DNA from: Smithellaceae bacterium
Lineage (GTDB): Bacteria > Desulfobacterota > Syntrophia > Syntrophales > Smithellaceae
Reading direction: 5' to 3'
Assembly (NCBI GenBank): GCA_963682105.1
Contig: OY821638.1
Location: forward strand, 570,801-634,800
DNA length: 64,000 bases
Shown: positions 1-64,000 of the stretch, piece by piece
Layout of the letters: each line of letters begins with the position of its first letter
Numbering within the stretch: the stretch's first letter is position 1
Made by a program: the position numbers and the translations under genes
The notes under the pieces: generated by a model
What the model was told of the DNA's origin: nothing
Seen by the model: the letters and a program-made list of their open reading frames with translations, nothing else
Databases searched by the model: none

Positions 1-56
1 TACCTGGTACAGCATCGAAGCGGAAAATTTCGAAAGCATCCACAACCACAGCGCTT

Positions 57-2159
57 ATGCCTACGTCGAAAAAGGATAGTCCGATGGCCACAAAAAAACG
101 AAATGAATTCTTTAATTTGTATTTTCAAGGCTTTATCCGCGCCGCCGTCTGCATCCCCGAAGTGAAAGTTTCCGATGTCACTTTTAATACCCGAAAGACA
201 ATAGAACTGGCCGGACAGGCGGCAAGGCAAAATGCCGTTGTGGCTGTTTTCCCCGAACTGGGTCTTTCCGCCTATACCAACGAAGATTTGTTCCACCAGC
301 ATGCTCTGCTGGAAAGTGTTGAAAAAGCACTTGCTGATATTGTTAAAGCATCTGTTAAACTGAATCTGGTTTTAGCGGTGGGGGCGCCGTTGCAGGTCGA
401 TTCCCGATTATTCAATTGCGCAGTTATCATTTACCGGGGAAAAATTCTGGGCGTCGCCGTCAAATCCTATCTTCCCAATTACCGCGAGTATTACGAAGGC
501 CGCCAATTCTCGCCTGCCCGCGAGGCCATTTCTTCAACCATTACTTTAGCAGGTCAAAAAAATATCCCCTTCGGGGCAACCCTGATTTTCAAAGCCGTCA
601 ACATTAAAAATTTTAATTTATTTTTTGAAATCTGCGAAGATCTCTGGGCGCCGATTCCGCCGTCAAGCTATGCCGCCATGGCCGGAGCAACGGTTATCGG
701 CAATCTCTCGGCATCAAATATAACCATTGGAAAATCGGAATACCGGCATCAACTGGCGGCCAACCAGTCGGCGCGGCTGATGTCCGCTTATCTTTACGCG
801 GCGGCGGGTTTTGGCGAATCGACCACTGATCTGGCCTGGGACGGCCACGCCATGATTTATGAAAACGGCAACCTCCTTTCCGAATCGGACCGCTTTGCTA
901 CCCACGCCCAGATCATTTGCGCCGACATTGACCTGGATCGTTTATCTCAGGACCGGATGCGCCTGACGACTTTCGGCCGGAATGCGGCTGACCATCATGC
1001 ACAACTGGCGGCCTTCAGCTCTATCGAATTTGAGATTGAACTCCCGAAAGGGCGCGTCTTACCGACACGCGAATTTCAGCGGTTTCCTTACATCCCGGCC
1101 GATCCGGCCAAACGAAACGAACGCTGTTACGAAGCTTATAATATTCAGGTGCAGGGCCTTGCGAAAAGGCTTTCATCTTCCGGCATACCCAATCTGGTCA
1201 TTGGTGTTTCCGGCGGTCTGGATTCGACCCATGCGCTCATCGTTGCCGCCCGGACCATGGATCTGCTGGGCAGGCCGCGTTCTCACGTCAAGGCCTACAC
1301 CATGCCGGCTTTTGCCACCACCAGCAAGACATACCGCAACGCCGTCAACCTGATGCGCGCTCTTGGTGTGGAAGACAATGAAATCGACATCAAACCCGCC
1401 TGCATGCAGATGCTCAGAGACATCGGGCATCCTTTTATCAAAGGCCAAAAGGTTTATGACATTACTTTTGAAAATGTTCAGGCGGGACAGCGCTCGGCGC
1501 ATCTCTTCCGTCTGGCGAACATGAGAAACGCCCTGGTTGTGGGGACGGGCGATTTAAGTGAACTGGCGCTGGGTTGGAGCACTTACGGGATCGGCGATCA
1601 CATGTCGCACTACAACGTCAATGCCAGCGTGCCGAAAACGCTCATACAGTATCTGATTCGCTGGGTGGCCCAGACAAACCAGTTTTCAAAAAAGGTTTCT
1701 GATATTCTTTTGAACATTCTGAACACGGAAATATCACCGGAACTGATTCCGGGGGAAGGCGATGACCAGCCGCCGCAGAAAACCGAGGACACTATCGGTC
1801 CCTATGAATTGCAGGACTTTAACAATTTCTATATTACCCGATTCGGTTACAGGCCGTCTAAAGTCGCTTTCATGGCCTGGCTGGCCTGGAGGGATAAAGC
1901 AAAAGGCTTATGGCCGGATGTGCCGTCGGAAAAGCGTCACAGTTACAGTCTCGAGGAAATTAAAAAATGGCTGTACGTTTATTTGCATCGATTCTTTAAA
2001 ACATCGCAGTATAAGCGTTCATGTGTTCCGAACAGCCCGAAGGTCGGCTCCGGCGGATCGCTTTCTCCCCGCGGCGACTGGCGCGCGCCCAGCGACGGTG
2101 AGCCCGCCGTGTGGATTGCCAACTGGGAAACCATACCGGAGAAAGAAAAAATTCGATGA
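57..2159 (+). CDS. nadE: Glutamine-dependent NAD+ synthetase, large two-domain form (CN-hydrolase glutaminase + NAD synthase)
   Basis: 700-aa ORF. The N-terminal half is nitrilase/CN-hydrolase-like ([17 protein letters not shown]). The C-terminal half has the PP-loop ATP pyrophosphatase motif GVSGGLDST. The start could also be the Met at 84. Confidence 0.9.
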
Positions 2160-2353
2160 GACCGAGCTACAAAGATTTTGACGCCACGGAACTTTACTGC
2201 CCGCAATGCCGGCGTTCCGTGCCGGTGCGCAAAAGACTGCTGCTGGTCCTGCCCGAAGGCGAAAAGTACGATTACAGTTGTGTCTATTGCGGCGCGTCCG
2301 TGGGCGACAAACTGGTCAAGGAAAATTCCGATACAAAAATTTTGATTCGTTGA
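2156..2353 (+). CDS. Small cysteine-rich protein with two CxxC pairs (zinc-ribbon-like)
   Basis: Internal ATG at 2156 of track ORF 2111-2353 overlaps the nadE stop (ATGA overlap). The 65-aa product [20 protein letters not shown]...[10 protein letters not shown] has CPQC and CVYC. Sequence resembles the dual-CXXC small proteins seen in Desulfobacterota. Confidence 0.55.
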
Positions 2354-2355
2354 CG

Positions 2356-2820
2356 TTATTTCTTTTTTTGAAGCGCCTGCATTAATTTCTGCGCCAGCAG
2401 TCCGCCGGATGCATCCGGCTCGGCGGACGGTGTCCCTCCATAAACCAGGCTTGTCTCCCGGCCGGATTTGCCCTCCGCCAGATGCTCCGCCAACACTTCA
2501 CGGCTGTGGACGTCTTCGTGACAATATACGCAGAGGTTCTCCCAGTTGCTGCCATCCTGGGGATTGTTGTGATGATTGCCGTCTTTGTGATGGACCGTCA
2601 GTAAATGCCGGTTGGGACCCGAAAAATCCCGCCCACAGCGCCCGCACACCAGCCCGTGCATTCGAAGAGATTTCTCCCGATAATCCTCGTCTCCCGGCGC
2701 CTTGGCTGCATTTTTCATCTCGCGCACAATATCCTCGGCTGATTTTTGCGTTCCCGCCGCCTGAGGTTTTTTGGCCACAGCCACGCGGCCCCACTTATTC
2801 GAAAAAGACATCTTCGACAT
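2356..2820 (-). CDS. HNH endonuclease family protein (YajD-like)
   Basis: 154 aa. The motif CGRCG...LTVHHKDGNHHNN...NLCVYCHEDVH is a typical HNH/YajD zinc-finger nuclease signature. Confidence 0.75.
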   Translation of the reverse strand: MSKMSFSNKWGRVAVAKKPQAAGTQKSAEDIVREMKNAAKAPGDEDYREKSLRMHGLVCGRCGRDFSGPNRHLLTVHHKDGNHHNNPQDGSNWENLCVYCHEDVHSREVLAEHLAEGKSGRETSLVYGGTPSAEPDASGGLLAQKLMQALQKKK

Positions 2821-2825
2821 GAGAC

Positions 2826-3215
2826 TTATTGTTTCCCTTTCAGGACATTCAAAAATACCCGCAATCCCCTCAGCATGGCAACTCCGTTCGTCATGATGCG
2901 GAGAACCGGCGACTTAACGGCAAAGGGCGACAGGATGGATATGCCGTTGACAACATGGTCCATAACGTTGTGAAAGCGCTCCGATGTCTCCTTATATTTT
3001 TGAACTTCTTCATTAATGGCTGTGGTGGAATTGTTTATATTCGTGGAGATGTCCTCCATGTTTTTCAATATCATCGGCAGCCGTTGATTTAAAGCCTGCA
3101 AACTGATCGTGACATCGCTTGCGGCGCGCCAGAGTTTCAAAAGAATCGGGATGCAAAACAATACCAACAAAAGCAGTGCAATCCCGAAAATCATAAGCCC
3201 GATTTCCAGATACAT
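2826..3215 (-). CDS. DUF948-type membrane-anchored protein
   Basis: 129 aa with an N-terminal TM helix followed by a coiled-coil-like segment. The adjacency to a YtxH gene is a commonly seen DUF948/YtxH pairing. Confidence 0.65.
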   Translation of the reverse strand: MYLEIGLMIFGIALLLLVLFCIPILLKLWRAASDVTISLQALNQRLPMILKNMEDISTNINNSTTAINEEVQKYKETSERFHNVMDHVVNGISILSPFAVKSPVLRIMTNGVAMLRGLRVFLNVLKGKQ

Positions 3216-3273
3216 AAAAATCTCCTGCTTAGTGCAACATGGTTTTCAAGAAAGATGGAAAAGATGCTGTCAA

Positions 3274-3660
3274 TCACGAACCCGGCGTTTTATTCTTTTC
3301 CGCCTGATACGCTTCCAGACCTGCTTCCAGGGCCTGTTTCAACCGGCCTGTTCCTTCAGCCAGTTTTCCGGCTCCGATTTTTGCAAGTTCACCGGCCTTC
3401 GCTTCAAGATCTTCAGCCTTCTGTATGGCGGCTCCTTCCGCGTCCTGAAGTTTTCGAACGGTCGCCTCGTATATGGCTTTGCTTTCTTCTCTGGCTTTAT
3501 CGTATTCCACTTTGGCTTTTGCCAGAAGGTCTTCGGTCTTTAAAGCGAGATCCTGACGGGTTTCTTTACCGCTTTTTGGTGCAAACAAAATTCCGACGGC
3601 CACGCCGATGATCCCACCGATCACCATGCCCCTTATTAAATCCCAATCACGTTCGGACAT
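3274..3660 (-). CDS. YtxH domain-containing protein
   Basis: Start taken at internal Met (MSERDWDLIRG...), which is preceded by GGAGG (reverse complement of 3667-3671). It has a Gly-rich TM helix (GGIIGVAVGILFAPKSGKETR) and then an Ala/Glu/Lys-rich helical region. Confidence 0.75.
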   Translation of the reverse strand: MSERDWDLIRGMVIGGIIGVAVGILFAPKSGKETRQDLALKTEDLLAKAKVEYDKAREESKAIYEATVRKLQDAEGAAIQKAEDLEAKAGELAKIGAGKLAEGTGRLKQALEAGLEAYQAEKNKTPGS

Positions 3661-3734
3661 TGATGTACCTCCTTTTTTTTCTAATTCTACCATATTTTCG
3701 AGAAATTGACTATCTTCATCATCCGGCTTAAGAC

Positions 3735-3777
3735 AAAAAAAACCGGGCAACCTGTATCAGTGTATAGGTTGCCCGGC
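3735..3777 (-). terminator. Rho-independent terminator downstream of the PA-rich lipoprotein gene
   Basis: On the minus strand the stem CCGGGCAACCT / AGGTTGCCCGG (3743-3753 pairing with 3766-3776) is followed by a U8 run (A-run at 3735-3742 on the plus strand). Confidence 0.65.
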
Positions 3778-3801
3778 TTCATAATCCTGCAATTGATTAT
3801 G

Positions 3802-4035
3802 TTATTTCTGGGCCGGTGCAGGGGCCGGAGCAGCGGGTGCCGCCGGAGCGTCAGCCGGAGCAGCGGGTGCCGCCGGAGCGTCAGCCGGAGCAGCAGGTGC
3901 CGCCGGAGCCGCCGGTGCTGCAGGAGCTTCAACTTTCGGAGCTTCCTGTTTGGGAGCTTCTTTACAGCCGATTGCCGCGATGGACAAAGAAGCCAACATA
4001 AGCACGCTAACAAAAATGGCTAATACCTTCTTCAT
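3802..4035 (-). CDS. Small Pro/Ala-repeat putative lipoprotein
   Basis: Start at MKKVLAIFVSVLMLASLSIAAIGC with GGAGG upstream. It has a signal peptide with a lipobox-like AIGC, and the mature part is almost entirely (A/P)-rich repeats (APAAPAAPAD). Confidence 0.65.
   Translation of the reverse strand: MKKVLAIFVSVLMLASLSIAAIGCKEAPKQEAPKVEAPAAPAAPAAPAAPADAPAAPAAPADAPAAPAAPAPAPAQK
3824..3910. repeat. 30-bp tandem repeat, about 2.9 units (GCCGGAGCAGCGGGTGCCGCCGGAGCGTCA)
   Basis: Units at 3824-3853 and 3854-3883 are identical, and a third partial unit at 3884-3910 has one visible substitution. The repeat lies inside the lipoprotein CDS and encodes the DAPAAPAAPA decapeptide repeats. Confidence 0.85.
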
Positions 4036-4173
4036 TAGAGCATCTCCTCCTTTCAAAAATTTAGTGTTTGAAAACACTGGTCTTCGATGGGGAACAATAC
4101 GCCTTTTTTTTACCTTGTCAAGAGATATTTAAACATATATAAGTGAGAAAAATGGTTATTCAAGGAAGCGCAA

Positions 4174-5835
4174 ATGATACTTGGCATCGACGTAGGCGGG
4201 ACCCATACGGACGCTGTTTTGGTTGAGAACCTCCAATTAATCAACAAAGCCAAGGTTCTGACGGATCAAAACAACATCATGGCATCGTTGCTGGAAGCGG
4301 CAACAGCACTGATTTCCGACGATAATATCGGCAAAATTGAAAGGATTGTTCTGAGCACGACGATCTCTACCAATGCCATTGTTCAGAACAAGATCAATCG
4401 CGTGGCAATGGTTTTATTTTGCGGGCCAGGGCTGTCTCCTTCCGCTCTGAATCCGGGCAGGGACGCTTTCTTTGCCCAGGGATACGTTAATCATCGCGGT
4501 ATCCCCATAAAAAACATTGACGCCCGCGAGATGGAATACATCAGCAACGAACTGTCTGAAAAATCCATCCACCATCTCGGCATTGTCGGAAAGTTTTCCA
4601 GCCGCAACCCCCAGCAGGAGCTGGATGCAGCCGGATTGCTGCAAAACGATTCCCGGAAAATTTCGATGGGGCATACCCTGTCCGGACAACTGAACTTTCC
4701 CCGCCGCGTGGCCACAACGTATCTCAACGCGGCTATTTCCGACATTTATTCCGGCTTCGCCAGAGACGTTGAAAATTTTGTAGCCCGCCTCGGCGCCAAG
4801 GTTCCCGTTTACATTCTTAAAGCGGACGGCGGCACCATTCTGATGGAAAAATCCATCGGATGTCCCGTTCAAACCATTCATTCCGGTCCCGCCGCCGGCA
4901 TCATGGGTGTTCTAGCCACGGCGCGCATTACGGAAGATGCTGTGGCGCTCGACATCGGCGGCACCACAACCGACATTTCCGTTTTTGCCGACGGCGTTCC
5001 GCTTCTGGACCCTTCCGGCGTAACCATCGACGGGAGAAAGACTCTGATCCGGGGCTTGCATACCAAATCCATCGGCGTGGGCGGCGACAGCGTCGTTAAA
5101 ATTGAAAACGGAAATCTTTGTGTCGGGCCGCAACGCGAAGGCGCGGCCGCAGCGCTCGGCGGGTCTTTTCCGACGCCTACCGACGCCATGATTGTATGCG
5201 GCATCGTCAATCTCGGCGATAAACAAAAGGCTAAAGATGCCATGGCGACGCTAGCCAAAAAACTGGACATGACTGTCGATGAAACCGCACTGGCCGTGGT
5301 TGAAAAAACTGCCTCGCTCATTGCCGGCAACGTCCGGCAGATGCTGACCGAAATCAACAACAAACCGGTTTACACCATCCATGAGCTTCTGGAGGGAAAA
5401 ATCATTGTGCCCAAAATGCTCTACGTGGTGGGCGGGCCTGCAGCTCTGGCGCCTTACATCGCCAAAGAGTTGGATTACCCTTGTACGATTCCCGAACATT
5501 CGGAAGTGTCCAATGCCCTCGGCGTTGCTTTGGCCAGAACAACCGCAGAAATTACGATTCACGCCGATACGGAGAAAAAAGAATTGATCCTTTCCGAAGA
5601 GGGACAGGTTCAATCCATTTCCGGACATTTCACTCTCAACGACGCCATCGAAGTCGGGAAGAGAGCGCTGAGGGATAAAGCGGTTCAAATGGGCGCACAG
5701 CCGGAAGATATTGTTATGGAAGTGACGGAATCACAGCAATTCAACATGATTCGAAACTTTTATACAACGGGGAAGAATATCCGCGTTAAAGTTCAAATCA
5801 AGCCCGGGTTAATTTCTTCCGGCACAATGAGGTAG
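4174..5835 (+). CDS. Hydantoinase/oxoprolinase family protein (hydantoinase A-like, ASKHA fold)
   Basis: 553 aa. It has the N-terminal ILGIDVGGTHTD phosphate-binding motif and a second ALDIGGTTTDIS motif, which are typical of Hydantoinase_A/HyuA-like proteins. Confidence 0.8.
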   Translation: MILGIDVGGTHTDAVLVENLQLINKAKVLTDQNNIMASLLEAATALISDDNIGKIERIVLSTTISTNAIVQNKINRVAMVLFCGPGLSPSALNPGRDAFFAQGYVNHRGIPIKNIDAREMEYISNELSEKSIHHLGIVGKFSSRNPQQELDAAGLLQNDSRKISMGHTLSGQLNFPRRVATTYLNAAISDIYSGFARDVENFVARLGAKVPVYILKADGGTILMEKSIGCPVQTIHSGPAAGIMGVLATARITEDAVALDIGGTTTDISVFADGVPLLDPSGVTIDGRKTLIRGLHTKSIGVGGDSVVKIENGNLCVGPQREGAAAALGGSFPTPTDAMIVCGIVNLGDKQKAKDAMATLAKKLDMTVDETALAVVEKTASLIAGNVRQMLTEINNKPVYTIHELLEGKIIVPKMLYVVGGPAALAPYIAKELDYPCTIPEHSEVSNALGVALARTTAEITIHADTEKKELILSEEGQVQSISGHFTLNDAIEVGKRALRDKAVQMGAQPEDIVMEVTESQQFNMIRNFYTTGKNIRVKVQIKPGLISSGTMR

Positions 5836-5843
5836 GAGAAGAA

Positions 5844-7154
5844 ATGTCTAAGAAAGAGAAGAAAACCGGATTGATTTTTTTCCCGGCATTTGACTGGGCG
5901 ATCACCGAAGACCACCCCGAACGGGAAGAGCGTCTGCTTTATACACAGGATCAGGTTTTTGAAGAAGGCCTTCTGGATTTTCCCAATATTGTGGAATACA
6001 AACCGGGAATAGCCACTTATGCCGACATCAACCGTTGCCACATTTGCGTTCCCAACGCCCAGCACCTGACGACGAATTCTCATTTGATTTCCGCCGGAGG
6101 CGCAATCACTGCCGCCCAGAAAGTTTTGACGGGCGAAGTGGACAACGCCTTTGCACTGGTGCGTCCGCCCGGTCACCATTCCATGCTGGTCGCCCACGGT
6201 GCGCGCGGTTTCTGCAATATCAATATTGAAGCCGTGATGATTGAATACATCCGCCATAAATTCGGCGTCAAACGCATTGCCGTTGTGGATACGGATTGCC
6301 ATCACGGAGACGGCACACAGGATATCTACTGGAATGATCCGGATGTTTTATGCATCTCCATCCATCAGGACGGCCGGACGCTTTATCCCGGCACGGGATT
6401 CATCGACGATTTCGGCGGCCCGAATGCACTGGGCGCAACGATCAACATTCCACTGCCGCCACGAACATCGGACGAAGGTTTCCTTTTTGCTCTGGATAAC
6501 GCCATTCTTCCGATCCTGGACGAATTCAAGCCCCAGATCATCATTAATTCGGCCGGACAGGACAATCATTACAGCGACCCGATTACCAATATGAATTTCA
6601 GCGCTCAGGGATACGCGCTTTTAAATGAAAAACTCGCGCCTCACATCGCCGTGCTGGAAGGAGGCTATTCGATTGAAAAGGCCCTCCCCTATGTGAATGT
6701 CGGCATTATTTTAGCCATGGCCGGCCTGGATTACAGCCAGGTGCAGGAGCCGGATTACGACGCCCGGCGCATCCGCCAGTCGCCGGAGATCACCCGTCTG
6801 GTTGAAAATGAAGTCAAAAACGTCATGACGCTGTGGAAGAAGAAAAAGAATTTGAAAAAGCAAATCACGGGATCTGCGTCGTTTATCCGCCGTGAAAAGG
6901 ACATTTACTACGACACGGATGAGATCATGGAAAAACAGATTGAAACGGTCCGCATCTGCGACGACTGCGGCGGTCTGGTGATGATTGATTCTGTGGCCGA
7001 CACCGGCAAAAAAATATTCGCCGTGATTCTGCCCAATACCTGCTGCCCGGAATGCCGGAAAAACGGCGAAGCTTATTTCGACCGCATCAACGGTTCGCAG
7101 TATAACAACGTTTATTTTCAGGACAGGGAACGGGACATCTTTATCGTCAAATAA
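5844..7154 (+). CDS. Histone deacetylase/acetoin-utilisation family protein (arginase-deacetylase fold) with Cys-rich C-terminal extension
   Basis: 436 aa with RPPGHH, DTDCHHGDGTQDIY and EGGY motifs. The C-terminal ~70 aa carries CDDCGG...CCPEC. Confidence 0.8.
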   Translation: MSKKEKKTGLIFFPAFDWAITEDHPEREERLLYTQDQVFEEGLLDFPNIVEYKPGIATYADINRCHICVPNAQHLTTNSHLISAGGAITAAQKVLTGEVDNAFALVRPPGHHSMLVAHGARGFCNINIEAVMIEYIRHKFGVKRIAVVDTDCHHGDGTQDIYWNDPDVLCISIHQDGRTLYPGTGFIDDFGGPNALGATINIPLPPRTSDEGFLFALDNAILPILDEFKPQIIINSAGQDNHYSDPITNMNFSAQGYALLNEKLAPHIAVLEGGYSIEKALPYVNVGIILAMAGLDYSQVQEPDYDARRIRQSPEITRLVENEVKNVMTLWKKKKNLKKQITGSASFIRREKDIYYDTDEIMEKQIETVRICDDCGGLVMIDSVADTGKKIFAVILPNTCCPECRKNGEAYFDRINGSQYNNVYFQDRERDIFIVK

Positions 7155-7159
7155 TGCCG

Positions 7160-8098
7160 TTAATCCACGCGCGCCTGCCCGCCCGGTTCAGGCTTTTGCA
7201 GCCAGGTCACGGCGACGATCGAAAGAAGAATCAGCAGTCCTCCTGAAGCGATGCGCAGGGTCAAATCTTCGCTGAAAATCAGCATCCCCAGCACAACGGC
7301 ATAAAGAATGCGGGACGTGGAAACCAGTCCGCCGGCCCGTGCTGAAATGTATTTGTAACCATATGTGATGCAGACCTGCCCCAGCACTCCCATGGCGGCC
7401 GACGCCCCGAGCAACAGCCATTGACCGCCTTCGGGCCAGACAAACACCGGCAGCATCGCCAGACCGTTGATCACCGTCCCGATCGACATTAAATAAAAAA
7501 GAATAACCGCCGTGGAATCGTTTTTACGCGCCATGTTCAGCGTGATGATGGCAAACGCCGCAACGATGCCGGACAACAATCCGAAAATATCTCCTTTGTT
7601 GATCGAACTCCACTGAGGATTAATCACCAGCCAGATGCCCAAAAGCGCACCGATCAGAACCAGGTACATCCGGAATGATATCTTCTCCGACCGGAAAAAA
7701 AGCGGCGAAAAGAGAAAAATGAAAAACGGATAGGTCATGTTGAGCATATGTGTGTTGGTAATCGTTGTATACTGAGAGGCCAGAAAAAAAAGAATGACGG
7801 CAATGGTATTGAGCACACCTCGCCAGATCAGCAGAGATACTTTATTCGGCACAAGGGATATGGAATTTTTATAAACCGTTATCGAGATCACGATCAGCCC
7901 CAGAAAAAAACGACCGAAGGTGACTTCCAGGGCCGATACGCCGGAGGTATTGGTCAACTGCTTGGAAAAAATAGTCGATATCGTAAAACAAAATTCCGAA
8001 AGGAGGATAAAAACAATGCCTCTGTATATGGGATTTACAATGGACATGGTCAAACTATAAGTAAAATCCGTCCGCTGTGTCAAGGACCTTATATACAA
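7160..8098 (-). CDS. DMT superfamily (EamA-like) transporter
   Basis: About 10 predicted TM helices arranged as two EamA-like halves. The start may instead be Met18 (8047). Confidence 0.72.
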   Translation of the reverse strand: MYIRSLTQRTDFTYSLTMSIVNPIYRGIVFILLSEFCFTISTIFSKQLTNTSGVSALEVTFGRFFLGLIVISITVYKNSISLVPNKVSLLIWRGVLNTIAVILFFLASQYTTITNTHMLNMTYPFFIFLFSPLFFRSEKISFRMYLVLIGALLGIWLVINPQWSSINKGDIFGLLSGIVAAFAIITLNMARKNDSTAVILFYLMSIGTVINGLAMLPVFVWPEGGQWLLLGASAAMGVLGQVCITYGYKYISARAGGLVSTSRILYAVVLGMLIFSEDLTLRIASGGLLILLSIVAVTWLQKPEPGGQARVD

Positions 8099-8183
8099 AC
8101 CTCAGTCGCCGTAAGACTTTCATTGTCAGCTTCGGGGGATTGTGCTAGTACCAGCGCGATTTGATGATAAAGGATAATTCATA

Positions 8184-8990
8184 ATGGAAGATCATTCCAT
8201 CAAGGCAGCACAGCAGGAATTACAGGAACTCATCGAACTGATCAGACGACTGCGCGCGCCTGACGGCTGCCCGTGGGACCGTAAACAATCCAAACAGGAT
8301 ATGGCCAAATATCTGCTGGATGAGGCCTATGAAGTGTACGACGCGCTGGCCGATAATGATCTGCCGCATATTCAGGAAGAACTCGGCGACCTGTTGTTTC
8401 TGATTCTGTTCGTCGCGGAAATAGCCGCTGAATCAGGGGAATTTTCGCTGGCCGACGCCATGAAATCCATCAAAGAAAAGATGATCCGCCGACATCCCCA
8501 TGTCTTCGGCGATGTAAAAGTCAATTCCGTCCAGGACATCAAAGACAACTGGCAGGAAATAAAAAAGATGGAGCGCGCCGGAGAGGAAGAAGAGAAAAAC
8601 ATTTTCAGCAATATTCCCCGCTCGCTGCCCGCGCTGAAAAGGGCCCAGAAAATTACCGACGCCGCATCCCGTTACGGCTTTGACTGGCAGGAGACAGACA
8701 ACGTTTTGGCAAAATTAAAAGAAGAAATGGATGAACTGACTCAGGCGCGACAACTCAACAACGCCAGCAAAATTGAAGAAGAAATGGGCGATATTTTATT
8801 CACCCTGGTGAATTTAAGCCGCTTCATCCATGTGGATGCCGAAACGGCGCTTTCCGGCACAATCGACAAGTTTTTGCGGCGTTTCTCCTACATCACCCGG
8901 AAGCTTTCAGGTCGCGGTCAAACACTGGAAGGCGCGTCACTTGATGAAATGGACGCGCTGTGGAATGAAGCAAAAGAAAAGAGGTTATAA
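8184..8990 (+). CDS. mazG: Nucleoside triphosphate pyrophosphohydrolase MazG
   Basis: 268 aa with two tandem MazG domains (CPWDRKQ..., EELGDLLF and EEMGDILF EExxD motifs). Confidence 0.87.
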   Translation: MEDHSIKAAQQELQELIELIRRLRAPDGCPWDRKQSKQDMAKYLLDEAYEVYDALADNDLPHIQEELGDLLFLILFVAEIAAESGEFSLADAMKSIKEKMIRRHPHVFGDVKVNSVQDIKDNWQEIKKMERAGEEEEKNIFSNIPRSLPALKRAQKITDAASRYGFDWQETDNVLAKLKEEMDELTQARQLNNASKIEEEMGDILFTLVNLSRFIHVDAETALSGTIDKFLRRFSYITRKLSGRGQTLEGASLDEMDALWNEAKEKRL

Positions 8991-8993
8991 CAC

Positions 8994-9185
8994 GTGGAAT
9001 ATTTTCTTTGCGTGATCGCGATGGTTTTTATTATTGAGGGCCTGCCCTATCTTGTTTTCCCGGAAAAATTAAAGATTTATCTTGCCAGAATAATAACCCT
9101 GCCGGATTCCACCCTCAGATGGATCGGCCTTTCCGCCGTTGTCACCGGACTGATCCTGCTTTATATCGGACGGCGTGTTATTTGA
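8994..9185 (+). CDS. DUF2065-like small membrane protein
   Basis: GTG start 4 nt after the mazG stop. 63 aa with two TM helices (IIEGLPYLVFPEKLK motif). Confidence 0.5.
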   Translation: MEYFLCVIAMVFIIEGLPYLVFPEKLKIYLARIITLPDSTLRWIGLSAVVTGLILLYIGRRVI

Positions 9186-9246
9186 TTGACAGACGCCTTT
9201 TATTCTGATTATTTGCCCCAGATTTTTCACTTTTAACAGGTATGGC

Positions 9247-10287
9247 ATGAAGTTAAAGGATTTTTCATATTCTCTGCCCGAAGAACTCATCGCGCAAAAC
9301 CCTCGTCCGCAAAGGGATGCCTCGCGCATGATGTTCCTGGACCGAAATCATCAGGCCATCCGGGACAGCCTTTTTTCCTCGCTTGCGGAATTTCTCCAAA
9401 AAGGCGACGTCTTGGTCATCAATGACTCACGGGTCATTCCGGCCCGCATTTACGGCCGGAAAGCAACCGGCGCCATTGTGGAGATTCTGCTTTTATCCCG
9501 CCGTGAGATTCAGGGAACGGCCGAAACATGGGAAGTCCTGGCCCGCCCCGGCAAAAGAATCAATGAAGGCGATGCCATCGATCTCGGGCATGGCTGCGCC
9601 GCAAACGTTTTAACCAGGCTCACCGACAAAAAATGGCTGATGACGTTTTCCGCAGCAGGAGGTTTTGACCGGTACCTGGAACAGTACGGGCGGGCTCCCC
9701 TGCCCCCTTACATTAAACGTAAAAAGAGTGTCGAACCGGATTCGACGGACGATCGTGAACGTTATCAGACGATTTACGCCAGAGCCGCCGGCTCCATTGC
9801 CGCTCCAACTGCCGGCCTGCATTTTTCACCAACCATCCTGGATGATCTTGAAGCCAGAGGAATCGTCATTGCGCCTATCACATTGCATGTCGGCATCGGC
9901 ACTTTTCTGCCGATAGAATCCGAAACCGTTGAAGATCATATGATGGAAACGGAGTATTTCGACATCAGCGCCGCGTCCGCAGAAAAAATCAACAACGCCC
10001 GCCGCGTCATTGCCGTAGGCACAACATCCACCCGGACACTCGAATCGGTTGCCGATAAAGACGGATATATCGCGCCTCAATCCGGTGAAACCCGTCTTTT
10101 TATTTATCCCGGCTATTCGTTTAGAAGAGTCAACGGGCTTCTGACCAACTTTCATCTGCCGGAGTCTTCGCTGTTTTTGCTGGTCTGCGCTTTTGCCGGA
10201 ACGGATTTCATCAAAAAGGCATATGCCCGCGCCGTAGACAACCGTTATTACTTTTACAGTTTCGGCGACTGCATGCTGATTTTATAG
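9247..10287 (+). CDS. queA: S-adenosylmethionine:tRNA ribosyltransferase-isomerase
   Basis: 346 aa starting MKLKDFSYSLPEELIAQNPR, with LPPYI and TNFHLPESSL motifs characteristic of QueA. Confidence 0.93.
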   Translation: MKLKDFSYSLPEELIAQNPRPQRDASRMMFLDRNHQAIRDSLFSSLAEFLQKGDVLVINDSRVIPARIYGRKATGAIVEILLLSRREIQGTAETWEVLARPGKRINEGDAIDLGHGCAANVLTRLTDKKWLMTFSAAGGFDRYLEQYGRAPLPPYIKRKKSVEPDSTDDRERYQTIYARAAGSIAAPTAGLHFSPTILDDLEARGIVIAPITLHVGIGTFLPIESETVEDHMMETEYFDISAASAEKINNARRVIAVGTTSTRTLESVADKDGYIAPQSGETRLFIYPGYSFRRVNGLLTNFHLPESSLFLLVCAFAGTDFIKKAYARAVDNRYYFYSFGDCMLIL

Positions 10288-11394
<1,107 letters not shown>

Positions 11395-11451
11395 TTTAGA
11401 TGAAATTATAGAAATTTCTGATAAAGAACAAAGGCAATATATAAGGAGGTA

Positions 11452-11814
11452 ATGAAATTGATTTCAACAGCATTTGCAATGGGCGGCAAACAGGGAGCGC
11501 CTGCGCAGGGGGCCGGCGGCTTCGGCGACTGGAGCTTCATCATCATGATGGTGGTCATCTTTGTTATTTTCTATTTCCTGATGATCCGTCCTCAACAAAA
11601 AAAGCAAAAAGAAGTCAAATCCATGCTGGATAACCTGGCTTATGGCGACACGGTTATGACATCCGGCGGAATTCACGGCAAAGTAACGGGCATCGCCGAC
11701 GCAGTCGTCACTCTGGAAATTGCCGACAAAGTCAGAATTAAAATCGCAAGGAGCGCGATTGCAGCCGTTATACAAAAATCAGGCGCGCCGGCTCCGTCAT
11801 CTGCGACGAAGTAA
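11452..11814 (+). CDS. yajC: Preprotein translocase subunit YajC
   Basis: 120 aa with a single TM helix followed by MIRPQQKKQKE and GGIHGKV motifs, in the conserved tgt-yajC-secDF order. The start may be the in-frame TTG at 11458. Confidence 0.85.
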   Translation: MKLISTAFAMGGKQGAPAQGAGGFGDWSFIIMMVVIFVIFYFLMIRPQQKKQKEVKSMLDNLAYGDTVMTSGGIHGKVTGIADAVVTLEIADKVRIKIARSAIAAVIQKSGAPAPSSATK

Positions 11815-11838
11815 CAAGTTTAAGGAAAGGGGCATTTC

Positions 11839-13440
11839 ATGTTCAAATCTCTTAAGCTCAGGGGAGCTATTACCGTTGTTGTTTGTCTTGTTGCTTTATA
11901 CTTTTTAGTGCCGACTTTTGTTGACAATATTCCATCCCCCTGGAATCAATATCTGGCCAAGGAAAAAATCCATCTGGGACTGGATTTGCAAGGCGGCATG
12001 CACCTTGTTCTTGAAATCGACACCGATAAAGCTTTGGAAACCATGATGGAACGGTCAGCCAATGATTTAAAAGAATCGCTGATGGACAGCAAAGTCCGTT
12101 TCCGGAATGTGGAAAAAGCTAAGGGCGCCACCATATCACTGGAATTAACGGATTCGGCGGGTAAAAGCGCTCTGGAAAAGGTTCTCAAGGACCATTTTCC
12201 CGATCTGGAAATCGCCTCTTCCAATCCCCGCGAAGGCGGACAACTTGTTTTACTGAAAGTGAATGATAAAAGAGCGGTTGATCTGAAAAAACTGACCGTC
12301 GAACACTCCCTGGAAACCATCCGGAATCGTGTTGATCAATTCGGTATTGCCGAACCCGAAATCATTCCGGAAGGAGATAACCGCATCATGGTTCAGCTCC
12401 CCGGCGTTAAAGATCCCGAAAGAGCCAAAAATCTGATCGGGAAAACGGCGCTTCTGGAATTCAAACTCGTCGATGAGGAAAATTCTACGGATGAAGCGCT
12501 GCGCGGTAAAGTGCCGGAAGGCTCCATCATTGCCTACGGTCTGCGTGAAGACCGCTCCAGCGGACAAAAAGGGCAGGTTCCTTATTTACTGAAGAACAAA
12601 ACCCTTTTAACCGGCGCGTCGCTTGAAACCGCCAAGGTTCAGATTTCCGACCGTTTCGGCGAACCCAACGTATCCATCAAATTTAACTCACAGGGTGCGG
12701 CGGATTTCGACCGCATCACCAATGAAAATGTCCGCAAACGTCTGGCCATCGTGCTCGACGGCGTGGTCCATTCCGCGCCGGTCATCCAGGAACGCATTTC
12801 CGGCGGTCAGGCACAGATCACCGGTAATTTCAGCATGGATGAAGCCCGCGATCTGGCGATTGTTCTGCGCGCCGGCGCTCTGCCCGCTCCGGTCAATATT
12901 CTGGAAGAAAGAACCGTCGGTCCTTCCCTGGGAAGCGACTCCATCCGCCAGGGCATTATGGCAACTCTCATCGGTTCGCTTCTGGTCATTGTTTTCATGC
13001 TTATTTATTACCGGCTTTCCGGCGCCGTTGCCGATCTGGCCTTGATCATCAACATCTTCCTGGTGCTGGGCATTCTGGCGGCGCTCCGGGCGACACTCAC
13101 CCTTCCCGGCATTGCGGGACTTCTGCTCACCGTCGGTGTGGCGGTCGACGCCAACATTCTGATCTTTGAAAGAATCCGGGAAGAACTGCGTACGGGAAAA
13201 ACCATCCGTCTGGCTCTGGACACGGGGTATAACCGCGCCTTTCTGACCATTATCGATACGCACATTACAGGTATTGTGGCTTCCGCTCTCCTGGTCATCT
13301 TCGGAACAGGCCCGATTAAAGGATTCGCGGTTACAACCATTATCGGATTGCTGGCCAGTCTGTTCACCGCCATATTCGTCACACGGGTCATTTTCGATTA
13401 TGTAACCTGGAACTACAATATTAAAAAATTGAGTATCTAA
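11839..13440 (+). CDS. secD: Protein translocase subunit SecD
   Basis: 533 aa with an LGLDLQGG motif, a large periplasmic domain and a C-terminal 6-TM bundle. Confidence 0.93.
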   Translation: MFKSLKLRGAITVVVCLVALYFLVPTFVDNIPSPWNQYLAKEKIHLGLDLQGGMHLVLEIDTDKALETMMERSANDLKESLMDSKVRFRNVEKAKGATISLELTDSAGKSALEKVLKDHFPDLEIASSNPREGGQLVLLKVNDKRAVDLKKLTVEHSLETIRNRVDQFGIAEPEIIPEGDNRIMVQLPGVKDPERAKNLIGKTALLEFKLVDEENSTDEALRGKVPEGSIIAYGLREDRSSGQKGQVPYLLKNKTLLTGASLETAKVQISDRFGEPNVSIKFNSQGAADFDRITNENVRKRLAIVLDGVVHSAPVIQERISGGQAQITGNFSMDEARDLAIVLRAGALPAPVNILEERTVGPSLGSDSIRQGIMATLIGSLLVIVFMLIYYRLSGAVADLALIINIFLVLGILAALRATLTLPGIAGLLLTVGVAVDANILIFERIREELRTGKTIRLALDTGYNRAFLTIIDTHITGIVASALLVIFGTGPIKGFAVTTIIGLLASLFTAIFVTRVIFDYVTWNYNIKKLSI

Positions 13441-13467
13441 AACACAGACGCATTCAGGAGACATCAT

Positions 13468-14376
13468 ATGGAGTTGATAAAACCAGGCATTAACTTGGAT
13501 TTCGTTGGAAAAATAAAATATGCGATTATATTTTCAGCCGCTCTGATCTTGATTGGAATCGGCTCGGTTATCTTTCATGGCGGGTTGAATCCCGGCATCG
13601 ATTTCGCGGGCGGTTCGGTCATCCAGGTCAAATTCACAAAAAATGTTACGGCCGATTCAATTCGGACGGCGCTGAAATCCACCAAGCTGGAAAACAGCAC
13701 GATTCAACAATTCGGAGCCAATGAATTTTTGATCCGAACGCATGAAACCTTTTCCGATCAAAAGATACTGGCCGCCAATGTGGGACAGCCTCTGTCGGCC
13801 ACTTTCAGCAAAGATTTTGAGATCCGTCGCGTTGAAGTCGTCGGTTCCAAAGTCGGCGCGGACTTTAAACGTAAAGCCGTCCTGGCCGTCATTCTTTCCT
13901 GGCTGGCGATGCTGATCTATGTCGGCTGGCGTTTTGAATTCCGGTATGCGTTAGGCGGCATTGTAGCCCTGGTGCACGACGTCACCATTACGATTGGAGT
14001 CGTTTCCATCATGAATATGGAATTTACGATTTCCATTCTCGCGGCGCTGATATTTATTATTGGTTTTTCCATCAACGACACCATCGTTGTGCTCGACCGC
14101 ATCCGTGAAAATGTCAAGCTCAACCCCAAACAGAAACTCGGCGACATTATCAATTTGAGCATTAACCAGACTTTAAGCAGAACCATTCTGACGTCTATGA
14201 CAGTCTTCCTGACGGTTCTGGCCCTGTACATATTCGGCGGAGCGGTCATTCGTGACTTTGCTTTTGCCCTGCTGGTCGGTGTCGTAATCGGCACCTATTC
14301 GTCCATCTACATCGCATGCACCATCGTGCTGCTTTTTGAAAATATCAGACTTTCAAAAATGAAGAAGGCGAAATAA
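13468..14376 (+). CDS. secF: Protein translocase subunit SecF
   Basis: 302 aa with a GIDFAGGS motif and a C-terminal RND-like TM bundle. It follows secD. Confidence 0.93.
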   Translation: MELIKPGINLDFVGKIKYAIIFSAALILIGIGSVIFHGGLNPGIDFAGGSVIQVKFTKNVTADSIRTALKSTKLENSTIQQFGANEFLIRTHETFSDQKILAANVGQPLSATFSKDFEIRRVEVVGSKVGADFKRKAVLAVILSWLAMLIYVGWRFEFRYALGGIVALVHDVTITIGVVSIMNMEFTISILAALIFIIGFSINDTIVVLDRIRENVKLNPKQKLGDIINLSINQTLSRTILTSMTVFLTVLALYIFGGAVIRDFAFALLVGVVIGTYSSIYIACTIVLLFENIRLSKMKKAK

Positions 14377-14378
14377 AA

Positions 14379-14891
14379 TTGTCATCCCTGGCGTCGGCTG
14401 GATTTTCCGTTTTTATCCTGATCATGTTTCTGGGTATCTACTTGAGCGTTTTAGGATTACCCGGAGCAATGCTCATCTTTTTCGACGTTCTGATTTACGC
14501 AACAGCGACCGGCTTTGTACAAGTCGGTTGGAAACTTCTTTTGTTTCTACTGATCTTTGCCATTCTTGCCGAAGCAATAGACGTCTTCTCAGGAATGACC
14601 CGGGCCTATAAACCATCCGTCATAAAAAAAACATTATGGGGCACTGCCCTGGGAGCTTTGGCGGGATCGCTGATCCTTACGCCGTTTTTATGGGGACTCG
14701 GTTCCTGGACGGGTTTTTTCCTGGGTGGTTTAGCGGGTTTCGCCGTGACGGAACTGATGCGTCTTTCCAAAATTAAAGGTCCCAGCCCTGCCGGCAATGC
14801 AACATTTATGGCGATGATCGGAACAAAAATGCTTAAAGGGTTACTGACGATCATCATGATCTTTGTTTCCTTATCCAATATCTACTCATAG
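14379..14891 (+). CDS. DUF456-like integral membrane protein
   Basis: TTG start 2 nt after the secF stop. 170 aa, hydrophobic with Gly-rich TM helices. Confidence 0.6.
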   Translation: MSSLASAGFSVFILIMFLGIYLSVLGLPGAMLIFFDVLIYATATGFVQVGWKLLLFLLIFAILAEAIDVFSGMTRAYKPSVIKKTLWGTALGALAGSLILTPFLWGLGSWTGFFLGGLAGFAVTELMRLSKIKGPSPAGNATFMAMIGTKMLKGLLTIIMIFVSLSNIYS

Positions 14892-14908
14892 GAGTTCATG
14901 AGAAAACC

Positions 14909-15595
14909 ATGAAAGAGGACAAGTCTAAGGACAAAGAAGATAAAAAAGAGAAATCGGAAACCGAGGAGGCTTCTGAGGCGAAATCAAAAGTTCAGGAATA
15001 CATTGAAGCGATTATCATCGCTATTTTAATCGCCGTCGTCGTCCGGACTTTTGTCATCCAGGCATATAAAATACCTTCCCGGTCGATGGCGCCCACGCTT
15101 CTGGTGGGTGATCATCTTCTGGTCAATAAATTCACCTACGGCGTTAAAATTCCGATTATTCGAAAAACGCTGATCTCTGTTTCTGAACCGAAGCGCGGAG
15201 ATATTGTTGTTTTTGAATACCCTCAGGACAGGTCCAAGGATTATATCAAACGCGTCATCGGAGTGGGCGGAGACAAGATAGAAATCAAAAATAAAGAAAT
15301 CTTCATCAACGACAAACCTTACAAAGACACCTTCGGTATATACAGCGACAGCACGGTTTATCCGGCCATTGTGCAACCCCGGGATAATCTGGCCCCGATT
15401 ACCGTTCCCAAAGGATCTCTTTTCGTTATGGGAGATAATCGCGATGAAAGCTATGACAGCCGTTTCTGGGGTTTTGTCGATCTCACTGACCTGGAAGGAA
15501 AAGCGCTGATTATTTACTGGTCATGGAATTCTGAACCGCAGGATAATCCTTTCAATAAAATCCGCTGGGAACGATTGGGTCATCTGCTTCGTTAA
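14909..15595 (+). CDS. lepB: Signal peptidase I
   Basis: 228 aa with the catalytic Ser box IPSRSMAPTL, the Lys box YIKRVIGVGGD, and the GDNRDESYDSRFWG box. Confidence 0.9.
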   Translation: MKEDKSKDKEDKKEKSETEEASEAKSKVQEYIEAIIIAILIAVVVRTFVIQAYKIPSRSMAPTLLVGDHLLVNKFTYGVKIPIIRKTLISVSEPKRGDIVVFEYPQDRSKDYIKRVIGVGGDKIEIKNKEIFINDKPYKDTFGIYSDSTVYPAIVQPRDNLAPITVPKGSLFVMGDNRDESYDSRFWGFVDLTDLEGKALIIYWSWNSEPQDNPFNKIRWERLGHLLR

Positions 15596-15603
15596 TCCTG
15601 GAA

Positions 15604-16866
15604 TTAATTGAAGAGAGCCGCCACGACCATAGCCAGGGATAACCCGATTAAAATTATGACGGTAGACCATGAAATGATATTCATCAACTTGCTGTTGACA
15701 TACTCTCCCATGATGCGCTTGTCATTGATTAAAAGCAACATGAAGATCAGGACAAAGGGCAGCAAAATTCCGTTGATTACCTGAGAATAATACATGATGG
15801 CGATTAGCGGCACATTGGGCAACAGGATAACGCCCGCCCCCAGGAAAATCATAAATGAATAAAGCCCGTAAAACTGCGGCGCTTCCAAAAATTTGGTATT
15901 CAAACTCGATTCCCATCCGAAAGCTTCGCAAATCGTGTAGGCCGTAGACAAAGGCAGTATCGAGGCGGCGAAAAGCGATGCGTTGAGTAAACCAAATGCA
16001 AAAAGCCACGATGCATAAGTTCCGGCCAGCGGCGCCAGAGCAATGGCCGCATCTTTAGCCGTTTCAATTTTTAAGCTGTTCTGAAACAACGTGACGGCGC
16101 AAAGCATAATAATGAAGAAGGCGACGATATTGACGGTAATGGACCCGAAAATGACATCCATCCGGGCGTATTTATAGCTTTCCGCTTTCAGACCTTTATC
16201 CACGATGGATGACTGCAGATAAAACTGCATCCATGGAGCAATCGTGGTTCCGATGATACCAATGGCCATCGTCAGCATGCCCGAATCAAATTTAAGCTCC
16301 GGTGTGATAACCGCTGTTTTAATCTCAGACCAGTTCGGATGAACCAGAAAACCTGAAATAATATAGGAAAAATAAAATACACAGGCTACCAGAAAGGCTT
16401 TCTCAACGGACTTGTAGTTTCCCTTCACAACAAGCCACCAGACAAAAAATGCGCCGGCAGGCACTGAAATATATTTACTGACCCCGAAAATCTCCATGCT
16501 GGCGGCGATGCCGGCAAATTCACACAGCGTATTTCCGATGTTGGCGATAAACAAAACAATCATCAGATAGAAAGTAATTTTCGCTCCGAACCGTTCACGG
16601 ATCAAATCGGAAAGGCCCTTGCCGGAAACAACCCCCATCCGGGCGCACATTTCCTGAATAAGGATCAGGGCTGCCGTAACCGGAATCAATATCCAGATCA
16701 GGCTCAGACCGTATTGGGCGCCGGCCAGGGAGTAAGTGGTAATGCCGCCCGCGTCATTGTCGACATTAGACGTGATAATCCCCGGACCGATAAAGGCAAA
16801 AAAGAGCCCCAGTTTCCACAAACCGGTCTGTAATGATTTTTTCCAAAGGAATTTAATTTTTTCCAT
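15604..16866 (-). CDS. NRAMP/SLC11-family transporter with non-canonical (NRMT-like, putative Mg2+) binding-site residues
   Basis: 420 aa with about 11 TM helices. TM1 reads DNDAGG (nt 16744-16755 encode DAGG) where canonical MntH has DPGN. TM6 reads GTTIAPW (16231-16251) where canonical proteins have GAxxMPH. Confidence 0.85.
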   Translation of the reverse strand: MEKIKFLWKKSLQTGLWKLGLFFAFIGPGIITSNVDNDAGGITTYSLAGAQYGLSLIWILIPVTAALILIQEMCARMGVVSGKGLSDLIRERFGAKITFYLMIVLFIANIGNTLCEFAGIAASMEIFGVSKYISVPAGAFFVWWLVVKGNYKSVEKAFLVACVFYFSYIISGFLVHPNWSEIKTAVITPELKFDSGMLTMAIGIIGTTIAPWMQFYLQSSIVDKGLKAESYKYARMDVIFGSITVNIVAFFIIMLCAVTLFQNSLKIETAKDAAIALAPLAGTYASWLFAFGLLNASLFAASILPLSTAYTICEAFGWESSLNTKFLEAPQFYGLYSFMIFLGAGVILLPNVPLIAIMYYSQVINGILLPFVLIFMLLLINDKRIMGEYVNSKLMNIISWSTVIILIGLSLAMVVAALFN

Positions 16867-16893
16867 AATTCCGTTTCCGGCTCAACAGGAACA

Positions 16894-18156
16894 TCATTTG
16901 CCCAATTGAGGCGCCACAATATCCAGCAGATTTTTGAAAATAATTGCGCCCTGGATATGATCCTGATCATCGACCACCGGCATGGCGGTTAAAGCATACT
17001 TGGCAAACTGATCGGCAATCGTGTCCGCCTTATCATCGAGTTTGACGGACACCACCCGCTCATCCATGATGTCTTCCATCCGTTTATCCGCATCAGCCAG
17101 GATCAAATCGCGCAGGCTGACAACCCCCAGCAGACGTTCTTCTTCGTCCGTTACATAAACATAATGAACCCAATCCACATCGGCAGCCTCCTGCCGGAAT
17201 TTTTCCAGCGCTTCCGAAACCTTCATCGACGGCCTGAAGCTTAAAAAAGACGTGGTCATCATACCGCCGGCTTCCTGCTCAGGGTGAGAAAGCAGTTCCT
17301 TCACATCGTCGGCGATGTCTTTTTCCATTTCTTTCAGAATGCCTTCAGCTTTGGCTTTGGGCAAATCCCCGATCAGGTCGGCGGCCTCCGACAGGGACAT
17401 CTCTTCGATAATATCCGAAGCTTTTTCCGAATTGAGATCGGTAATCAAACTGACCTGAACTTTCGGATCCGTTTCTTCAAGGGTTTCAGCAGCCGTTTCT
17501 ACATCGAGCGACTGGAATAAAGCCGAACGTTGTTTGATATCCAGATCTTCCAGAATATCGGCAAGGTCTGCCGGATGGAGTTGGCCGAGTCTGTTCTGCG
17601 CGATATTCAACCGAAGGAGATCCGGTGAACTTAAAGGCTGAGTACATTTCCACGAAATGAGCTGATTAGGCAGCGTATAGTCAAACAATCCCTGCACAAC
17701 GGCGTCAAATACGCGCGTCAGCCCAACGCGGCGGATCAGCCCTCTAAAACCGACATCCACATGAACCAGATGTAAACCGCGCCGTGTCTTTAAAAACTGC
17801 AGGTCGTTCACTCGGCGTATTTTAGCGCCGTGCGTGTCGACCACCTGTTTATCCATCAGCGCCTCCTTGAGAAGCAAATCCCCTTCTTTCAGACTTACTT
17901 CCGTCAGAGCGTCTCGCGACCGAATCCCAACGGTAACCTCGCCGTTTACGTAAATCACTTCACGCCACGGCAAGAAAGTCCGTTGATTCTTTTCGGCAGG
18001 TTTTAAAACAATTCCCGTAACAATCGGATAAGGCTCAACAATTTCAGCCGTTACATCACAGACGCGGCCGATGTTTTCACCCGTTTCACCGATAATTTTC
18101 TTCCCCAGGATTTCGCTTAAAAACAAAAAAACCTGAGGTTCGGGATTGATTGCCAT
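16894..18156 (-). CDS. Soluble PRC-barrel + MgtE N-domain + CBS-pair protein (MgtE cytoplasmic module without the membrane domain)
   Basis: 420 aa. It has an N-terminal PRC-barrel-like segment (ILGKKIIGETGENIGRVCDV), an MgtE_N-like acidic helical region (LHPADLADILEDLD...) and two CBS motifs. The protein ends where the MgtE TM domain would begin. A 27-nt gap separates it from the NRAMP gene. Confidence 0.8.
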   Translation of the reverse strand: MAINPEPQVFLFLSEILGKKIIGETGENIGRVCDVTAEIVEPYPIVTGIVLKPAEKNQRTFLPWREVIYVNGEVTVGIRSRDALTEVSLKEGDLLLKEALMDKQVVDTHGAKIRRVNDLQFLKTRRGLHLVHVDVGFRGLIRRVGLTRVFDAVVQGLFDYTLPNQLISWKCTQPLSSPDLLRLNIAQNRLGQLHPADLADILEDLDIKQRSALFQSLDVETAAETLEETDPKVQVSLITDLNSEKASDIIEEMSLSEAADLIGDLPKAKAEGILKEMEKDIADDVKELLSHPEQEAGGMMTTSFLSFRPSMKVSEALEKFRQEAADVDWVHYVYVTDEEERLLGVVSLRDLILADADKRMEDIMDERVVSVKLDDKADTIADQFAKYALTAMPVVDDQDHIQGAIIFKNLLDIVAPQLGK

Positions 18157-18229
18157 GATAACTGTCCTCCAGGTTGACTCTTTATATCAGTTATTTTTTT
18201 TAAACGAAAGTTTTTTTAACTTTTTTGTC

Positions 18230-18259
18230 TTGACAGGTTCGATAGCCACGTTGTAAGAA
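18230..18259 (+). promoter_or_regulatory. Candidate sigma-70 promoter of the pyr operon
   Basis: TTGACA at 18230-18235, a 17-18 nt spacer, then GTAAGA/TAAGAA at 18253-18259. Confidence 0.4.
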
Positions 18260-18271
18260 TCTCAAGATTAA

Positions 18272-18373
18272 CCCTTTTAATTTAATCCGGCGAGATTGAA
18301 AAAGGACAGCCCCATGAAAAACATCAGCATAAAGTTTATAAAGCCTTTCTCCGCAAGGGGAAAGGCTTTTTTT
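18272..18373 (+). promoter_or_regulatory. PyrR-binding leader RNA with intrinsic terminator (pyr attenuator)
   Basis: A stem-loop CCUUUU...AAUCCGGCGAGAUU...AAAAGG (18272-18304) resembles the PyrR binding-loop consensus (ARUCCAGAGAGGCU...AAGGA). It is followed by the terminator hairpin AAAGCCTTTC / GGAAAGGCTTT plus T7 at 18340-18373, directly upstream of pyrR. Confidence 0.6.
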
Positions 18374-18384
18374 ATGCCCGATGA

Positions 18385-19023
<639 letters not shown>

Positions 19024-19046
19024 TTTTATACCAATAAGGCAAACCT

Positions 19047-19976
19047 ATGATGAAACTTGGCAAAAAAGACATCCTCGGCATTCGCGACATGTCGGTGGAT
19101 GAAATCAACACGATTCTGGAAACCGCCGAATCCTTTCTGGAAATTTCAACGCGAGAAATTAAGAAGGTCCCGACGCTCCGCGGGAAAAGCGTGATCAATC
19201 TGTTTTACGAAGCCAGCACCCGCACGCGAACCTCCTTTGAAATCGCCGGTAAAAGACTCAGCGCCGACACGATCAATATTTCAGCATCGACCAGTTCCGT
19301 GGTTAAAGGCGAAACGCTGATCGACACGGCGCGCAACCTGGAAGCCATGAATCCGGACATCATCGTTATCCGGCACAGTGCGGCTGGGGCTCCGCACATC
19401 CTGGCCTCACTGCTTAAACAATCCATTATCAACGCAGGCGACGGCGCGCATGAACACCCTTCACAGGCGCTCCTGGACATGATGACCATTAGAGAAAAAA
19501 AGGGCCGCATCGCCGGTCTGAAAATCGCGCTGGTCGGCGATATTCTTCACAGCCGGGTGGCCCGATCCAATATTTACGGTCTCTCCAAGATGGGCGCCGA
19601 AGTGGTCGTAGCCGGGCCCGCCACCATGATGCCGCGAGACATTGAGCAAATGGGCGTTCGGGCCTACACAAAAATAGAAGAAGCCATTAAAGACGCCGAT
19701 GTCGTCATGATGCTGCGCATTCAGTTGGAAAGGCAGAAGCAAAACATTTTTCCCTCTCTTCGGGAATACGCCCAGCATTACTGCCTGAACAGCAGAAATC
19801 TGAAACTGGCCAAGGAAGATGCCATTGTCATGCATCCGGGCCCGACGAACCGAGGCGTTGAAATCTCACCGGATATCGCCGACGACCCGAACTGCTCGGT
19901 CATCCTGGACCAGGTGACCAACGGCGTCGCCGTCCGTATGGCGCTTTTATACCTGCTTACCGGAGGAAACGAATGA
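19047..19976 (+). CDS. pyrB: Aspartate carbamoyltransferase catalytic subunit
   Basis: 309 aa with STRTR, HPSQ and HPGP motifs. Confidence 0.93.
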
Positions 19977-21262
19977 AACAATTATTGAAAGGCGCGCGGG
20001 TCATTGATCCCTCACAAAACATAGATGCTCAAATGGATCTGCTGATTGAAGACGGGAAAATTTCTGCCTGTGAAAAAAGCATTCCCGCCCCACCGGATAT
20101 CAGCGTCAGGGATCTGACCGGCCTGATCATCGCGCCCGGCCTTATCGATATGCATACACATCTGCGGGAACCGGGATATGAATATAAGGAAACCATCGCG
20201 ACCGGATCCGCTGCCGCCGTGGCCGGAGGTTTCACCTCCATTGCCTGCATGCCGAACACCGCCCCCGTCAACGACAACCGCGGCATCGCTGAATTCATCC
20301 GCCGCAAGGCCGCTGAGGCGAATCTGGCCAACGTTTATCCCATCGGGGCTATCAGTATGGGCTCCGAAGGCAAGCAGATGACGGAATTCTGGGATCTCAG
20401 AGACGCGGGGGTGATTGCGCTCTCCGATGACGGAAAACCCGTTATGGATGCGGCTCTCATGCGCAGGGCGATGGAATACGCCTATTCACTGGACCTCCCG
20501 ATCATCCAGCACTGCGAAGACAAAAACCTTTCGGGCGCCGGACTTCTGAACGAGGGCTATTTTTCGACTATCCTCGGCATGCCGGGAATTCCAGCCATTG
20601 CCGAAGACGTTATGGTGGGACGTGACATTCTGATTGCCGAATATACGCGCACCCGCATCCACATCGCCCATGTCAGCACTGAAGGCTCTGTCCGCCTGAT
20701 TCGCGATGCCAAAAAGCGCGGCGTCCGGGTCACGGCGGAAACCGCTCCGCATTATTTCACCCTGACTGATGAAACGCTCCAGGGATATGACACGAACTAT
20801 AAAGTCAGTCCGCCGCTGAGAAGCGCAACCGATGTTGCCGCCATTAAAAAAGGGCTGGCGGACGGCACGCTTGACGCCATCGCCTGCGATCATGCGCCGC
20901 ACGGACGGACGGACAAAGAAGTGGAATTTGAGTATGCCTTAAACGGCATGACCGGCCTGGAAACATCTCTGGGATTAAGCCTGAATCTGGTTTCGGAAGG
21001 CATTCTAACGTGGCCGGAACTTGTCGCCAGAATGAGCCTCCATCCAGCGCGCATTCTGAATCTGCCCAAAGGCACGCTGGCCAGGGGCGCCGATGCCGAC
21101 ATCACGGTGATCGATCCCGGTCTGTCCTGGACCGTCGATGTGAAGTCTTTTGTTTCCCGCGGCAAAAATTCACCGTTTAACGGCCGGCAGATGAAGGGGC
21201 GGGCTGTTTTAACGATCGTCGGCGGCGAGATCAAATTCGACTTGCTTGCATCAAAGTCATGA
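19973..21262 (+). CDS. pyrC: Dihydroorotase
   Basis: 429 aa with the amidohydrolase metal motif DMHTHLR, plus HVST and DHAPH. It overlaps the pyrB stop by 4 nt. Confidence 0.9.
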
Positions 21263-22032
21263 CCGCCAGGGAAAGCTATAAGACCGAAGGCTTCGTGCTG
21301 AAAAGCTTAAGCTACGGAGAATCTGATTTAATCGTCACGTTTTTCTGCCGCGAATACGGAAAGCTCAAGGGCATTGCCAAAGGCGCCAAAAGAAGCAAAA
21401 AAAGGTTTGCCAACGTCTTTGAACCCTTTTCGCTTTCGCGCATTATTTTCACACGCAAAAACCGCGACATGCTGGCGCTTATTGAATCCTGCGAGATTAT
21501 CGATCACTACGCTCTCATCCGTCAGGACCTGGAAAAAACGCTCACCGCATCATATTTCATCGAACTGACCGATCATTTCAGCCCGGAAGGAAAAAGCAAT
21601 GAGCAACTTTTTACGCTTCTGACCGACTTTCTTTCGCTGATGACACGCGAAAATATTTCCGACGCCATCATCCGCTTTTTTGAAATGCGCCTCTTGAAGG
21701 TTGCCGGTTTTGAACCGGCGCTGACCGCCTGTGTCCGCTGCAAAGCGCCCGTGGCTAACGGCGCGTCGTATTATTTCTTCCCGCACGAAGGCGGTATAAC
21801 CTGCGCCGCCTGCGCCCGTCCCGAGCGCTATGATCAGACGGTTTCCGCAGGTACAATCCGCACGCTTCTTCTGGGCAGGGAAATGGACCTCGAAAAAATG
21901 AAAATGGTTTGCCTGCCGGCAAGCCTCGCCGTTGAATCCCGCAACATTCTTTGCAATTTTATTGTCCATGTACTGGGCCGGGAAGTTAAATCCCTGAAAG
22001 TTCTGGAACAGGTGCGCAGATATTGTCCATGA
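21259..22032 (+). CDS. recO: DNA repair protein RecO
   Basis: 257 aa with an N-terminal OB-fold region (GFVLKSLSYGESD) and a C-terminal Cys4 zinc motif (CVRC...CAAC). Confidence 0.85.
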   Translation: MTARESYKTEGFVLKSLSYGESDLIVTFFCREYGKLKGIAKGAKRSKKRFANVFEPFSLSRIIFTRKNRDMLALIESCEIIDHYALIRQDLEKTLTASYFIELTDHFSPEGKSNEQLFTLLTDFLSLMTRENISDAIIRFFEMRLLKVAGFEPALTACVRCKAPVANGASYYFFPHEGGITCAACARPERYDQTVSAGTIRTLLLGREMDLEKMKMVCLPASLAVESRNILCNFIVHVLGREVKSLKVLEQVRRYCP

Positions 22033-22040
22033 GGTTTTTT

Positions 22041-23258
22041 ATGCAACGACCGGAATTGCTCATTCCCGCCGGTAATCTGGAAAAATTGCGAACCGCCCTG
22101 CTTTACGGCGCGGATGCAATCTATGTCGGCATTCCGGGCTTAAGCCTGCGCGCCGAGTCGGCGGAGATGACGCTTGACGATCTGGCTACAGGTGTAACTG
22201 AAGCCCATGAGACAAATAGAAAAGTCTATGCCGCGGTCAACACATTCGCCCGCAACACTGATCTGGATGCAGTCCGCAAAATTCTTCCCCCGCTCATGGA
22301 AACAAACATTGATGCGATCATTGTCAGCGATCCCGGATTGATCCGCTTGATCCGTTCCCTTGCACCGCAAATTGCGCTGCATTTAAGCACGCAGGCCAAC
22401 ACCACCAACATCGAGGCCGTCCGCTTCTGGCGCGATCAGGGGGTGAAGCGAATTATTCTGGCGCGTGAATTGTCTCTGGCAGAAGTCGGAGATATTGCCG
22501 CCTCGGTTCCTGAAATGGAGCTGGAAATATTTGTTCACGGCGCCATGTGCATGGCCTTTTCCGGACGCTGCTATCTTTCCGCCCTGCGCAACCGCCGCAG
22601 CGCCAATGAAGGCGACTGCACCCAGCCCTGCCGTTGGGAATATGTTTTACACGAATCCACCAGACCTGATGAACCGCTTATTCTGGAAGAAGACGAACGT
22701 TTTTCCTATCTCCTCAGCTCAAAAGATTTATGCCTCATCGACCATTTGCCGGAAGTGGCAGCCTCAGGCGTGACAAGCATTAAAATTGAAGGCAGGATGA
22801 AATCCTCCTACTATGTGGCCGTTGTAACCAGAACATACCGCCAGGCCATCGATGCCTTCCTGCGAAACGGTCAGCAAAACCGATTCAATCCGGCATGGTT
22901 GGAAGAATTGCAGAAAGTCTCTCACCGCGGTTACACAACAGGCTTTGCCTTCAGCAGCGAAAAAATTACAGAGACCAGTCCCGACGTTAAAAGCATCCAG
23001 ACACACGAACCGGCGGGAATGGTTTTAAGCTATGATAACAATCGTAAGCTTATGCTTATAGAAGTCCGCAATCACTTAAAAGCGGGTGATGATGTGGAGC
23101 TGCTCTTACCTGAAGATATTGTTCAGGTGGATGCAAGTTTAATCTTCGATGAAAGCAAAACGGAGATCCATCAGGCCCATGCCGGAAACCGCATTCTTCT
23201 TCCTTTGCCCTTCCCTGCCCCGAAGGGGGCGATACTAAGGAAAAAAGCAGCTAGATAG
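22041..23258 (+). CDS. Peptidase U32 family protein
   Basis: Starts MQRPELLIPAGNLEKL and contains the E-x-F-x-H-G-A-x-C-x-A-x-S-G-R-C U32 signature (EIFVHGAMCMAFSGRCYLS). The start at 22041 follows GAGG; the track ORF begins at 22023. Confidence 0.82.
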   Translation: MQRPELLIPAGNLEKLRTALLYGADAIYVGIPGLSLRAESAEMTLDDLATGVTEAHETNRKVYAAVNTFARNTDLDAVRKILPPLMETNIDAIIVSDPGLIRLIRSLAPQIALHLSTQANTTNIEAVRFWRDQGVKRIILARELSLAEVGDIAASVPEMELEIFVHGAMCMAFSGRCYLSALRNRRSANEGDCTQPCRWEYVLHESTRPDEPLILEEDERFSYLLSSKDLCLIDHLPEVAASGVTSIKIEGRMKSSYYVAVVTRTYRQAIDAFLRNGQQNRFNPAWLEELQKVSHRGYTTGFAFSSEKITETSPDVKSIQTHEPAGMVLSYDNNRKLMLIEVRNHLKAGDDVELLLPEDIVQVDASLIFDESKTEIHQAHAGNRILLPLPFPAPKGAILRKKAAR

Positions 23259-23287
23259 ACTGTAGACTTTTATGCTGTTAGCAAAAA

Positions 23288-23326
23288 CGAAAGCCCCCGC
23301 GGCATCACCGCGGGGGCTTCATTTTA
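23288..23326. terminator. Bidirectional rho-independent terminator between the convergent U32 and ompA-like genes
   Basis: GC-rich stem GAAAGCCCCCGCGG / CCGCGGGGGCTTC (23289-23320), flanked by an A-run on the left and a T-run on the right. Confidence 0.75.
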
Positions 23327-23363
23327 AACCTACAGCCTATAGACTAACAGCCTACAGCCTTTT

Positions 23364-24557
23364 TTACTTCTTAATCACATAATCAACCGCTGCTTCGACA
23401 CGGCGGTTCTTTGCCTTTCCGGCCTTTGTTGCATTGTCAGCAACAGGTTTTTCCAGGCCGAATCCCTCAGCCGTAATGCGATTAGCGTCAATGCCTTTTT
23501 TAACCATGTATTTCTTTACGGCGTCAGCGCGCTTCTGGGACAGTTTCTTGTTGTATGCGGCGCTGCCCACATTGTCGGTATGACCTTCGATAACAACATT
23601 CAGGTCCGGATACTGTTTCATGACACCGACCAGATTGTCGACATCCTTGAAAGAGTTCTTTTTAATGATGTCTTTGTTGGTATCAAACAAGACTCTTAAG
23701 GTGGTTCTGCCCTTTTCGATAATTTCCGGAGCGGCGGCAGCCTTGGGTTTTATTTGCTGAACAACAGGCGGAGGACAACCATCTTTATCCACCTTCACAC
23801 CCTCCGGTGTGCCGGGGCATTTATCCAGATAATCAGGTACTCCGTCTTTGTCGGAATCCAGTGGGCAACCGTCTTTGTCAACGGCTACGCCGGCGGGGGT
23901 GCCGGGGCATTTATCCAGATCGTCTGTAACACCATCTTTATCGGAATCAAGCGGTTCGGGCTTCGCTACGGGTTCCGGAGCGGGAGCGGCGGCCACGGCG
24001 GGAGCGGGTTTTGCACCGCCGAATGCCAGGGTCAAACCAATCGTTGCCAGAAGATTATTGTGCATGCTGTCGAAAGGAATGACATGCCTGACATCAGCGC
24101 GAAGCGCCACGTTATCCGAAAGGAAATATTTGAAACCGGCGCCGTAATCGGCCGTTATCTTATTGCTTTTGTTTTCCGTCGTTAATTCATATGTTGCCGT
24201 ATAATGAATGCCGCCTACACCGACTGCCACAAAAGGAACAAAAGCGCCGTTGGGCAGAATATGGAAGATTCCTTCAATTCCATAACCGTAAGTGTTGATC
24301 TCCTGTGTCTGTTCCTGGTCATTACGGATTTTGGTGGGCATCCAGAGGCCGTAACCTTCAACACCGATGTATTTTGTAAAATTATAACCGGCCCGTAAAC
24401 CCAGGACTATCGCGTTGTCCATGTTCTCGTTGCCTTCAAACTTATACATTCCAACGGTAGGGGTAATATTGACCGACCCGGCGTTAATTTGTGCGTACGC
24501 GGTCGCTACTGTCAACGTCAGCATAAGCATCGTTATAAACACAATTGCTTTTTTCAT
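23364..24557 (-). CDS. OmpA-family outer membrane protein with thrombospondin type-3-like Ca-binding repeats
   Basis: 397 aa. It has a signal peptide (ATAYA), an N-terminal beta-barrel region, two repeats of DSDKDGVxDxLDKCPGTPxGVxVDKDGCP, and a C-terminal OmpA peptidoglycan-binding domain (GHTDNVGSAAYNKKLSQKRA). Confidence 0.87.
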   Translation of the reverse strand: MKKAIVFITMLMLTLTVATAYAQINAGSVNITPTVGMYKFEGNENMDNAIVLGLRAGYNFTKYIGVEGYGLWMPTKIRNDQEQTQEINTYGYGIEGIFHILPNGAFVPFVAVGVGGIHYTATYELTTENKSNKITADYGAGFKYFLSDNVALRADVRHVIPFDSMHNNLLATIGLTLAFGGAKPAPAVAAAPAPEPVAKPEPLDSDKDGVTDDLDKCPGTPAGVAVDKDGCPLDSDKDGVPDYLDKCPGTPEGVKVDKDGCPPPVVQQIKPKAAAAPEIIEKGRTTLRVLFDTNKDIIKKNSFKDVDNLVGVMKQYPDLNVVIEGHTDNVGSAAYNKKLSQKRADAVKKYMVKKGIDANRITAEGFGLEKPVADNATKAGKAKNRRVEAAVDYVIKK

Positions 24558-24669
24558 TTTTCTCTCCTTTTTTAATCTTAATAATTTTAACCGGCCTTTC
24601 GGGCCGCTTCATTTATGTAAACTCTACTCTTCTTTTATTAAACGTCTTATCTTATGAATCCGTTACTAA

Positions 24670-24698
24670 TATATAGAGTTTCATTTGCTCAATGTCAA
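24670..24698 (-). promoter_or_regulatory. Candidate sigma-70 promoter for the ompA-like gene
   Basis: On the minus strand: TTGACA (24698-24693), a 17-nt spacer, then TATATA (24675-24670). Confidence 0.45.
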
Positions 24699-24745
24699 CT
24701 TTTTTCCTCTTTTTTAAATTTCGTTTTTTTAATGCAGTCTTTTAT

Positions 24746-25909
24746 TCAGAGACAGAGATTCAGTATTTTTCGCATGACATCTAAAGTGACGTCCTGATTT
24801 TCTCCGAGATTGACCATGCCGTGCATCTCAAGCAGGCGAATAACCTTATCGATGTCAATATTGGCAAGGCCGTAATCGCTCAAACGCGTCGGCACCCCCA
24901 TTTTTTCAAAAAACAGCCGCGTATGCTCAATAGCGCCGCTTATGCGGTCCGTATCACTGCCGGATGTAATACCCCAGATACGTTCGGCGTATTGCACAAG
25001 CTTTTGACGCTTGCCGTCCGCCCGGACATAAAGCATGGACGGCACCAGAACAGCCAGCGTTTGAGCATGATCAAGACCATACAACATGGTGAGCTCATAA
25101 CCCAGGCGATGCGCCGCCCAGTCCTGTGGGACACCCACGCCGATTAGTCCGTTGAGCCCCAGCGTTGCGCACCACATCAGATTTGCGCGGACATCATAAT
25201 CGTCAGGATTGGCAAGCGCCTTCGGTCCTTCTTCAAGAAGCAGCAAAAACAGCCCTTCCGCCAGACGATCCTGAACCCTGCCGCCGACAGGATACGTCAT
25301 GTACTGTTCAATCACATGCACAAACGTGTCGACAACGCCGTTTCCGACCTGACGGGGCGGCAACGTCAGGGTCTTCGTCGGATCCAGTACGGCAAAGCGG
25401 GGAAACAAATTGGAATTCATGATGGCCTGTTTGAACATCAGGGCTTTTCTTGAAATAATGGCGCGGCTGTTTGTTTCGGACCCGCTTGCAGGAAGTGTCA
25501 CAACACAGCCAACCGGAAGCGCCTGACGAATCGCTGCGCCTTTATTTTCCAGTAATAAAGAGGAATCTCCATCAAAAGGAATGGCAGCGGCCATGAATTT
25601 GGTTCCGTCGATCACTGACCCGCCGCCGATAGCCAGCAGAAATTCAATTTCTTTCTCCCTGGCCAGCGCTATGCCCTTTAAAAGCATTTCATATTCCGGA
25701 TTCGGTTCGATACCGCTGAATTCGGTCATGTCGAACCCTGCAAGAGCCGCCCTGACTTCATCGAGCACGCCATATTTTTTGGCGCTCTCGGCTCCATAAG
25801 TGATCATCACACGGGCGTTTGGCGGCACTTCGCGGCCGATCTGTTCAATCATATTTTTTCCAAAAAGAACTTTTGTGGGATTTTGAAACGTAAAATTGAG
25901 CATTTTCAT
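24746..25909 (-). CDS. Iron-containing (group III) alcohol dehydrogenase, YqhD/butanol dehydrogenase-like
   Basis: 387 aa with a GGGSVIDGTK NAD(P)-binding motif and conserved His-rich metal-binding regions (VDTFVHVIEQY, AAHRLGYELT). Confidence 0.85.
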   Translation of the reverse strand: MKMLNFTFQNPTKVLFGKNMIEQIGREVPPNARVMITYGAESAKKYGVLDEVRAALAGFDMTEFSGIEPNPEYEMLLKGIALAREKEIEFLLAIGGGSVIDGTKFMAAAIPFDGDSSLLLENKGAAIRQALPVGCVVTLPASGSETNSRAIISRKALMFKQAIMNSNLFPRFAVLDPTKTLTLPPRQVGNGVVDTFVHVIEQYMTYPVGGRVQDRLAEGLFLLLLEEGPKALANPDDYDVRANLMWCATLGLNGLIGVGVPQDWAAHRLGYELTMLYGLDHAQTLAVLVPSMLYVRADGKRQKLVQYAERIWGITSGSDTDRISGAIEHTRLFFEKMGVPTRLSDYGLANIDIDKVIRLLEMHGMVNLGENQDVTLDVMRKILNLCL

Positions 25910-26023
25910 CTCCGGCAGATCATGAAAGACTTAAAAAAGTTTACGATCATCAGTTGATATTTATAAATAAGCCCCCCAGCCGTGTCAACATAAAAATCTC
26001 CTTCCCCCGCCTTCAGCCTTTTT

Positions 26024-26100
26024 CCTTGAACCTTGAACCTTGAACCTTGAACCTTGAACCTTGAACCTTGAACCTTGTACCTTGTCCCTCGCCCCTCGCC
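26024..26100. repeat. Heptanucleotide tandem repeat: (CCTTGAA)x7, CCTTGTA, CCTTGTC, (CCTCGCC)x2
   Basis: Read directly from the sequence: 11 contiguous 7-nt units in the divergent intergenic region between adh (minus) and glyQ (plus). Confidence 0.95.
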
Positions 26101-26212
26101 TATTCGCTTATCTTGACCCCATCGCCCTTTCGTGCTAGTTAGCGCAGGTTATTTTGCAGTTACGGATTCTTATGCAGGACCCGTAATTCCGGCAACCATT
26201 AAGGAGGACATT

Positions 26213-27085
26213 GTGACTTTTCAGGAATTAATTTTTGCTCTCGAAAAATACTGGGACTCTCAGGGATGCGTCATCCAGCAGCCTTATGATCTTGAAGTCG
26301 GCGCGGGCACGTTCCATCCCGCCACTTGTCTGCGCGCACTCGGACCGGAACCATGGAACGTCGCCTATGTTCAACCGTCCCGCCGTCCCACAGACGGCCG
26401 CTACGGCGAAAATCCCAACCGGTTGCAACACTACTACCAGTATCAGGTCATCATGAAACCGTCGCCGGTTAATATACAGGAACTCTATCTCAACTCGCTT
26501 CGAAGTTTCGGCATTGATCCTCTCGAACACGACATCCGCTTTGTTGAGGACGACTGGGAATCTCCGACGCTGGGCGCCTGGGGACTGGGCTGGGAAGTCT
26601 GGCTCGACGGTATGGAAATTTCGCAATTCACTTACTTTCAGCAGGTCGGCGGTTTCGACTGCAATCCCGTCTGCGCGGAACTGACCTACGGCACCGAACG
26701 CATCGCCATGTACATCCAGGGCGTCAACAATGTTTACGACCTGCAGTGGACGGATAAAATCAAATACGGGGACGTCCATCACCGCGGCGAGGTGGAGTTT
26801 TCAACGTATAATTTTGAAGTGGCGGATATTCCCATGCTGCGCAAACTCTTTGACATGTACGAAGAAGAAGCCCTGCGCATTGCCGAGAAGAAACTGCCGC
26901 TGCCGGCCTACGATTACTGTCTGAAATGTTCCCATACATTTAACCTGCTCAACGCGCGCGGCGCCATCAGCGTGGCGGAACGCACAAGCTACATCGGCCG
27001 GGTGAGAAATCTGGCGCGCATCAGCGCGGAGCTTTACTTGAAACAGCGCGAAGAACTGGGATACCCCCTCTTAAAAACGACATAG
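26213..27085 (+). CDS. glyQ: Glycine--tRNA ligase alpha subunit
   Basis: GTG start at 26213 preceded by AAGGAGG; the track ORF begins at 26132. The sequence (V)[18 protein letters not shown]...[19 protein letters not shown] is highly typical of GlyQ. Confidence 0.9.
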
Positions 27086-27124
27086 TTTGATAAGCCAATT
27101 TTGGGAGATCATTCGGGAGATAAA

Positions 27125-29203
27125 ATGAATAACGAACTGCTTTTTGAAATCGGAACAGAAGAAATACCCGCCGGATTTTTATCCAAAGCGGTGGTTGATA
27201 TGGAAGAAATTATCAGCAAGTCGCTTGCGGAAAAACGCATCGCGGCGAGTGGTATCCGGTGTCTGGCCACGCCGCGTCGTCTGCTGCTCACCATTGCGGA
27301 TCTGGCTCCGAAACAGGAAGATCAGACCATCGAAAAACTGGGACCGGCAAAAAGAGCAGCTTTCGATGAAAACGGCCAGCCGACCAAAGCCGCTCAGGGT
27401 TTTGCCCGGGGACAGGGCCTGGAAGTGTCGCAGCTCGAAACCATCGTTACGGAAAAAGGAGAATATCTGGGCGCCCGCAAAACCATCGCCGGACAGCCCA
27501 CGGCCGAACTGCTTCCCGATATCCTCAAAAGCTTCATGCTCGCCATCCCCTTTCGCAAATCCATGCGCTGGGCCGCTTATGATTTAAGATTCGCGCGGCC
27601 GATTCACTGGCTTCTGGCGCTCTACGGCGGCAAGGTCGTCCCGCTTAAAATTGAAGACATTGAAAGCGGCAACACCTCCTGCGGCCATCGTTTTATGAGC
27701 CCCGACGCTTTTGCCGTCACCGGTTTTGAAGATTATCTGGCTAAAGCCAGAGAAAATTTCGTCATCGCCGATCCGGACGAAAGAAGAAAACTGATTCAGG
27801 AAGAAGCTCAAAAATCGGCGGCCGAAGTAGGCGGCAAACTCTTCTATTCGGAAGACCTTCTGGAAACCATCAGTTTCATCGTTGAATACCCGGTCATCGT
27901 TCGCGGACACTTTGACGAGAGCTATCTGCAACTCCCCAAAGAAGTGCTCACAACCACCATGATCTCTCATCAGAAATATTTCCCGGTCGTGGATCATGAC
28001 GGAAAACTTCTGCCTTATTTCATCGCGGTCAGCAACACGAAATCCCGCGATCTGTCCGTTGTAGCCAGCGGCAACGAGCGTGTGCTTCGGGCGCGTCTGG
28101 CGGATGCATCGTTCTTCTTTGAAGAAGACAAGAAAGTGCCTCTGGAAGACCGTGTGGAATCCCTCAAAAAAGTCGTTTTCCATACACTTCTGGGAACATC
28201 GCATAAGAAGGTGCTCCGCTTCCGTAAACTGGCTGTAAAAATCGCCGCCGCATTGAAAGTCAAACCGTCTGTCAAGAAAAATGTCGACCGCGCGGCGCAT
28301 CTGGCCAAAGCCGACCTGGAATCACTCATGGTGGGCGAATTTTCAGAACTTCAGGGTATTATGGGGCGTGAATATGCGCTTCTGGCCGGAGAAGATCCTG
28401 CCGTCGCCGGCGCCATTTATGAGCATTATCTGCCAATTGTCGCAGGCGGCGATCTGCCCAAATCCGATGAAGGCGCCATCGTCGGCATAGCCGATAAAGT
28501 TGATACGATCGTCGGCTTCTTCAGCGTCGGCATGCCTCCCACAGGAACGGCAGACCCCTACGCATTGCGTCGTCAGGCTCTTGGAATCATTAATATTATT
28601 TTAGCCCGTCACTACAGCCTCAGCCTGAATTTCCTCATTGATGAAAGTCTGGCCCTCCTGAAAGACGTTTTGAAAAAACCGGCGGCGGACATCAAAAAAG
28701 ACGTTCTCGATTTCTTCAAGGGTCGTCTTCAGAACCAGTTGATTTCCCAGGGATTCGCCTATGACACGGTGGATGCCGTTGTGGCCACCGACATTGATGA
28801 TCTGGTTGTCATTATTGAAAAAATCCAGGCCCTTCAGGATTTCCGGCAAAATCCGGAATTTGAACCTATTTCTGTTGCGTTCAAACGCGTGGACAATATT
28901 CTCAAAGATTTCAAAGAAGGTCAGATTGATGTGAATCTGCTGGTCGCAGACGCGGAAATAAAACTGTTTTCATCCTTTGAGACGATCAAACTGCGTGTGG
29001 AAAAAGGCATCGCCGAAAAGGATTTCAACGCCGCCCTCAATAAACTGGCTGCCCTGCGCCCCCCCGTGGATGCTTTCTTTGATAATGTCATGGTGATGGA
29101 CAAAGATGAAAAAATCCGCTTCAACCGTTTGTCTTTGCTGGCGGACATTTCATATTTATTCCATAAAATCGCTGACTTTTCAAAAATAGTCACAGCCGGT
29201 TGA
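27125..29203 (+). CDS. glyS: Glycine--tRNA ligase beta subunit
   Basis: Start at MNNELLFEIGTEEIP (ATG at 27125). About 692 aa, with typical GlyS N-terminal and anticodon-binding regions. It follows glyQ. Confidence 0.9.
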   Translation: MNNELLFEIGTEEIPAGFLSKAVVDMEEIISKSLAEKRIAASGIRCLATPRRLLLTIADLAPKQEDQTIEKLGPAKRAAFDENGQPTKAAQGFARGQGLEVSQLETIVTEKGEYLGARKTIAGQPTAELLPDILKSFMLAIPFRKSMRWAAYDLRFARPIHWLLALYGGKVVPLKIEDIESGNTSCGHRFMSPDAFAVTGFEDYLAKARENFVIADPDERRKLIQEEAQKSAAEVGGKLFYSEDLLETISFIVEYPVIVRGHFDESYLQLPKEVLTTTMISHQKYFPVVDHDGKLLPYFIAVSNTKSRDLSVVASGNERVLRARLADASFFFEEDKKVPLEDRVESLKKVVFHTLLGTSHKKVLRFRKLAVKIAAALKVKPSVKKNVDRAAHLAKADLESLMVGEFSELQGIMGREYALLAGEDPAVAGAIYEHYLPIVAGGDLPKSDEGAIVGIADKVDTIVGFFSVGMPPTGTADPYALRRQALGIINIILARHYSLSLNFLIDESLALLKDVLKKPAADIKKDVLDFFKGRLQNQLISQGFAYDTVDAVVATDIDDLVVIIEKIQALQDFRQNPEFEPISVAFKRVDNILKDFKEGQIDVNLLVADAEIKLFSSFETIKLRVEKGIAEKDFNAALNKLAALRPPVDAFFDNVMVMDKDEKIRFNRLSLLADISYLFHKIADFSKIVTAG

Positions 29204-29350
29204 TGAACGGAAGTTCCCTTTCCGTACCCAAGGACACTTTTTAAAGAGAAATTTCATTTTTTTTCTCTTCCGGACAGAATTTTTTATCAAATTTGACCGA
29301 TAACAATTTGGTAGTAATAATTCAACGATCAAACCGGGAGAAATACCTGA

Positions 29351-31651
29351 ATGAGCTTTCAGTTTAAACCTGATTCCCTGAACTCCAGCATGGACGAAAG
29401 GCTGAGGATTCGGAAAAATCTTCAGGAAATAACGAACCGCATCCATGCAGCTCAGAACATTGCTCATATTCTTGTTGAAATAAAAGACGGAATTCTCAAT
29501 CTTTTCAACGCTTCTTCCATTACCATCTATGTCGTCGACAAACATCACGATGAAATCTATTCGATGTTTCTGGCCGGCACGCAAATCAAGGAAATTCGCG
29601 TCCCGATAAGCAGCCAGAGTATCGCCGGTTATGTCGCCAATACCTACAATATCGTAAATATCGGAGATGCTTACAACCAGGCTGAACTCAAAGCCATCGA
29701 TTTCGAACTGACCTTCGACTCGAGTTGGGATAAAAAATCAGGATTCCGAACCAGACAAATTCTTGCGGCGCCAATCTTTTATGAAGATCAACTCATGGGC
29801 GTCATACAGATTCTGAACAAAAAATTCGGCGAAGGCAAATTTTCCGAAGACGAAGTCGGCCTGGCCATGGAAATTGCCGAAGTGTTAGGCGTTGCTTTTT
29901 ATAACCAGCAGCGTTTTTCTCGCCGCCGTAAAACCCGCTTCGATTTTCTGATCACCCGCGGTCTGATCAAAGAAGAAGAAATGGAAGCGGCCTGGGATGA
30001 GGCCAGGGAGCAAAAAGAGTCCATCGAACATTTTTTAATGCGTAAGCATCGAATTTCCAAGGATGACATCGGCCATTCCTTTGAAGAATTCTATCGCTGC
30101 CGCTTTATTGAATACAATGAAAAAGCGGTCATTCCCGGCGATTTAATAAAAAATTTACGAAAAGACTACCTTCGCCGGGAAGTTTGGGTCCCATTGGAAA
30201 AAATTGATAATTATATCCATGTTATTGTTGATGATCCCAACAATATCCTGAAAAGAGACGCCATCGAGAACCTGCTGAAAACAAAAAAAGTAAAATACGA
30301 CATCGCTCTGACGGATGATATTCAGAAATTTATCAATCTCTTTTTCCAAACGGGAGACACTGAAAGCTCTTTCACTGATCTACTGGGAAAACTTGACGAT
30401 GAAGACAGGCCTGCCGATGACGAGGAAGGAACAGAGGACGTCACCGAATCCGACAGCGTGATCATGCAGCTTGTCAATAAAATCATCAATGACGCTTACG
30501 CCCGCCGGGCTTCCGATATCCACATTGAACCGAATGTCGGAAAGAAAAACGTGGAAATCCGCTTCCGTGTCGACGGTGATTGCGCTGTTTATCAGACAGT
30601 GCCTTATAGTTACAAAGCCGCCATGATTTCGCGCATTAAAATCATGTCGAACCTGGACATCACCGTTAAAAGACTGCCGCAGGACGGCAAGATCAAATTC
30701 CGACGGGCTTCAGGCGATGAGATTGAGCTTCGTGTGGCGTCAATTCCCACCCAGGGCGGCGTTGAAGACGTCGTCATGCGTATTCTGGCCAAAGGTGAAA
30801 CCATGCCCCTGGAAGACATGGGCCTTTCAAAACGCAATTATAACGAACTCACCAAGACCATTACCAAACCGTACGGTATGATTCTGGTTGTGGGCCCGAC
30901 CGGTTCCGGTAAAACGACCACTCTGCATGCGGCGCTGCATCACATCAATCGTCCGGACCGGAAGATCTGGACCGCCGAAGACCCTGTGGAAATCACTCAG
31001 TATGGTTTGCGCCAGGTGCAGGTTCAGCCTAAAATCGGTTTTGATTTTGCGGCGGCCATGCGATCCTTTTTGCGCGCCGATCCGGACGTCATCATGGTCG
31101 GTGAAATGCGTGACTTTGAAACCGCTAAAACAGGTGTAGAAGCTTCTTTGACCGGCCATCTGGTCTTCAGCACCCTGCATACCAACAGCGCCCCGGAAAC
31201 CATCGTGCGCCTTCTGGATATGGGCATCGATCCTCTTAACTTCGCCGATGCATTGCTGGCCATCCTGGCTCAGCGTCTGGTTCGCACTCTTTGCAAAACC
31301 TGCAAGGAACAGTATCATCCGACCAAAGAAGAATACGATGAAATCGCGGAGAGCTACGGTGCGGAAGAATTTGCAAAACTTGGCATTCCCTATAATGACG
31401 ACTTCAAATTACATCGCCCCAAGGGATGTGATATTTGCGATAAAACCGGCTATAAAGGCAGAATGGGCATTCACGAGCTGCTGGTGGCATCGGACAATAT
31501 CAAAAGACTCATTCAGAAACATGAAGCCGTTGAGGGCCTCAGAAACCAGTCCATGTCGGAAGGCATGACCACGCTTCTCCAGGACGGTATACACAAATCC
31601 CTCGCCGGATTTACCGATTTTACGCAGGTTCGCAGAGTCTGCATCAAATAA
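29351..31651 (+). CDS. GAF domain + T2SSE_N domain + GspE/PilB-family secretion-type ATPase (catalytic motifs intact)
   Basis: 766 aa. GAF-like region at about aa 30-185 and a GspE N-terminal-type domain at about aa 195-335, then an acidic linker. Motifs present: Walker A GPTGSGKTT (30893-30919), Asp box TAEDPVE, Walker B DPDVIMVGEMRD, His box TGHLVFSTLHTN, and tetracysteine CKTC...CDIC. Confidence 0.87.
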   Translation: MSFQFKPDSLNSSMDERLRIRKNLQEITNRIHAAQNIAHILVEIKDGILNLFNASSITIYVVDKHHDEIYSMFLAGTQIKEIRVPISSQSIAGYVANTYNIVNIGDAYNQAELKAIDFELTFDSSWDKKSGFRTRQILAAPIFYEDQLMGVIQILNKKFGEGKFSEDEVGLAMEIAEVLGVAFYNQQRFSRRRKTRFDFLITRGLIKEEEMEAAWDEAREQKESIEHFLMRKHRISKDDIGHSFEEFYRCRFIEYNEKAVIPGDLIKNLRKDYLRREVWVPLEKIDNYIHVIVDDPNNILKRDAIENLLKTKKVKYDIALTDDIQKFINLFFQTGDTESSFTDLLGKLDDEDRPADDEEGTEDVTESDSVIMQLVNKIINDAYARRASDIHIEPNVGKKNVEIRFRVDGDCAVYQTVPYSYKAAMISRIKIMSNLDITVKRLPQDGKIKFRRASGDEIELRVASIPTQGGVEDVVMRILAKGETMPLEDMGLSKRNYNELTKTITKPYGMILVVGPTGSGKTTTLHAALHHINRPDRKIWTAEDPVEITQYGLRQVQVQPKIGFDFAAAMRSFLRADPDVIMVGEMRDFETAKTGVEASLTGHLVFSTLHTNSAPETIVRLLDMGIDPLNFADALLAILAQRLVRTLCKTCKEQYHPTKEEYDEIAESYGAEEFAKLGIPYNDDFKLHRPKGCDICDKTGYKGRMGIHELLVASDNIKRLIQKHEAVEGLRNQSMSEGMTTLLQDGIHKSLAGFTDFTQVRRVCIK

Positions 31652-31890
31652 TCCGCTGTCTTTTCATTTCAAATTACGTCATCGATGTTCATTGTATCTT
31701 TCTCTCGTTTGATCTTCCGCCTGAAAGATCAAACGCTGTTATCTTCTTTACATTTTGTTCAATGCTTTAAACGTTTCATTGAAAGAAAAGAGAGAAAAAG
31801 TCTTCCTTCTCACAGCACAGCATCAAGACCAACCATTATTTCCAATAACAATTCATATGCTTACAAATATCTTTTCAAGATATTCATTTC

Positions 31891-31906
31891 TGGCACGCTC
31901 TTTTCA
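31891..31906 (+). promoter_or_regulatory. Sigma-54-like promoter (TGGCAC-N5-TTTCA), copy 1
   Basis: TGGCACgctctTTTCA has one mismatch to TGGCAC-N5-TTGCA, at the -12 G. It is identical in the second repeat copy, and a conserved 47-bp block lies about 120 bp upstream. Confidence 0.5.
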
Positions 31907-31979
31907 TTAGTATAAAGGCAAATAACACGGCCATGAGGCCTTAAAAAATAAAGCAATTACCCTGAGGAGGTAACAGATC

Positions 31980-32255
31980 ATGAAAAAGACATTAGGAACC
32001 ATCGTAACGGCAGCGGCAGTGATTCTTTTAACGGCAACCTTCGGATTCGCGGAATACGCGGCGGCGGGCGCTTCCGCTTTCCCGTATTTTCAACTGGGAT
32101 GCCTGATTGTGGGCGGCCTGATCCTGGTCAGCCTGAAGAGAAAATTCAATAAAATGTACACGGCCGAAGTGGTCGGCGCTTTCGCACTCTACACGGTTTT
32201 GATGGCGCTCTTCACCAACCCCGTGATCGAAGTTGTCAAGAACATCGTAAGCTGA
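31980..32255 (+). CDS. Small membrane protein, 91 aa (signal peptide + 2 TM), unknown function, copy 1
   Basis: GAGGAGG RBS upstream. MKKTLGTIVTAAAVILLTATFGFA is signal-like. The protein is 100% identical to the product of 38977-39252, with only 2 synonymous nucleotide differences. Confidence 0.65.
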   Translation: MKKTLGTIVTAAAVILLTATFGFAEYAAAGASAFPYFQLGCLIVGGLILVSLKRKFNKMYTAEVVGAFALYTVLMALFTNPVIEVVKNIVS

Positions 32256-32307
32256 ACGGACGTTTCTTTAAAGACGCAGACAGACTTCTCGAAAGGAGGA
32301 CAGGACC

Positions 32308-32547
32308 ATGATCGCAACACATAAAATACAACCCAAGCAGTACCAAACCTTTAACGGGATACTGATGATGTCGGCCTGGAGCTTCGCCATGGTGATTGCA
32401 TCCTTTCTGTTCCTCTGGATCGGATACAAGCTCGACCAGTTCCTGGGCACCGGACCGAATTTCATGATCGGATTATTCATGCTGGCCATCTTCATCTGCG
32501 TGATGAGAATTTATCAGGAAGCGAAAAGACGAATGAAGGAACTTTAA
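32308..32547 (+). CDS. AtpZ/AtpI-family-like small membrane protein, 79 aa, copy 1
   Basis: AGGAGG RBS upstream. Two TM helices joined by a GYKLDQFLGTGPNFMI loop resemble the putative F0F1-ATPase-associated AtpZ family. There are 6 nucleotide differences from copy 2, 5 of them synonymous. Confidence 0.6.
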   Translation: MIATHKIQPKQYQTFNGILMMSAWSFAMVIASFLFLWIGYKLDQFLGTGPNFMIGLFMLAIFICVMRIYQEAKRRMKEL

Positions 32548-32578
32548 CCGCCGCACAGAAAACATGATCTGGAAAATA

Positions 32579-32618
32579 CCCCCCCTCAGGCGGCACCATG
32601 CTTGAGGGGGGATTTTTA
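32579..32618 (+). terminator. Rho-independent terminator of repeat copy 1
   Basis: Stem CCCCCCCTCA / TGAGGGGGG followed by ATTTTT. Confidence 0.7.
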
Positions 32619-32740
32619 TCAGATGTTACCATTTCAGTAAAAAAGAATACGCGCAACCTTTATGGCTTCTGTAACATTAAATTTCAAGAATAAAGGTTTG
32701 TTTCCCTTTCAAGCCGGGGGAAATTCGGTTGAAATTATTT

Positions 32741-34300
32741 TCACGACGGATAGCCCGTGATTTTTGCAATTCTTCGATAAATGGCATCCAGCGCGCCCGA
32801 GGATTTCTTATAAACATCGTTGAACAGGTTCGTATAGATCCGGTAGTGTTTTTGATCGGGCTGAAATGTTTTTCCTTTGCGCACCATCAACGCTACGGCA
32901 TCTTCTATTGAAGCATGCATTCCCGTACCCACGGCGGCATCGATGGCTGCGCCCAGAGCCGAAATTTCTGACGTTTCCATGCGCGACACAGGTAAATTAA
33001 ACATGTCGGCGGCAATCTGCACAACAACATCGCTTCGCGATCCGCCGCCGCCCACGCGGATTTCTTTAATGGGTATCCCCGTTTTTTTCTGGACGATCTC
33101 CTGCATGCGGCGCAGTTCAAAACACAACCCTTCAAATATCGCTCTGTAAATATGAGCCCGGGTATGAATGTCGCCAAACCCGATGATCGCCCCCTTGGCA
33201 TATTTGTTGTTCACCATCGGCGACCAGTACGGTTGCAGCATAAGGCCCATGGAACCTGGAGGTATGTCACGAATCACTTCATCCAACACAACCTCAGGGG
33301 CAACTCCGCGTTTTTCCGCTTCAATGGCTTCCCGGTGGCCAAATTCCTGTTTAAACCAGGTGACCATCCAGAACCCCCGGCTGATAAACATTTCTATATC
33401 CCATGCGTTGGGAACGGCCGCAGGCCATGTAAAAAAACGCAGTTGCGAATCACTGATATATTTGCGCGTGATGACTTCCATGGCCGTACCCGTTCCAAAA
33501 CTGATCACAGCTACGGAGGGATCAATGGCGCCGGCGCCGAGCAATTCACATTGTTTATCGCCGGCTCCCACCACAACGGGCAGTCCCTTCGGCAGTCCCG
33601 TTTCACGGGAAGCTTCTTCCGTAATACGGCCCAGGATTTTATCAGGAGAATAAAGCTCGACACAATGCTCGGGTCTGATGCCAAATGCGTCATATATAAA
33701 CCCGAATATCCCGCCGTACCAGTTCAAAGCCTTATAATCGAACGGCCAGATGCCCGCCATCATCCCGTAGGAATCGTGAAATTCTCCCGTAAGCTTCCGG
33801 ACAAAAAATCCGGAAGCCTGAACAAATTTGTGAGTCTTACGATATATTTCCGGTTCGTGCTTTTTGATCCAGAGAAATTTTGAATGCTTCTGCGAATAAC
33901 GGATTGCTTCATTGAGACCAATGAGATTTGTAACAAGAGTGATGGCTTTGTTCAGAGGCGGAACATCGTCTACAGTGCGTTGATCGAGCCATATGATCCC
34001 CGGTCGCAATGGCTTGCCATCCTTATCCATCGGAATGATGGTGCTGCGCTGACTGGTCAGACCGATGCCTGCAATTTCCCGCCGTTCAATATCAATCTTT
34101 GACATCAACCTGCGGCATACAATGCAAAGCTTGCTCCAGTAGTCTTCCGTATTCTGTTCAGCCCAGCCCGGCTGCAGAGAAAAATACGGCTCGTAATCCG
34201 CCTGTTCGATGGCGAGCACGGTTCCGCTACGGTCGAAAAGCACGGCTCGAACGCTCTGCGTGCCGGAGTCTATGGCAATGATATACTTTTTATCGTTCAC
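32741..34300 (-). CDS. FGGY-family carbohydrate/polyol kinase
   Basis: 519 aa. N-terminal YIIAIDSGTQSVRAVLFD and C-terminal GGGSRSD motifs match the glycerol/xylulose kinase superfamily. Confidence 0.85.
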   Translation of the reverse strand: MNDKKYIIAIDSGTQSVRAVLFDRSGTVLAIEQADYEPYFSLQPGWAEQNTEDYWSKLCIVCRRLMSKIDIERREIAGIGLTSQRSTIIPMDKDGKPLRPGIIWLDQRTVDDVPPLNKAITLVTNLIGLNEAIRYSQKHSKFLWIKKHEPEIYRKTHKFVQASGFFVRKLTGEFHDSYGMMAGIWPFDYKALNWYGGIFGFIYDAFGIRPEHCVELYSPDKILGRITEEASRETGLPKGLPVVVGAGDKQCELLGAGAIDPSVAVISFGTGTAMEVITRKYISDSQLRFFTWPAAVPNAWDIEMFISRGFWMVTWFKQEFGHREAIEAEKRGVAPEVVLDEVIRDIPPGSMGLMLQPYWSPMVNNKYAKGAIIGFGDIHTRAHIYRAIFEGLCFELRRMQEIVQKKTGIPIKEIRVGGGGSRSDVVVQIAADMFNLPVSRMETSEISALGAAIDAAVGTGMHASIEDAVALMVRKGKTFQPDQKHYRIYTNLFNDVYKKSSGALDAIYRRIAKITGYPS

Positions 34301-34437
34301 CTGCCTTCTCCAAATCTTTGCGTAAAATTAACCACAAGGGCTTCAGGACGTTTTGAATCCGGAGCGCATGAATTAACATACTAATGCGTGGTGACTTATT
34401 GATTCATGTCCGGCGGGTCGGACTTTCATCCGTCTTT

Positions 34438-36141
34438 CTACCTGCGAGTTGGAATCTCATCCAGCCCAAGCTGGCCACCCGGATTCATGATGCCGTGCGG
34501 ATCGAAGTGGCATTTTAAAGCCCTCAGTACCGCCATCTGTTCCGGTCCCAGGTGTTTTTCCATCCATGGCGCAAGCAAACGCCCCACTCCGTGATGATGG
34601 CTCAGGGTCCCGCCGTATTTCAAAATGTTGTCAATCACATCTTTCTGGAACGAGACGTATTCGCCCAGATCCATGCGGGCCAGAAAGATAAAATAAAGAT
34701 TGGCACCCTGCGGATAGAAATGAGAGGCATGCGTCATGCAGACGGTTCCCGGCCGCTGTTTAACGAATGCCCGGACTCCCTGGTGCACCCGATGGATGTT
34801 GTCCCACGTCACCGACGCTTCCAGAGTGTCGGTAAATATCCCGAAGTCATTCAGATCCTCGCGCATGTACGGCTCCGTATATCGGGTTTGCTCCCACTTG
34901 CGCGCCGCATAACCGGTCAGCGACATCGCACCATGTTCGCGTGCGATTTTTTTGATTCTCTTCGCAACAAGGCTTGCATAATCCCCATCCCCCTCAACAT
35001 TGCCCAGGCTGAGACATCGTTCCATGGGCCTGAAGCCCCGTCGCCTCAGAAATGCATCAACAAAGCCCGGCACGCCGTACAGTTTCAGTCCTCTTTCCGT
35101 CTCCTCCGGGTCTGAAATACGATAGATAGCGGGCAGGCCGAATTCACCCTGCATGATTTCACGGCTTGCATTCACCGCCGCCTCCCAGTTCGGATACATA
35201 AATCCGAATCGTCTTGTGTTTTCCGGCATATGCCGGAAAATCCTCATCGTCACTTCGACCAGAATGCCAAAAACGCCTTCCGACCCTTTCATAATATCGT
35301 TGACTTTGGGTCCCGTAGCCGCAGCCGGATATTCAAGCGTTTTGAAAGTTCCGACCGGCGTGACGTATTCCTGACTGAAAACGATATCGCTGGCATCGCC
35401 ATAATAAGTGGATGCCTGTCCCGAACCCAGGGTCAGAACCCAGCCGCCGACTGTTGAATATTCGAATGATTGAGGGAAATGACCGCATGTATAGCGGCGC
35501 TTGCAACCAAAGAGTTCCGGAGCACGGTTGAGCGCATCTTCATAAGCGGGTCCGAACATGCCCGGTTGGACTCTTGCGGTCTGGTTGAGCTCATTTATCT
35601 CCAGAAGCTTGTTCATATGCGTGCTCATGACCAGCGTCACACCGCCTTTATAAGGCCGGCAGCCAAAGTTGACCGAAGATCCTCCGCTGAAAACGGTAAC
35701 GGGAATTTTTTCCTTGTTGCAATAATTCACCACCCTCTGCAGATCCCGCTTGTCACGGGGATGAAGGACTATGTCGCATACTTCGCGGATGATGCCCTTT
35801 CGCAGCTCCAGGATTTCCTCCGACGTTTTTGCGGATGAGTATTTCACACGGGAATAGTCATCAAGGGCCGAGTTTTCTTCGCCCACCATTGCGGTAAGCG
35901 CCGCGATCTGTTCCATTTTGAGAGTTGAGGGGCGGCTGAGAACAACCTTCTCGTTGCCTTCAGATTGTTTCTGCGAAAAATCGGCTTCAGACATGCCGAA
36001 TTCTTCCTGCATCATTTTGACCCAGGCATCGCTGGGGTGTTTAAACCGGTCAGGGTTGCCATACTTGACAATGGAACGATATGTTCCGGGCGCCGGAGCC
36101 TGATGCGACCAGTTTGGCCGGAAACTTCTTGATTTCGGCAT
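34438..36141 (-). CDS. FAD-linked oxidase, alkyl-dihydroxyacetonephosphate synthase (AGPS)-like
   Basis: 567 aa with an FAD_binding_4 region (PVTVFSGGSSVNFG), then HFPQSFEYSTVGGWVLTLGSGQASTYYG, which resembles the AGPS signature. The C-terminus is an FAD-oxidase domain (SHHHGVG). Confidence 0.78.
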   Translation of the reverse strand: MPKSRSFRPNWSHQAPAPGTYRSIVKYGNPDRFKHPSDAWVKMMQEEFGMSEADFSQKQSEGNEKVVLSRPSTLKMEQIAALTAMVGEENSALDDYSRVKYSSAKTSEEILELRKGIIREVCDIVLHPRDKRDLQRVVNYCNKEKIPVTVFSGGSSVNFGCRPYKGGVTLVMSTHMNKLLEINELNQTARVQPGMFGPAYEDALNRAPELFGCKRRYTCGHFPQSFEYSTVGGWVLTLGSGQASTYYGDASDIVFSQEYVTPVGTFKTLEYPAAATGPKVNDIMKGSEGVFGILVEVTMRIFRHMPENTRRFGFMYPNWEAAVNASREIMQGEFGLPAIYRISDPEETERGLKLYGVPGFVDAFLRRRGFRPMERCLSLGNVEGDGDYASLVAKRIKKIAREHGAMSLTGYAARKWEQTRYTEPYMREDLNDFGIFTDTLEASVTWDNIHRVHQGVRAFVKQRPGTVCMTHASHFYPQGANLYFIFLARMDLGEYVSFQKDVIDNILKYGGTLSHHHGVGRLLAPWMEKHLGPEQMAVLRALKCHFDPHGIMNPGGQLGLDEIPTRR

Positions 36142-36177
36142 TTGCGATTCCCCTCGTTTTTTGTCTTCGATTTTTTC

Positions 36178-37824
36178 TCACTGCACCGGGATCTTTAACA
36201 GATCGTTTGTCTGCCCGATTTCTTTCTCCATTCTTTCACGGCTCCATCCCAACATGTCAGCAAGCTTTGCGGCCACCTTTCTCAATACGCCTTCACCGGG
36301 ATTTCCCAACGTGCCGATGCCCGTCCTGCGCATGATGACGTCCGGCAATGTGCGCGCCATTTCAAAGCGTACGGCGTAGACCACTTGCGCCATGATCTCT
36401 CCGTCGTCGTTCAACCGTTCGGCGAGCGTTCGATCCTGAAGCGCCAGTTTCAGAATATCTTTGTATTCAGTCCCGTAATTGCGTGCAAGATATTCCAGTG
36501 TGGACGGGCTGAACCCGTCGTTATACCTGCTCGCTTCAAGCAGAAAAGATTTCATGTCCTTTATCTCACAGCCACAGAGGTAATGTTTCTTTGTAATGCT
36601 TTTGCCGGGCTTGCGTCCCATTTTTTTCTCAATCAGCGTCACACAAGTCTCGGCAAGATTGCGGCTGGTTGTGTATTTTCCTCCTTCCACGGTCAGAAGG
36701 CCGTCCAGTCCATCAGTTGCATTGTCGTAGATCTCGTACTTACGTGAACAGGTGTAAGTTTCTTCAGTCTGTTCTTCCAGAAGGGGCCGGAGCCCGCCGT
36801 AGGTATGCTTTACATCCGAGTAATTCAGGGTTCCATCGCCGAATGACGCATTGATGTCGGCGATCAGTTCCAGAATGCTCTGCTTTGTAACCCTGTATTC
36901 GTCCGGATCACCTGTATACGGCTTATCCGTGGTCCCGATGAGGGTATGCCTGCGCCAGGGAATGAGAAAAAAATGCCTGCCGGTCGAAGTCATGGATCCA
37001 ACCACATAGTGACCGGATATCAACTTTTTGTCCGTGATGATATGAATGCCTTCCGATCTTCTCAATGCGCCGCATGCATTGACCGTTGATTCGGTCATCC
37101 CCAGAATAATATCCGCCCAGGGCCCGCCGCAGTTGACCGTTATTTTGGCGTCTATAGTACCGTTTTTCCCCGAAAGCAGATCTTTGACCGTTACCCCCTT
37201 AACCTTGTTTCGGCCGTCGATATTAAATCCTTCCACTTTCGTATAGTTTGCTACTTTTGCTCCATGAGACACAGCGGATTTGATAAATGCAAGCGTCAGT
37301 CTTTCGGGGAAAATACTGAGACAATCATAATAAATCGATCCCCCGGTTAGCCCCAGGGACCTGACATTCGGCTCGCATGCCAGAACATCCTCTCTCGATA
37401 TCGTCCGGTGCGAAGGAATTTTCTTGCTTTTGTCCCATGTCCGGTTCTTGTCATAGGACAATGCGTCATACATCAGCATGCCCATTTTGACCGCCCACTT
37501 GTTATTCTTTAACGGAGTCCCCGTGTGCATAATCAAAATCGGCTGCGGGTAAACATAATTCGGGGCAATGTTTTCCAGAATGCGGCGCTCTCTGAGCGAT
37601 TCGCGAACGAGCCCGATTTCTCCGTTGGCGAGATAACGCAGTCCGCCGTGAATGAGCTTGGACGTTACGGCGGATGTCGCCCAGGAAAAATCCCGCTTTT
37701 CCACCAGCGCCACTTTCAATCCGCGGGATGCCGCTTCATAGGCTGTCGAAACTCCGGTGATACCACCGCCAATGACAAGAACATCGAAATGTTCGCCCGC
37801 GTACTGCTCGATAAAACGCTGCAT
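36178..37824 (-). CDS. FAD-dependent glycerol-3-phosphate dehydrogenase/oxidase family protein (GlpD-like)
   Basis: 548 aa with the N-terminal dinucleotide fold DVLVIGGGITGVSTAYEAASRG, a GGKYTTSR motif and a C-terminal helical extension. Confidence 0.85.
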   Translation of the reverse strand: MQRFIEQYAGEHFDVLVIGGGITGVSTAYEAASRGLKVALVEKRDFSWATSAVTSKLIHGGLRYLANGEIGLVRESLRERRILENIAPNYVYPQPILIMHTGTPLKNNKWAVKMGMLMYDALSYDKNRTWDKSKKIPSHRTISREDVLACEPNVRSLGLTGGSIYYDCLSIFPERLTLAFIKSAVSHGAKVANYTKVEGFNIDGRNKVKGVTVKDLLSGKNGTIDAKITVNCGGPWADIILGMTESTVNACGALRRSEGIHIITDKKLISGHYVVGSMTSTGRHFFLIPWRRHTLIGTTDKPYTGDPDEYRVTKQSILELIADINASFGDGTLNYSDVKHTYGGLRPLLEEQTEETYTCSRKYEIYDNATDGLDGLLTVEGGKYTTSRNLAETCVTLIEKKMGRKPGKSITKKHYLCGCEIKDMKSFLLEASRYNDGFSPSTLEYLARNYGTEYKDILKLALQDRTLAERLNDDGEIMAQVVYAVRFEMARTLPDVIMRRTGIGTLGNPGEGVLRKVAAKLADMLGWSRERMEKEIGQTNDLLKIPVQ

Positions 37825-37832
37825 AACGGCCT

Positions 37833-38543
37833 CTATTTCTTTCTTTTGGCCAGATCTTTTTTTACCGCCTCTTCTGCGTAATTAAGCACATCCAGCATAA
37901 TCCGCCGTGCGACTTCAGGTTTTTTACGTTTTATGGCATCGAGAATATCCCGGTGGAATTTTCTTGACCGATCGAGATTCCGTTCATCTTCAAAATAAAG
38001 GTAACTGTATTCCTGGTTAAAATGATTAAAGAAATTAAGCATAATGATGTAAACGATATTGCCGCCGGCATGAGCAATGACCTCATGAACCTTCATGTCT
38101 TTTTCCGGCCAGTTCAGACGCTTATCCGCAATCACCTGCTCCAGCCGTGAAATGTCATCGGAAGATGCTCTCTGAGCCGCCAGATAAGCCATTTCCGGCA
38201 CAATGATCCGTCGAACTTCGAGAATATCGCAGATGGATTTACCGCCCTCTTCAATCCTGCAGGCCGTTTTGATAAGGTCGAAATTGCTGCTTTCAAGATA
38301 ATTCTTTACATATAAACCGTCGCCGTGGCGCACATCAATCAATTCCAGGTGTTCCAGTTTCCTCAATGCCTCCCGAACCGTGGTCCGATTGACCTTGAAC
38401 GATTCTGCAAGATCCCGTTCGGTGGGCAGTTTGCCGCCGGGCGCAATACTTCCGGACAAAATCTGTCTTTGAATGATGTCTACTATTTCTTCGCTGAGAC
38501 GCGATCGGGTTACTGACTGGGCAAATACGACGGTGGCAGGCAT
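37833..38543 (-). CDS. GntR-family (FadR/FCD subfamily) transcriptional regulator
   Basis: Start at MPATVVF, preceded by AAGGAG. It has a winged HTH (KLPTERDLAESFKVNRTTVREALRKLE) followed by an FCD-like helical domain. The track ORF extends to 38558. Confidence 0.82.
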   Translation of the reverse strand: MPATVVFAQSVTRSRLSEEIVDIIQRQILSGSIAPGGKLPTERDLAESFKVNRTTVREALRKLEHLELIDVRHGDGLYVKNYLESSNFDLIKTACRIEEGGKSICDILEVRRIIVPEMAYLAAQRASSDDISRLEQVIADKRLNWPEKDMKVHEVIAHAGGNIVYIIMLNFFNHFNQEYSYLYFEDERNLDRSRKFHRDILDAIKRKKPEVARRIMLDVLNYAEEAVKKDLAKRKK

Positions 38544-38572
38544 GTTGTTCTCCTTCATGCGTATTGCAAATT

Positions 38573-38603
38573 ATTGGTTCAGTGAACCAGTGGTTCAACC
38601 AAT
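38573..38603. promoter_or_regulatory. Nested palindromes, candidate GntR operator
   Basis: ATTGGTTCAGTGAACCAGTGGTTCAACCAAT contains TGGTTCAgTGAACCA (38575-38589), ACCAgTGGT and TGGTTcAACCA. It lies 30-60 bp upstream of the regulator start. Confidence 0.5.
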
Positions 38604-38887
38604 ATTCCTTTTTTGAACATTTGTCAAGGGGGGGGGATTGGAATCGAATCGAAACAACATGAATGCATTTGACGAGAATTTAAGATGAAAGAAAACCAAA
38701 TAGGATCCCCGCCTGTTCAACACCTTTTTTATTTTTATGAATTTTCACATTTCGTTTAATGCTTAAACGTTTCATTGAAAGAAAAGAGAGAATAAGACAT
38801 TCCCGCGGTTTGCCCCACACTGTCATTAATCGTTATTTGTATCGTTATATCTTATATTTACAACTATCTTCCAAACGTCTGCATTTC

Positions 38888-38903
38888 TGGCACGCTCTTT
38901 TCA
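38888..38903 (+). promoter_or_regulatory. Sigma-54-like promoter (TGGCAC-N5-TTTCA), copy 2
   Basis: Identical to the 31891-31906 element. Confidence 0.5.
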
Positions 38904-38976
38904 TTAGTATAAAGGCAAATAACACGGCCATGAGGCCCTAAAAAATAAAACAATTACCCCGAGGAGGTAACAGATC

Positions 38977-39252
38977 ATGAAAAAGACATTAGGAACCATC
39001 GTAACGGCAGCGGCAGTGATTCTTTTAACGGCAACCTTCGGATTCGCGGAATACGCGGCGGCGGGCGCTTCCGCTTTCCCGTATTTTCAACTGGGATGCC
39101 TGATTGTGGGCGGCCTGATCCTGGTCAGCCTGAAGAGAAAATTCAATAAAATGTACACGGCCGAAGTGGTCGGCGCTTTCGCTCTCTACACGGTTTTGAT
39201 GGCGCTCTTCACCAACCCCGTGATCGAAGTTGTCAAAAACATCGTAAGCTGA
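38977..39252 (+). CDS. Small membrane protein, 91 aa, copy 2
   Basis: Protein identical to the product of 31980-32255. Confidence 0.65.
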   Translation: MKKTLGTIVTAAAVILLTATFGFAEYAAAGASAFPYFQLGCLIVGGLILVSLKRKFNKMYTAEVVGAFALYTVLMALFTNPVIEVVKNIVS

Positions 39253-39304
39253 ACGGACGTTTCTTTAAAGACGCAGACAAACTTCTCGAAAGGAGGACAG
39301 GACC

Positions 39305-39544
39305 ATGATCGCAACACATATAATACAACCCAAGCAGTACCAAACCTTTAACGGGATACTGATGATGTCGGCCTGGAGCTTCGCCATGGTGATTGCTTCG
39401 TTCCTGTTCCTCTGGATCGGATACAAGCTCGACCAATTCCTGGGCACCGGACCGAATTTCATGATCGGATTGTTCATGCTGGCCATCTTCATCTGCGTGA
39501 TGAGAATTTATCAGGAAGCGAAAAGACGAATGAAGGAACTTTAA
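39305..39544 (+). CDS. AtpZ/AtpI-family-like small membrane protein, 79 aa, copy 2
   Basis: One amino-acid difference (K6I) from the product of 32308-32547. Confidence 0.6.
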   Translation: MIATHIIQPKQYQTFNGILMMSAWSFAMVIASFLFLWIGYKLDQFLGTGPNFMIGLFMLAIFICVMRIYQEAKRRMKEL

Positions 39545-39574
39545 CCGCCGCACAGCAAACATGATCTGGAAAAT

Positions 39575-39615
39575 CCCCCCCCTCAAGCGTCACCATGTTT
39601 GAGGGGGGTTTCTTG
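39575..39615 (+). terminator. Rho-independent terminator of repeat copy 2
   Basis: Stem CCCCCCCCTCAA / TTGAGGGGGG followed by a T-rich tract. It abuts the stop of the convergent DUF218 gene. Confidence 0.65.
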
Positions 39616-39620
39616 TTTTA

Positions 39621-40217
39621 TCAAGCCCAGAGCGAATAAAGCATAAACCAGGATATCTTCAAATATTCACGCCAGACTTTTTTCCAGTCGGTCGGCTTTA
39701 ACTGCCATATATTCCGAGGAGCCGCTTCGTAAGGAGTCGGCGAGAAATAATGTTTTCCGTCAATGCCGAATACTCTGGTCACAATCATTTGAATGCGGCG
39801 CATATGATAGGGGGAGCTTACAAAGATTGCCGTTTTTTTCCCGTAAAGATCCATGGTCTTTTTAGCATCCAGCAATTCCAGATGGGTGTCTTCAAAGTAA
39901 TAAGGAGCATAAGAGTTGTTTTTCCTGTAAATGTTGTTGGGGTCCGTTTTATTTTGCAGGTTTTTGATGACGCCCTGATCGATAAAATAAATTTTATGGT
40001 AAGCAGGGATAATAAGATAATCCGATAGCCCCATTTGCATCAGGTCCTGAGCATGGCGGTGGCGGGCGCTAAAATCGGGACCCAGCAAAAGAACAATCGC
40101 ATCCGATTTTTCACATGGCGTTTTATAAAGCAAAAATCCGGGCGCGGCAAATACTCCGACTGCAATAATAAGAACCGGAACAATCAGAATCCGCGCGATT
40201 TTTTTAATAATCTTCAC
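39621..40217 (-). CDS. YdcF/DUF218 (ElyC-like) family protein
   Basis: 198 aa with an N-terminal TM anchor. The IVLLLG and FVSSPYHMRR motifs are typical of DUF218. Confidence 0.7.
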   Translation of the reverse strand: MKIIKKIARILIVPVLIIAVGVFAAPGFLLYKTPCEKSDAIVLLLGPDFSARHRHAQDLMQMGLSDYLIIPAYHKIYFIDQGVIKNLQNKTDPNNIYRKNNSYAPYYFEDTHLELLDAKKTMDLYGKKTAIFVSSPYHMRRIQMIVTRVFGIDGKHYFSPTPYEAAPRNIWQLKPTDWKKVWREYLKISWFMLYSLWA

Positions 40218-40227
40218 TAAAATGTCC

Positions 40228-40256
40228 TTGACAATACAACTAATTATTTATATCAA
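40228..40256 (+). promoter_or_regulatory. Candidate sigma-70 promoter for the kinase/NtrC pair
   Basis: TTGACA (40228-40233), a 17-nt spacer, then TATCAA (40251-40256). Confidence 0.4.
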
Positions 40257-40431
40257 AACGACGATATCGCTAAAGATTTAACCCATGTTGAAGAGGTACC
40301 TGTGTTTAATGCCCGGATAAAGCAAATACGCCGTCGTCAGAAATGACTTTTACTAAAAATATTTTAGACAGCTTTCCTTCGTAAATTCAATATAAATTAT
40401 TTATTTTATTTGCAAAGGTTTTGTAACAACC

Positions 40432-41508
40432 ATGTATGATGCCACAACAGAAAGACGCCGCAATTCCGATCACGATAAAAGCATGGATATTTCGCTTTAT
40501 AAAAGCATTATGGAAACGATTGATCTGGGCATTGTCATTCTCGGCATTAAAAGAAGAGACCTCATCTTCAAGAACCGGTTTGCTTCCGAAATTTTCCAGC
40601 ACAATCCGAATCTTCTGGAATACCGAAATCTTCTGTCCTTGCTGTTGACGGACTATGGCAGCAAGCCTGAAGAAGAAATTTTTGGGAAAAATTACACACT
40701 CCGCTTTAAAAATCGTCTTCTGGGCTACACGCCATACATGATTTCCGAAAGCTTCATCATGATTATCATCCGCGACATTACGGAAAGAAGTCGTCTGGAA
40801 TCCATCGCGGAAGCCGTAAATTCAATGGATAACATCGGTTATGTTTTCTCCGGCATCCGGCACGAACTGGGCAATCCCATCAATTCCATAAAAATGACGT
40901 TGAGCGTGCTTAAACGAAACTTAAGCGAATATTCTCCGGCCGCCGTTGAAAAATTTGTCGACCGCGCTATGACGGAAATTTCGCGTGTTGAATTCCTGCT
41001 TCAGGCGCTGAAAAGCTTCAGCATCTTCGAAAATCCGGAAATTCAAACCGTTCAGATCGATGATTTTCTGACGCGTTTCATCGCCCTGATCAGCAATGAC
41101 TTACAGCAGTCCGGGATAAAGATCGGTAAAACGGTTGAATCAAACGTCAAGACCGTCAGTGCTGATCCCCGCCTGCTGCATCAGGTGATGATGAATCTGA
41201 TCACCAACGCCTCAGACGCTCTTACCGGTAAGGAAAACAGAAAGATCAACATCCGGGCGCTCAAACACGACGGTTTAGTCGCCATCGTTGTTGATGACAA
41301 CGGATGTGGAATGTCCAAAGAGGCTCAGGCCAACCTGTTTAAACCTTTTTTCACAACAAAGAATCGGGGAACAGGCCTGGGATTGATGATCACCCTGAAG
41401 ATGGTGACGCTCATGAAGGGCAACATGGAAATTAAAAGCATCAAAGACAAGGGAACGCGAGTAGCCGTCATTTTGCCCCTGGGAGCCAGGCCCAATGCTA
41501 AAAGTTAA
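40432..41508 (+). CDS. Cytoplasmic sensor histidine kinase (PAS-like + HisKA + HATPase_c)
   Basis: H box FSGIRHELGNPIN, N box MMNLITNASDA, G1 DDNGCGM and G2 GTGLGL are present, with no TM helices. The start is uncertain (alternative Met at 40483). Confidence 0.82.
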   Translation: MYDATTERRRNSDHDKSMDISLYKSIMETIDLGIVILGIKRRDLIFKNRFASEIFQHNPNLLEYRNLLSLLLTDYGSKPEEEIFGKNYTLRFKNRLLGYTPYMISESFIMIIIRDITERSRLESIAEAVNSMDNIGYVFSGIRHELGNPINSIKMTLSVLKRNLSEYSPAAVEKFVDRAMTEISRVEFLLQALKSFSIFENPEIQTVQIDDFLTRFIALISNDLQQSGIKIGKTVESNVKTVSADPRLLHQVMMNLITNASDALTGKENRKINIRALKHDGLVAIVVDDNGCGMSKEAQANLFKPFFTTKNRGTGLGLMITLKMVTLMKGNMEIKSIKDKGTRVAVILPLGARPNAKS

Positions 41509-42844
41509 AAGAAAAATTCTGATTATCGACGACAATGACATTTTTTGCGAATCCGTCAAAGACCTGCTTACTGATCAAAACACGGACATCCTAACCGCCA
41601 ACACGGGTAAAGACGGCCTGCAACTGTGCACTGAAAACAAAATTGACGTTGTTATTCTGGACCAGAAGCTTCCCGACACACAGGGTGTGACGTTGTGTCC
41701 TTCCATCCTGAAACAAAACGAACAGACCAAAATCATTTTTGTCACCGCTTACCCGAGCTTCGCCAATGCCATAGACGCCATCAAAGTCGGGGCGCACGAT
41801 TATCTTTCCAAACCTTTCGAAATGGCGGAACTGGAATTGACCATCAAGCAGGCTTTCCGCACGCAGGAACTGGAAAAAACCGAGCAGATTCAGAATTACC
41901 AGAATATCCGGGAAAGCGAGGAGAATGATCTGATAGCCGGCGAAGGCGCATTTGATGAGATCAAACGCATGATTAATCTGGCGGCTGACAGCGATGCGCC
42001 TGTTCTCATTACCGGAGAAACCGGAACAGGCAAGAACGTTGTGGCGCGTGCCATTCACTATAAAAGCTCGCTTCCGGCCAGGCTTTTCCTGACAGCCAAT
42101 TGCGCCGCCTTTCCGGAAAACCTCATCGAGGCGGAATTGTTCGGATCGGAAAAGGGAGCCTTCACCGGCGCCAGCGCGACCCGCAAAGGCATATTCGAAC
42201 TGGCTGAGGGAGGAACGCTGTTACTCGATGAAATCGGCTCAATGCCCATTCATCTGCAGTCCAAGCTTTTAGGCGTCCTGGAAGAAAAAAAAATCCGGCG
42301 CATCGGCAGTGAAACCGTTAAACCCATCAATGTTCGTGTCATTGCCGCGGCCAATAACGACCTGGAAGAAGCCACTAAGGACAAAACATTTCGAAACGAT
42401 CTCTATTACCGCCTCAGCGTGATTCGCATTCATCTCCCGCCGTTGCGCGAAAGAAAAGAAGACATCCCCAAACTGTGCGAATATTTCATAGCAAAAATGT
42501 CCCGCGATGTGAATGTTCACCTCTCCGATGCGGAGGTGTCCCGGCTTATGGACTATGAGTGGCCCGGAAACGTCCGTGAATTGAAAAACGTCATTGAGCG
42601 TTCGCTGATCATTCAGCGAGGTCAACCTCTTCGACCTTCCCTGCTTTTGCGAACCGGCGTCACGCCTGCGGCAAACGCTTCCGCCGGACAGGACGATGAT
42701 GAAATCGTACCTCTTGAAGACACGGAAAAAAAATGCATCAGCCAGGCTCTGAAAAAATATAACGGCAACTACTCCCAATCCGCCAGGGCGCTGGGTATTT
42801 CCCTTTCCACACTCAAAAGAAAAGTAAAATCCTATCATCTTTAA
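41495..42844 (+). CDS. Sigma-54-dependent response regulator (NtrC family: REC + AAA+ + Fis-type HTH)
   Basis: 449 aa. REC domain (ILIIDDN, VVILDQKLPD), Walker A GETGTGKN, sigma-54 contact loop GAFTGA, Walker B LLLDEIG, and a C-terminal HTH SQSARALGISLSTLKRK. It overlaps the kinase gene by 14 nt. Confidence 0.92.
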   Translation: MLKVKRKILIIDDNDIFCESVKDLLTDQNTDILTANTGKDGLQLCTENKIDVVILDQKLPDTQGVTLCPSILKQNEQTKIIFVTAYPSFANAIDAIKVGAHDYLSKPFEMAELELTIKQAFRTQELEKTEQIQNYQNIRESEENDLIAGEGAFDEIKRMINLAADSDAPVLITGETGTGKNVVARAIHYKSSLPARLFLTANCAAFPENLIEAELFGSEKGAFTGASATRKGIFELAEGGTLLLDEIGSMPIHLQSKLLGVLEEKKIRRIGSETVKPINVRVIAAANNDLEEATKDKTFRNDLYYRLSVIRIHLPPLRERKEDIPKLCEYFIAKMSRDVNVHLSDAEVSRLMDYEWPGNVRELKNVIERSLIIQRGQPLRPSLLLRTGVTPAANASAGQDDDEIVPLEDTEKKCISQALKKYNGNYSQSARALGISLSTLKRKVKSYHL

Positions 42845-42978
42845 AAAGCTGTTGTGATACAAATCGCCTTTTCGATCAAAATGAATCATTCAGCTTGAAC
42901 GTAAACCAGGGAAATTGTTTCCAGATATCCAACACAAGTAATTGATATAACTCATTTACACAAAATACATTATTATTT

Positions 42979-42994
42979 GGGCACACCCTTTGCT
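42979..42994 (+). promoter_or_regulatory. Sigma-54 promoter (GGGCAC-N5-TTGCT)
   Basis: tGGGCACaccctTTGCTt has the GG and GC dinucleotides at canonical spacing. It lies 135 bp downstream of the NtrC-type gene and about 95 bp upstream of the REC gene ATG. Confidence 0.65.
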
Positions 42995-43089
42995 TGGTTG
43001 TCTTAGAATCGTCTATTCATTAAGACTTAAGCGATTTGGGGATTTCCTTAAAAAAGACTGAAGTTCTAAAAGAAGATAAGTTGAATGAG

Positions 43090-43542
43090 ATGGCACAGGA
43101 AAAAAACGATGTATTAACAACCGAAACCGTGAAAAGCCCGAAATACCATCGAAAAGATTCTGGTATTCTGGAAGTTTTAATTGTCGATGATGAAGAAACG
43201 CTTCTTTTAAGTATAGACGACGGTTTAAGCATTTATAAGCAATATTTCACACTCCTGACGGCCACAAACGGCGTTGATGCAGTGAATCTGCTGAAATCAA
43301 AAATGTCGATTGACCTGGTCATTACAGATCTTAAGATGCCCAGAATGGATGGTTTTGAACTTCTAACGTACATACAAAGAAACTTTCCCCATATTCCCGT
43401 TATTCTCATGACGGCTTACGGTACGCCTAAAATTGAGGAAATTGTCAAAACGATGGGGATTTACGGTTACCTGGAAAAACCACTGGACATCAATACGATT
43501 GCAGAAACTATTTTTGAGGCATTGAAGATAAAAATTCATTGA
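43090..43542 (+). CDS. Single-domain response regulator (receiver only)
   Basis: Start at MAQEKND; the track ORF starts at TTG 43036. The receiver has the acidic pocket VDDEE, phospho-acceptor VITDLKMP, plus MTAYG and EKP, and there is no output domain. Confidence 0.8.
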   Translation: MAQEKNDVLTTETVKSPKYHRKDSGILEVLIVDDEETLLLSIDDGLSIYKQYFTLLTATNGVDAVNLLKSKMSIDLVITDLKMPRMDGFELLTYIQRNFPHIPVILMTAYGTPKIEEIVKTMGIYGYLEKPLDINTIAETIFEALKIKIH

Positions 43543-43573
43543 TATCAGGCCCCAAAAATAAAAGGGATATTTC

Positions 43574-46174
43574 ATGGCGAAGATTGGTCATTTTAATAAA
43601 AACACTCAAAAAGAGGAACTTTCAGAAGCGCCTCAGGTCGAGGAACTCTTAAAGAATCTTGAGTTTCACAAAGCCATTCAGAGCATTACCAGCCGCATCA
43701 GCACCGCACCAACCCTTCGCGATATTTTAGTCGATATCAAAGAAGACATCCGCAATCTGTTCAATATCCACATCCTGACCATCTACCTGATTGATAAAAG
43801 CAGGAAGGAAATTTTTACAATCCGGAATGACGGCAGCGAAATCCGCTTCCCTGTCAACAATTCAACGCTGGCCGGTTATGTCACCCAAAAGAAACGGATG
43901 CTTCATATTGCCGATGCCTATAATGAACGGGAAATTCGAAAAATTCACGATCTTCTCGCCATAGACCGGACTCTGGATAAAAAGACGGGCATCCTGACGG
44001 GTCAGGTCATCGCCAGTCCCATCATGCGCGACAATCTTATCCTCGGCGTCATGGAAATTATGAACAAAAAGGGCGGCGATAACATCGATGATTATAATCA
44101 GATTTTTCTCGACGAAATTACAGGCGCTCTGGCCAAAGCCTTTTTCATGCACCTGAACTTGACCGAAGCCAAACAAATGTACGGCGCAAAATATGACTGG
44201 CTGATCAAGAACGGCGTGATCACCGCTGATCAGATGGACAACGTTATCAGAGAAATCAGCGAAAACGCAGAAGATATCTCATCTGTTCTTTTAGACAGTT
44301 ATCATGTCTCAAAAACCGACATCGGCAGGGCTCTGGCATCCTACTACTCCTGCCAGTTCGTACCATACAGCGACGACATGCCCATCCCACGCGACCTGCT
44401 GATCGGCATTGAGAAATACACGCTGATCAACATGCTGTGGGTCCCGATTAAAGTCGTCAAGGGAAAAATCCATGTGGCAATGGATGACCCTTCCGATCAG
44501 ATCCGGAAAAACAAAATAGAAGATATTCTGGAGACTAAATCCATTCAGTATGATGTGGCCATCGCCTCCGACATTTTGCGTTATATCAACCGTTTTTATT
44601 ATTCAGACGAAGAGGACGTCCCACCGCGTCAGAAATTTGAAATCCCGGCTCCGCAAAAACAGTTCACTTTGAGTCCTGTTTCTCTCAAACCCGATGAGAA
44701 CAAAGAAATCGTCTGCAGTGAAGAATTAACAGCTCCGCAACGATTAAAACCGGTTGTACTGGAGCCGTCAGGCGAGTTATCCGAGGAAGTTGCCACCCGG
44801 GGAATGAAAACAAGACAAGCCTCCTTATCATCAGGGGATGCGGTGAAACTTCTTGTTACACACACACATGAATTACCCAACCAACCCGAAAAACGAAAAT
44901 TTCCGGATATTGACTCTCTGTCTGAAATCAAAAACCATGCTCTGCCAAAACCATCCAATGTCGTCAGTCTGCCGGAAGGCCAGATGCCTCAGCCTCTGAC
45001 CAGCATCATTAACAATGCCTGCAGCCGTCGAGCCTCCGATATACACCTGGAACCGGATTCGGCCACGGGCCGGGTAACACTGCGCGTGCGAATCGACGGA
45101 CAGTTTTCAATTCTTCAGACGCTGTCTCCTTCTGAATACGAAACCTTGACCACGCAAGTAAAAACCCTGGCCAATCTCGACAACCAGAACACCTCTATCA
45201 TTCAAAACGGCCAACTGAGCCTGAAAAGACCTTCAGGAGATGAACTCCACATGAGGGTTTCTTTTATTCCAACCCGCTCCGGTATGGAAGACACGGTTAT
45301 CCATCTTTCAACCAGACTGAAAAAAATACCGCTGGAGCTTTTGGGTTTGTCGGAAAATAGTTATACGGACATGGTGAATATTCTGCGTCAGCCCAGAGGG
45401 TTGATCCTGATTACAGGCCCCGCTGATTCAGGTATAACCACAACGCTTCATGCGTGTCTTGATAACATCAACACACCTGAGATTAAAATCTGGACGGCGG
45501 AGGAACCGATAGAGATTGTACAGACCGGATTGCGGCAGGTTCAGATCGCCCCGCACAAAGGATTTGACTTTACAACGGTCCTGAATTCATTCCTGATGGC
45601 AGATCCGGACGTCATCATGGCCAGCCGGATCGATAACCAAACCACGGCCAAGCTCTGCATGAAGGCGGCCGTCAAAGGATGTCTCGTTCTGGGATCACTG
45701 TGGACGGAAAACATTCAGGATACCATCGACCGATGTCTGGACATGGAAACAGGCCATCTTTTATTTGCCGACGCCATGCTGGCTGTGGTTCAGCAAAGAC
45801 TGATCAAAACCCTCTGTCCGAAATGCAAGGAAAAATACCGTCCCAGCCCTGAAGAATATGAGGAGCTTGCTCAGATTTACGGGCAAGAAGATTTCGAAAA
45901 ACTCAACCTGCCCTATTCCAACGCCTTCAGTCTTTTCCGTCCCAAAGGTTGCCCTGATTGCGGACAGACGGGATATATGGGCAGGATGAGCGTTTCCGAA
46001 ACCCTGATTTTCACGTCTCAGATTAAACGAATGATCCGACGGAAAGAATCCTCCCTGCTGGTCTATCAGGCGGCGGTTACGTCGGGAATGACCACCCTGA
46101 TGCAGGACGGCATTAATAAAGTTATACAGGGATACAGCGACAGCAGGCATGTGAGACTGACTTGCCTGAGATAG
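43574..46174 (+). CDS. GAF + T2SSE_N + GspE/PilB-like protein with degenerate ATPase motifs (predicted pseudo-ATPase)
   Basis: 866 aa with the same architecture as the 29351-31651 product. The Walker A equivalent is GPADSGITT (45416-45442, Lys to Ile), Walker B is DPDVIMASRIDN (Glu lost) and the His box is KGCLVLGSLWTEN (both His lost). The tetracysteine CPKC...CPDC is retained, and the linker is about 130 aa of low-complexity sequence. Confidence 0.82.
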   Translation: MAKIGHFNKNTQKEELSEAPQVEELLKNLEFHKAIQSITSRISTAPTLRDILVDIKEDIRNLFNIHILTIYLIDKSRKEIFTIRNDGSEIRFPVNNSTLAGYVTQKKRMLHIADAYNEREIRKIHDLLAIDRTLDKKTGILTGQVIASPIMRDNLILGVMEIMNKKGGDNIDDYNQIFLDEITGALAKAFFMHLNLTEAKQMYGAKYDWLIKNGVITADQMDNVIREISENAEDISSVLLDSYHVSKTDIGRALASYYSCQFVPYSDDMPIPRDLLIGIEKYTLINMLWVPIKVVKGKIHVAMDDPSDQIRKNKIEDILETKSIQYDVAIASDILRYINRFYYSDEEDVPPRQKFEIPAPQKQFTLSPVSLKPDENKEIVCSEELTAPQRLKPVVLEPSGELSEEVATRGMKTRQASLSSGDAVKLLVTHTHELPNQPEKRKFPDIDSLSEIKNHALPKPSNVVSLPEGQMPQPLTSIINNACSRRASDIHLEPDSATGRVTLRVRIDGQFSILQTLSPSEYETLTTQVKTLANLDNQNTSIIQNGQLSLKRPSGDELHMRVSFIPTRSGMEDTVIHLSTRLKKIPLELLGLSENSYTDMVNILRQPRGLILITGPADSGITTTLHACLDNINTPEIKIWTAEEPIEIVQTGLRQVQIAPHKGFDFTTVLNSFLMADPDVIMASRIDNQTTAKLCMKAAVKGCLVLGSLWTENIQDTIDRCLDMETGHLLFADAMLAVVQQRLIKTLCPKCKEKYRPSPEEYEELAQIYGQEDFEKLNLPYSNAFSLFRPKGCPDCGQTGYMGRMSVSETLIFTSQIKRMIRRKESSLLVYQAAVTSGMTTLMQDGINKVIQGYSDSRHVRLTCLR

Positions 46175-46177
46175 GAA

Positions 46178-48805
46178 TCAGGACAACTTATCTTTCAGCT
46201 CGCTCAGTTTGTTGAGCGCGGTAAGCGGCGTCATGGATGAAATATCCAGTGCACGCAGTTCATCAAGAACGGCGTCGTCGCTTTCGACAAAGAGGCTGAG
46301 TTGAGAATTGCCCTTCGGGGACGCTGTTTTTCCACGGGCAATGCGCGGCATGCCGATCTCGTCGAACTCGCCTTTTTCCAGATTACGCAGAATTTCTTTG
46401 GCCCGGCCAATCACGCCTTCCGGAACGCCGGCTATGCGCGCCACTTCGATGCCATAACTGCGGCTGGCTCCGCCTTCCATGATTTTTCTAAGGAATATAA
46501 TTTTTTCGCCCCATTCCTTCACCGCGATGTTGTAATTTTTAACCCCTTCTTTTGCCGCAGCCAGATCCGTCAGTTGATGGTAGTGAGTCGCAAAAAGGCT
46601 TCTGACGCCTTTACCCTGCAGATCATGAAGATACTCCGCCACCGCCCAGGCAATGCTCAACCCGTCAAAAGTGGAGGTTCCCCGGCCCACTTCATCCAGA
46701 ATCACAAGGCTTTGCGACGTCGCTTCAGAAAGGATTTGCGCCGTTTCCATCATTTCCACCATGAACGTGCTCTGGCCTTTCACCAGGCTGTCCGATGCGC
46801 CGATGCGGGTGAAGATTTTATCGACGACACCGATGCGGGCATGCGCCGCCGGAACAAAACCGCCCATCTGCGCCATCAGGACAATCAGGGCAATCTGCCG
46901 GATATAGGTTGATTTCCCGGCCATGTTCGGTCCGGTGATCACCAGCAGTCGATTGCCCTGTAAATCCAGCAGGCAATCGTTGGGAACAAAACCTTCTTTT
47001 TTCAGCGCCGCCTCCACGACGGGATGGCGGCCGTCCTGAATGGAAATAACATCTTCCTCATCGATTTCCGGGCAGGTGAAGGAATATTTCTCGGCAACCT
47101 CCGCCAGCGCACAGAAGGCGTCCAGTTCGGCCACCAGAAAAGCATTGCGTTGAATATCCGGGATGTAGGGAAGCAGGTCATCGCGCAGTTTATTAAATAG
47201 TTCGTTCTCCCTGATGCCGATCTTTTCTTCAGCTCCTAAAACCGTCTGTTCAAACTCTTTCAATTCCTGATTGATGTAACGTTCTGCGTTGACCAGGGTC
47301 TGCTTGCGCACATAGGAATCCGGAACGGCGGCGGCATTGGCTTTGGTCACTTCAATGTAGTATCCGAAGACATTGTTGAAACCGACTTTCAACGAACTGA
47401 TGCCTGTGGCCTGTCTTTCTTTGGCCTCCAGTGACGCGATCCATTTTTTCCCGTCACGGCTGATCGAACGCAATCGATCGAGTTCTTCATCAAATCCAGC
47501 GGCGATAAATCCTCCGTCCAGCATTCTGGCGGGCGGATCGGCCACAATGGCGCGGGTAAGCAAATCCGCCAGTTGCGCCATGTCAACAATATCGCGGCGG
47601 ATCAACCCAAGAGACGGCGCCGTAAAATCCGTCAGCATGGACTGCAACTGAGGCAATACCTCCAGGGATACCTTGAGCGCAATCAAATCACGGGGTGAGG
47701 CAATTTTCAGCGCCACACGTCCGGCCAGTCTTTCCAAATCGTAAATGCGCGCAAGCGTTTTGCGCAGATGAGACCGGACAGAGTGATTGTCTTTAATCTC
47801 TGCAACGGCCGCCAGACGGGCTCTTATCTTTTCAGGCGAGATCAGCGGATATCCCATCCACCAGTGCAGGCGTCTGGCCCCCATCGGCGTCAGCGTCTCA
47901 TTCATCAGATGAAACAGAGAACCGGCGCGGGCTCCGTCCGAAATCGTGGCAAATATTTCCAGGTTACGCCGGGCGGTATCGTCCAGAATCAGATAATTGC
48001 GGGGCGAGTACCACTTGATTTCAGAAATATGAGAGGCTTTCACCATCTGAGTGGAATTGACATATCCGAGTATGACGGCGGCGGCGGTTTGAGCCGCCTG
48101 AAAATTTCCGATCTTCGATTTTACCAGCACATCGGCGGCGAGTTCACGGCGCAGTATTTCATCCGCCCGTTCGGATTCAAATGCGGCGTCGTCAATGTAA
48201 TTTATGCGCCCCGCCTGCATGTTTGCCTCCAGCATTTTGAGAAGCAAGGGATCAGAAAATGTTTTTTTGATCAGCAGTTCCTTGAAATCCAGCCCGCTTA
48301 CGGCGGCCAGCAGCGCTTCACGGCTCGGAAATTCTCCGACCTGAAACTCTCCGGTGGATATGTCTAAAAAAGCCAGCCCCAGCATGTCACGTCCGCCGTG
48401 AATAGCGGCCAGATAATTATTTTCACCGGCTTTGAGATTTTCCTCATCCGTCACCAGGCCGGGCGTAATGACGCGGATGACATCGCGCTTCACGATGCCT
48501 TTGGCGCTTTTGGGGTCTTCCACCTGCTCGCAGATCGCTACTTTGAACCCCTTTTCCACAAGCTTTGTGACATAGCCCGCGGCTGCATGGTATGGAAAAC
48601 CGCACAGCGGCACGGCATCTTCTTTGGATTTGTTGCGTGATGTAAGTGTGATTTCCAGAATAGGCGCAGCCGTCAGGGCGTCTTCAAAAAACATCTCATA
48701 GAAATCGCCCATACGGTAAAACAGGATACAGTCGGGATATTTTTCCTTGATCTCAACATACTGCTTCATGGCAGGGGTGAGATTCAGCGTCGCATCTACC
48801 GCCAT
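46178..48805 (-). CDS. mutS: DNA mismatch repair protein MutS
   Basis: 875 aa with the N-terminal mismatch-binding motif (TPAMKQY...GDFYEMFFEDA), Walker A GPNMAGKST, and DEVGRGTSTFDG. Confidence 0.94.
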   Translation of the reverse strand: MAVDATLNLTPAMKQYVEIKEKYPDCILFYRMGDFYEMFFEDALTAAPILEITLTSRNKSKEDAVPLCGFPYHAAAGYVTKLVEKGFKVAICEQVEDPKSAKGIVKRDVIRVITPGLVTDEENLKAGENNYLAAIHGGRDMLGLAFLDISTGEFQVGEFPSREALLAAVSGLDFKELLIKKTFSDPLLLKMLEANMQAGRINYIDDAAFESERADEILRRELAADVLVKSKIGNFQAAQTAAAVILGYVNSTQMVKASHISEIKWYSPRNYLILDDTARRNLEIFATISDGARAGSLFHLMNETLTPMGARRLHWWMGYPLISPEKIRARLAAVAEIKDNHSVRSHLRKTLARIYDLERLAGRVALKIASPRDLIALKVSLEVLPQLQSMLTDFTAPSLGLIRRDIVDMAQLADLLTRAIVADPPARMLDGGFIAAGFDEELDRLRSISRDGKKWIASLEAKERQATGISSLKVGFNNVFGYYIEVTKANAAAVPDSYVRKQTLVNAERYINQELKEFEQTVLGAEEKIGIRENELFNKLRDDLLPYIPDIQRNAFLVAELDAFCALAEVAEKYSFTCPEIDEEDVISIQDGRHPVVEAALKKEGFVPNDCLLDLQGNRLLVITGPNMAGKSTYIRQIALIVLMAQMGGFVPAAHARIGVVDKIFTRIGASDSLVKGQSTFMVEMMETAQILSEATSQSLVILDEVGRGTSTFDGLSIAWAVAEYLHDLQGKGVRSLFATHYHQLTDLAAAKEGVKNYNIAVKEWGEKIIFLRKIMEGGASRSYGIEVARIAGVPEGVIGRAKEILRNLEKGEFDEIGMPRIARGKTASPKGNSQLSLFVESDDAVLDELRALDISSMTPLTALNKLSELKDKLS

Positions 48806-49239
48806 TTCCCGTCATCTCCCCGCTCCAGATCGATGACATCCGGTTTCTTTTTCGGACGTTGTTCATCATTGGGCACATTGATGAACCGATTGGCAATCCA
48901 ACTGACAATGCTGATGATCAGGGCGCCTGAAAACGCCCAGAAGAATCCGTCCACATCAAACCCCGGAACGAAATAAGCCACCAGAAGCAACAACATAGCA
49001 TTGAGAATAAACGCAAAAATCCCCAGTGTCAGAATGGTCAGAGGCAAGGTCAGAATCAGGAGCACGGGACGCAGAAACACATTGAACAGTCCCAGAATGG
49101 CTGCGGCCATAATCGCCGTCTTCAGGGAATCCACGTGGATGCCGCTCAAAACGCTTGAAGCTACCAGGATGGCGACGGTAATCACCAGCCAGCGGGTTAA
49201 AAGAAGAATAATATACCTTCCTTTGAAAATCGATTTCAT
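48796..49239 (-). CDS. DUF360 / phage-holin-4-like membrane protein
   Basis: 147 aa with 4 TM helices in a typical YvlD-like pattern. It overlaps the mutS start by 10 nt. Confidence 0.65.
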   Translation of the reverse strand: MKSIFKGRYIILLLTRWLVITVAILVASSVLSGIHVDSLKTAIMAAAILGLFNVFLRPVLLILTLPLTILTLGIFAFILNAMLLLLVAYFVPGFDVDGFFWAFSGALIISIVSWIANRFINVPNDEQRPKKKPDVIDLERGDDGKWR

Positions 49240-49243
49240 AAAC

Positions 49244-50092
49244 TTAGTAGGTTTTATCGCCGGCTATGGTTTTTTGAGACTTCAGGAATATCCAGGTCAC
49301 GCTGAAGCCCCCCATCCATGATGTGTTTGTTTTCACCAGAGGACTGTCTTCAAATACGGCGCCCTGCAAAAAATCCGCGCTGACAAATGTATTAAAAATG
49401 AATTGTTTATAGGCTTTAGTTAAGCCTGCCGTGAGCGTTGTTCCACTGTAACCGGCGCCCGGTGTATAAGCGGGACGGTTCATCGCGGCATACTCGTTTG
49501 CAACTTCATAGTAATAGTTATGGTAACCGCGGTCGGCAAACATGGGTCCGGCTGAAACGCCCAGATGCAGTCCTGTGCCGGGGATCACGTCACTTTTTTC
49601 GAAATTTACGCGGGGACTGAAAACAAAACCCTCGTAGCGGACCGAGCGGAAATCCGTTGAAAAAACGGCCCGCACGGGCAAAGCCACGCCCAGTTTATAC
49701 TTATAATCTGTTGAATCCAATATTTTAATACGCAGCGCAGGACCTAATTCGAAGGTCGGGTCCAAATCCGGCATGCCACGGCGCGCATCATTGTCATCAC
49801 TGCGCACCGGCACGGCCCCATACCCGCTGGCGTCGAGCAGTACACGATCCGTTGAAAACAACCTTGCGGATATTCTCTTATCTTCCATTCTGAAGATGTT
49901 GCCGCGATATACCGCATAAGGATAAGGCAGAGCATAGAAACGGGTCTTATCCGAACCTCGATAATCAGGCATCGCAAGAAAGCCCGCGCCCACACCAATC
50001 TCCCACAGAGGCTTTTCTTCACAAAAAGCTTTCAGCGGAAGCAGGAGCATCACGGCCGCAAGCAGCAAAATAATGGTGCGTTTAATCATCAT
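49244..50092 (-). CDS. MipA/OmpV-family outer membrane protein
   Basis: 282 aa with a signal peptide, a PLWEIGVGAG...PDYRGSD motif, an alternating beta-strand pattern and a C-terminal aromatic residue. Confidence 0.72.
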   Translation of the reverse strand: MMIKRTIILLLAAVMLLLPLKAFCEEKPLWEIGVGAGFLAMPDYRGSDKTRFYALPYPYAVYRGNIFRMEDKRISARLFSTDRVLLDASGYGAVPVRSDDNDARRGMPDLDPTFELGPALRIKILDSTDYKYKLGVALPVRAVFSTDFRSVRYEGFVFSPRVNFEKSDVIPGTGLHLGVSAGPMFADRGYHNYYYEVANEYAAMNRPAYTPGAGYSGTTLTAGLTKAYKQFIFNTFVSADFLQGAVFEDSPLVKTNTSWMGGFSVTWIFLKSQKTIAGDKTY

Positions 50093-50130
50093 AACCTCTT
50101 CCGATCCGGTGTGACTGACAACAAACGGGT

Positions 50131-50631
50131 TTATTGATCGAACGTCTCAAACTGTTCTTTTTTCGCTCCGCATATCGGACATTCATCCGGCAAAACGCTG
50201 TCAGAGACATATCCGCAGACTTTGCAGACATGATAAACCGTCTCGCGCTCTTCCATAAAATGGTTCATCGCCTGCTTGTAGAGATTGGCGTGCGTTTCTT
50301 CAACGTCCCGGCTCTGGCTGAAATGCAAAAGCGCCGCCTTATCCCCGGCCGCTTCAGCCATCTTGACGAAACTGTCATAAGCAACTTCCGCCACGGCTTT
50401 TTCCGATTCAAAACTGGCGGCAAGATTTTCTTCGGTCGTTTTAACTTCCTTGAGCACTCTCAGCGCCCGCTTGCCGTGAATTTCTTCCGAAAAAGCAATC
50501 ACGCGAAACAGACGCGCAATCTGCTTGTAGCCTTCAGTATCCGCCTTGTCGGCATAAAGTTTAAGGCGCAGGGCGGCCTTTGCTTCACCGGTATAGGCCT
50601 GCTGCAAAACTTCACGAATTTTATCGTCCAT
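50131..50631 (-). CDS. rbr: Rubrerythrin
   Basis: 166 aa with a four-helix diiron domain (ExxH motifs: EEIH, EETH) and a C-terminal rubredoxin-like CKVCGY...CPICG. Confidence 0.88.
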   Translation of the reverse strand: MDDKIREVLQQAYTGEAKAALRLKLYADKADTEGYKQIARLFRVIAFSEEIHGKRALRVLKEVKTTEENLAASFESEKAVAEVAYDSFVKMAEAAGDKAALLHFSQSRDVEETHANLYKQAMNHFMEERETVYHVCKVCGYVSDSVLPDECPICGAKKEQFETFDQ

Positions 50632-50653
50632 GCTTCATCTCCTGTGTTCAATG

Positions 50654-50812
50654 TCAGGCTGGGGAAAACTCACTTTTATCCGCACCGCAAACCGGGCAAG
50701 TCCAGTCTTCGGGCAAATCCCGGAATTCCGTTCCTTTAGGCACGCCGTTTTCCGGATCTCCATTCGCCGGATCATATTCATAACCGCATACACCGCATAC
50801 ATACTTTTTCAT
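50654..50812 (-). CDS. Rubredoxin (52 aa; below the ORF-track size cutoff)
   Basis: Manual translation of the minus strand gives [52 protein letters not shown] followed by a stop. This is the canonical rubredoxin CxxCG...CPxCG pattern, and the gene lies between roo and rbr. Confidence 0.87.
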
Positions 50813-50842
50813 TGTCCAACCTCCTTGAAGATATTTTTTTGA

Positions 50843-52051
50843 TTAATTGGATAGTCTCTTTTGAAGTTCGGCCGCAACCGTTCGGCCCAGTTCATGACAT
50901 TTTGCCAGAATATCTTCGTCCGGCGCATGCTTGACGGAAACCGTCTCTGCAACGATGTCCACTTTCATCTCTTTGAGGATTGCATCGAGGTCTTTCACCG
51001 ATTCACCGCTCCAACCGAAGGAACCGAAAACTGCGCCGATAAGATTAGCCGGCTTGAGTCCTTTAATATACGTCATCACATCCGCCATCTGCGGCAGTAT
51101 ATTGTTATTGAGTGTGGGCGATCCGACAATCAGCGCCCCTGCTTCCAGCAGTTCGTAAATGACTTCACTGCGATGAACATCGTTCATGGAAAGAATCTTC
51201 ACCGGCACACCGGCTCGCGCCGTGGACTCGGCAATGGCTTTGGCCATCTTTTCCGTAGAATGCCACATGGTCGCATAAACAACGACAGCCTTGTTGACCG
51301 GTTTCTGCAAAGCCCATTTTTTGTAGAGATCAAGAATGAACCCCAGATCCTTACGCCAGACCGGACCATGATCAGGCGCAAATATTTTGATATCCCAGCC
51401 TGTGGCGGCAACTTTATCCAGCGCTTTGAGGACGATCGCGGAATACGGCAAAATGATATTTGCATAATAGGTGGCCGCTTCGTAGCGAATCATATCGATG
51501 GGCAACTCATCTATAAAGCGTTCAAAGGTAGCCAGATGCATCCCGAATGCATCCTGCGAGAACAACAGGTTGTCCTTCTCCAGATACGAGAACATGGAAT
51601 CCGGCCAGTGAATCATTCGGGTCTCCATGAATTTCAAATCCATGTTGCCCAGAGACAGTGTCTCTCCGTCTTTTACCGCCTGGATATTGTAATCAGAATG
51701 GAAAATGTCCTTCAGATTTTTTACACCCATGACGGATGCAAACACTTTTTCCGGCTTGACCCGGGCTGCCACGTCCAGAAGGCATCCCGAATGATCCATC
51801 TCGGAGTGATTGGAAATGATATAGTCGATCTTTGACGGATCCACCACAGATGCAATGCGCGCCATCATTTCATCTTTGAACGGCGCCTTGACTGTATCAA
51901 TCAGTGTGATTTTATCCGCCATAATCAAATAGGCGTTATAGGTGCTGCCGTGAGGCGTCGTATAACCATGAAAATCGCGGATGGACCAATCAATGGCGCC
52001 CACCCAGTATACGTGTTCGCTTACTTTAATCGCGGAGTAAATATCTGCCAT
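50843..52051 (-). CDS. Flavodiiron protein (FprA / rubredoxin:oxygen oxidoreductase type)
   Basis: 402 aa with a metallo-beta-lactamase-like diiron domain (HSEMDHSG) and a C-terminal flavodoxin domain (VVYATMWHSTEKMA). Confidence 0.88.
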   Translation of the reverse strand: MADIYSAIKVSEHVYWVGAIDWSIRDFHGYTTPHGSTYNAYLIMADKITLIDTVKAPFKDEMMARIASVVDPSKIDYIISNHSEMDHSGCLLDVAARVKPEKVFASVMGVKNLKDIFHSDYNIQAVKDGETLSLGNMDLKFMETRMIHWPDSMFSYLEKDNLLFSQDAFGMHLATFERFIDELPIDMIRYEAATYYANIILPYSAIVLKALDKVAATGWDIKIFAPDHGPVWRKDLGFILDLYKKWALQKPVNKAVVVYATMWHSTEKMAKAIAESTARAGVPVKILSMNDVHRSEVIYELLEAGALIVGSPTLNNNILPQMADVMTYIKGLKPANLIGAVFGSFGWSGESVKDLDAILKEMKVDIVAETVSVKHAPDEDILAKCHELGRTVAAELQKRLSN

Positions 52052-52115
52052 GAAAATTCACCTCAGAGAATGATTTGGAGTTGTAATATAAGCCTCACTG
52101 TGAAGTCGTCAACCA

Positions 52116-52736
52116 TTATTTAGCATTCAGCATTACGGCGCCCTCATCATAAGCCTTCAAATTAACGTCGCATTTATCTTTGGAAAGTGTTTTTCTAATT
52201 TCTTTTTCAAACATCTGCCGGTCAACCGGCAAAAGACCGGTGCCGGCCAGCGCCCCGATCATGATGATATTACTCAGAACCGGATTGCCCATTTCCAGAG
52301 CAACCGAAGTGGCGTCAATCAGCCAGGATTTCGCGGACAATTTCCGGAAAGCCTCCTGAATCTTTTCATCGGACGGATATGCAAGCTCGCCTGTAATCAC
52401 ACCGATGGGATAAACCGGACGGGAATTGGACAGTACGCAAACACGGGGATTGCCGTAAACTGTTAAGACACGCAGCGCTTCCAGCGGTTCCAGTCCTACG
52501 ATAATATCCGCCGCGCCTTTCGGAATCTGGGGACTTTTCACTTCGTCGGGAGAAATTCGCAGATGGCTCATGACCGATCCTCCGCGTTGAGACATGCCGA
52601 ATGTTTCGCCGATGGTCACAACATATCCCGCATCCACCAGCATGCCCGCCAGCACGCGCGAAGCCATGACATTGCCCTGGCCTCCCACACCGGTCAAAAT
52701 CACATTTTTCGTTTCGGAAAGGAGTTGATTTTTCAT
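52116..52736 (-). CDS. iorB: Indolepyruvate:ferredoxin oxidoreductase beta subunit
   Basis: Start at MKNQLLSETKNVILTGVGGQGNV (52736), placed 1 nt after the iorA stop. Pyruvate/ketoisovalerate oxidoreductase gamma-type fold. Confidence 0.8.
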   Translation of the reverse strand: MKNQLLSETKNVILTGVGGQGNVMASRVLAGMLVDAGYVVTIGETFGMSQRGGSVMSHLRISPDEVKSPQIPKGAADIIVGLEPLEALRVLTVYGNPRVCVLSNSRPVYPIGVITGELAYPSDEKIQEAFRKLSAKSWLIDATSVALEMGNPVLSNIIMIGALAGTGLLPVDRQMFEKEIRKTLSKDKCDVNLKAYDEGAVMLNAK

Positions 52737-52737
52737 C

Positions 52738-54678
52738 TCAGCCTGCAACCTCCCTTTTCGAAATGGCCTGCTGCGGACAGATCGACGCACAAACACCGCA
52801 ACCCGCGCAGATCACTTCATCCACCACTGCTTTCTTTTTATCCCGGTTCCAGGTCAGCGCCGGACAGCGGAAGATTCTTGTGCACAAACGATTGCAGCCA
52901 CAGGCATCGCCCAGACATAAGGTTTCATCGACTTTAACATCGAATTGCTTCTTTCCTTTCTTTTGCGGACTTAGTGCGCAAGCCTGACGCAAAATGAGCA
53001 CCTTGAGAGAGCCTTTTTCAGCAAGGAAACTTGTCAGAATCCTGCTTGTCGCGGAAAGATCAAACGGGTCGGCAATGGCCACCTTTGCTCCGATCGCCTG
53101 ACAGATGGCTGCAATGTCCACAGCGGGAACGGTTTCCCTGATGGCGCTGACGGCAAGCCCCGGATGAGGCTGAAATCCTGTCATAGCCGTTCCGGCGTTA
53201 TCCAGCACAATGAACGTTATATCCGCACGATTGTGCTGGGCATTGATGAGAGCCGGAATGACGGCATGATAAAACGTTGAATCGCCGCACACGGTTAAAA
53301 TGGGTTTATCCAGGCCAAACTGGGCAAGTTTGGCAAAACCACTGGCCAGTCCCGTCCCCGAACCCATGGAATGCAATGTTGGCATGGTGTGATACCCTGT
53401 CGCCGGCGACAAGGCCGCCATCGAATAACAGCCGATATCGCCGCATACAAAACCTTTGCGGCCGTCCAGCGCAATGGCGTTGTGGATATTCCAAAATGAT
53501 GCGCGATGCGGACAGCCGGCGCAAAATGTCTGCTCGCGGACAGGAATGAGCGCCGCCGCTTGCCGGACTTCACGCATATAAGCGGCAGGCATTGTTTTTT
53601 GTTTGACCTTCAGAAGACGGCTTAACGCTCCGGCAACGATATCCGGATTCAGTTCTCCGGCGGCAGGCAGCGTTCCGTCATATTTTCCATGAAATATTTT
53701 GCCTGCCATTTCTTTGATCATACCGGCGGCCAGAACCTTGACGTTTTCCTCCATGAACGGCAAGACCTCTTCCACAATCAAAATCTTTTTGGCCGCGAGC
53801 AAATGCTTCTTTATTAATTTGGGCGGCAAAGGCCAGGTGGTCGCCAGTTTCAGAATTCCGACTTTCTTTTGCATCCCCATCATCTGAACCGCTTCGCGCG
53901 AATACAGAAAACAGGCGCTGCCGGTGATGATCAACAATTCAGGTTTTGCCGGACCGGTGTAATAATTGAACGGGCTTTTTTCAAATAGAGCCGCCACCTC
54001 TTTGATCTTTTTCTGATGGATGGCATGCTTTGCCACCACAGGTGTGCTGATCATCGGACCGGTTTTTGAATCCATGACCGGTCCGCCGAACTCAAACTTT
54101 GCCCGTGGTATTTTTACAGGCAGTTTCCCGCAAATGACATTGCCGCTCGCATGCGACATGCGTGTTACGGACCGGAGCATCACGACATTGCCGATGGTTT
54201 CGGAAAGTTCAAACGCCCATTTCGTCAGGTCCTTGGCTTCCTGAAAGTCAGCCGGTTCCAGAAGCGGCATTTCCAGCATACTGGCGAAGTAGCGTGATTC
54301 TCCTTCATTGACACTGGAGAGGGCTCCGGGGTCTTCACAGGAGACGAGTACCAGCCCTCCGCGCGTCCCGGACGCGGTCAGATGCAAAAGGAAATCCGAT
54401 GCCACGTTGACGCCGTTTTGTTTCATAACCGCCATCGAGCGCAGGCCGGCAAAAGATGCAGCCGCCGCTACTTCAACGGCCACCTTCTCGTTTACCGACC
54501 ATTCCACATACAGATTTCGCTCACGCGCCACACCGGCCAGCGATTCAATAACTTCCGAAGAAGGCGTGCCGGGATAGGCGCATGCCACAGACACACCCGC
54601 TTCCAGGGCGCCGCGCGCGATGGCTTCGTTGCCCAGAAATAAAACTTTTGATTTGGCCGGCGATAATAATTTATTCAT
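52738..54678 (-). CDS. iorA: Indolepyruvate:ferredoxin oxidoreductase alpha subunit
   Basis: Start likely at MNKLLSPAK (54678). It has TPP-binding GDIGCY and GDSTFYH motifs and C-terminal 4Fe-4S Cys clusters (CAGCGVCASICP). Confidence 0.85.
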   Translation of the reverse strand: MNKLLSPAKSKVLFLGNEAIARGALEAGVSVACAYPGTPSSEVIESLAGVARERNLYVEWSVNEKVAVEVAAAASFAGLRSMAVMKQNGVNVASDFLLHLTASGTRGGLVLVSCEDPGALSSVNEGESRYFASMLEMPLLEPADFQEAKDLTKWAFELSETIGNVVMLRSVTRMSHASGNVICGKLPVKIPRAKFEFGGPVMDSKTGPMISTPVVAKHAIHQKKIKEVAALFEKSPFNYYTGPAKPELLIITGSACFLYSREAVQMMGMQKKVGILKLATTWPLPPKLIKKHLLAAKKILIVEEVLPFMEENVKVLAAGMIKEMAGKIFHGKYDGTLPAAGELNPDIVAGALSRLLKVKQKTMPAAYMREVRQAAALIPVREQTFCAGCPHRASFWNIHNAIALDGRKGFVCGDIGCYSMAALSPATGYHTMPTLHSMGSGTGLASGFAKLAQFGLDKPILTVCGDSTFYHAVIPALINAQHNRADITFIVLDNAGTAMTGFQPHPGLAVSAIRETVPAVDIAAICQAIGAKVAIADPFDLSATSRILTSFLAEKGSLKVLILRQACALSPQKKGKKQFDVKVDETLCLGDACGCNRLCTRIFRCPALTWNRDKKKAVVDEVICAGCGVCASICPQQAISKREVAG

Positions 54679-54778
54679 ATTCCTACATTCAAGTCCATTT
54701 CCCCCTTTCTTAAAGGGGGACAAAAGGGGGATTTTTACGCTTATAAATCTCCCCTGCCCCTCTTTGGAAAAGAGGGGT

Positions 54779-55924
54779 TTATTTTTTCTTTGCTGTGCTC
54801 AAATATGCCTTCACTACAGGATCATCATTTTTTAAATATAGAAGGTTTTTAGCAGTCCCGCTTTTATCCACAATATTCTTTAGAGCTTTCTTCTTTTTTT
54901 CTACAGCGGCGTTTTTCAGTTCCTGCAGAGCCTGTACAGGCGCTTCCCGGATTTCCAGCACACCTTTCCGCCGTGCCAGATTCAGTAAGTTCTCACCTGC
55001 CCTGCTGCGAACAATTATCTGATTCCAGCCGCGCATCTCATCGCAATCGCCGCCATATCGCGCCGCCCCTACCGATAAATCGGCAAATTCCGCCGTGTTG
55101 TCCACACAGTAACGGCAGGCCGTCCGGACACAGGCGTCCACTTCTGCAAGCGGCACGCCTGTTACTTCCTGAGAGGTTCTAAGTTCCAGAATATTCCTGC
55201 CCGCCGGGATGTCAACACCCAGCAGATCCGCCAGTGATACCTTATACTGCTGGAGAAGTTTTTGAAACCTCTCCAGGGAAAGCGTCCAGCCGCAGAACAG
55301 TCCAATGACGATCCCAATGGATTCGGCCGCGGTATACCCATCAATTTTTGCCGTTTTTATTTTAGCCAATGCCGTCGCCTGACAGGGCGTTGCGACAATG
55401 CCGATTCTTTTGGCGCCGTTCTGCTGTTGTCGATGAAATGCCGCAACCGTCGGCGAAACCGTAAATTTGCTTTTTGAATATTTACGAAGGTCGCTTTTAT
55501 TTTCGATTATCCGGCCTTCCTGTTCCAGATCATCGTTTTGCGCCGACACTATAGCGGCGTTGATCACCCCCTCATCCATCGCAAGTTCCAGCAGAGCTGT
55601 TACAGTACCGCCGTGCTGGGCGAGATTGCGCAAAGCGGGATCGACGGCACGGGTCAGGAAAAATCCTTTCACCGCCCCGATTTCCGGTGTTATATCGTTT
55701 ATATTATAAAGTTTCTTTCGGATTTCATCATAATCGGCACTCGTTCGGGGACAAAATGCTTGGCATTTGCCATCCTGCAGATCACAATCGAAAAGCTGAA
55801 CCGTCCGGTCCCTGTATACAACCTGATACGGGCAAAGACCGACACACGCACCGCAACCGGTGCAAAGGCTTTGTTCCAACACGTTTTTCTTAAGTTTTGC
55901 CTGAGAGCCTGACTTATTTCCCAT
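54779..55924 (-). CDS. FrhB/FdhB-like (coenzyme F420 hydrogenase/dehydrogenase beta family) iron-sulfur flavoprotein
   Basis: 381 aa with an N-terminal ferredoxin-type CTGCGACVGLCP...C..FCP. The central and C-terminal regions resemble the FrhB family. Confidence 0.62.
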   Translation of the reverse strand: MGNKSGSQAKLKKNVLEQSLCTGCGACVGLCPYQVVYRDRTVQLFDCDLQDGKCQAFCPRTSADYDEIRKKLYNINDITPEIGAVKGFFLTRAVDPALRNLAQHGGTVTALLELAMDEGVINAAIVSAQNDDLEQEGRIIENKSDLRKYSKSKFTVSPTVAAFHRQQQNGAKRIGIVATPCQATALAKIKTAKIDGYTAAESIGIVIGLFCGWTLSLERFQKLLQQYKVSLADLLGVDIPAGRNILELRTSQEVTGVPLAEVDACVRTACRYCVDNTAEFADLSVGAARYGGDCDEMRGWNQIIVRSRAGENLLNLARRKGVLEIREAPVQALQELKNAAVEKKKKALKNIVDKSGTAKNLLYLKNDDPVVKAYLSTAKKK

Positions 55925-56088
55925 CGGCCACCTGAAAGTTAAGATTCTGTGCTTATATCTTATCCCGTATTTTGAGGCAAGATAATGATTATATTCAAAT
56001 TAAATGATTGTTTTCAATACTATTTTATGAAATCATCATTACCATATTTACCAGAATCAAAATAATTACCGATATTCAATTGAATTTG

Positions 56089-56117
56089 TTGACAACCGCT
56101 TCGACTTGTATTATTAA
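56089..56117 (+). promoter_or_regulatory. Candidate sigma-70 promoter for tRNA-Asn
   Basis: TTGACA (56089-56094), a 17-nt spacer, then TATTAA (56112-56117). Confidence 0.45.
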
Positions 56118-56173
56118 GCCGCTGAATTTTTCCCGATGATATCGGGTTGTAAAGTTTAAAGAGTTAATGTTGC

Positions 56174-56249
56174 TCCCCAGTAGCTCAGTCGGTAGAGCGG
56201 CTGGCTGTTAACCAGCATGTCCGTGGTTCGAGTCCGCGCTGGGGAGCCA
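56174..56249 (+). tRNA. tRNA-Asn (anticodon GTT), CCA encoded
   Basis: Manual cloverleaf: acceptor TCCCCAG/CTGGGGA, D arm GCTC-AGTCGGTA-GAGC, anticodon arm GCTGG-CTGTTAA-CCAGC, variable loop ATGTC, T arm CGTGG-TTCGAGT-CCGCG, discriminator G, then CCA. Confidence 0.93.
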
Positions 56250-56255
56250 GTACAA

Positions 56256-56288
56256 GAAGCCCGTTTGATTCAAACGGGCTTTCTTTTT
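56256..56288 (+). terminator. Rho-independent terminator after tRNA-Asn
   Basis: Stem GAAGCCCGTTTGA / TCAAACGGGCTTC followed by a TTTTT run. Confidence 0.78.
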
Positions 56289-56807
56289 GGTGCACCATGT
56301 CGCTTGGGGCATAGGTCCAATAACTTCTTCTTTCGATAAGAAATAAATTGTTATCATTGTCGTATAAGCAAGACTTTAATTCGTAATAGCAAATTAACAC
56401 CCGATTGAATACATCGGCACGGTTCTCTGTATTTTGCAGCCGTAATGCCTGCGCCCATGATGCCTTGACATTGGCGATTAGCGTCACCATACTATTAACA
56501 CGAAACGAGATACTGCGATGTTCGTATTGAGTCTGTTCTACTGGATGTTAACAACAAGAGAATCATAGGGTCTTTGTGGTGATGATCACCCTTAATAGAC
56601 CGGATATTAAATGATAGACTCCAGTAAAAGACAACACGGCATAGGCGGATCTCGTTTTTTTATATGATAAAACAGGCAACATTCGGCAGGGAGATTGGAG
56701 CAGCGTTGTAACGAACATCATTGTTATTACATGTTCACTTCCATAATGCCCCGCCTTTCAATTACTAATCATCATCTCAAAGCCGACGCCCCCCCCACAA
56801 AAATATC

Positions 56808-56823
56808 CCTCAATATATTGAGG
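56808..56823. promoter_or_regulatory. Perfect 16-bp palindrome CCTCAATATATTGAGG (copy A), candidate enhancer-binding-protein site
   Basis: It is the core of a ~50-bp repeat that recurs at 61231-61280. It lies exactly 133 bp upstream of the sigma-54 element at 56941. Confidence 0.5.
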
Positions 56824-56940
56824 CTCCGCCGGATATGGAGGCCAGACGAATCATTTTAGTTTTTGGCGCTGTTCTCATCCATCGATCCAACAGCTCGTTA
56901 TCATGCATTAATTCGAATTTTCTCCTTCACCGTCGGTTCT

Positions 56941-56956
56941 TGGCAGACTCCTTGCT
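56941..56956 (+). promoter_or_regulatory. Sigma-54 promoter (TGGCAG-N5-TTGCT)
   Basis: TGGCAGactccTTGCT has canonical GG/GC spacing. It lies about 90 bp upstream of the first gene of the KaiC-like operon. Confidence 0.62.
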
Positions 56957-57046
56957 ATTACACTTTCATGATCATTTTTTCATGCAGCAGACATTTGCGT
57001 CGGGGACACGCATGGTTTTAAGCTAACGTTAAACAGGGAGGGTTTT

Positions 57047-57247
57047 ATGAAATGGACCGGGTTCTATCTTATTGGTTATTTTGTCCTGATTAGCGGTCTT
57101 CTTGCCGCGCTCTGGAAGATGGGAGTTCTGTCCAGTATCGGCGCTGCATGGAGTGTAATCGGTGTTGTGATCGCGATCGGTATCGGCATCATGCTCGCCG
57201 TCTCCTCCAGCGGCAAAAAAGAAAATATTGAAATCAGCAGGAAGTGA
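57047..57247 (+). CDS. Small membrane protein, 66 aa, two TM helices
   Basis: GGGAGGG RBS 5 nt upstream. Hydrophobic sequence with a Lys/Glu-rich tail. Confidence 0.55.
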   Translation: MKWTGFYLIGYFVLISGLLAALWKMGVLSSIGAAWSVIGVVIAIGIGIMLAVSSSGKKENIEISRK

Positions 57248-57387
57248 AAGCTGCCGGAGATCTATCGCATAGTTACCTGAGAGCGAGTTTGCAAAATCGG
57301 GAATCCCGGCACAAAACCGGAATAACGTGAGTGCAAGGTGTTACGCCTGAATCATCTGAGTGCAATTTTAGAAAGGAGGCAATTGTC

Positions 57388-57522
57388 ATGCAAATCGCCA
57401 TATCACCACAACCGATCATTTCCCTCATCGCCGGCATACTGATTTTCATTTTCCCGAAATTATTGAATTACATTGTTGCCGTTTATCTCATCATTATCGG
57501 TATATTCGGATTGATCCGTTAA
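57388..57522 (+). CDS. DUF3096-like small membrane protein, 44 aa
   Basis: Internal ATG preceded by AAAGGAGG. The pattern LIAGILIFIFPKLLNYIVAVYLIIIGIFGL resembles DUF3096. Confidence 0.5.
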   Translation: MQIAISPQPIISLIAGILIFIFPKLLNYIVAVYLIIIGIFGLIR

Positions 57523-57537
57523 AAGGCATGACCCAGC

Positions 57538-58050
57538 ATGATGCCTCTGGGATATACAGATCGCCTCCCCAAAAGTACCAGAATCCGGCAACGATTTACA
57601 GGAGACGTTTTGATACCAACAACAGACAGCAACCTGCATCAGGAAGCAATACGAAGAACGCTGGCCCTTCGGGCCGGGGATGCCCCTGATGCGAACGCGG
57701 TTGCCGAAGCCACCTTGAGCACCTGGCGCCAGGTGGAAGTCCGGCTCACACCGGTGATCGGCGAGCGGGGTGTTGATGTTCTCCTGGACCGCACACTGCA
57801 CTTGACAAGCGCTGTTTTCCCCTGGCTGGCATTTACCGGCAATCAAGAGGACAGGACCGCTGCGCTTTCATATGTCAGGATATGCCTGGCAGGCAACCAG
57901 ACCAATATTGCCATAGAAGCAAGCTATACGCTTCTTACGAACTTCGTTAATCTTTTGGCGACCTTAATTGGAGAATCATTAACTGAGCGTTTGTTGAGTC
58001 CGGTCTGGGTGCCCCCGTTACCGGCATCTGAACAGGAGACGCCATCATGA
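57538..58050 (+). CDS. Hypothetical protein, no family recognised, upstream of and coupled to the KaiC-like gene
   Basis: 170-aa ORF whose stop overlaps the KaiC-like start (ATGA). An alternative TTG start at 57610 is preceded by GGAG. No family motif was recognised. Confidence 0.6.
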   Translation: MMPLGYTDRLPKSTRIRQRFTGDVLIPTTDSNLHQEAIRRTLALRAGDAPDANAVAEATLSTWRQVEVRLTPVIGERGVDVLLDRTLHLTSAVFPWLAFTGNQEDRTAALSYVRICLAGNQTNIAIEASYTLLTNFVNLLATLIGESLTERLLSPVWVPPLPASEQETPS

Positions 58051-59537
58051 ACAACAAAGTGACCATTCGTCGACTCGCCACCGGTGTACCTGGGCTGGAT
58101 GCCATCCTGGGTGGCGGTCTGCCGGAGTTCTCATTCAACATCATTGTGGGGCCTCCGGGTTCCGGCAAGACGACACTGGCACACCAAATCATGTTCGCCC
58201 TGGCAACTCGCGAAAATCCGGCGCTGTTTTTCACCGTGCTCGGCGAGCCGCCCTTGAAGATGCTGCGTTACCAGCAGCAGTTCTCGTTTTTCGAACCGGT
58301 CATGATCAATGAATCCATTCGCTTCATCGATTTACATCATGAGGTCTCGACGGGCAATTTCGGCCAGGTGCTGGCGCGCATCACACAGGATGTTAAGGCA
58401 TCCTCTCCCGGGCTGGTTTTTGTCGATTCATTCCGCTCGCTCATGCTGGAGGCGCGACACCATGCAAAAGGCGAGATCAGCCTGCAACAGTTTATTTCGC
58501 AACTCGGGATACTTCTCGGCGGCTGGCAGGCCACCACCTTCCTGATCGGGGAATATTTGTCGGAGAGCGAACCCCATCCGGTCTTTACGGTGGCCGACGG
58601 CTTGCTGTCTCTGGAGCAAAGCGTCTACCGCAATTCGATGGTGCGCAGGCTGCAGGTTCTGAAAATGCGTGGACAGGCGACCCGCCCGGGGATGCATACA
58701 TTCCGCATCACCGGTGACGGGATCGAAGTCTTTCCGGCGGCTATTATTCGTGACGATGCCGGAGCAAGGCAGGAGGCCTCCGGATCGCTCACCGGCAAAA
58801 CAAGGCTCGCCATGGGCGTGCCGGGACTGGACGATATGCTGGGCGGCGGCTTGCCTTCGGGTTATTCACTCCTGGTCGCAGGGCCGTCCGGATCGGGCAA
58901 GACCATTCTTGCCACGGCCTTTCTGGCCGAAGGTGTACGCCGTGGCGAGCCGGGCGTCATCGTTGCGTTTGAGCAAACGCCAAGTCAGTCGCGGACCCGT
59001 ACACTCGACCACATGGTCCGTGCAGGACAAATCGGATTAATCAATACCCGCTCGCTGGATCTTTCGATCGATGAGATCGTTTCGCATTTAATTGCCCTCA
59101 TTCATCAGATGAAAGCCACCCGGGTGGTCATCGATTCACTTTCCGGATTCGAACTGGCGGTGGCGCCGAGCTTTCGCGAGGACTTTCGCGAGTCTCTGTT
59201 CCGGATGGTCGCCGTGCTGTCCAACATCGGTGTCACGGTGCTGATGACGTCGGAACTTGAAGACCGCTATACCGATTTGCGGTTCAGTCCTTACGGATCC
59301 GCATTTCTCACCGACGCGATCATCGTCCAGCGTTACATCGAGATCGGAAGCCGCCTGAAGCGCGTTCTGGCAATCGTCAAAGTGCGGGGCAGCACCCACA
59401 GCAATGAGCTCCGACAGTTTGAAATCACCGATGAAGGCATCATCATTGGCAAGCCGGTGCTTGATTATGATGGGCTCCTGGGCGGACGGCCGACGCGGGC
59501 GCCTGCATCTGATATCTTCCAGCAAGGTAACCCGTAA
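58047..59537 (+). CDS. KaiC-like double RecA-domain ATPase
   Basis: 496 aa with two tandem domains, each containing GVPGLDxxLGGGLP plus a Walker A (GPPGSGKTT; GPSGSGKTI) and a Walker B (LVFVDSF; RVVIDSL). The C-terminal KVRGSTHSNELRQFEITDEGI matches the KaiC/RadA-like pattern. Confidence 0.88.
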   Translation: MNNKVTIRRLATGVPGLDAILGGGLPEFSFNIIVGPPGSGKTTLAHQIMFALATRENPALFFTVLGEPPLKMLRYQQQFSFFEPVMINESIRFIDLHHEVSTGNFGQVLARITQDVKASSPGLVFVDSFRSLMLEARHHAKGEISLQQFISQLGILLGGWQATTFLIGEYLSESEPHPVFTVADGLLSLEQSVYRNSMVRRLQVLKMRGQATRPGMHTFRITGDGIEVFPAAIIRDDAGARQEASGSLTGKTRLAMGVPGLDDMLGGGLPSGYSLLVAGPSGSGKTILATAFLAEGVRRGEPGVIVAFEQTPSQSRTRTLDHMVRAGQIGLINTRSLDLSIDEIVSHLIALIHQMKATRVVIDSLSGFELAVAPSFREDFRESLFRMVAVLSNIGVTVLMTSELEDRYTDLRFSPYGSAFLTDAIIVQRYIEIGSRLKRVLAIVKVRGSTHSNELRQFEITDEGIIIGKPVLDYDGLLGGRPTRAPASDIFQQGNP

Positions 59538-61204
59538 TGAAAAAGAAGAAAGAAACTCCGGGGAAAGCCATGAACGGGCGGTCACTTGAGGGAAACGAAA
59601 ATACTCTGTTTCCCGCCTCTGCGTCCAGTTCCTTCATCGCCTCACGTGAGTCGACCGTCCTTATTCGTGAAGAGTCTGACAGCTTGCGCAGGGATATTGC
59701 GGACCTGCGGAAAGAAGCGGCAAACCTTCGCCGGGAAACCGCCGACCTGCGGAAGAAATTACTTCACACCAGGAGAAAGACTGCCGGGGCCAAAGCCGAG
59801 CTGGGCGCGCGCACCGAGGCATTGTTGCGTGAAGCGAATGAGCAGCTTGTCGTTGCGGCTATTCACGCCCAGACGATGAACGAGACCGCACAGCAGACCG
59901 CCCTTCAGATGACCCACATGGCCAAACACGACTTTCTTACAGGTTTACCAAACCGTATGCTGCTCAACGACCGCCTGGAGCGGTCCATTGCGCTGGCTAA
60001 ACGTCAGGGCAAGAAGGTCGCACTGATGTATATGGACGTCGATCACTTCAAGCACATCAATGATTCGCTCGGGCATATGATCGGCGACCAGCTTTTACAG
60101 TGCATTGCCAAGCGCCTGTATGCCTGCGTTCGCCTCTCGGATACCGTCAGCCGCCTGGGGGGCGACGAATTCGTGGTGCTTCTGGCCGATGTTGAGGATG
60201 CGCATGGCGCCGCTCTCACCGCTCAAAAGCTGATCGAAGCCATGGCCGAACCCCATCTCATCGGCATCCACAGGCTCCACGTCACCCTCAGTATCGGCAT
60301 CAGCCTCTACCCGGACAACGGCAAGGACATTGAATCGGTGATTCGCAACGCCGACACCGCGATGTATCATGCCAAGAAAAAAGGACGAAACAACTACCAG
60401 GTATTCACACCGGACATGAAAGTCCGCGCGGTGAAAAGGCAATTCGTTAAGCAGGCGCTGCACCGCGCACTCGAACAAAATAAATTTGTATTGCATTACC
60501 AGCCAAAGGTAAATCTCGCAACCGGCGCGATTACCGGCGCCGAAGCGCTGCTGCGCTGGCAGCGATCCAATCAGCGGATCGCCTACCCGGCGCAGTTTTT
60601 GAGCGTCGCCGAAGAGAGCGGCCTCATTGGGCCGATTGGCCAGTGGGCGCTCGGCGAAGCCTGCCGTCAGGCGCAAGTCTGGCTGCAATCCGGCCTTGAT
60701 TTCGGTCAGATGGCCGTCAACATCTCGGCGATGGAGTTCCAGGGAAAGGATTTTTTTGCCGGCGTGCAGAACATCCTCAAGAACACCGGTCTGGATCCCC
60801 ATCACCTCACCTTAGAGCTGACCGAAACGGGAATGATGCAGGACACACAACAAACGATGGATATCTTGCAAACACTGAAAGATCTTGGCGTAAAGATTGC
60901 CATCGATGACTTCGGCACTGGCTATTCCAGCCTGAGCTATTTGCGCAGTTTCCCGATCGACGAACTCAAGATTGACCAGTCTTTCGTGCAGGCTATCGAC
61001 AGTGATGAAGGCGATGCCATCGTCAGCGCCGTCATTGCAATCGGCAAGAGCCTCAAGCAGCAAGTCGTGGCCGAGGGCATCGAAACAAATAAACAGCTTG
61101 CCTTCCTCCAATCCCGGCATTGTGCTGAGGGACAAGGTTATTACTTCGGCTGCCCCGTACCTGCCGAAGGATTCACCGCATTGCTGGCAGGCGTCAGGCA
61201 TTAA
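59537..61204 (+). CDS. Coiled-coil + GGDEF + EAL domain protein (c-di-GMP turnover)
   Basis: 555 aa. The N-terminus is Arg/Leu-rich coiled coil with repeated DLRKEAANLRRETADLRKK. An intact GGDEF motif (RLGGDEFVV) with an upstream RxxD-like region is present, along with EAL motifs (EALLRW, DDFGTGYSSLSYL, KIDQSF, EGIE). The ATG overlaps the KaiC-like stop by 1 nt. Confidence 0.88.
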   Translation: MKKKKETPGKAMNGRSLEGNENTLFPASASSSFIASRESTVLIREESDSLRRDIADLRKEAANLRRETADLRKKLLHTRRKTAGAKAELGARTEALLREANEQLVVAAIHAQTMNETAQQTALQMTHMAKHDFLTGLPNRMLLNDRLERSIALAKRQGKKVALMYMDVDHFKHINDSLGHMIGDQLLQCIAKRLYACVRLSDTVSRLGGDEFVVLLADVEDAHGAALTAQKLIEAMAEPHLIGIHRLHVTLSIGISLYPDNGKDIESVIRNADTAMYHAKKKGRNNYQVFTPDMKVRAVKRQFVKQALHRALEQNKFVLHYQPKVNLATGAITGAEALLRWQRSNQRIAYPAQFLSVAEESGLIGPIGQWALGEACRQAQVWLQSGLDFGQMAVNISAMEFQGKDFFAGVQNILKNTGLDPHHLTLELTETGMMQDTQQTMDILQTLKDLGVKIAIDDFGTGYSSLSYLRSFPIDELKIDQSFVQAIDSDEGDAIVSAVIAIGKSLKQQVVAEGIETNKQLAFLQSRHCAEGQGYYFGCPVPAEGFTALLAGVRH

Positions 61205-61232
61205 CCGCGCGATCGTTTCCCGCGAACGTGTC

Positions 61233-61248
61233 CCTCAATATATTGAGG
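61233..61248. promoter_or_regulatory. Perfect 16-bp palindrome CCTCAATATATTGAGG (copy B)
   Basis: Identical palindrome to copy A, again exactly 133 bp upstream of a sigma-54 element (61366). Confidence 0.5.
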
Positions 61249-61365
61249 CCCCGCTAAATATGGAGGTCAAATCAATGATTGCACGCTGCTTTATGACTCT
61301 CTGCCCCTCAACCTAAGATTATGTATTTAATACATTATTGTAACTATTTATTATTTTTTACTTGT

Positions 61366-61381
61366 TGGCAGGCCCTTTGCA
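61366..61381 (+). promoter_or_regulatory. Sigma-54 promoter (TGGCAG-N5-TTGCA)
   Basis: TGGCAGgccctTTGCA is a near-perfect match to the -24/-12 consensus. Confidence 0.65.
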
Positions 61382-61505
61382 GCAATGATTTCAGAAACGA
61401 CCATGAGTGAGGATAACCAAGAAATACTTTTCTTAAAACCCAACCCGGCTCAAAACACACTCATCCAGCATGGAGATGAACATATTAATAAGGAGGAAAC
61501 ATTGC

Positions 61506-61847
61506 ATGAATATTATAAAACATTTATTTTTTCAGAGTCTGGTCCTGACATTTCTATTATCGGGATTTAATGTTTTTGCCGCCGACCAATCCATTTGCCA
61601 TTCCGGAGCAAAAATCCTGCTTTATAACAACGGGTCCCTGCAAACGTGCCAACTCAAAGATGATTACGATACAAACAGCATCCAGTGTAAAGGAAATGCT
61701 CAAATTAATTATTATAACAACGGCAATCTGGAATCTTGTGTGCTCGCCAGATCGGCCAGCATCGGTATGATTAAATGCCGGGGAAATGGGATCATTACTT
61801 TCTTCATAGACGGCAATTTGAAATCATGCACGAAACCGGACAACTAA
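61506..61847 (+). CDS. Secreted Cys-containing repeat protein (three NGxLxxC repeats)
   Basis: Start at MNIIKHLFF, preceded by AAGGAGG. It has a signal peptide (FNVFA/ADQ) and three repeats of roughly 30 aa: LLYNNGSLQTCQL, INYYNNGNLESCVL and ITFFIDGNLKSCT. These are loosely like MORN-variant/YwqK repeats. Confidence 0.6.
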   Translation: MNIIKHLFFQSLVLTFLLSGFNVFAADQSICHSGAKILLYNNGSLQTCQLKDDYDTNSIQCKGNAQINYYNNGNLESCVLARSASIGMIKCRGNGIITFFIDGNLKSCTKPDN

Positions 61848-61869
61848 GAATAGCAGAAAGGAGATATTT

Positions 61870-62208
61870 ATGATGACAGAGCAGGAAAAACACATGGATC
61901 ATTTATTCGTCGGATTACTAATCGGCGGCGCTTTAGGCGCATTGGCAGGCATTCTCTTCGCACCAAAACCGGGAAAACAATTGAGGTCTGAAATCAAAGA
62001 GAAGGGAAACTCGATTTTGAAGGATGCCATGGATATTTATGACGAGGCCAACATGAAAGCAAAAGAGATCATTGAAGAAGCAAGGCATCAAGCGGCGGAG
62101 TTGAAAAAGGACGCCAATCGACATCTCTCGGAGACGAGCCTGAAAACCAAAGCAATCTTGGCCCGGCATGAAAATAAGCAGACGGAGGCCGGCGCCGAGG
62201 AACATTGA
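61870..62208 (+). CDS. YtxH domain-containing protein
   Basis: 112 aa with the TM helix LLIGGALGALAGILFAPKPGKQLR followed by a charged helical region. AAAGGAG RBS upstream. Confidence 0.72.
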   Translation: MMTEQEKHMDHLFVGLLIGGALGALAGILFAPKPGKQLRSEIKEKGNSILKDAMDIYDEANMKAKEIIEEARHQAAELKKDANRHLSETSLKTKAILARHENKQTEAGAEEH

Positions 62209-62224
62209 ACCATCGGGGGAAAAA

Positions 62225-64000
62225 ATGCGCGGCTGGAATTATTCACCCGCCGACAGTAACGCTATTGGCCTTGCGCGTAACTGCCGGCGGGATTTCCTGA
62301 ATGCTTTGCGGAAATACCGGCGTATCCGCAAAGTTCCGGGCCGTTTGCACTGGTTGCGCGGCGTTGTTTACGTTCTTGCGTGTACATCGGTTGTTACGCT
62401 TACGCTGGTTGCCATCGGATTACATCACATCTATCTGGACCGAACCAACCTGCCTGTCATAGAATCATTGACGCGTTTTGAGTTTCCCACCATAGGACAC
62501 GTTTACGACGCCGATGGTCAGCCGCTTCTGGAGCTGGCCAGAGAATACCGGTTGAACATCAAATATCAGGACATCCCACCGATTGTCCGTGATGCGATTC
62601 TTGCCGCAGAAGACAAGAACTTCTTCACGCACAGCGGCATTGATTATTCCGTCATTCCTCGCGTCCTTAGCAAAATCAGGATGGGGACTCTGACGGCAAG
62701 ACTTATAACATTCGGTAAGAAAGATGAGCTGAAAAGCGAACCGATTTTCCCGCATGGAGGATCAACCATTACGCAGCAACTCGTACGCGGTCATTTTCTT
62801 AAAGACCTGACCGCCTTCGAAAACATGACCACTCAGGAAAACAGAGATCAGCTCAGCCAGGGAATGTTTCCGGTCCGCGCACTGTCTTATATAATCAGCT
62901 CCAGGAGCATCAACATGATGGTTCGGAAGCTGGAGGAAATTCGTCTGTCTTTATGGGTCGAAAACGAGATGCAGGCGCATTTCGGATCGAAACGCCGCGC
63001 CAAAGAAGAAATTTTAGCCCGATACGCCAGTTTAATTTATATGGGAAACGGTCAATATGGCTTTGAAGCGGCGGCGCAATATTATTTCGGCCGGCCGCTT
63101 GCCACCTTCACCACCGATGATGCTGACAAGGCGGCGCTACTGGCCTCCATCGCCAAGTCACCCCACAACTACGCGCCCGGGGCAAAAAATACCGGTAGAA
63201 TCCTGCAACGGAGAAATCAAAGTCTTGCGCTCATGGCAGCCAATGGTTTTATTTCTCCAGACAGGTTGCAGGAAGCAAGACAGCGCCCGATTGATCCTCC
63301 CGTACGGCACAAGAACAAAACGTTCCCGGGGCCGGCGGTCGTTGGAAATACTCTGGATGAACTCAAAGGCTTTGCCGCCGGATTCGGCATTGAGGATCTT
63401 CGAAATGGGCGCATCCAGGTCTACACAACGGTGGACTCACGTGTACAGCAAATTGTGGATGCTGCACTGGAGTACGGTCTTGCACGTTACGAAAAGCGTC
63501 ACCCGGCTGCCAGGGGGCTCATCCAGGGCTCCGTCGTTGTGCTGAAGAACCGCGATGCGAGGATCCTTGCCGAAACGGGCGGCCGTCAATTTTACCAGGA
63601 CCGTTCGAACTCTTACAATGACTTTAACCGCGTCACAAAGTCTTTGCGGCAACCGGGGTCCGCCATGAAACCGATTGTTTATCTCGCTGCTTTTCAGCAG
63701 GGAATATTTCATCTGGATTCGCTGATTCCCGACGATCCCATCAGCGTGCTCGACGGCGGAAACATGAAAGAAAAATGGATATCAAACTACGATGGTCAAT
63801 TCAAAGGCCTGATTCCGCTTCGGGAGGCGCTTGCGGAATCCAGAAACGCGGCCACCATTTGGATTACCCGGCAGATTGGTATTGAAAGCGTTATCTGGAC
63901 AGCGCAGGGTTTGGGAATACAAACGCCGCTTAAGCCCTACGTCACAACCGCTCTGGGAGCGTCCGAAGTGAATCTCCTGGAACTGGCCAATGCCTACCGC
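62225..64000 (+). CDS. Class A penicillin-binding protein (PBP1A-type transglycosylase/transpeptidase), 3' end outside the window
   Basis: Not in the ORF track because it runs off the window. Manual translation from ATG 62225 stays open to 64000 (592 codons). GT51 motifs AEDKNFFTHSGID, GGSTITQQL and RKLEE are present, along with the transpeptidase SxxK motif (GSAMKP). Confidence 0.88.
   Translation, partial: MRGWNYSPADSNAIGLARNCRRDFLNALRKYRRIRKVPGRLHWLRGVVYVLACTSVVTLTLVAIGLHHIYLDRTNLPVIESLTRFEFPTIGHVYDADGQPLLELAREYRLNIKYQDIPPIVRDAILAAEDKNFFTHSGIDYSVIPRVLSKIRMGTLTARLITFGKKDELKSEPIFPHGGSTITQQLVRGHFLKDLTAFENMTTQENRDQLSQGMFPVRALSYIISSRSINMMVRKLEEIRLSLWVENEMQAHFGSKRRAKEEILARYASLIYMGNGQYGFEAAAQYYFGRPLATFTTDDADKAALLASIAKSPHNYAPGAKNTGRILQRRNQSLALMAANGFISPDRLQEARQRPIDPPVRHKNKTFPGPAVVGNTLDELKGFAAGFGIEDLRNGRIQVYTTVDSRVQQIVDAALEYGLARYEKRHPAARGLIQGSVVVLKNRDARILAETGGRQFYQDRSNSYNDFNRVTKSLRQPGSAMKPIVYLAAFQQGIFHLDSLIPDDPISVLDGGNMKEKWISNYDGQFKGLIPLREALAESRNAATIWITRQIGIESVIWTAQGLGIQTPLKPYVTTALGASEVNLLELANAYR

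Follow-up and report, generated by a model that had tools for sequence, protein, structure and literature searches.

The locus described here lies within a window of 64,000 nucleotides (the whole stretch of DNA that was analysed), in which two 420-codon genes follow one another on the minus strand with 27 nt between them. The downstream gene encodes an SLC11/NRAMP transporter of the NRMT clade; the upstream gene encodes a protein, hereafter the partner, in which two beta domains precede an MgtE N-domain and a CBS pair. The features, in window positions, are the following.

18157..18269 (-): leader/promoter region of the gene pair, AT-rich, with the ribosome-binding site GGAGGA at 18165-18170
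16894..18156 (-): partner gene, ORF of 420 aa, encoding in this order a PRC barrel, a PRC-like barrel, an MgtE N-domain and a CBS pair
17929..18132 (-): PRC barrel 1 (aa 9-76), PF05239 at aa 11-76 with 27.8 bits, beta strands over aa 9-76 in the model
17635..17880 (-): second beta domain (aa 93-174), putatively a divergent PRC-like barrel into which a helical hairpin (aa 137-158) is inserted
17278..17598 (-): MgtE N-domain, helical repeat (aa 187-293), PF03448 at aa 193-293 with E 3.9e-27
16900..17271 (-): CBS pair (aa 296-419), PF00571 in two stretches, ending where the MgtE plug helix would start
16867..16893 (-): spacer of 27 nt between the partner gene and the NRMT gene
15604..16866 (-): NRMT-clade SLC11 transporter gene, ORF of 420 aa, PF01566 with E 2.8e-104, best PDB match 7QIA
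16744..16755 (-): TM1 ion-site motif D38-A-G-G41, in which D38 and G41 align to D55 and G58 of EleNRMT
16231..16251 (-): TM6 ion-site motif G206-T-T-I-A-P-W212, in which T207 and A210 align to T224 and A227 of EleNRMT

This layout is established, and the short spacer and common strand are consistent with the two genes being organized as a single operon; no convincing terminator was found in the spacer. Both Pfam and the coordinates support the first-pass annotation, which had described the upstream gene, 27 nt away, as a PRC barrel followed by an MgtE N-domain and a CBS pair. The leader (18157..18269) contains no match to the sigma-70 consensus. An M-box riboswitch (RF00380) ahead of the pair was considered and rejected, since it is absent from the whole window at the Rfam gathering threshold and from positions 18050-18550 in a permissive scan with E-values up to 10. 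The sole RNA element of the intergenic region upstream of the pair is a PyrR leader, which is part of a divergent pyr operon.

A transporter of the NRMT clade

The transporter aligns to the Pfam Nramp family over profile positions 1-356 of 357. Its best match in the PDB is EleNRMT from Eggerthella lenta (7QIA; Ramanadane et al. 2022, PMC8806188), with which it forms an ungapped alignment of 399 residues (391 bits, E 5.6e-116), against at most 100.5 bits for all other SLC11 structures (MntH, DMT, NRAMP and NRAT; E ~1e-27 for the MntH structures). The MntH Mn2+/H+ symporters have the LeuT-type SLC11 fold and the Pfam family in common with the window transporter; however, where they carry DPGN and A-x-x-M-P-H, the latter carries DAGG (TM1, aa 38-41) and T-x-x-A-P-W (TM6, within GTTIAPW, aa 206-212). 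These replacements of DPGN and GAxxMPH had been read from the sequence at first pass and are indeed present, both motifs being identical in the EleNRMT alignment; their attribution to the signature of the E. lenta NRMT was also correct, the score to EleNRMT contrasting with ~100 bits to Mn2+/H+ NRAMPs. All the ion-site residues of EleNRMT are kept (D38, G41, T207, A210, Q362 and the TM3 glutamate E116). A210 occupies the position of the Met of MntH, and W212 that of the first proton-path His. The two proton-path His positions of helix 6b are W212 and L217 in the window protein and W and N in EleNRMT: the loss of the histidines is thus common to both proteins, which differ only in the residue at the second position.

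A MntH identity is ruled out by the DAGG/TTIAPW motifs and by scores below the cutoffs of the MntH model NF001923 (144 bits, cutoff 430) and of TIGR01197 (78 bits, cutoff 272.5). Clustering with MntH clades was not seen, and the motifs and scores place the transporter in NRMT. Judged from its sequence, the transporter is a clear orthologue of EleNRMT, of the NRMT clade and not a MntH, and is a member of the Mg2+-transporting, H+-uncoupled branch of SLC11/NRAMP; its most likely function is the import of Mg2+, driven by the membrane potential, with Mn2+ as a further substrate.

In proteoliposome assays EleNRMT carries both Mg2+ and Mn2+ in an H+-uncoupled manner, and its T224, the counterpart of T207, is required for Mg2+ transport; the protein was studied alone, an accessory protein not being considered (PMC8806188). 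Transport of Mn2+ by EleNRMT lends some weight to the idea, suggested for the A. capsulatum pair, that the physiological substrate is Mn2+ or another transition metal, which the partner would sense. The A. capsulatum transporter rescued a Mn2+ transport mutant, and a Mg2+ mutant weakly (Shin et al. 2014, PMC4072509), and the absence of an M-box from the window locus points in the same direction. However, the window protein matches EleNRMT at every residue of the ion site, T207 included, and lacks the soft Met ligand; in addition, Mg2+ exceeds Mn2+ by orders of magnitude in the cytoplasm and in the environment. Moreover, M-box riboswitches (131-137 bits) are present in four of the 13 related loci scanned (L036, L042, L063 and L077), from which the window locus differs in this respect, and the orthologues under their control are 57-62% identical to the window protein. 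An M-box leader is likewise frequent among the nrmT operons of Shin et al. without defining the family. We consider a transition metal to be an unlikely physiological substrate, and Mg2+ remains the preferred one.

A partner with an MgtE-type sensor module and a probable tandem PRC module

In the partner, Pfam identifies PRC (27.8 bits, cutoff 21.2), MgtE_N and two CBS domains. The model for full-length mgtE (TIGR00400) gives 153 bits against a cutoff of 232.75 and covers only profile positions 23-252 of 450. The alignment to Thermus thermophilus MgtE can be followed to about Tt residue 253; the partner continues for five more residues and stops ahead of the plug helix. As its Kyte-Doolittle hydropathy stays at or below 1.16 in all 19-residue windows (the transporter peaks at 2.6 on the same scale), the partner has no transmembrane part and is a soluble, cytoplasmic protein. 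The coverage of TIGR00400, the alignment to MgtE and the hydropathy all agree with the first-pass statement that the protein stops before any transmembrane domain; devoid of both the plug helix and this domain, it is therefore not a channel. A full-length MgtE gene split by a frameshift was also considered and rejected: the 420-aa architecture is common to more than 100 close homologues, and the gene downstream encodes an NRMT, not the MgtE transmembrane domain. Homologues of the partner number more than 3,700, the closest ones all being 420 aa long with an identical architecture. The domain E-values of both the partner and the transporter are far beyond chance, and the identities of the two proteins are established.

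The N-domain and CBS pair resemble those of T. thermophilus MgtE (2YVX, 2YVY, 2ZY9) in sequence and in fold. Comparison with the cytosolic domain 2YVY gives a phmmer E-value of 2.1e-33 and a Foldseek target TM-score of 0.84 (rmsd 2.1 over 233 columns), and the CBS pair matches MgtE and other CBS pairs in Foldseek. The AlphaFold2 model of the partner has a pLDDT of 82.8 and a pTM of 0.45, so the inter-domain arrangement is uncertain. Only MgtE has the plug helix, with its sites Mg2 and Mg3, and the transmembrane domain; it lacks, in turn, the N-terminal PRC barrel and PRC-like barrel of the partner.

The first of these barrels scores 32.2 bits against PF05239 when the N-terminal half of the partner is searched in isolation. 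The second domain (aa 93-174) is beta-rich in the model and its segment alone has no PF05239 match in the window protein; nevertheless, eight of 20 orthologous segments do match (best E 1.3e-4), and hhalign aligns domain 1 to domain 2 with a probability of 62% (E 7e-5). Within the partner, conservation is highest in this putative second barrel. Its invariant residues (D102, Q104, D107, R115, D118, D134, G139, R142, R143 and W169) are accompanied by V116, N117 and G136, each at least 90% conserved, and the invariant signature reads D-x-Q-x-x-D ... R-V-N-D ... D-x-G-x-x-G-x-x-R-R ... W. The tandem module makes up nearly half of the length of the partner and occurs in the great majority of the orthologues examined. 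A family-wide tandem PRC module, with the second barrel as its best-conserved part, thus appears to be a new feature of these proteins: it is not mentioned in the literature, and Shin et al. refer to the partner as a small MgtE N-terminal homologue, PRC never being mentioned (PMC4072509). The invariant residues provide a shortlist for mutagenesis.

Three of the six cytoplasmic Mg2+-ligand positions of MgtE that were checked are kept in the window partner, namely E224 (Mg7), D260 (Mg6) and D412 (Mg5), and the acidic residue is lost at the three others, S256 and N409 (Mg4) and A388 (Mg5; Tt D226). The Mg6 and Mg7 positions and part of Mg5 are thus common to MgtE and the partner. Across the partner family, 64 of 65 members have Asp as the Mg6 ligand (Tt D95), acidic residues predominate at Mg7 and at Mg5 (Tt D250), and 43 of the 65 carry D/D at Mg4, whose two positions covary. 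By this alignment the window copy is without both acidic Mg4 ligands, which is a new observation.

The presence of a CBS pair suggests another function for the partner, as a sensor of energy or nucleotides and not of Mg2+, binding ATP, ADP or a cyclic dinucleotide and tuning the NRMT to the energy status. CBS pairs commonly bind adenine nucleotides, and that of MgtE binds ATP; the phosphate and ribose contacts of MgtE are kept in the partner (Y332, R349 and D350), and the partial loss of Mg4 and Mg5 acidic ligands from the window copy also fits such a sensor. However, the adenine-stacking F227 of MgtE is replaced by Leu in the window partner and in 33 of 65 family members, and the adenine-contacting N203 is not conserved. 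The near-invariance of the Mg6 Asp and the D/D pair at Mg4 in most of the family also argue for Mg2+ sensing, which in MgtE is modulated by ATP but not replaced by it. We regard a nucleotide sensor as quite unlikely and retain an MgtE-type Mg2+ sensor as the preferred reading of these domains.

Conservation of the pair and its possible role in Mg2+ feedback

In a genome scan with a 12-sequence NRMT alignment as query, the partner was found directly upstream of NRMT at 64 of 75 informative species loci (61 with a full and three with a partial partner); conversely, an NRMT lies directly downstream at 62 of 73 informative partner loci. The conservation of the pair in other genomes, on which the first-pass reading depended, is established in both directions. 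The paired loci span Syntrophales, Zixibacteria, Omnitrophota, Nitrospirota, Acidobacteriota, Planctomycetota, Bacillota, Chloroflexota and methanogenic archaea, and the gap between the genes of orthologous pairs has an approximate median of ~16 nt, overlaps being frequent. Because the transporter is placed in NRMT and the pairing crosses phyla, the first-pass proposal of a two-protein Mg2+ uptake system is refuted neither by clustering with MntH nor by a lack of conservation of the pair.

This adjacency could also reflect the co-transcription of two proteins that both serve Mg2+ homeostasis without touching one another, the partner acting elsewhere or buffering or reporting Mg2+. Seven of the 75 NRMT loci (~9%) have no partner within 5 kb and seven of the 73 partner loci have no NRMT nearby, and a natural partner-NRMT fusion was not seen among the 150 best NRMT representatives (long ORFs at some loci are artefacts of upstream ORF extension). 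On the other hand, adjacency of ~85% in both directions, in bacteria and archaea and with frequent start/stop overlaps, is typical of the subunits of one complex. The seven orphan partner genes adjoin no alternative transporter and have no other recurrent neighbour; the search for another membrane partner beside them returned only housekeeping genes with no relation to it, namely RmuC, GidB, ScpA, an M48 peptidase, a glutamine synthetase, OpgC and a DNA ligase. Two proteins that never meet are, in our opinion, very unlikely, and we favor an interaction between the partner and the NRMT.

The pairing and the idea of feedback in trans are not new: an MgtE-like fragment gene paired with nrmT was reported by Shin et al. 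(2014, PLoS Genet), who also proposed feedback regulation in trans (PMC4072509). Their operons (C. acetobutylicum Ca_c0685; A. capsulatum ACP_2976/2977) contain the same genes in the same order as the pair analysed here, and the present locus is an ordinary example of this published type of gene pair. Literature searches found no work on the partner later than that study. Shin et al. also listed a chaperone role as an alternative (PMC4072509), and the partner could more generally be a positive factor, i.e. an acceptor of metal in the cytoplasm or a factor for assembly or stability, and not an inhibitor. The tight translational coupling of the genes would fit a stoichiometric co-assembly. However, NRMTs are fully active alone, both in vivo, as observed for C. 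acetobutylicum NrmT (PMC4072509), and in proteoliposomes, and a chaperone is hard to justify because free Mg2+ is millimolar. Nor was anything gained by co-expression of the A. capsulatum pair, the only such test published, which left the Mg rescue unchanged (PMC4072509). As evidence for or against inhibition, this last result is weak either way, because improved rescue is not the effect that an inhibitor should have. A positive factor has little probability in our judgement.

Gating by cytoplasmic Mg2+ is a necessity for electrophoretic Mg2+ pathways (e.g. MgtE and CorA), and the PRC barrel of the reaction-centre H subunit covers a membrane complex on its cytoplasmic side. Gating of the NRMT in trans by the partner is plausible, and Mg2+ feedback by a sensor docked on the transporter is the best overall explanation of the locus, with somewhat better than even prospects of being correct. 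We infer that the two proteins bind one another, that the regulation is inhibitory and that the ligand is Mg2+. The PRC module, and above all its highly conserved second barrel, would dock the sensor on the cytoplasmic face of the transporter, as a substitute for the covalent connection that the plug helix provides in MgtE; cytoplasmic Mg2+, perhaps jointly with an adenine nucleotide, would then drive the sensor into a compact state and throttle uptake. The points against such gating are the transport activity of NRMTs without the partner, the Mg4/Mg5 ligand losses of the window copy and its lack of the Mg2 and Mg3 sites, the ~9% of unpaired NRMT loci, the null co-expression result and the uncertain domain arrangement of the model.

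In its most complete form the proposal is more tentative, and we give it slightly less than an even chance. The tandem PRC module would be a dedicated docking adaptor, through whose second-barrel signature an MgtE-type sensor of Mg2+ (possibly also of ATP) gates a LeuT-fold SLC11 carrier in trans. The sensor would have moved between two unrelated Mg2+ transporter architectures, the partner would be the first soluble regulatory subunit in the NRAMP family, and the change from D/D to S/N at Mg4 in Syntrophales may reset the Mg2+ set-point. The locus itself adds little, being another instance of the gene pair of 2014. Nonetheless, if the partner does gate the NRMT, SLC11/NRAMP transporters would have their first example of a regulatory subunit that acts in trans, and the cytoplasmic sensor of MgtE would be a portable module. 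The operon pairs gathered here number ~125 and come from many phyla.

The transporter and its gene neighbourhood

The interval 15604-18156 contains exactly two ORFs, both on the minus strand and separated, as the first-pass annotation had it, by a 27-nt spacer; GGAGGA lies 8 nt ahead of the ATG of the upstream gene, whose product is here called the partner.

Gene pair and flanks (window position, strand, feature)
14909..15595, +, lepB-like gene, convergent with the transporter gene
15604..16866, -, NRAMP-related magnesium transporter (NRMT) ORF, 420 codons
16894..18156, -, partner ORF, 420 codons
18270-18375, +, PyrR-binding leader RNA (RF00515, 56.2 bits; gathering score 54)
18475..19023, +, pyrR, downstream of the PyrR leader
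19047..19976, +, pyrB, pyr operon
19973..21262, +, pyrC, pyr operon

The divergent intergenic region (318 nt) is common to the PyrR leader, which includes a terminator-like hairpin (18340-18369), and the region upstream of the partner. An identical synteny is found on a 4.8-Mb contig from a close relative (pyrC-pyrB-pyrR, divergent partner-NRMT, convergent lepB-DUF456-secF-secD). The lepB-like stop (15595) and the NRMT stop (15604) are separated by only 8 nt, too short a stretch to contain an intrinsic terminator for either gene. Farther away, a tRNA gene is located at 56174-56246 (+; RF00005, 66.9 bits).

The downstream product belongs to the Nramp family (PF01566, E 2.8e-104) and indeed carries the motifs initially read from it, DAGG spanning residues 38-41 and GTTIAPW spanning 206-212. 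Its top match among all PDB sequences is the Eggerthella lenta NRMT (EleNRMT, 7QIA), ungapped over 399 residues (E 5.6e-116, 391 bits); MntH, DMT, NRAMP1/2 and NRAT structures each score at most 100 bits, and the NCBI MntH model gives 144 bits for a cutoff of 430, so the protein does not cluster with MntH. The residues shown by Ramanadane et al. (PMC8806188) to define the NRMT ion site all have their counterparts here: D55, G58, T224, the Ala at the Met position, Q379 and E133 of EleNRMT correspond to D38, G41, T207, A210, Q362 and E116, and the E. lenta signature named at first pass was the right one. The proton-path histidine positions are occupied by W212 and L217. EleNRMT carries Mg2+ and Mn2+ but not Ca2+, with no H+ coupling (PMC8806188). 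Judged by these alignments, the window transporter is an NRMT with a complete Mg2+-type site, in a family of 954 clusters (50% identity) at E < 1e-30.

Conservation of the pair

A scan for the NRMT motif, with one genome per species, returned more than 600 matches; the best 80, which were analysed, come from Syntrophales, Zixibacteria, Omnitrophota, Nitrospirota, Acidobacteriota, Planctomycetota, Spirochaetota, Bacillota, Actinomycetota, Chloroflexota, Armatimonadota and methanogenic archaea. Upstream DNA could be used at 75 of these loci. In 61, the gene directly ahead of NRMT and in its orientation encodes a full-length partner, recognised by its PRC and its MgtE halves alike, and in three that place is taken by a split or shortened copy; the partner is elsewhere within 5 kb in four cases and absent from this range in seven (L057, L065, L068, L058, L062, L074, L077). 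The median spacing is approximately 16 nt, with overlap between the two genes in many pairs. Conversely, a partner profile run against metagenomes gave 80 loci, 73 of them informative: NRMT is directly downstream in 62 and elsewhere in the locus in four, and the seven partner genes with no NRMT in their locus have unrelated housekeeping genes as neighbours. The pair is thus real and conserved across bacteria and archaea. By its closest homologues, the source organism is probably a member of Smithellaceae (Syntrophales). In partner-associated NRMTs, the former Met position is A, T or S.

Three of the seven partner-less loci (L057, L065, L068) belong to magnetotactic Nitrospirota with Magnetobacterium-type genomes. 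The gene order is reversed in L131 (2667-5287), with NRMT upstream, and in L034 (3447-5001) the partner lies in two overlapping frames, due to a frameshift or an assembly error.

Architecture and sensor residues of the partner

PRC barrel, MgtE_N and a pair of CBS domains are all recognised in the partner. Of the 450 positions of TIGR00400, the model for full-length mgtE, just 23-252 are matched, with a score below cutoff, and the alignment to Thermus thermophilus (Tt) MgtE reaches Tt residue 253, five residues short of the partner's end; the plug helix and the transmembrane domain are consequently absent. No hydrophobic segment is present in the protein, in agreement with its earlier description as a detached sensor module.

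Partner domains (AlphaFold model; 58 sequences, mean pLDDT 82.8, pTM 0.45)
aa 9-76, beta barrel
aa 93-174 (17635-17880, -), second beta domain, helical hairpin at 137-158
following linker, low confidence
aa 187-289, MgtE helical N-domain
aa 296-419, CBS pair

The last 233 residues of this model can be superposed on 2YVY, the cytosolic domain of MgtE in its Mg2+-bound form (target TM-score 0.84, rmsd 2.1); the N-terminal half is matched by no solved structure. The second beta domain may be a divergent PRC barrel: profile-profile comparison relates it to the first with 62% probability, and PF05239 is matched by 8/20 orthologous second-domain segments, the window's own having no match. Across 65 orthologues, it is this second domain, not the MgtE-homologous sensor, that forms the best-conserved block: D102, Q104, D107, R115, D118, D134, G139, R142, R143 and W169 are invariant, the set of four Asp, one Gln, three Arg and one Trp in this second PRC-like barrel holding across phyla, and V116, N117 (the Asn of an RVND motif) and G136 reach 90% conservation or more. 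The block, of which we found no mention in the literature searched, may offer a surface for docking or an additional cation site. A basic C-terminal tail (P-x-A-W-K-K-+-x-P-+-x-F), which could contact the membrane or the transporter, occurs in 12/65 orthologues (L041, L069, L071, L079, L081 and others) and is absent from the window's clade.

Mg2+ sites, assigned by Maruyama et al. (PMC5882242) and transferred by alignment (65 orthologues)
Mg7 (Tt E59), E224, kept; acidic in 51/65
Mg6 (Tt D95), D260, kept; Asp in 64/65
Mg5 (Tt D250), D412, kept; acidic in 45/65
Mg5 (Tt D226), A388, lost; Asp in only 10/65
Mg4 (Tt D91 / D247), S256 / N409, both lost; D/D in 43/65, S/N in 11/65
Mg2 and Mg3 (plug helix), absent

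The Mg4 positions 256 and 409 covary across the family, the S/N form being found among Syntrophales-type loci including the window (L002-L016). Among the ATP contacts of MgtE (PMC5529423), Y332, R349 and D350 are kept and the adenine-stacking Phe is replaced by Leu. Such residue comparisons identify the module as a genuine MgtE sensor by descent, with a ligand chemistry that appears only partly preserved in the window copy. That the partner is rather a nucleotide sensor, as the three kept contacts might suggest, is improbable in view of the Mg6 ligand and the altered stacking residue.

A proposed feedback role for the partner

NRMT would provide an H+-uncoupled, electrophoretic Mg2+ pathway which, like MgtE and CorA, would need cytoplasmic feedback against overload, and the partner may supply this feedback in trans. 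It would attach to the transporter through its conserved PRC module, which would substitute for the plug-helix link of MgtE, and the N-domain/CBS module would close on Mg2+, perhaps with nucleotide too. A precedent for such docking is the reaction-centre H subunit, whose PRC barrel covers a membrane complex on its cytoplasmic side. We somewhat favour a trans Mg2+-feedback regulator docked on NRMT through its PRC module. Co-regulation without physical contact we consider unlikely.

Neither the gene pair nor this hypothesis is new to the literature. Shin et al. 2014 (PMC4072509), who named the family, speculated that the partner serves 'cytoplasmic feedback regulation of transport' or else acts as a chaperone, so the trans-gating idea is a rediscovery. 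In their work, Clostridium acetobutylicum NrmT restored growth of a Mg2+-transport mutant and did not need the partner, and co-expression of the A. capsulatum pair gave no better Mg2+ rescue (PMC4072509). This negative result does not contradict an inhibitor role; a positive factor or chaperone, the latter proposed by the same authors, seems a poor candidate. They never mentioned the PRC part, the 2022 structural paper (PMC8806188) did not discuss the partner, and no later study of it was found in the literature searched. Our additions are modest, namely the universal tandem PRC(-like) module with its invariant second barrel and, further, the clade-specific loss of Mg4 ligands and quantitative co-occurrence figures; the interest of the locus rests on the partner's role, a question now easily testable.

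The A. capsulatum transporter rescued a Mn2+ defect (PMC4072509), as a Mn2+ system would, a reading of the pair that we regard as doubtful beside the riboswitches of related loci. The window has no M-box (RF00380), either at the Rfam gathering threshold or with E-values of up to 10 allowed, its divergent intergenic region holding the PyrR leader instead. Among 13 related loci surveyed, M-boxes scoring 131-137 bits lie ahead of the partner gene in three, two of them Geobacteraceae-type and one from Bacillota (L036 3421-3586, L042 3422-3588, L063 3423-3593), and in a Peptococcaceae locus without partner (L077 4557-4723) the M-box is directly ahead of NRMT. Mg2+ is thereby linked to orthologues that share 57-62% identity with the window protein, and riboswitch control and partner occur together or separately.

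What the first reader, a model, noticed from the sequence alone, without database searches (positions are those of the whole stretch)
29351..31651. Orphan GAF-fused GspE/PilB-type ATPase with no secretion or pilus genes nearby
The 766-aa product has a complete hexameric secretion-ATPase core: Walker A GPTGSGKTT, Asp box, Walker B with the catalytic Glu, His box and a Cys4 zinc motif. This core is fused to an N-terminal GAF domain and a T2SSE_N-type domain. No GspF/PilC platform protein, pilin, secretin or prepilin peptidase is recognisable anywhere in the 64 kb. The neighbours are glyQS upstream and a duplicated small-membrane-protein module downstream. A GAF sensor on this ATPase family implies ligand-gated motor activity with an unknown client.
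Basis: partly seen in the sequence, partly recalled or inferred. Interest (0 to 1): 0.7.

Follow-up and report, generated by a model that had tools for sequence, protein, structure and literature searches.

The report
Cyclic-nucleotide-type GAF on pilus-motor ATPase
This gene encodes an intact pilus/secretion-type motor ATPase from a widespread, unstudied subfamily whose usual c-di-GMP sensor site is lost and replaced by a sensor domain of the cAMP/cGMP-binding kind, which suggests a new way for bacteria to switch a surface-filament motor on and off.

Summary
Window 29351..31651 (+) encodes a 766-aa protein with GAF (aa 36-182), MshEN (196-336) and a T2SSE core (366-762). All catalytic motifs and the Cys4 site are intact. 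No PilC/GspF, pilin, secretin or prepilin peptidase was found in the 64 kb.

The gene is not a one-off orphan. It belongs to a large subfamily, with at least 576 hits in GTDB species genomes. Its ATPase core lies equally far from PilB and GspE.

- The GAF is of the cyclic-mononucleotide type. Its closest solved relatives are CyaB2 and PDE5/2/10, and it carries an NKFDE-like motif.
- Both c-di-GMP half-sites of MshEN have lost their essential glycines.
- In a betaproteobacterial clade the gene sits in a conserved operon: PP2C, FHA, CHASE2-cyclase, class-II phosphodiesterase, cNMP-binding protein, GAF-ATPase, GAF-HD-GYP, often followed by pilA.
- Two Syntrophales loci place it directly before CHASE2-kinase, PP2C and FHA genes.
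- Five Smithella loci have a lone PilC-like gene about 5-6 kb downstream.

Best reading: a cAMP/cGMP-gated type IV filament motor whose machinery is encoded elsewhere. Ligand and client are inferred, not shown.

Verdict: new variant of a known kind, interest about 0.6.

The parts
29293..29321 (+). Sigma-70-like promoter candidate (TTGACC, 17 nt spacer, AATAAT) about 30 nt before the start codon. It lies in the 147-nt gap after glyS.
   Evidence: One search scored 10 of 12 matches. This is consensus only: the number of such sites in the region equals the shuffled expectation, so it is weak evidence.
29351..31651 (+). The GAF-MshEN-T2SSE ATPase gene, 766 aa ('ATPase1').
   Evidence: There are 120 homologues of 78-100% identity, nearly all 763-768 aa (a few up to 786), in Smithellaceae.
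29456..29896 (+). GAF domain (aa 36-182), of the cyclic-nucleotide-binding type. It is preceded by a long N-terminal helix (aa 10-33) and followed by a long exit helix (aa 166-190).
   Evidence: Pfam GAF. A family profile against PDB gives CyaB2 at E=7e-37 and PDE5 at 3.5e-29. AF2 model pLDDT is 87.5.
29936..30124 (+). MshEN N-subdomain (aa 196-258), a helical bundle. Both 24-residue c-di-GMP half-sites are degenerate: TRF replaces RLG in the first and SIE replaces xLG in the second.
   Evidence: Alignment to PilF GSPII domains. Motif definition and mutant data from PMC5013675. The NCBIfam c-di-GMP motif scores 16.7 bits against a cut-off of 38.
30128..30358 (+). MshEN C-subdomain (aa 260-336), an alpha/beta fold of the kind that in GspE contacts GspL.
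   Evidence: Pfam PF05157, 39.5 bits. Foldseek matches to PilF GSPII-B and MshE.
30446..31636 (+). T2SSE ATPase core (aa 366-762), comprising the N2 and C-terminal domains. It follows an acidic linker (aa 349-368).
   Evidence: Pfam PF00437, 395.7 bits. Core scores against PDB are PilF 333, GspE 332 and M. xanthus PilB 330 bits.
30893..30919 (+). Walker A GPTGSGKTT (aa 515-523).
30974..30991 (+). Asp box AEDPVE (aa 542-547).
31079..31114 (+). Walker B DPDVIMVGEMRD with the catalytic Glu (aa 577-588).
31151..31186 (+). His box TGHLVFSTLHTN (aa 601-612).
31292..31438 (+). Tetracysteine zinc site: CKTC (aa 648-651) and CDIC (aa 693-696).
   Evidence: The site is conserved in paralogues.
31706..31735 (+). 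Stem-loop 55 nt after the stop codon, a weak terminator candidate.
43574..46174 (+). Paralogue 'ATPase2' (866 aa) of the same subfamily, with a degenerate GAF, an MshEN domain and a long insert. It is a predicted pseudo-ATPase. Walker A reads GPADSGITT (Lys to Ile), Walker B reads IMASRID (the Gly-Glu pair with the catalytic Glu replaced by Ser-Arg) and the His-box histidines are lost.
   Evidence: Orthologues carrying the same losses occur in L003, L008 and P0133.
39621..43542 (.). Genes that lie between the two paralogues in close relatives too: DUF218 (39621..40217, minus strand), histidine kinase (40432..41508), sigma-54 REC-AAA-HTH regulator (41495..42844) and a single-domain REC (43036..43542).
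   Evidence: The same order ATPase1-DUF218-HK-RR-(REC)-ATPase2-mutS is found in L003 and L008.

Best explanation
The gene encodes a catalytically competent, hexamer-type assembly ATPase of the PilB/GspE class. It belongs to a distinct and widespread GAF-MshEN-T2SSE subfamily.

In this subfamily the ancestral c-di-GMP pocket of the MshEN domain has been lost. A GAF domain of the cyclic-mononucleotide-binding type has been added in front of it.

The most likely mechanism has three steps:
1. cAMP or cGMP binds the GAF.
2. The signal passes through the long GAF exit helix and the MshEN domain to the ATPase ring.
3. This switches ATP turnover, or docking onto a PilC/GspF-type platform, of a type IV filament machine (most likely type IV pili) whose other genes lie elsewhere in the genome.

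In some lineages a CHASE2 Ser/Thr kinase, a PP2C phosphatase and an FHA protein probably add a phospho-threonine layer of control. In this Smithella lineage a catalytically dead paralogue may act as a regulatory partner.

What is shown: the domains, the intact motifs, family membership, the kinship of the GAF, the loss of the c-di-GMP motif, and the gene neighbourhoods.

What is inferred: the ligand, the client machine, and the direction of regulation.
For: Anatomy
- All ATPase motifs are intact.

Subfamily
- The N-terminal 366 aa finds 5571 cluster representatives at E up to 1e-3 and 212 at E up to 1e-30.
- At least 576 stretches in GTDB species genomes encode a relative.
- phmmer scores of the window core (aa 366-766):
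  - 723 bits to a Syntrophus relative.
  - 488-497 bits to betaproteobacterial members.
  - 330-333 bits to PilF, GspE and M. xanthus PilB.

GAF type
- A family profile hits CyaB2 (1YKD) at E=7e-37, PDE5 at 3.5e-29, PDE2A at 8e-25 and PDE10A at 9e-24. This is far ahead of non-cNMP GAFs such as PtsP at 8e-10.
- The AF2 model (pLDDT 87.5) matches CyaB2, PDE5A, PDE2A, PDE10A and the cAMP-bound Lcd1 GAF by Foldseek.
- Conservation across about 185 family GAFs:
  - The NKFDE positions are N 96%, K/R 81%, F 97%, D 78% and E 52%.
  - The pocket positions are D127 95%, T134 88%, G93 98% and T58 80%.
- The NKFDE motif marks cNMP-binding GAFs (PMC4411481, PMC11977230).
- The CyaB2 cAMP contacts T293, D356 and N359 map to the conserved T58, D127 and S/T130.

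c-di-GMP site lost
- The glycines equivalent to MshE G11 and G40 are replaced by F and by an invariant E. G11L and G40I abolish binding, and XpsE lost binding through G11V and G40L.

Context
- In 80 betaproteobacterial metagenome loci the gene has conserved upstream neighbours:
  - class-II phosphodiesterase in 54 of 57 loci.
  - CHASE2-cyclase in 38 of 40.
  - FHA in 27 of 28.
  - PP2C in 27 of 27.
  - cNMP_binding-Rhodanese in 55 of 66.
- It is followed by GAF-HD-GYP in 34 of 34 loci and by a type IVa pilin in at least 18 of 34.
- Two Syntrophales loci have the order GAF-ATPase, CHASE2-kinase, PP2C, FHA, OmpA-like.
- Five Smithella loci have a lone T2SSF gene about 5-6 kb downstream.
Against: - No ligand binding has been measured.
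- In the window protein and its Smithellaceae relatives the CyaB2 R291 position is Ser. The last two NKFDE positions read E-V rather than D-E. This particular GAF may therefore bind a different nucleotide or bind weakly.
- No cyclase or phosphodiesterase lies in the 64-kb window or next to the gene in most Syntrophales loci.
- The cyclase operon comes from one fairly narrow betaproteobacterial lineage. Its N-termini are 82-91% identical to each other, plus one locus at 58%. It counts as few independent events.
- Pilin adjacency is seen only in that lineage.
- The PilC-like gene in Smithella is 5-6 kb away on the other strand, among housekeeping genes.
- The source genome's inventory of pilus genes and cyclases could not be read.
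- The tree is a crude neighbour-joining tree.
Confidence: 0.5

Rival explanations
1. The ATPase is what is described above, but the GAF does not sense a cyclic mononucleotide. It either binds another small molecule or serves only as a dimerisation and scaffolding module that organises the hexamer.
For: - In the Smithellaceae clade the adenine-N1 contact of CyaB2 (R291) is Ser, and the NKFDE tail reads E-V.
- No cyclase or phosphodiesterase is linked to the gene in Syntrophales.
- The top Foldseek hit is the GAF of the HD-GYP protein 4MCW, for which I know of no assigned ligand (own knowledge).
- NKFDE residues do not contact the ligand directly (PMC11977230).
- GAF domains bind many kinds of ligand (PMC4411481).
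Against: - The family profile is far closer to the cNMP-binding GAFs (E of 1e-37 to 1e-23) than to any other GAF.
- The phosphate and ribose pocket positions D127, S/T130 and T134 are 73-95% conserved.
- In Betaproteobacteria the gene sits in one operon with a cyclase, a class-II cNMP phosphodiesterase and a CAP-type cNMP-binding protein.
Confidence: 0.27
2. The protein is not a filament motor. It is a signalling or regulatory ATPase that works without a pilus or secretion apparatus. In this lineage it would act with its dead paralogue ATPase2 and the adjacent histidine kinase, sigma-54 regulator and REC protein. In other lineages it would act with the CHASE2-kinase/PP2C/FHA module.
For: - None of about 170 loci places the gene in a PilC/PilM-Q or Gsp operon.
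- All conserved partners are signalling proteins.
- The pseudo-ATPase paralogue has been retained in several genomes with the same catalytic losses.
- The MshEN domain has lost its known ligand site.
Against: - The whole motor core is under strong conservation, including the Zn site and the N2/CTD architecture typical of filament assembly ATPases.
- A pilA gene follows the operon in at least 18 of 34 betaproteobacterial loci.
- A lone T2SSF platform gene lies nearby in five Smithella loci.
- To my knowledge, every characterised PilB/GspE-clade ATPase serves a type IV filament machine.
Confidence: 0.15
3. It is simply the organism's ordinary housekeeping PilB (or GspE), displaced from its operon and carrying an unremarkable extra N-terminal domain.
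For: - The best NCBIfam matches are PilB (505 bits) and GspE (484 bits).
- Sources name the homologues 'GspE/PulE family protein' or 'pilus assembly protein'.
- Pilus genes appear scattered in Syntrophales, as shown by a lone T2SSF gene.
Against: - Both scores are well under the equivalog cut-offs of 675.65 and 630.25.
- The core is equidistant from PilB and GspE, at 330-333 bits. It is much closer to other GAF-ATPases, at 440-723 bits.
- Other, canonical-length MshEN-T2SSE ATPases coexist in related genomes, for example 566 aa in L026.
- The GAF and the degenerate MshEN site are conserved across phyla.
Confidence: 0.08

Closest known systems
MshE of Vibrio cholerae, and c-di-GMP-binding PilB/PilF ATPases (Thermus thermophilus PilF; Myxococcus PilB)
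   Same: The core is the same PilB/GspE-class hexameric ATPase, with Walker A/B, Asp and His boxes and a Cys4 site. An MshEN-fold domain sits in front of the core, so a second-messenger sensor sits N-terminal to the motor.
   Different: The two 24-residue c-di-GMP motifs are degenerate, with the essential glycines replaced by Phe and Glu. An extra cNMP-type GAF precedes MshEN. The gene is not in an msh or pil operon. The core scores only about 330 bits to these proteins, against 440-720 bits within its own subfamily.
GspE/XpsE/EpsE type II secretion ATPases
   Same: The core and the N1 (MshEN-fold) domain are shared. Like XpsE, the protein has lost c-di-GMP binding residues. The NCBIfam GspE score is 484 bits.
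   Different: The score is below the GspE equivalog cut-off of 630. No gsp genes lie nearby in any locus. The GAF domain is absent from characterised GspE proteins.
Cyclic-nucleotide-binding GAF domains: Anabaena CyaB2, mammalian PDE2A/5/6/10, Leptospira Lcd1
   Same: These are the closest sequence and fold relatives of the GAF. The NKFDE-type motif and the D/T pocket residues are conserved in the family. The N-terminal sensor is linked to its output domain by a long helix.
   Different: The output domain is a secretion-type ATPase rather than a cyclase, phosphodiesterase or GGDEF domain. There is one GAF rather than a tandem pair in this protein, although family members with two or three GAFs exist. 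In Smithellaceae the CyaB2 R291 position is Ser and the motif tail reads E-V.
Threonine-phosphorylation control of type VI secretion (PpkA kinase, PppA phosphatase, Fha1) in Pseudomonas aeruginosa (recalled from own knowledge, not tested here)
   Same: A membrane Ser/Thr kinase, a PP2C phosphatase and an FHA protein are encoded with the ATPase of an envelope machine.
   Different: The machine and the ATPase family differ. The kinase here carries a CHASE2 sensor. No phosphorylation target is known. The resemblance is a lead only.

Membership tests
T2SSE / PilB-GspE secretion ATPase superfamily (PF00437) | Match to the family profile over the full N2 plus C-terminal ATPase domains | tested here: met
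   PF00437 scores 395.7 bits over aa 366-762, covering profile positions 3-370 of 370.
T2SSE / PilB-GspE secretion ATPase superfamily (PF00437) | Walker A, Asp box, Walker B with catalytic Glu, and His box all intact | tested here: met
   GPTGSGKTT at 515-523, AEDPVE at 542-547, DPDVIMVGEMRD at 577-588 and TGHLVFSTLHTN at 601-612.
T2SSE / PilB-GspE secretion ATPase superfamily (PF00437) | Tetracysteine zinc site typical of the PilB/GspE branch | tested here: met
   CKTC at 648-651 and CDIC at 693-696. They align with the CxxC pairs of PilF, GspE and PilB.
Type IV-A pilus assembly ATPase PilB (TIGR02538 equivalog) | Score at or above the curated equivalog cut-off | tested here: not met
   505.3 bits against a cut-off of 675.65.
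Type IV-A pilus assembly ATPase PilB (TIGR02538 equivalog) | Encoded with pilC, pilT, pilM-Q or pilin genes | tested here: not met
   None in the 64-kb window. None adjacent in 76 Syntrophales loci. The only links are a pilA downstream in a betaproteobacterial clade and a lone T2SSF gene 5-6 kb away in 5 loci.
Type II secretion ATPase GspE (TIGR02533 equivalog) | Score at or above the curated equivalog cut-off, and a gsp operon context | tested here: not met
   484.1 bits against a cut-off of 630.25. No Gsp genes occur in any locus examined.
PilT/PilU retraction ATPases (TIGR01420) | Score at or above the cut-off, and the short architecture lacking an N1 domain | tested here: not met
   181.8 bits against a cut-off of 319.1. 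The protein has long N-terminal domains.
MshEN c-di-GMP receptor domain | MshEN fold (helical N-subdomain plus alpha/beta C-subdomain) | tested here: met
   PF05157 scores 39.5 bits. The AF2 model matches PilF GSPII-B (8PDK) and MshE (5HTL), with TM-score normalised to the target of 0.68-0.75.
MshEN c-di-GMP receptor domain | Two tandem 24-residue motifs RLGxx(L/V/I)(L/V/I)xxG(L/V/I)(L/V/I)xxxxLxxxLxxQ, including the essential Gly at position 3 of each | tested here: not met
   Motif 1 reads TRFDFLITRGLI...A and motif 2 reads SIEHFLMRKHRI...F. The position-3 glycines are Phe, and a Glu that is invariant in the family. G11L and G40I abolish binding in MshE. The NCBIfam c-di-GMP motif scores 16.7 bits against a cut-off of 38.
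Cyclic-nucleotide-binding GAF domains (CyaB2 / PDE2, 5, 6, 10 type) | GAF fold, with cNMP-binding GAFs as the closest relatives | tested here: met
   PF01590 scores 32.4 bits. The family profile hits 1YKD at E=7e-37, 3LFV at 3.5e-29 and 1MC0 at 8e-25. Foldseek finds the same set plus cAMP-bound Lcd1.
Cyclic-nucleotide-binding GAF domains (CyaB2 / PDE2, 5, 6, 10 type) | NKFDE signature motif | tested here: inconclusive
   In the family the positions are N 96%, K/R 81%, F 97%, D 78% and E 52%. The window protein has N156, K157, F164, E168 and V169, so three residues match exactly, one is a conservative change and one is lost.
Cyclic-nucleotide-binding GAF domains (CyaB2 / PDE2, 5, 6, 10 type) | Conservation of ligand-contact positions (CyaB2 R291, T293, I308, D356, N359) | tested here: inconclusive
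   T58, F73, D127 and S130 are conserved equivalents. The R291 equivalent is Ser in Smithellaceae but Arg in 54% of the family, including the betaproteobacterial clade.
Cyclic-nucleotide-binding GAF domains (CyaB2 / PDE2, 5, 6, 10 type) | Measured binding of cAMP or cGMP | not testable with these tools
   This needs ITC, DSF or DRaCALA on purified protein.

The most novel reading that the evidence does not exclude
A cyclic mononucleotide (cAMP or cGMP) directly gates a type IV filament assembly motor through a GAF domain that has functionally replaced the c-di-GMP site of MshEN. This motor is further controlled by a CHASE2 Ser/Thr-kinase/PP2C/FHA module. In Smithella it forms mixed rings with a conserved, catalytically dead paralogue. 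That would be a new, direct route from cNMP signalling to pilus or secretion dynamics, found across several phyla.
Probability: 0.3. Interest if true: 0.75.

Novelty: new variant of a known kind. Interest (0 to 1): 0.6.

Why it matters
The well-established direct small-molecule input to PilB/MshE-type motors is c-di-GMP bound to MshEN. cAMP is known to act on pili only indirectly, through transcription factors such as Vfr or SYCRP1 (own knowledge).

A widespread motor subfamily that has swapped the c-di-GMP site for a cAMP/cGMP-type GAF would be a direct post-translational link between cyclic mononucleotides and filament assembly. The fact that in one clade it is encoded with its own cyclase, phosphodiesterase and pilin strengthens this reading.

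The idea is immediately testable with purified protein. It also bears on syntrophs such as Smithella and Syntrophus, where, to my knowledge, type IV pili have been proposed to carry electrons between partners.

The conserved pseudo-ATPase paralogue offers a natural case of a dead subunit in this motor family.

Tried and rejected
- The 20-sequence N-terminal alignment A1 was too diverse for locus scanning. A 5-sequence alignment was used instead.
- That scan returned only Syntrophales among its best 80 loci. Wider taxonomy therefore came from protein searches and from look-ups of the contigs that encode the hits.
- Literature searches for a GAF-fused PilB/GspE found no description of this architecture in the held library. 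That is not proof of absence.
- The small membrane ORFs downstream were considered as the client and rejected:
  - The 79-aa ORF recurs downstream in only 8 of 76 loci.
  - The synteny downstream of the ATPase varies.
  - The duplication is a near-identical local repeat around a glycerol cassette.
- Co-transcription with glyQS was considered. glyS is upstream in 67 of 76 Syntrophales loci. However, there is a conserved gap of 100-150 nt and a promoter-like site. glyQS is absent from non-Syntrophales loci. The linkage therefore looks like inherited synteny.
- A riboswitch in the 5' region was searched for and not found.
- NCBIfam gave no specific name for the kinase, regulator or REC genes between the paralogues.
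- A first ORF clustering of the betaproteobacterial loci failed. The anchor rule caught only 19 loci and high G+C content gave spurious ORFs. It was replaced by tblastn with the operon proteins.


Full report
**1. The observation**

Window 29351..31651 (+) is an ATG-started ORF of 766 aa. Pfam finds three domains:
- T2SSE, aa 366-762, 395.7 bits.
- MshEN (the former T2SSE_N), aa 260-336, 39.5 bits.
- GAF, aa 50-182, 32.4 bits against a cut-off of 22.4.

All catalytic motifs are intact:
- Walker A GPTGSGKTT at 515-523.
- Asp box AEDPVE at 542-547.
- Walker B DPDVIMVGEMRD at 577-588.
- His box TGHLVFSTLHTN at 601-612.
- Two CxxC pairs, at 648-651 and 693-696.

glyQ and glyS lie upstream, and two small membrane ORFs lie downstream. 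I scanned every non-overlapping ORF of at least 150 aa in the 64 kb, plus several smaller ones, against Pfam. None is a PilC/GspF, a pilin, a secretin or a prepilin peptidase. No prepilin signal motif exists in any frame.

**2.

A second gene of the same subfamily lies at 43574..46174 (866 aa).
- Its N-terminus is 36% identical to the target over 318 residues, and its core is 46% identical.
- Its GAF is degenerate (Pfam E=0.0026).
- Its catalytic residues are gone. Walker A reads GPADSGITT (Lys to Ile), Walker B reads IMASRID (the Gly-Glu pair with the catalytic Glu replaced by Ser-Arg), and the His-box histidines are lost. The Cys4 site is kept.
- The same losses recur in orthologues in L003 and L008 and in representative P0133. 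This is a conserved pseudo-ATPase, not a decaying gene.

Close Smithella relatives show the order glyS, ATPase1, (79-aa ORF), DUF218, histidine kinase, sigma-54 regulator, (REC), ATPase2, then mutS on the opposite strand.

The window differs only by a glycerol-catabolism cassette. The cassette is bracketed by a near-identical direct repeat of about 870 bp that carries the two small membrane ORFs (31747-32615 and 38743-39611).

In a Syntrophus aciditrophicus-like genome the order is glyQS, ATPase1, mutS, with no second paralogue.

**3. The family**

- The closest homologues are 78-100% identical, nearly all 763-768 aa long (a few up to 786), and come from Smithella/Smithellaceae. The window is therefore from a Smithellaceae genome (Syntrophales).
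- The N-terminal 366 aa alone finds 5571 cluster representatives at E up to 1e-3, and 212 at E up to 1e-30, among 1.84 billion. These include full-length proteins of 734-830 aa and versions with two or three GAFs of 940-1164 aa.
- At least 576 stretches in GTDB species genomes encode a relative.
- Named sources include Syntrophales, Desulfobacteraceae, NC10, Thermodesulfobacteriota, and Burkholderiales/Rhodocyclaceae.
- phmmer scores of the window's core (aa 366-766):
  - 723 bits to a Syntrophus relative.
  - 488-497 bits to betaproteobacterial members.
  - 440-580 bits to most other GAF-bearing representatives.
  - Only 330-333 bits to T. thermophilus PilF, Vibrio GspE and M. xanthus PilB.
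- NCBIfam scores are 505 bits for PilB and 484 bits for GspE. Both are well below their equivalog cut-offs of 675.65 and 630.25.

The protein therefore belongs to a distinct subfamily within the PilB/GspE assembly-ATPase class, about equally far from PilB and GspE. The neighbour-joining tree is crude. I rely on the score gap rather than on its topology.

**4. The GAF domain**

In an alignment of 20 diverse N-termini the GAF is the best conserved part.

Sequence kinship, from a profile of that alignment searched against all PDB sequences:
- Cyclic-nucleotide-binding GAFs come first: CyaB2 (1YKD) at E=7e-37, PDE5 at 3.5e-29, PDE2A at 8e-25 and PDE10A at 9e-24.
- GAFs of other kinds are far behind, for example PtsP at 8e-10.

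Fold kinship:
- An AlphaFold2 model of aa 1-366 has mean pLDDT 87.5.
- By Foldseek it matches the same set, plus the cAMP-bound Lcd1 GAF and the GAF of the HD-GYP protein 4MCW.

Motif and pocket conservation:
- The NKFDE motif distinguishes cNMP-binding GAFs (PMC4411481 and PMC11977230).
- Across about 185 family GAFs the five positions are N 96%, K/R 81%, F 97%, D 78% and E 52%.
- Pocket positions are also conserved: D127 95%, T134 88%, G93 98% and T58 80%.
- The CyaB2 cAMP contacts are R291, T293, I308, T309, D356 and N359. Using the alignment, they map to window residues S56, T58, F73, L74, D127 and S130.
- My memory of the PDE2A GAF-B contacts (S424, D439, I458/A459, D485, T488, T492, E512) maps onto the same conserved columns. 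That list is from memory and was not checked here.

Caveats for this particular protein:
- In Smithellaceae the R291 position is always Ser.
- The last two NKFDE positions read E-V.
- The betaproteobacterial clade keeps Asp-Arg-x-Thr, exactly as CyaB2 does.

**5. The MshEN domain**

The fold is present. c-di-GMP binding, however, needs two 24-residue motifs, RLGxxLLxxGLLxxxxLxxxLxxQ (PMC5013675).
- Aligned to PilF GSPII domains, the window reads TRFDFLITRGLIKEEEMEAAWDEA and SIEHFLMRKHRISKDDIGHSFEEF.
- The position-3 glycines are Phe, and a Glu that is invariant across the family.
- In MshE, G11L and G40I abolish binding. XpsE lost binding through G11V and G40L, among other changes.

I conclude that the canonical c-di-GMP site is lost throughout this subfamily.

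**6. Gene neighbourhoods**

*Syntrophales (76 loci)*
- glyS is immediately upstream in 67 loci and glyQ in 56. The downstream side varies.
- None of the 76 loci has adjacent pilus or secretion genes.
- Five Smithella loci (L041-L044, L053) carry a lone T2SSF (PilC/GspF) gene about 5-6 kb downstream on the other strand, itself among housekeeping genes.
- Two loci (L065, a complete chromosome, and L071) have a tightly packed run on the same strand: GAF-ATPase, CHASE2-Ser/Thr kinase, PP2C, FHA, OmpA-like.

*Other Desulfobacterota-type loci* (L082, L083, L087, L088, L089)
- These are orphans among housekeeping genes.

*Betaproteobacteria*
- Three loci found from proteins and 80 metagenome loci show a conserved operon.
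- Upstream neighbours, counted among loci with enough flank:
  - PP2C in 27 of 27.
  - FHA in 27 of 28.
  - CHASE2-class III cyclase in 38 of 40.
  - Class-II cNMP phosphodiesterase in 54 of 57.
  - cNMP_binding-Rhodanese in 55 of 66.
  - CHASE2-kinase in 12 of 16.
- A GAF-HD-GYP gene follows 20 nt after the stop codon in 34 of 34 loci.
- A classical type IVa pilin (PF00114, with the GFTLIELMIVVAIIGILAA N-terminus) lies within 6 kb downstream in at least 18 of 34 loci, usually right after the HD-GYP gene.
- These 80 loci are closely related to each other, at 82-91% identity. They count as few independent observations. One more distant locus (58% identity, L084) shares the arrangement.

**7. 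How it most likely works**

*Shown:*
- It is a competent PilB/GspE-class motor of a distinct subfamily.
- Its GAF is of the cNMP kind.
- The c-di-GMP site is lost.
- Signalling genes recur beside it: cyclase, phosphodiesterase and a CAP-type protein in one phylum, and CHASE2-kinase/PP2C/FHA in two phyla.
- There is physical linkage to pilA in one clade, and loose linkage to a lone platform gene in another.

*Inferred:*
- cAMP or cGMP binds the GAF.
- The long exit helix (aa 166-190 in the model) and MshEN relay this to the ring.
- ATP turnover, or docking on a PilC-type platform of a type IV filament machine encoded elsewhere, is switched.
- The FHA, kinase and phosphatase module adds phospho-threonine control.
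- In this Smithella lineage the dead paralogue may join or regulate the ring.

I put about 0.5 on this composite. The weakest links are the ligand for the Smithellaceae GAF and the identity of the client.

**8. Rivals**

- The GAF binds something else or is only structural (0.27).
- The protein is a signalling ATPase with no filament client (0.15).
- It is merely a displaced housekeeping PilB or GspE (0.08).

The evidence for and against each is given in the rival entries.

**9. Novelty**

Databases already list this architecture under generic names such as 'GspE/PulE family protein' and 'GAF domain-containing'. In the held literature I found no description or experiment on a GAF-fused PilB/GspE ATPase.

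It is a new variant of a known kind. The motor and the sensor fold are both familiar. Three things are not described: the combination itself, the replacement of the c-di-GMP site, and the conserved cNMP/FHA signalling context.

**10. Other checks**

- No Rfam family matches the 5' region.
- A sigma-70-like site precedes the gene at 29293-29321, and a weak stem-loop follows it. Neither exceeds chance expectation for the region.

Noticed in passing
window 43574..46174 (+): A paralogue of the target (866 aa) has a degenerate GAF, an MshEN domain and a long low-complexity insert. It has lost the Walker A Lys, the Walker B Glu and the His-box histidines but keeps the Cys4 site. The same losses occur in orthologues in L003, L008 and P0133. 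It is a conserved pseudo-ATPase, encoded just after a single-domain REC and a histidine kinase/sigma-54 regulator pair.
   Followed up: partly
window 31747..32615 and 38743..39611: A direct repeat of about 870 bp (92.8% nucleotide identity) carries a 91-aa and a 79-aa (AtpZ-like, PF09527) membrane ORF whose products are 100% and 99% identical. The two copies bracket a glycerol-catabolism cassette: FGGY kinase, FAD oxidase, GlpD-like dehydrogenase and a GntR regulator. The cassette is absent from the same position in close relatives L003 and L008, so this looks like a recent insertion or duplication.
   Followed up: partly
L065 12280..17069 and L071 12362..17144: In two Syntrophales genomes the GAF-ATPase is followed directly by a CHASE2-Ser/Thr kinase, a PP2C phosphatase, an FHA protein and a coiled-coil OmpA-family protein. 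The kinase, PP2C and FHA proteins are 33-45% identical to those of the betaproteobacterial operon.
   Followed up: partly
L090-L169, for example L085 592..10530: A soil betaproteobacterial operon has the order CHASE2-kinase, PP2C, FHA, CHASE2-cyclase, class-II phosphodiesterase, cNMP_binding-Rhodanese, GAF-ATPase, GAF-HD-GYP, often followed by pilA. It puts cNMP, c-di-GMP and phospho-threonine signalling next to a pilin gene.
   Followed up: partly
L053 17496..18704 (-), also L041-L044: A lone T2SSF (PilC/GspF) gene lies among housekeeping genes (DUF1178, SpoU methylase, pyrF) about 5-6 kb from the GAF-ATPase. This suggests that type IV filament genes are scattered in Smithella genomes.
   Followed up: no
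L026 1319..3019 (-), L023 2483..4180 (-), L063 3675..6413 (-): Further MshEN-T2SSE ATPases without a GAF (566 aa; a split copy; 912 aa) lie a few kb upstream of glyQS in some Syntrophales. One is next to a histidine kinase. None has pilus genes beside it.
   Followed up: no
window 58047..61204 (+): A KaiC-like double-domain ATPase (496 aa) is followed without a gap by a GGDEF-EAL protein (555 aa), and is preceded by a 170-aa ORF with no Pfam match.
   Followed up: no
window 18270..18375 (+): An Rfam PyrR binding site (56.2 bits, gathering score 54) lies upstream of a pyrR-like phosphoribosyltransferase, pyrB and a dihydroorotase-like gene. A tRNA lies at 56174..56246.
   Followed up: no
window 2356..2820 (-): An isolated 154-aa ORF carrying an HNH endonuclease domain sits between an NAD synthase gene and a hydantoinase gene. 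A related HNH_3 ORF sits among hydantoinase genes in the distant locus L082.
   Followed up: no

Follow-up and report, generated by a model that had tools for sequence, protein, structure and literature searches.

Segments lying between long direct repeats of the kind formed by nifH and F7 in Rhizobium etli can amplify as well as be lost, and the nifH promoter is sigma-54-dependent. In R. etli, recombination between identical nifH copies deletes a large stretch of the symbiotic plasmid, gene conversion at these repeats is documented, and the F7 direct repeats of pSym, 871 bp long and 98% identical, have a size and identity at which repeats are recombinogenic (PMC10932983). By the criteria of PMC6053082, concerted evolution is recognized where paralogues within a genome are closer to each other than to syntenic orthologues, also at synonymous or non-coding sites, and where discrete conversion tracts occur. 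The window analysed here, 64,000 nt of a Smithellaceae genome, contains a pair of direct repeats around a catabolic operon, and we find that both repeats belong to a module family spread through the genome and evolving in concert, and do not represent a private local duplication.

Repeat search and alignment placed the two copies, both on the forward strand and each 866 bp (about 0.87 kb), at 31747–32612 (U1) and 38743–39608 (U2), their starts lying 6997 bp apart, or 6996 bp in the upstream block. The initial annotation had described a direct repeat of about 0.86 kb, in one orientation and offset by 6997 bp; its ends and offset were recovered, and its start moves about 4 nt further left, to 31747 and 38743. 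The same module ends were returned by blastn against the module copies of loci L085, L173 and L001. Exact identity, which that annotation had left to be computed, is 92.7% overall with three gap columns (862 and 861 nt aligned; longest identical run 222 nt) and is far from uniform: 92% in the upstream block (31751–31800), 51.8% in the spacer (31801–31884), 96.8% in the promoter and 5′ untranslated region (31885–31979), 99.3% across the gene for the 91-aa protein, 98.1% between the two genes, 97.5% across the gene for the 79-aa protein and 90.8% around the terminator. The core, comprising promoter, both genes and terminator, is 97.5% identical; 18 core positions differ, as do the outer flanks.

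Each repeat makes up a complete expression module of its own, here termed U, and every part first read from the sequence (upstream block, sigma-54-like promoter, 91-aa gene, 79-aa gene and C-rich terminator) was located, with a variable spacer between block and promoter. The upstream block holds two ATTTYRTTNAA-like motifs, in U1 (31752–31783) at 31752–31762 and 31773–31783, 21 nt apart, and in U2 (38749–38779) at 38749–38759 and 38769–38779; it is kept across the modules of many genomes, whereas the adjoining spacer is not, and may serve a sigma-54 activator as its enhancer (UAS). The U1 spacer is of a GspE1-side type; that of U2 (38797–38881), of a GntR-side type, departs from U1, and likewise from either L001 copy, at 40 of 84 sites. 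A sigma-54-type promoter, TGGCACG-N4-TTTCA, reads TGGCACGCTCTTTTCA in both copies (31891–31906 and 38888–38903), and the same element precedes p91 in 62 of 86 copies, mostly 55–89 nt before the ATG and with varying bases in the N4-5 stretch, suggesting that the modules are sigma-54-dependent. The first gene, p91 (31980–32255 and 38977–39252), encodes the same 91-aa small membrane protein in both copies, with a signal-like N terminus followed by helices; it reached no curated cut-off in Pfam or NCBIfam, and its 1797 homologues at 80–97% identity belong to Smithellaceae/Syntrophaceae wherever named. The second gene, p79 (32308–32547 and 39305–39544), specifies a membrane protein of 79 aa that scores 36.7 bits with Pfam PF09527 (cut-off 26.6), the AtpZ / ATPase_gene1 family, and differs by one residue between copies (K6I). 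Both genes are under purifying selection, seven codon differences between U1 and U2 being synonymous and one non-synonymous; across genomes the p91 protein is 80–97% identical and its coding DNA only about 75%. Predicted C-rich intrinsic terminator hairpins close the modules at 32580–32611 (13 pairs, then a T-run) and 39577–39608.

Repeats commonly cause misassembly, although nothing specific to this locus points to a false duplication, and the chance of one is negligible: the copies differ at the 18 core positions and across the 40-site spacer and have unlike flanks, and a second, independent long-read assembly from this species (L001) gives the same architecture, with 96.5% identity across 20.3 kb. 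In the short-read data for the species, contigs L002, L086 and L087 end inside or beside the module, the pattern expected of a true repeat.

Between the modules, on the reverse strand, lie, first in the cassette, a GntR/FCD-family regulator that is divergent from U2 (37833–38558; PF00392, PF07729), a GlpD-like FAD-dependent dehydrogenase (36178–37824; PF01266, PF16901; 301 bits against the NCBIfam glycerol-3-phosphate dehydrogenase model, below its cut-off of 360), an FAD-linked oxidase resembling alkyl-DHAP synthase (34438–36141; PF01565, PF02913), the nearest solved relatives of which are alkyl-DHAP synthases (2uuu, E 2e-67), and, last in the cassette, an FGGY-family carbohydrate kinase (32741–34300; FGGY_N/FGGY_C) whose top NCBIfam match, XylB, stays under that family's cut-off. 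These Pfam, NCBIfam and structure matches agree with the GntR, GlpD-like, AGPS-like and FGGY assignments made initially, and the cassette is a conserved operon of sugar-alcohol type. The repeat pair does sit between two GspE-like paralogues, as had been stated. One of its immediate neighbours is GspE1, a GAF-MshEN-T2SSE ATPase (29351–31651, forward strand) that borders the resident module site on the left; a DUF218 protein (39621–40217, reverse strand) borders it on the right, and both flanks are conserved. Beyond the DUF218 gene, a histidine kinase and an NtrC-type sigma-54 activator (40432–42844, forward strand), a pair also found beside this module site in L047, L081, L091 and L001, are a candidate activator of the modules.

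A genome scan returned 283 stretches that encode a p91 relative. The complete chromosome OY820932.1 carries at least four module copies, and a conspecific genome (ctg34083l) carries three, with p79 identical in all. U is thus reiterated in Smithellaceae (Smithella-like syntrophs), each genome having at least 3–5 copies dispersed over several conserved sites of the chromosome, whose neighbours are unrelated (an Mla-like ABC operon, KAS/ACP genes, PanC). The p91 coding sequences from different site types within one genome are a median of 97.1% identical (n = 43), those from the same site type in different genomes 74.9% (GspE/DUF218, n = 134) or 78.8% (Mla, n = 135), and long-read assemblies contain within-genome repeats of 500–1040 bp at 97–100%, non-coding parts included. 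Copies at about 97–100% within genomes, against about 75–79% at the same site between genomes, therefore evolve in concert, and the near-identity of U within a genome is kept by RecA-type gene conversion. When both copies from each of two strains are aligned together, the informative sites of the core group the paralogues in six cases, the orthologues in one and neither in one, whereas the flanks of the window and L001 copies are purely orthologous. The copy-2 spacer is of copy-1 type, that is, converted, in strain L001 and unconverted in the window; a third copy, at a distance of about 480 kb, has a tract of variants in common with L001 copy 2. A subfamily of modules of the KAS-neighbour type stays outside this homogenization.

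Sharp-ended, nearly identical copies scattered over each genome would also be left by a non-autonomous mobile element that had transposed to both sides of the cassette, but we regard this as very improbable. The modules occupy the same syntenic sites in species that are about 25% divergent, yet are 97–100% identical within genomes, a combination that requires gene conversion and not recent transposition. U has no terminal inverted repeats or target-site duplications, a search of viral contigs and plasmids returned no match to it, and no transposase-family gene was called around the module copies examined; moreover, selection on both module genes is purifying.

The initial annotation had proposed comparing syntenic loci, and more than ten related genomes proved to have GspE1–module–DUF218 with a single module and no cassette. 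The L091 locus (GspE1 93% identical in amino acids) is collinear with the window to 32250 and then again from 39627, and GlyS–GspE1–module synteny recurs in L021, L037, L040, L054, L055, L062, L079, L088, L091 and L180. In another species (L085), the arrangement U–FGGY–DUF362–FADox–GlpD–GntR–U, with a repeat of 881 bp at 98.98% and the cassette oriented relative to the modules as in the window, occupies another module site, flanked by HDOD/PanC genes on one side and PLP-decarboxylase/CBS genes on the other; in the window's own species (L173) the orthologous HDOD...CBS neighbourhood contains one U and lacks the cassette. The GntR–GlpD-like–AGPS-like–FGGY operon is otherwise widespread and U-free. 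Among 80 metagenome cassette loci searched by tblastn with p91 and p79, a module was found on L093 only, which is the cassette contig of the window's own species and the same record as L087; the other 79 returned none, and the closely related cassette of OY820932.1 has no U beside it. U accompanies the cassette in only three species, adjoining gntR in all three and present on both sides in at least two, the L083 contig ending in FGGY so that only its GntR side is visible.

This recurrence beside gntR in three related species, together with the conserved orientation of the cassette, could mean that the whole arrangement is an old functional cluster held by selection, in which the pathway makes use of the small membrane proteins, the outer flanks differing through unrelated rearrangements. 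We consider this unlikely, if the most serious of the alternatives: the 79 cassette loci of other organisms are all module-free, as is the OY820932.1 cassette, modules stand at many sites beside unrelated genes, and the single-module state is common at both the GspE1 and HDOD/CBS sites. Predicted regulation is also separate, sigma-54 for the modules and GntR for the cassette, which occurs module-free.

A local tandem duplication of the two-gene unit, with the cassette later inserted exactly between the copies, was one of the two origins first suggested. Same orientation and similar ends fit this geometry, and a core identity of about 98% can be read as recent duplication, but near-identity carries no information on age under gene conversion, and an 85-nt spacer at 52% lies between an enhancer block at 92–97% and a core at 97.5%. 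Because two modules at a different site in L085 enclose this cassette too, and in the same orientation, the coincidence of duplication and insertion would be needed twice. The insertion machinery is absent as well: a search for terminal inverted repeats, a target-site duplication or a neighbouring tRNA gave nothing, and no gene called within or beside the block hit a transposase or integrase family. The U2 spacer, finally, resembles that of the cassette-adjacent L083 module rather than that of U1. The dispersed family, the non-uniform divergence and the same composite at another site speak against this origin, which we judge improbable.

We instead favour, as the probable origin, integration of the cassette together with one module into a resident module by homologous recombination, both copies having recombined since. 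The ancestral locus would have been GlyS–GspE1–U–DUF218–HK–NtrC, with one U and no cassette. A segment made of the operon and one U would then have arrived in the window's species, where the incoming U would have recombined with the resident one by a Campbell-type single crossover or an equivalent exchange, automatically giving U–cassette–U in direct orientation, and the two copies would have gone on recombining. The spacers are compatible with such a crossover in the core, which predicts that U2 should match L083 and U1 should match L180. Against a shuffling null of 51 ± 3% (maximum 58.7%), the best match of the U2 spacer is the GntR-adjacent module of L083, at 65%, and the U1 spacer is 70% identical to that of the GspE1-adjacent module of L180, although the GspE1-U-SRAP flank of L180 could be an assembly join inside the homogenized p91 region. 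The U1 spacer is also 98% identical to the L173 spacer, and its 58% match to the GspE1-adjacent L091 module falls within the null. Spacers thus seem partly to track the left flank, the similarities being modest (65–70% at best).

The history of the cassette is discordant with that of its flanks: between the window and L001, the flanks are 98–100% identical (about 99%), the region 31400–39800 is 83–97% identical and the cassette about 92%, and three alleles are mosaic. The junctions between U and cassette measure 124 nt in the window and 14 nt in L085 on the FGGY side, and about 100–190 nt and 480 nt, respectively, on the GntR side, so a single common translocatable unit would be old or not identical in the two. 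A chain of other U-mediated rearrangements, with no circular intermediate, could lead to the same end state. The recombining composite unit that the initial annotation offered as its second origin gains support from the single-copy, cassette-free syntenic loci and from gene conversion between the copies; its mode of integration and its capacity for excision or amplification are predicted from sequence comparison.

Like the nifH/F7 amplicons of R. etli, the locus has long direct repeats in one replicon, of nearly the F7 dimensions (866 bp, with a core identity of 97.5%). Here, however, the repeat is a two-gene operon for small membrane proteins on the chromosome of uncultured syntrophs, and deletion or amplification is suggested by comparative states alone. 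As in tufA/tufB, rrn operons, psbA and amo/hao, copies of U within a genome are closer to each other than to their syntenic orthologues, non-coding parts included, and show conversion tracts; the mechanism of gene conversion has reportedly been studied in tuf (PMC5485169). Unlike those paralogues, the homogenized unit includes an enhancer-like block, promoter and terminator, is present in at least three copies and has a second subfamily, the KAS-neighbour type, outside homogenization; the U family is not among the genes named in the excerpted text of PMC6053082. With composite transposons and IS26-type translocatable units the locus shares a cassette between two direct copies of one element, and, as with IS26-type units, a circle of cassette and one element could insert beside another element copy. 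U nevertheless lacks the transposase, terminal inverted repeats and target duplications of those systems, and movement of U and cassette would depend on host homologous recombination alone. In Bacillus, a connection of AtpZ with Mg2+ uptake has been described (Hicks et al. 2003, cited by PMC3543383). The p79 protein scores above the PF09527 threshold, like the AtpZ / ATPase_gene1 proteins of atp operons, but no atp gene adjoins any module in the loci annotated here; in contrast to its atp-operon relatives, p79 is reiterated and paired with p91 behind a sigma-54-type promoter.

The direct repeat described in the initial annotation is present where its two copies had been placed, as a 300-nt ungapped family 6997 bp apart together with a 34-nt block 6996 bp apart. 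Global alignment of the intervals proposed there (862 versus 861 nt) gave 92.7% identity, the longest uninterrupted match being 222 nt, and comparison with other copies of the module set the true ends of the repeat at 31747–32612 (copy 1) and 38743–39608 (copy 2). Between the copies, identity is 92% in the upstream block (31751–31800; 97% in its inner 34 nt), 51.8% in the adjoining spacer (31801–31884), 96.8% in the promoter and 5′ untranslated region (UTR), 99.3% in the gene for a 91-aa small membrane protein (p91), 98.1% between the two genes, 97.5% in the gene for a 79-aa AtpZ-family membrane protein (p79) and 90.8% in the terminator region. The coding changes comprise seven synonymous and one non-synonymous substitution (K6I in p79), which indicates that the two genes are intact in either copy and subject to purifying selection. 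As a substrate for recombination, the pair consists of 866-bp repeats in direct orientation with a core identity of 97.5%, and its longest run provides enough uninterrupted identity for RecA recombination. A tandem duplication later split by insertion, one of the origins first offered for this geometry, predicts uniform divergence and no donor copies; instead, the spacer is 52% identical against 97.5% for the core, and a third copy with an identical p79 lies in the conspecific genome ctg34083l. Such a duplication leaves unexplained the 52% spacer, the additional conspecific copies and the second composite at another site described below.

Each module has, at its left, a conserved block with two ATTTYRTTNAA-like motifs (31752–31762 and 31773–31783, 21 nt apart, in copy 1; 38749–38759 and 38769–38779, 20 nt apart, in copy 2), followed by a variable, A/T-rich spacer, a sigma-54-type element, TGGCACG-N4-TTTCA (31891–31906 and 38888–38903), and a conserved 5′ UTR with the terminal sequence GGAGGTAACAGATCATG. 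In copy 1, p91 occupies 31980–32255 and p79 occupies 32308–32547; a 13–14-pair G+C hairpin followed by a T-run forms the terminator (32580–32611 and 39577–39608). Aligning 23 copies drawn from many genomes revealed conservation of the two-motif block, the promoter and the 5′ UTR, but not of the spacer. Among family members with sufficient upstream sequence, 62 of 86 have the same −24/−12-type element, mostly 55–89 nt 5′ of the ATG, and the 4–5 bases between its half-sites vary across members. Judged against the sigma-54 promoter criterion (GG at −24 and GC at −12 at fixed spacing, TGGCACG-N4-TTGCW), the module element retains the GG and the spacing but carries TC rather than GC at −12. Sigma-54 control also calls for an enhancer-binding protein and an upstream enhancer about 80–150 bp away. 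The conserved two-motif block, about 108–139 nt 5′ of the promoter, is a candidate enhancer, and an NtrC-type sigma-54 activator (41495–42844) is encoded with its kinase 0.8 kb downstream of copy 2. This kinase–activator pair is kept beside the same module site in other species, and we infer that the NtrC-type protein is a candidate activator of the module. The 5′ UTR of p91 also contains a small conserved hairpin, CACGGCC-ATGA-GGCC (31921–31945 and 38918–38942), which is found in the window's clade and is absent from many other family members; an Rfam scan of 29000–42000 (E ≤ 1), this hairpin included, returned no RNA family.

The two copies belong to a larger family. A scan of species-representative genomes yielded 283 stretches encoding a p91 relative, with at least four copies of the module dispersed in the complete chromosome OY820932.1 and three to five in several long-read metagenome-assembled genomes (MAGs). 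The module recurs divergent from an Mla-like ABC operon, in the gap between the ATPase gene gspE1 and the DUF218 gene, next to PanC/AdoHcyase genes and next to KAS/ACP genes. Copies of the p91 coding sequence in one genome at different site types have a median nucleotide identity of 97.1% (n = 43; 56% of pairs at 97% or more), compared with medians of 74.9% (GspE/DUF218, n = 134) and 78.8% (Mla, n = 135) for copies in different genomes at the same site type. In CAWEQT, CAVQAL and CAWETF, the copy at the GspE site matches the one at the Mla site at 100%. The blocks shared within a genome (blastn) span 500–1040 bp at 97–100% identity, including the upstream region, the intergenic stretch and the terminator; in CAWEQT, for instance, the block runs for 693 bp at 100%, in CAVQAL for 784 bp at 99.9% and in OY820932.1 for 1038 bp at 98.8%. 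Synonymous and non-coding positions share in this likeness, so selection on the proteins does not by itself account for it. The family thus shows the greater likeness of paralogues than of syntenic orthologues that PMC6053082 takes as a mark of concerted evolution, and it combines three such marks: paralogues more alike than orthologues, likeness at synonymous and non-coding positions, and a conversion-tract or incongruence signal.

Some members of the family depart from this pattern or carry local rearrangements. The p91 subfamily next to KAS/ACP genes (L056, L042, L044, L048 and others) has 72–80% nucleotide identity to the main type in the same genome and escapes homogenisation. In OY820932.1, the gap between p91 and p79 is longer by about 170 bp in two copies than in a third (L005/L008, 10274–10501). 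In MAG MFD02979.bin.2.126 (L066, 11930–16217), a module copy adjoins a 4.3-kb inverted repeat of 91.7% identity carrying duplicated adenosylhomocysteinase genes.

Recombination between the copies and between strains was evident from comparison with a conspecific strain distinct from that of the window (L001, from a 5.17-Mb long-read contig; 96.5% identity over 20.3 kb), which has the same module–cassette–module structure. In a four-way alignment of two copies from two strains, the informative core sites comprise six at which copies of the same strain agree, one at which orthologues agree and one with a third pattern; in the two flanks, all informative sites (35 and 38) follow the orthologous pattern. 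The copy 2 spacer of the window differs from that of copy 1 at 40 of 84 sites, and the copy 2 spacer of L001 is of the copy 1 type (98.8%); the spacer has therefore been converted in L001 and not in the window, so that the ends of the conversion tract differ between strains. A third module (L173) lies 480 kb away in the L001 genome and has a run of ten variants in common with copy 2 of L001, across the 3′ end of p91 and the intergenic stretch. Between the window and L001, identity is 98–100% in 28964–30563 and 40164–49253, and 83–97% over about 31400–39800, with the cassette at about 92%. In some 400-nt bins a third allele (L086/L087) matches the window at 99–100%, and in another it lies closer to L001, which indicates that the alleles are mosaic. 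The divergent block and the mosaic alleles together show that the module-bounded block has been exchanged among strains by recombination, independently of its flanks. Within 32613–39608, divergence between the two strains is greatest in the GlpD-like gene (83–88% nucleotide identity in 36964–37763; 88% for the protein), which suggests an imported allele or diversifying exchange; the neighbouring two-component genes are 99–100% identical.

Single-copy, cassette-free loci, which the initial annotation had proposed to look for, were found both at the GspE1 site and at the L173 site. In other Smithellaceae (L021, L037, L040, L054, L062, L079 and L081) the order is GlyS–GspE1–module–DUF218(–HK–NtrC–RR–GspE2), with one module and no cassette, and L024 and L047 show the DUF218 side of this arrangement. 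L091 (GspE1 93% identical in amino acids) is collinear with the window to 32250 and again from 39627, with p79 lost; the DUF218 gene there begins 58 nt after p91 (12601–12934 of that locus). In two independent assemblies (L088 and L089; GspE1 95%), GspE1 and the module are followed by a CBS/GerE–CBS–CBS flank; in OY820932.1 (L092; GspE1 86%) no module follows GspE1; and in L180, whose left flank is 98.6% identical to the window, GspE1 and the module are followed by a 252-aa/SRAP flank. These varied right flanks mark the module after GspE1 as a synteny breakpoint.

Two further features of this region were observed. In L180 (ERZ27276616 k141_3705984, 4454–7562), GlyS–GspE1–module runs on into a 252-aa/SRAP/229-aa flank, as found to the right of the cassette-adjacent module of a third species (L083), and its module is a mosaic in which the spacer is of a third type, p91 matches at 99% and p79 matches at about 78%; this locus either reflects a true recombination event or was joined during assembly within the homogenised p91 region. 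In the window, MshEN/T2SSE ATPase paralogues (29351–31651, GspE1, and 43574–46174; 46% amino acid identity over the C-terminal half) bracket the two modules, the cassette and the DUF218–HK–NtrC–RR genes, and the pair with the intervening two-component genes is conserved in L091, L047 and L081. The first paralogue has a GAF domain and the second has no Pfam GAF match; about 125 residues of the latter between MshEN and T2SSE (approximately aa 348–473) match no Pfam family.

A composite of the same kind occurs at a different chromosomal site. On a 501-kb long-read contig from another species (L085), a cassette about 82% identical in nucleotides to that of the window stands in the order HDOD–module–FGGY–DUF362–FADox–GlpD–GntR–module–PLP decarboxylase–HD–HAD–CBS/GerE–CBS–CBS. 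Its modules, 8521 bp apart, are direct repeats of 881 bp that differ by 9 mismatches (98.98%), and they have the same orientation relative to the cassette as in the window. The orthologous neighbourhood in the window species (L173) contains one module and no cassette, with HDOD and CBS genes 76.7% and 77.8% identical in nucleotides to those of L085. In L083, the cassette is followed on its GntR side by a module and a 251-aa/SRAP/cytochrome bd flank, and its other end is cut off by the contig end.

The cassette itself comprises minus-strand genes for a GntR/FCD regulator, a GlpD-like dehydrogenase, an FAD-linked oxidase whose nearest solved relatives are alkyl-DHAP synthases (2uuu, E = 2e-67) and an FGGY kinase, and its GC content (0.48–0.53) does not set it apart from its surroundings. 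The operon is widespread, often with a DUF362 gene, and 80 metagenome loci were retrieved at 59–95% identity. Tblastn with p91 and p79 detected a module on one of these loci, L093, and on none of the 79 others; L093 shares its record with L087 and is the cassette contig of the window's own species. The cassette of OY820932.1 is free of modules on both sides, a search for module remnants beside it found none, and it adjoins defence-type genes: its neighbours (L084, OY820932.1 4317789–4339492, at 13657–21704) include a PLD/SNF2 helicase, an ORF6N protein, an MmeI-type restriction–modification enzyme and a ThsB–TIR protein, and the neighbourhood looks like a defence island. Many cassettes lack modules, and modules also occur at unrelated sites, which contradicts the view that modules and cassette form a functional cluster kept by selection.

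The comparative evidence supports the earlier idea of a recombination unit within a broader frame than a local repeat pair: the two copies belong to a repeated sigma-54-type module family whose members evolve in concert and mark points of rearrangement in Smithellaceae. As the simplest account, we propose that GspE1–module–DUF218 was the resident state and that a segment carrying the operon and one module, for example a circle from a module–cassette–module arrangement elsewhere or incoming DNA, would have recombined with the resident module. The crossover would yield module–cassette–module in direct orientation, and the cores would since have been homogenised by gene conversion. Under this model, sequence to the left of the crossover should stay linked to its left flank. 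The best match of the copy 2 spacer is the gntR-adjacent module of L083 (65%; shuffle null 51 ± 3, maximum 58.7), and that of the copy 1 spacer is the GspE1-adjacent module of L180 (70%; same null). The copy 1 spacer is 58% identical to the GspE1-adjacent spacer of L091, within the null, and the L180 and L091 spacers are 65% alike; the spacers fit the predicted linkage in part. Direct repeats in this range of length and identity are known to recombine: in Rhizobium etli, deletions arise through 871-bp copies that are 98% identical, and both crossover and conversion occur at the reiterated nifH genes (PMC10932983). From comparative surrogates, namely single-module empty sites and the composite at a second site, we infer that the module–cassette–module block may be excised or amplified.

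An assembly artefact is excluded by the independent assemblies and the copy-specific differences. The conserved syntenic positions contradict a transposon-like element, as do the missing terminal inverted repeats and target duplications and the finding that no gene called around the examined modules belongs to a transposase family. Two specific classes were also rejected. For a composite transposon or IS-bounded unit, the only open reading frames in each repeat are p91 and p79, with no transposase and no terminal inverted repeats, and no target-site duplication was found in the 15 nt outside each module end. For an integrase-mediated island, the called genes across the locus include no integrase family (Pfam), and the sole tRNA in the window is at 56174–56249.

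The p79 protein matches Pfam PF09527 (AtpZ/ATPase_gene1; 36.7 bits versus a cut-off of 26.6), but the modules are not in or beside an atp operon: no atp gene adjoins a module in any annotated locus or appears among the recurrent neighbour clusters. p91 has 1797 homologues at 80–97% identity, with the names given being Smithellaceae, Smithella or Syntrophaceae (the p91 proteins of L085, L001 and OY820932.1 do not appear in this set), and no curated family; Pfam at E ≤ 10 gave only a sub-threshold Bax1-I match (17 bits versus 34), from which the JGI label 'FtsH-binding integral membrane protein' probably stems. NCBIfam returned no match for p91, p79 or the DUF218 protein. An AlphaFold2 model of p91 (28 homologues) has three or four helices at a mean pLDDT of 65, too weak for a fold search. 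No match was found for the p91 alignment in viral contigs or for module DNA in PLSDB plasmids (distant mode), and literature searches on Smithella gene conversion and on AtpZ with sigma-54 yielded nothing relevant to the module. p91 and the AtpZ-family protein form a previously undescribed, highly conserved and reiterated pair with a sigma-54-type promoter, which may matter for membrane physiology in Smithellaceae.

Taken together, the module offers a clear natural example, in uncultured syntrophs, of two linked processes: a functional multi-copy unit is homogenised by gene conversion, and the same unit supplies portable homology through which gene order is reshuffled and a catabolic-type operon comes to lie at different places on the chromosome. 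In practical terms, the 0.9-kb repeats break short-read Smithella MAG assemblies, and contigs that cross them may be mis-joined. A more speculative reading, which we consider improbable, is that modules act as genome-wide docking sites, with module-bounded, operon-sized blocks excised, re-inserted at other modules and swapped between strains by host homologous recombination, and with the modules retained through selection on a dosage-sensitive, sigma-54-controlled pair of small membrane proteins. If true, this would parallel, in slow-growing syntrophs, the cassette traffic of integrons or IS26-type elements, but without a recombinase. The phenomenon is of a known kind, combining concerted evolution with direct-repeat-bounded recombination units, and its novelty lies in the family and the lineage.
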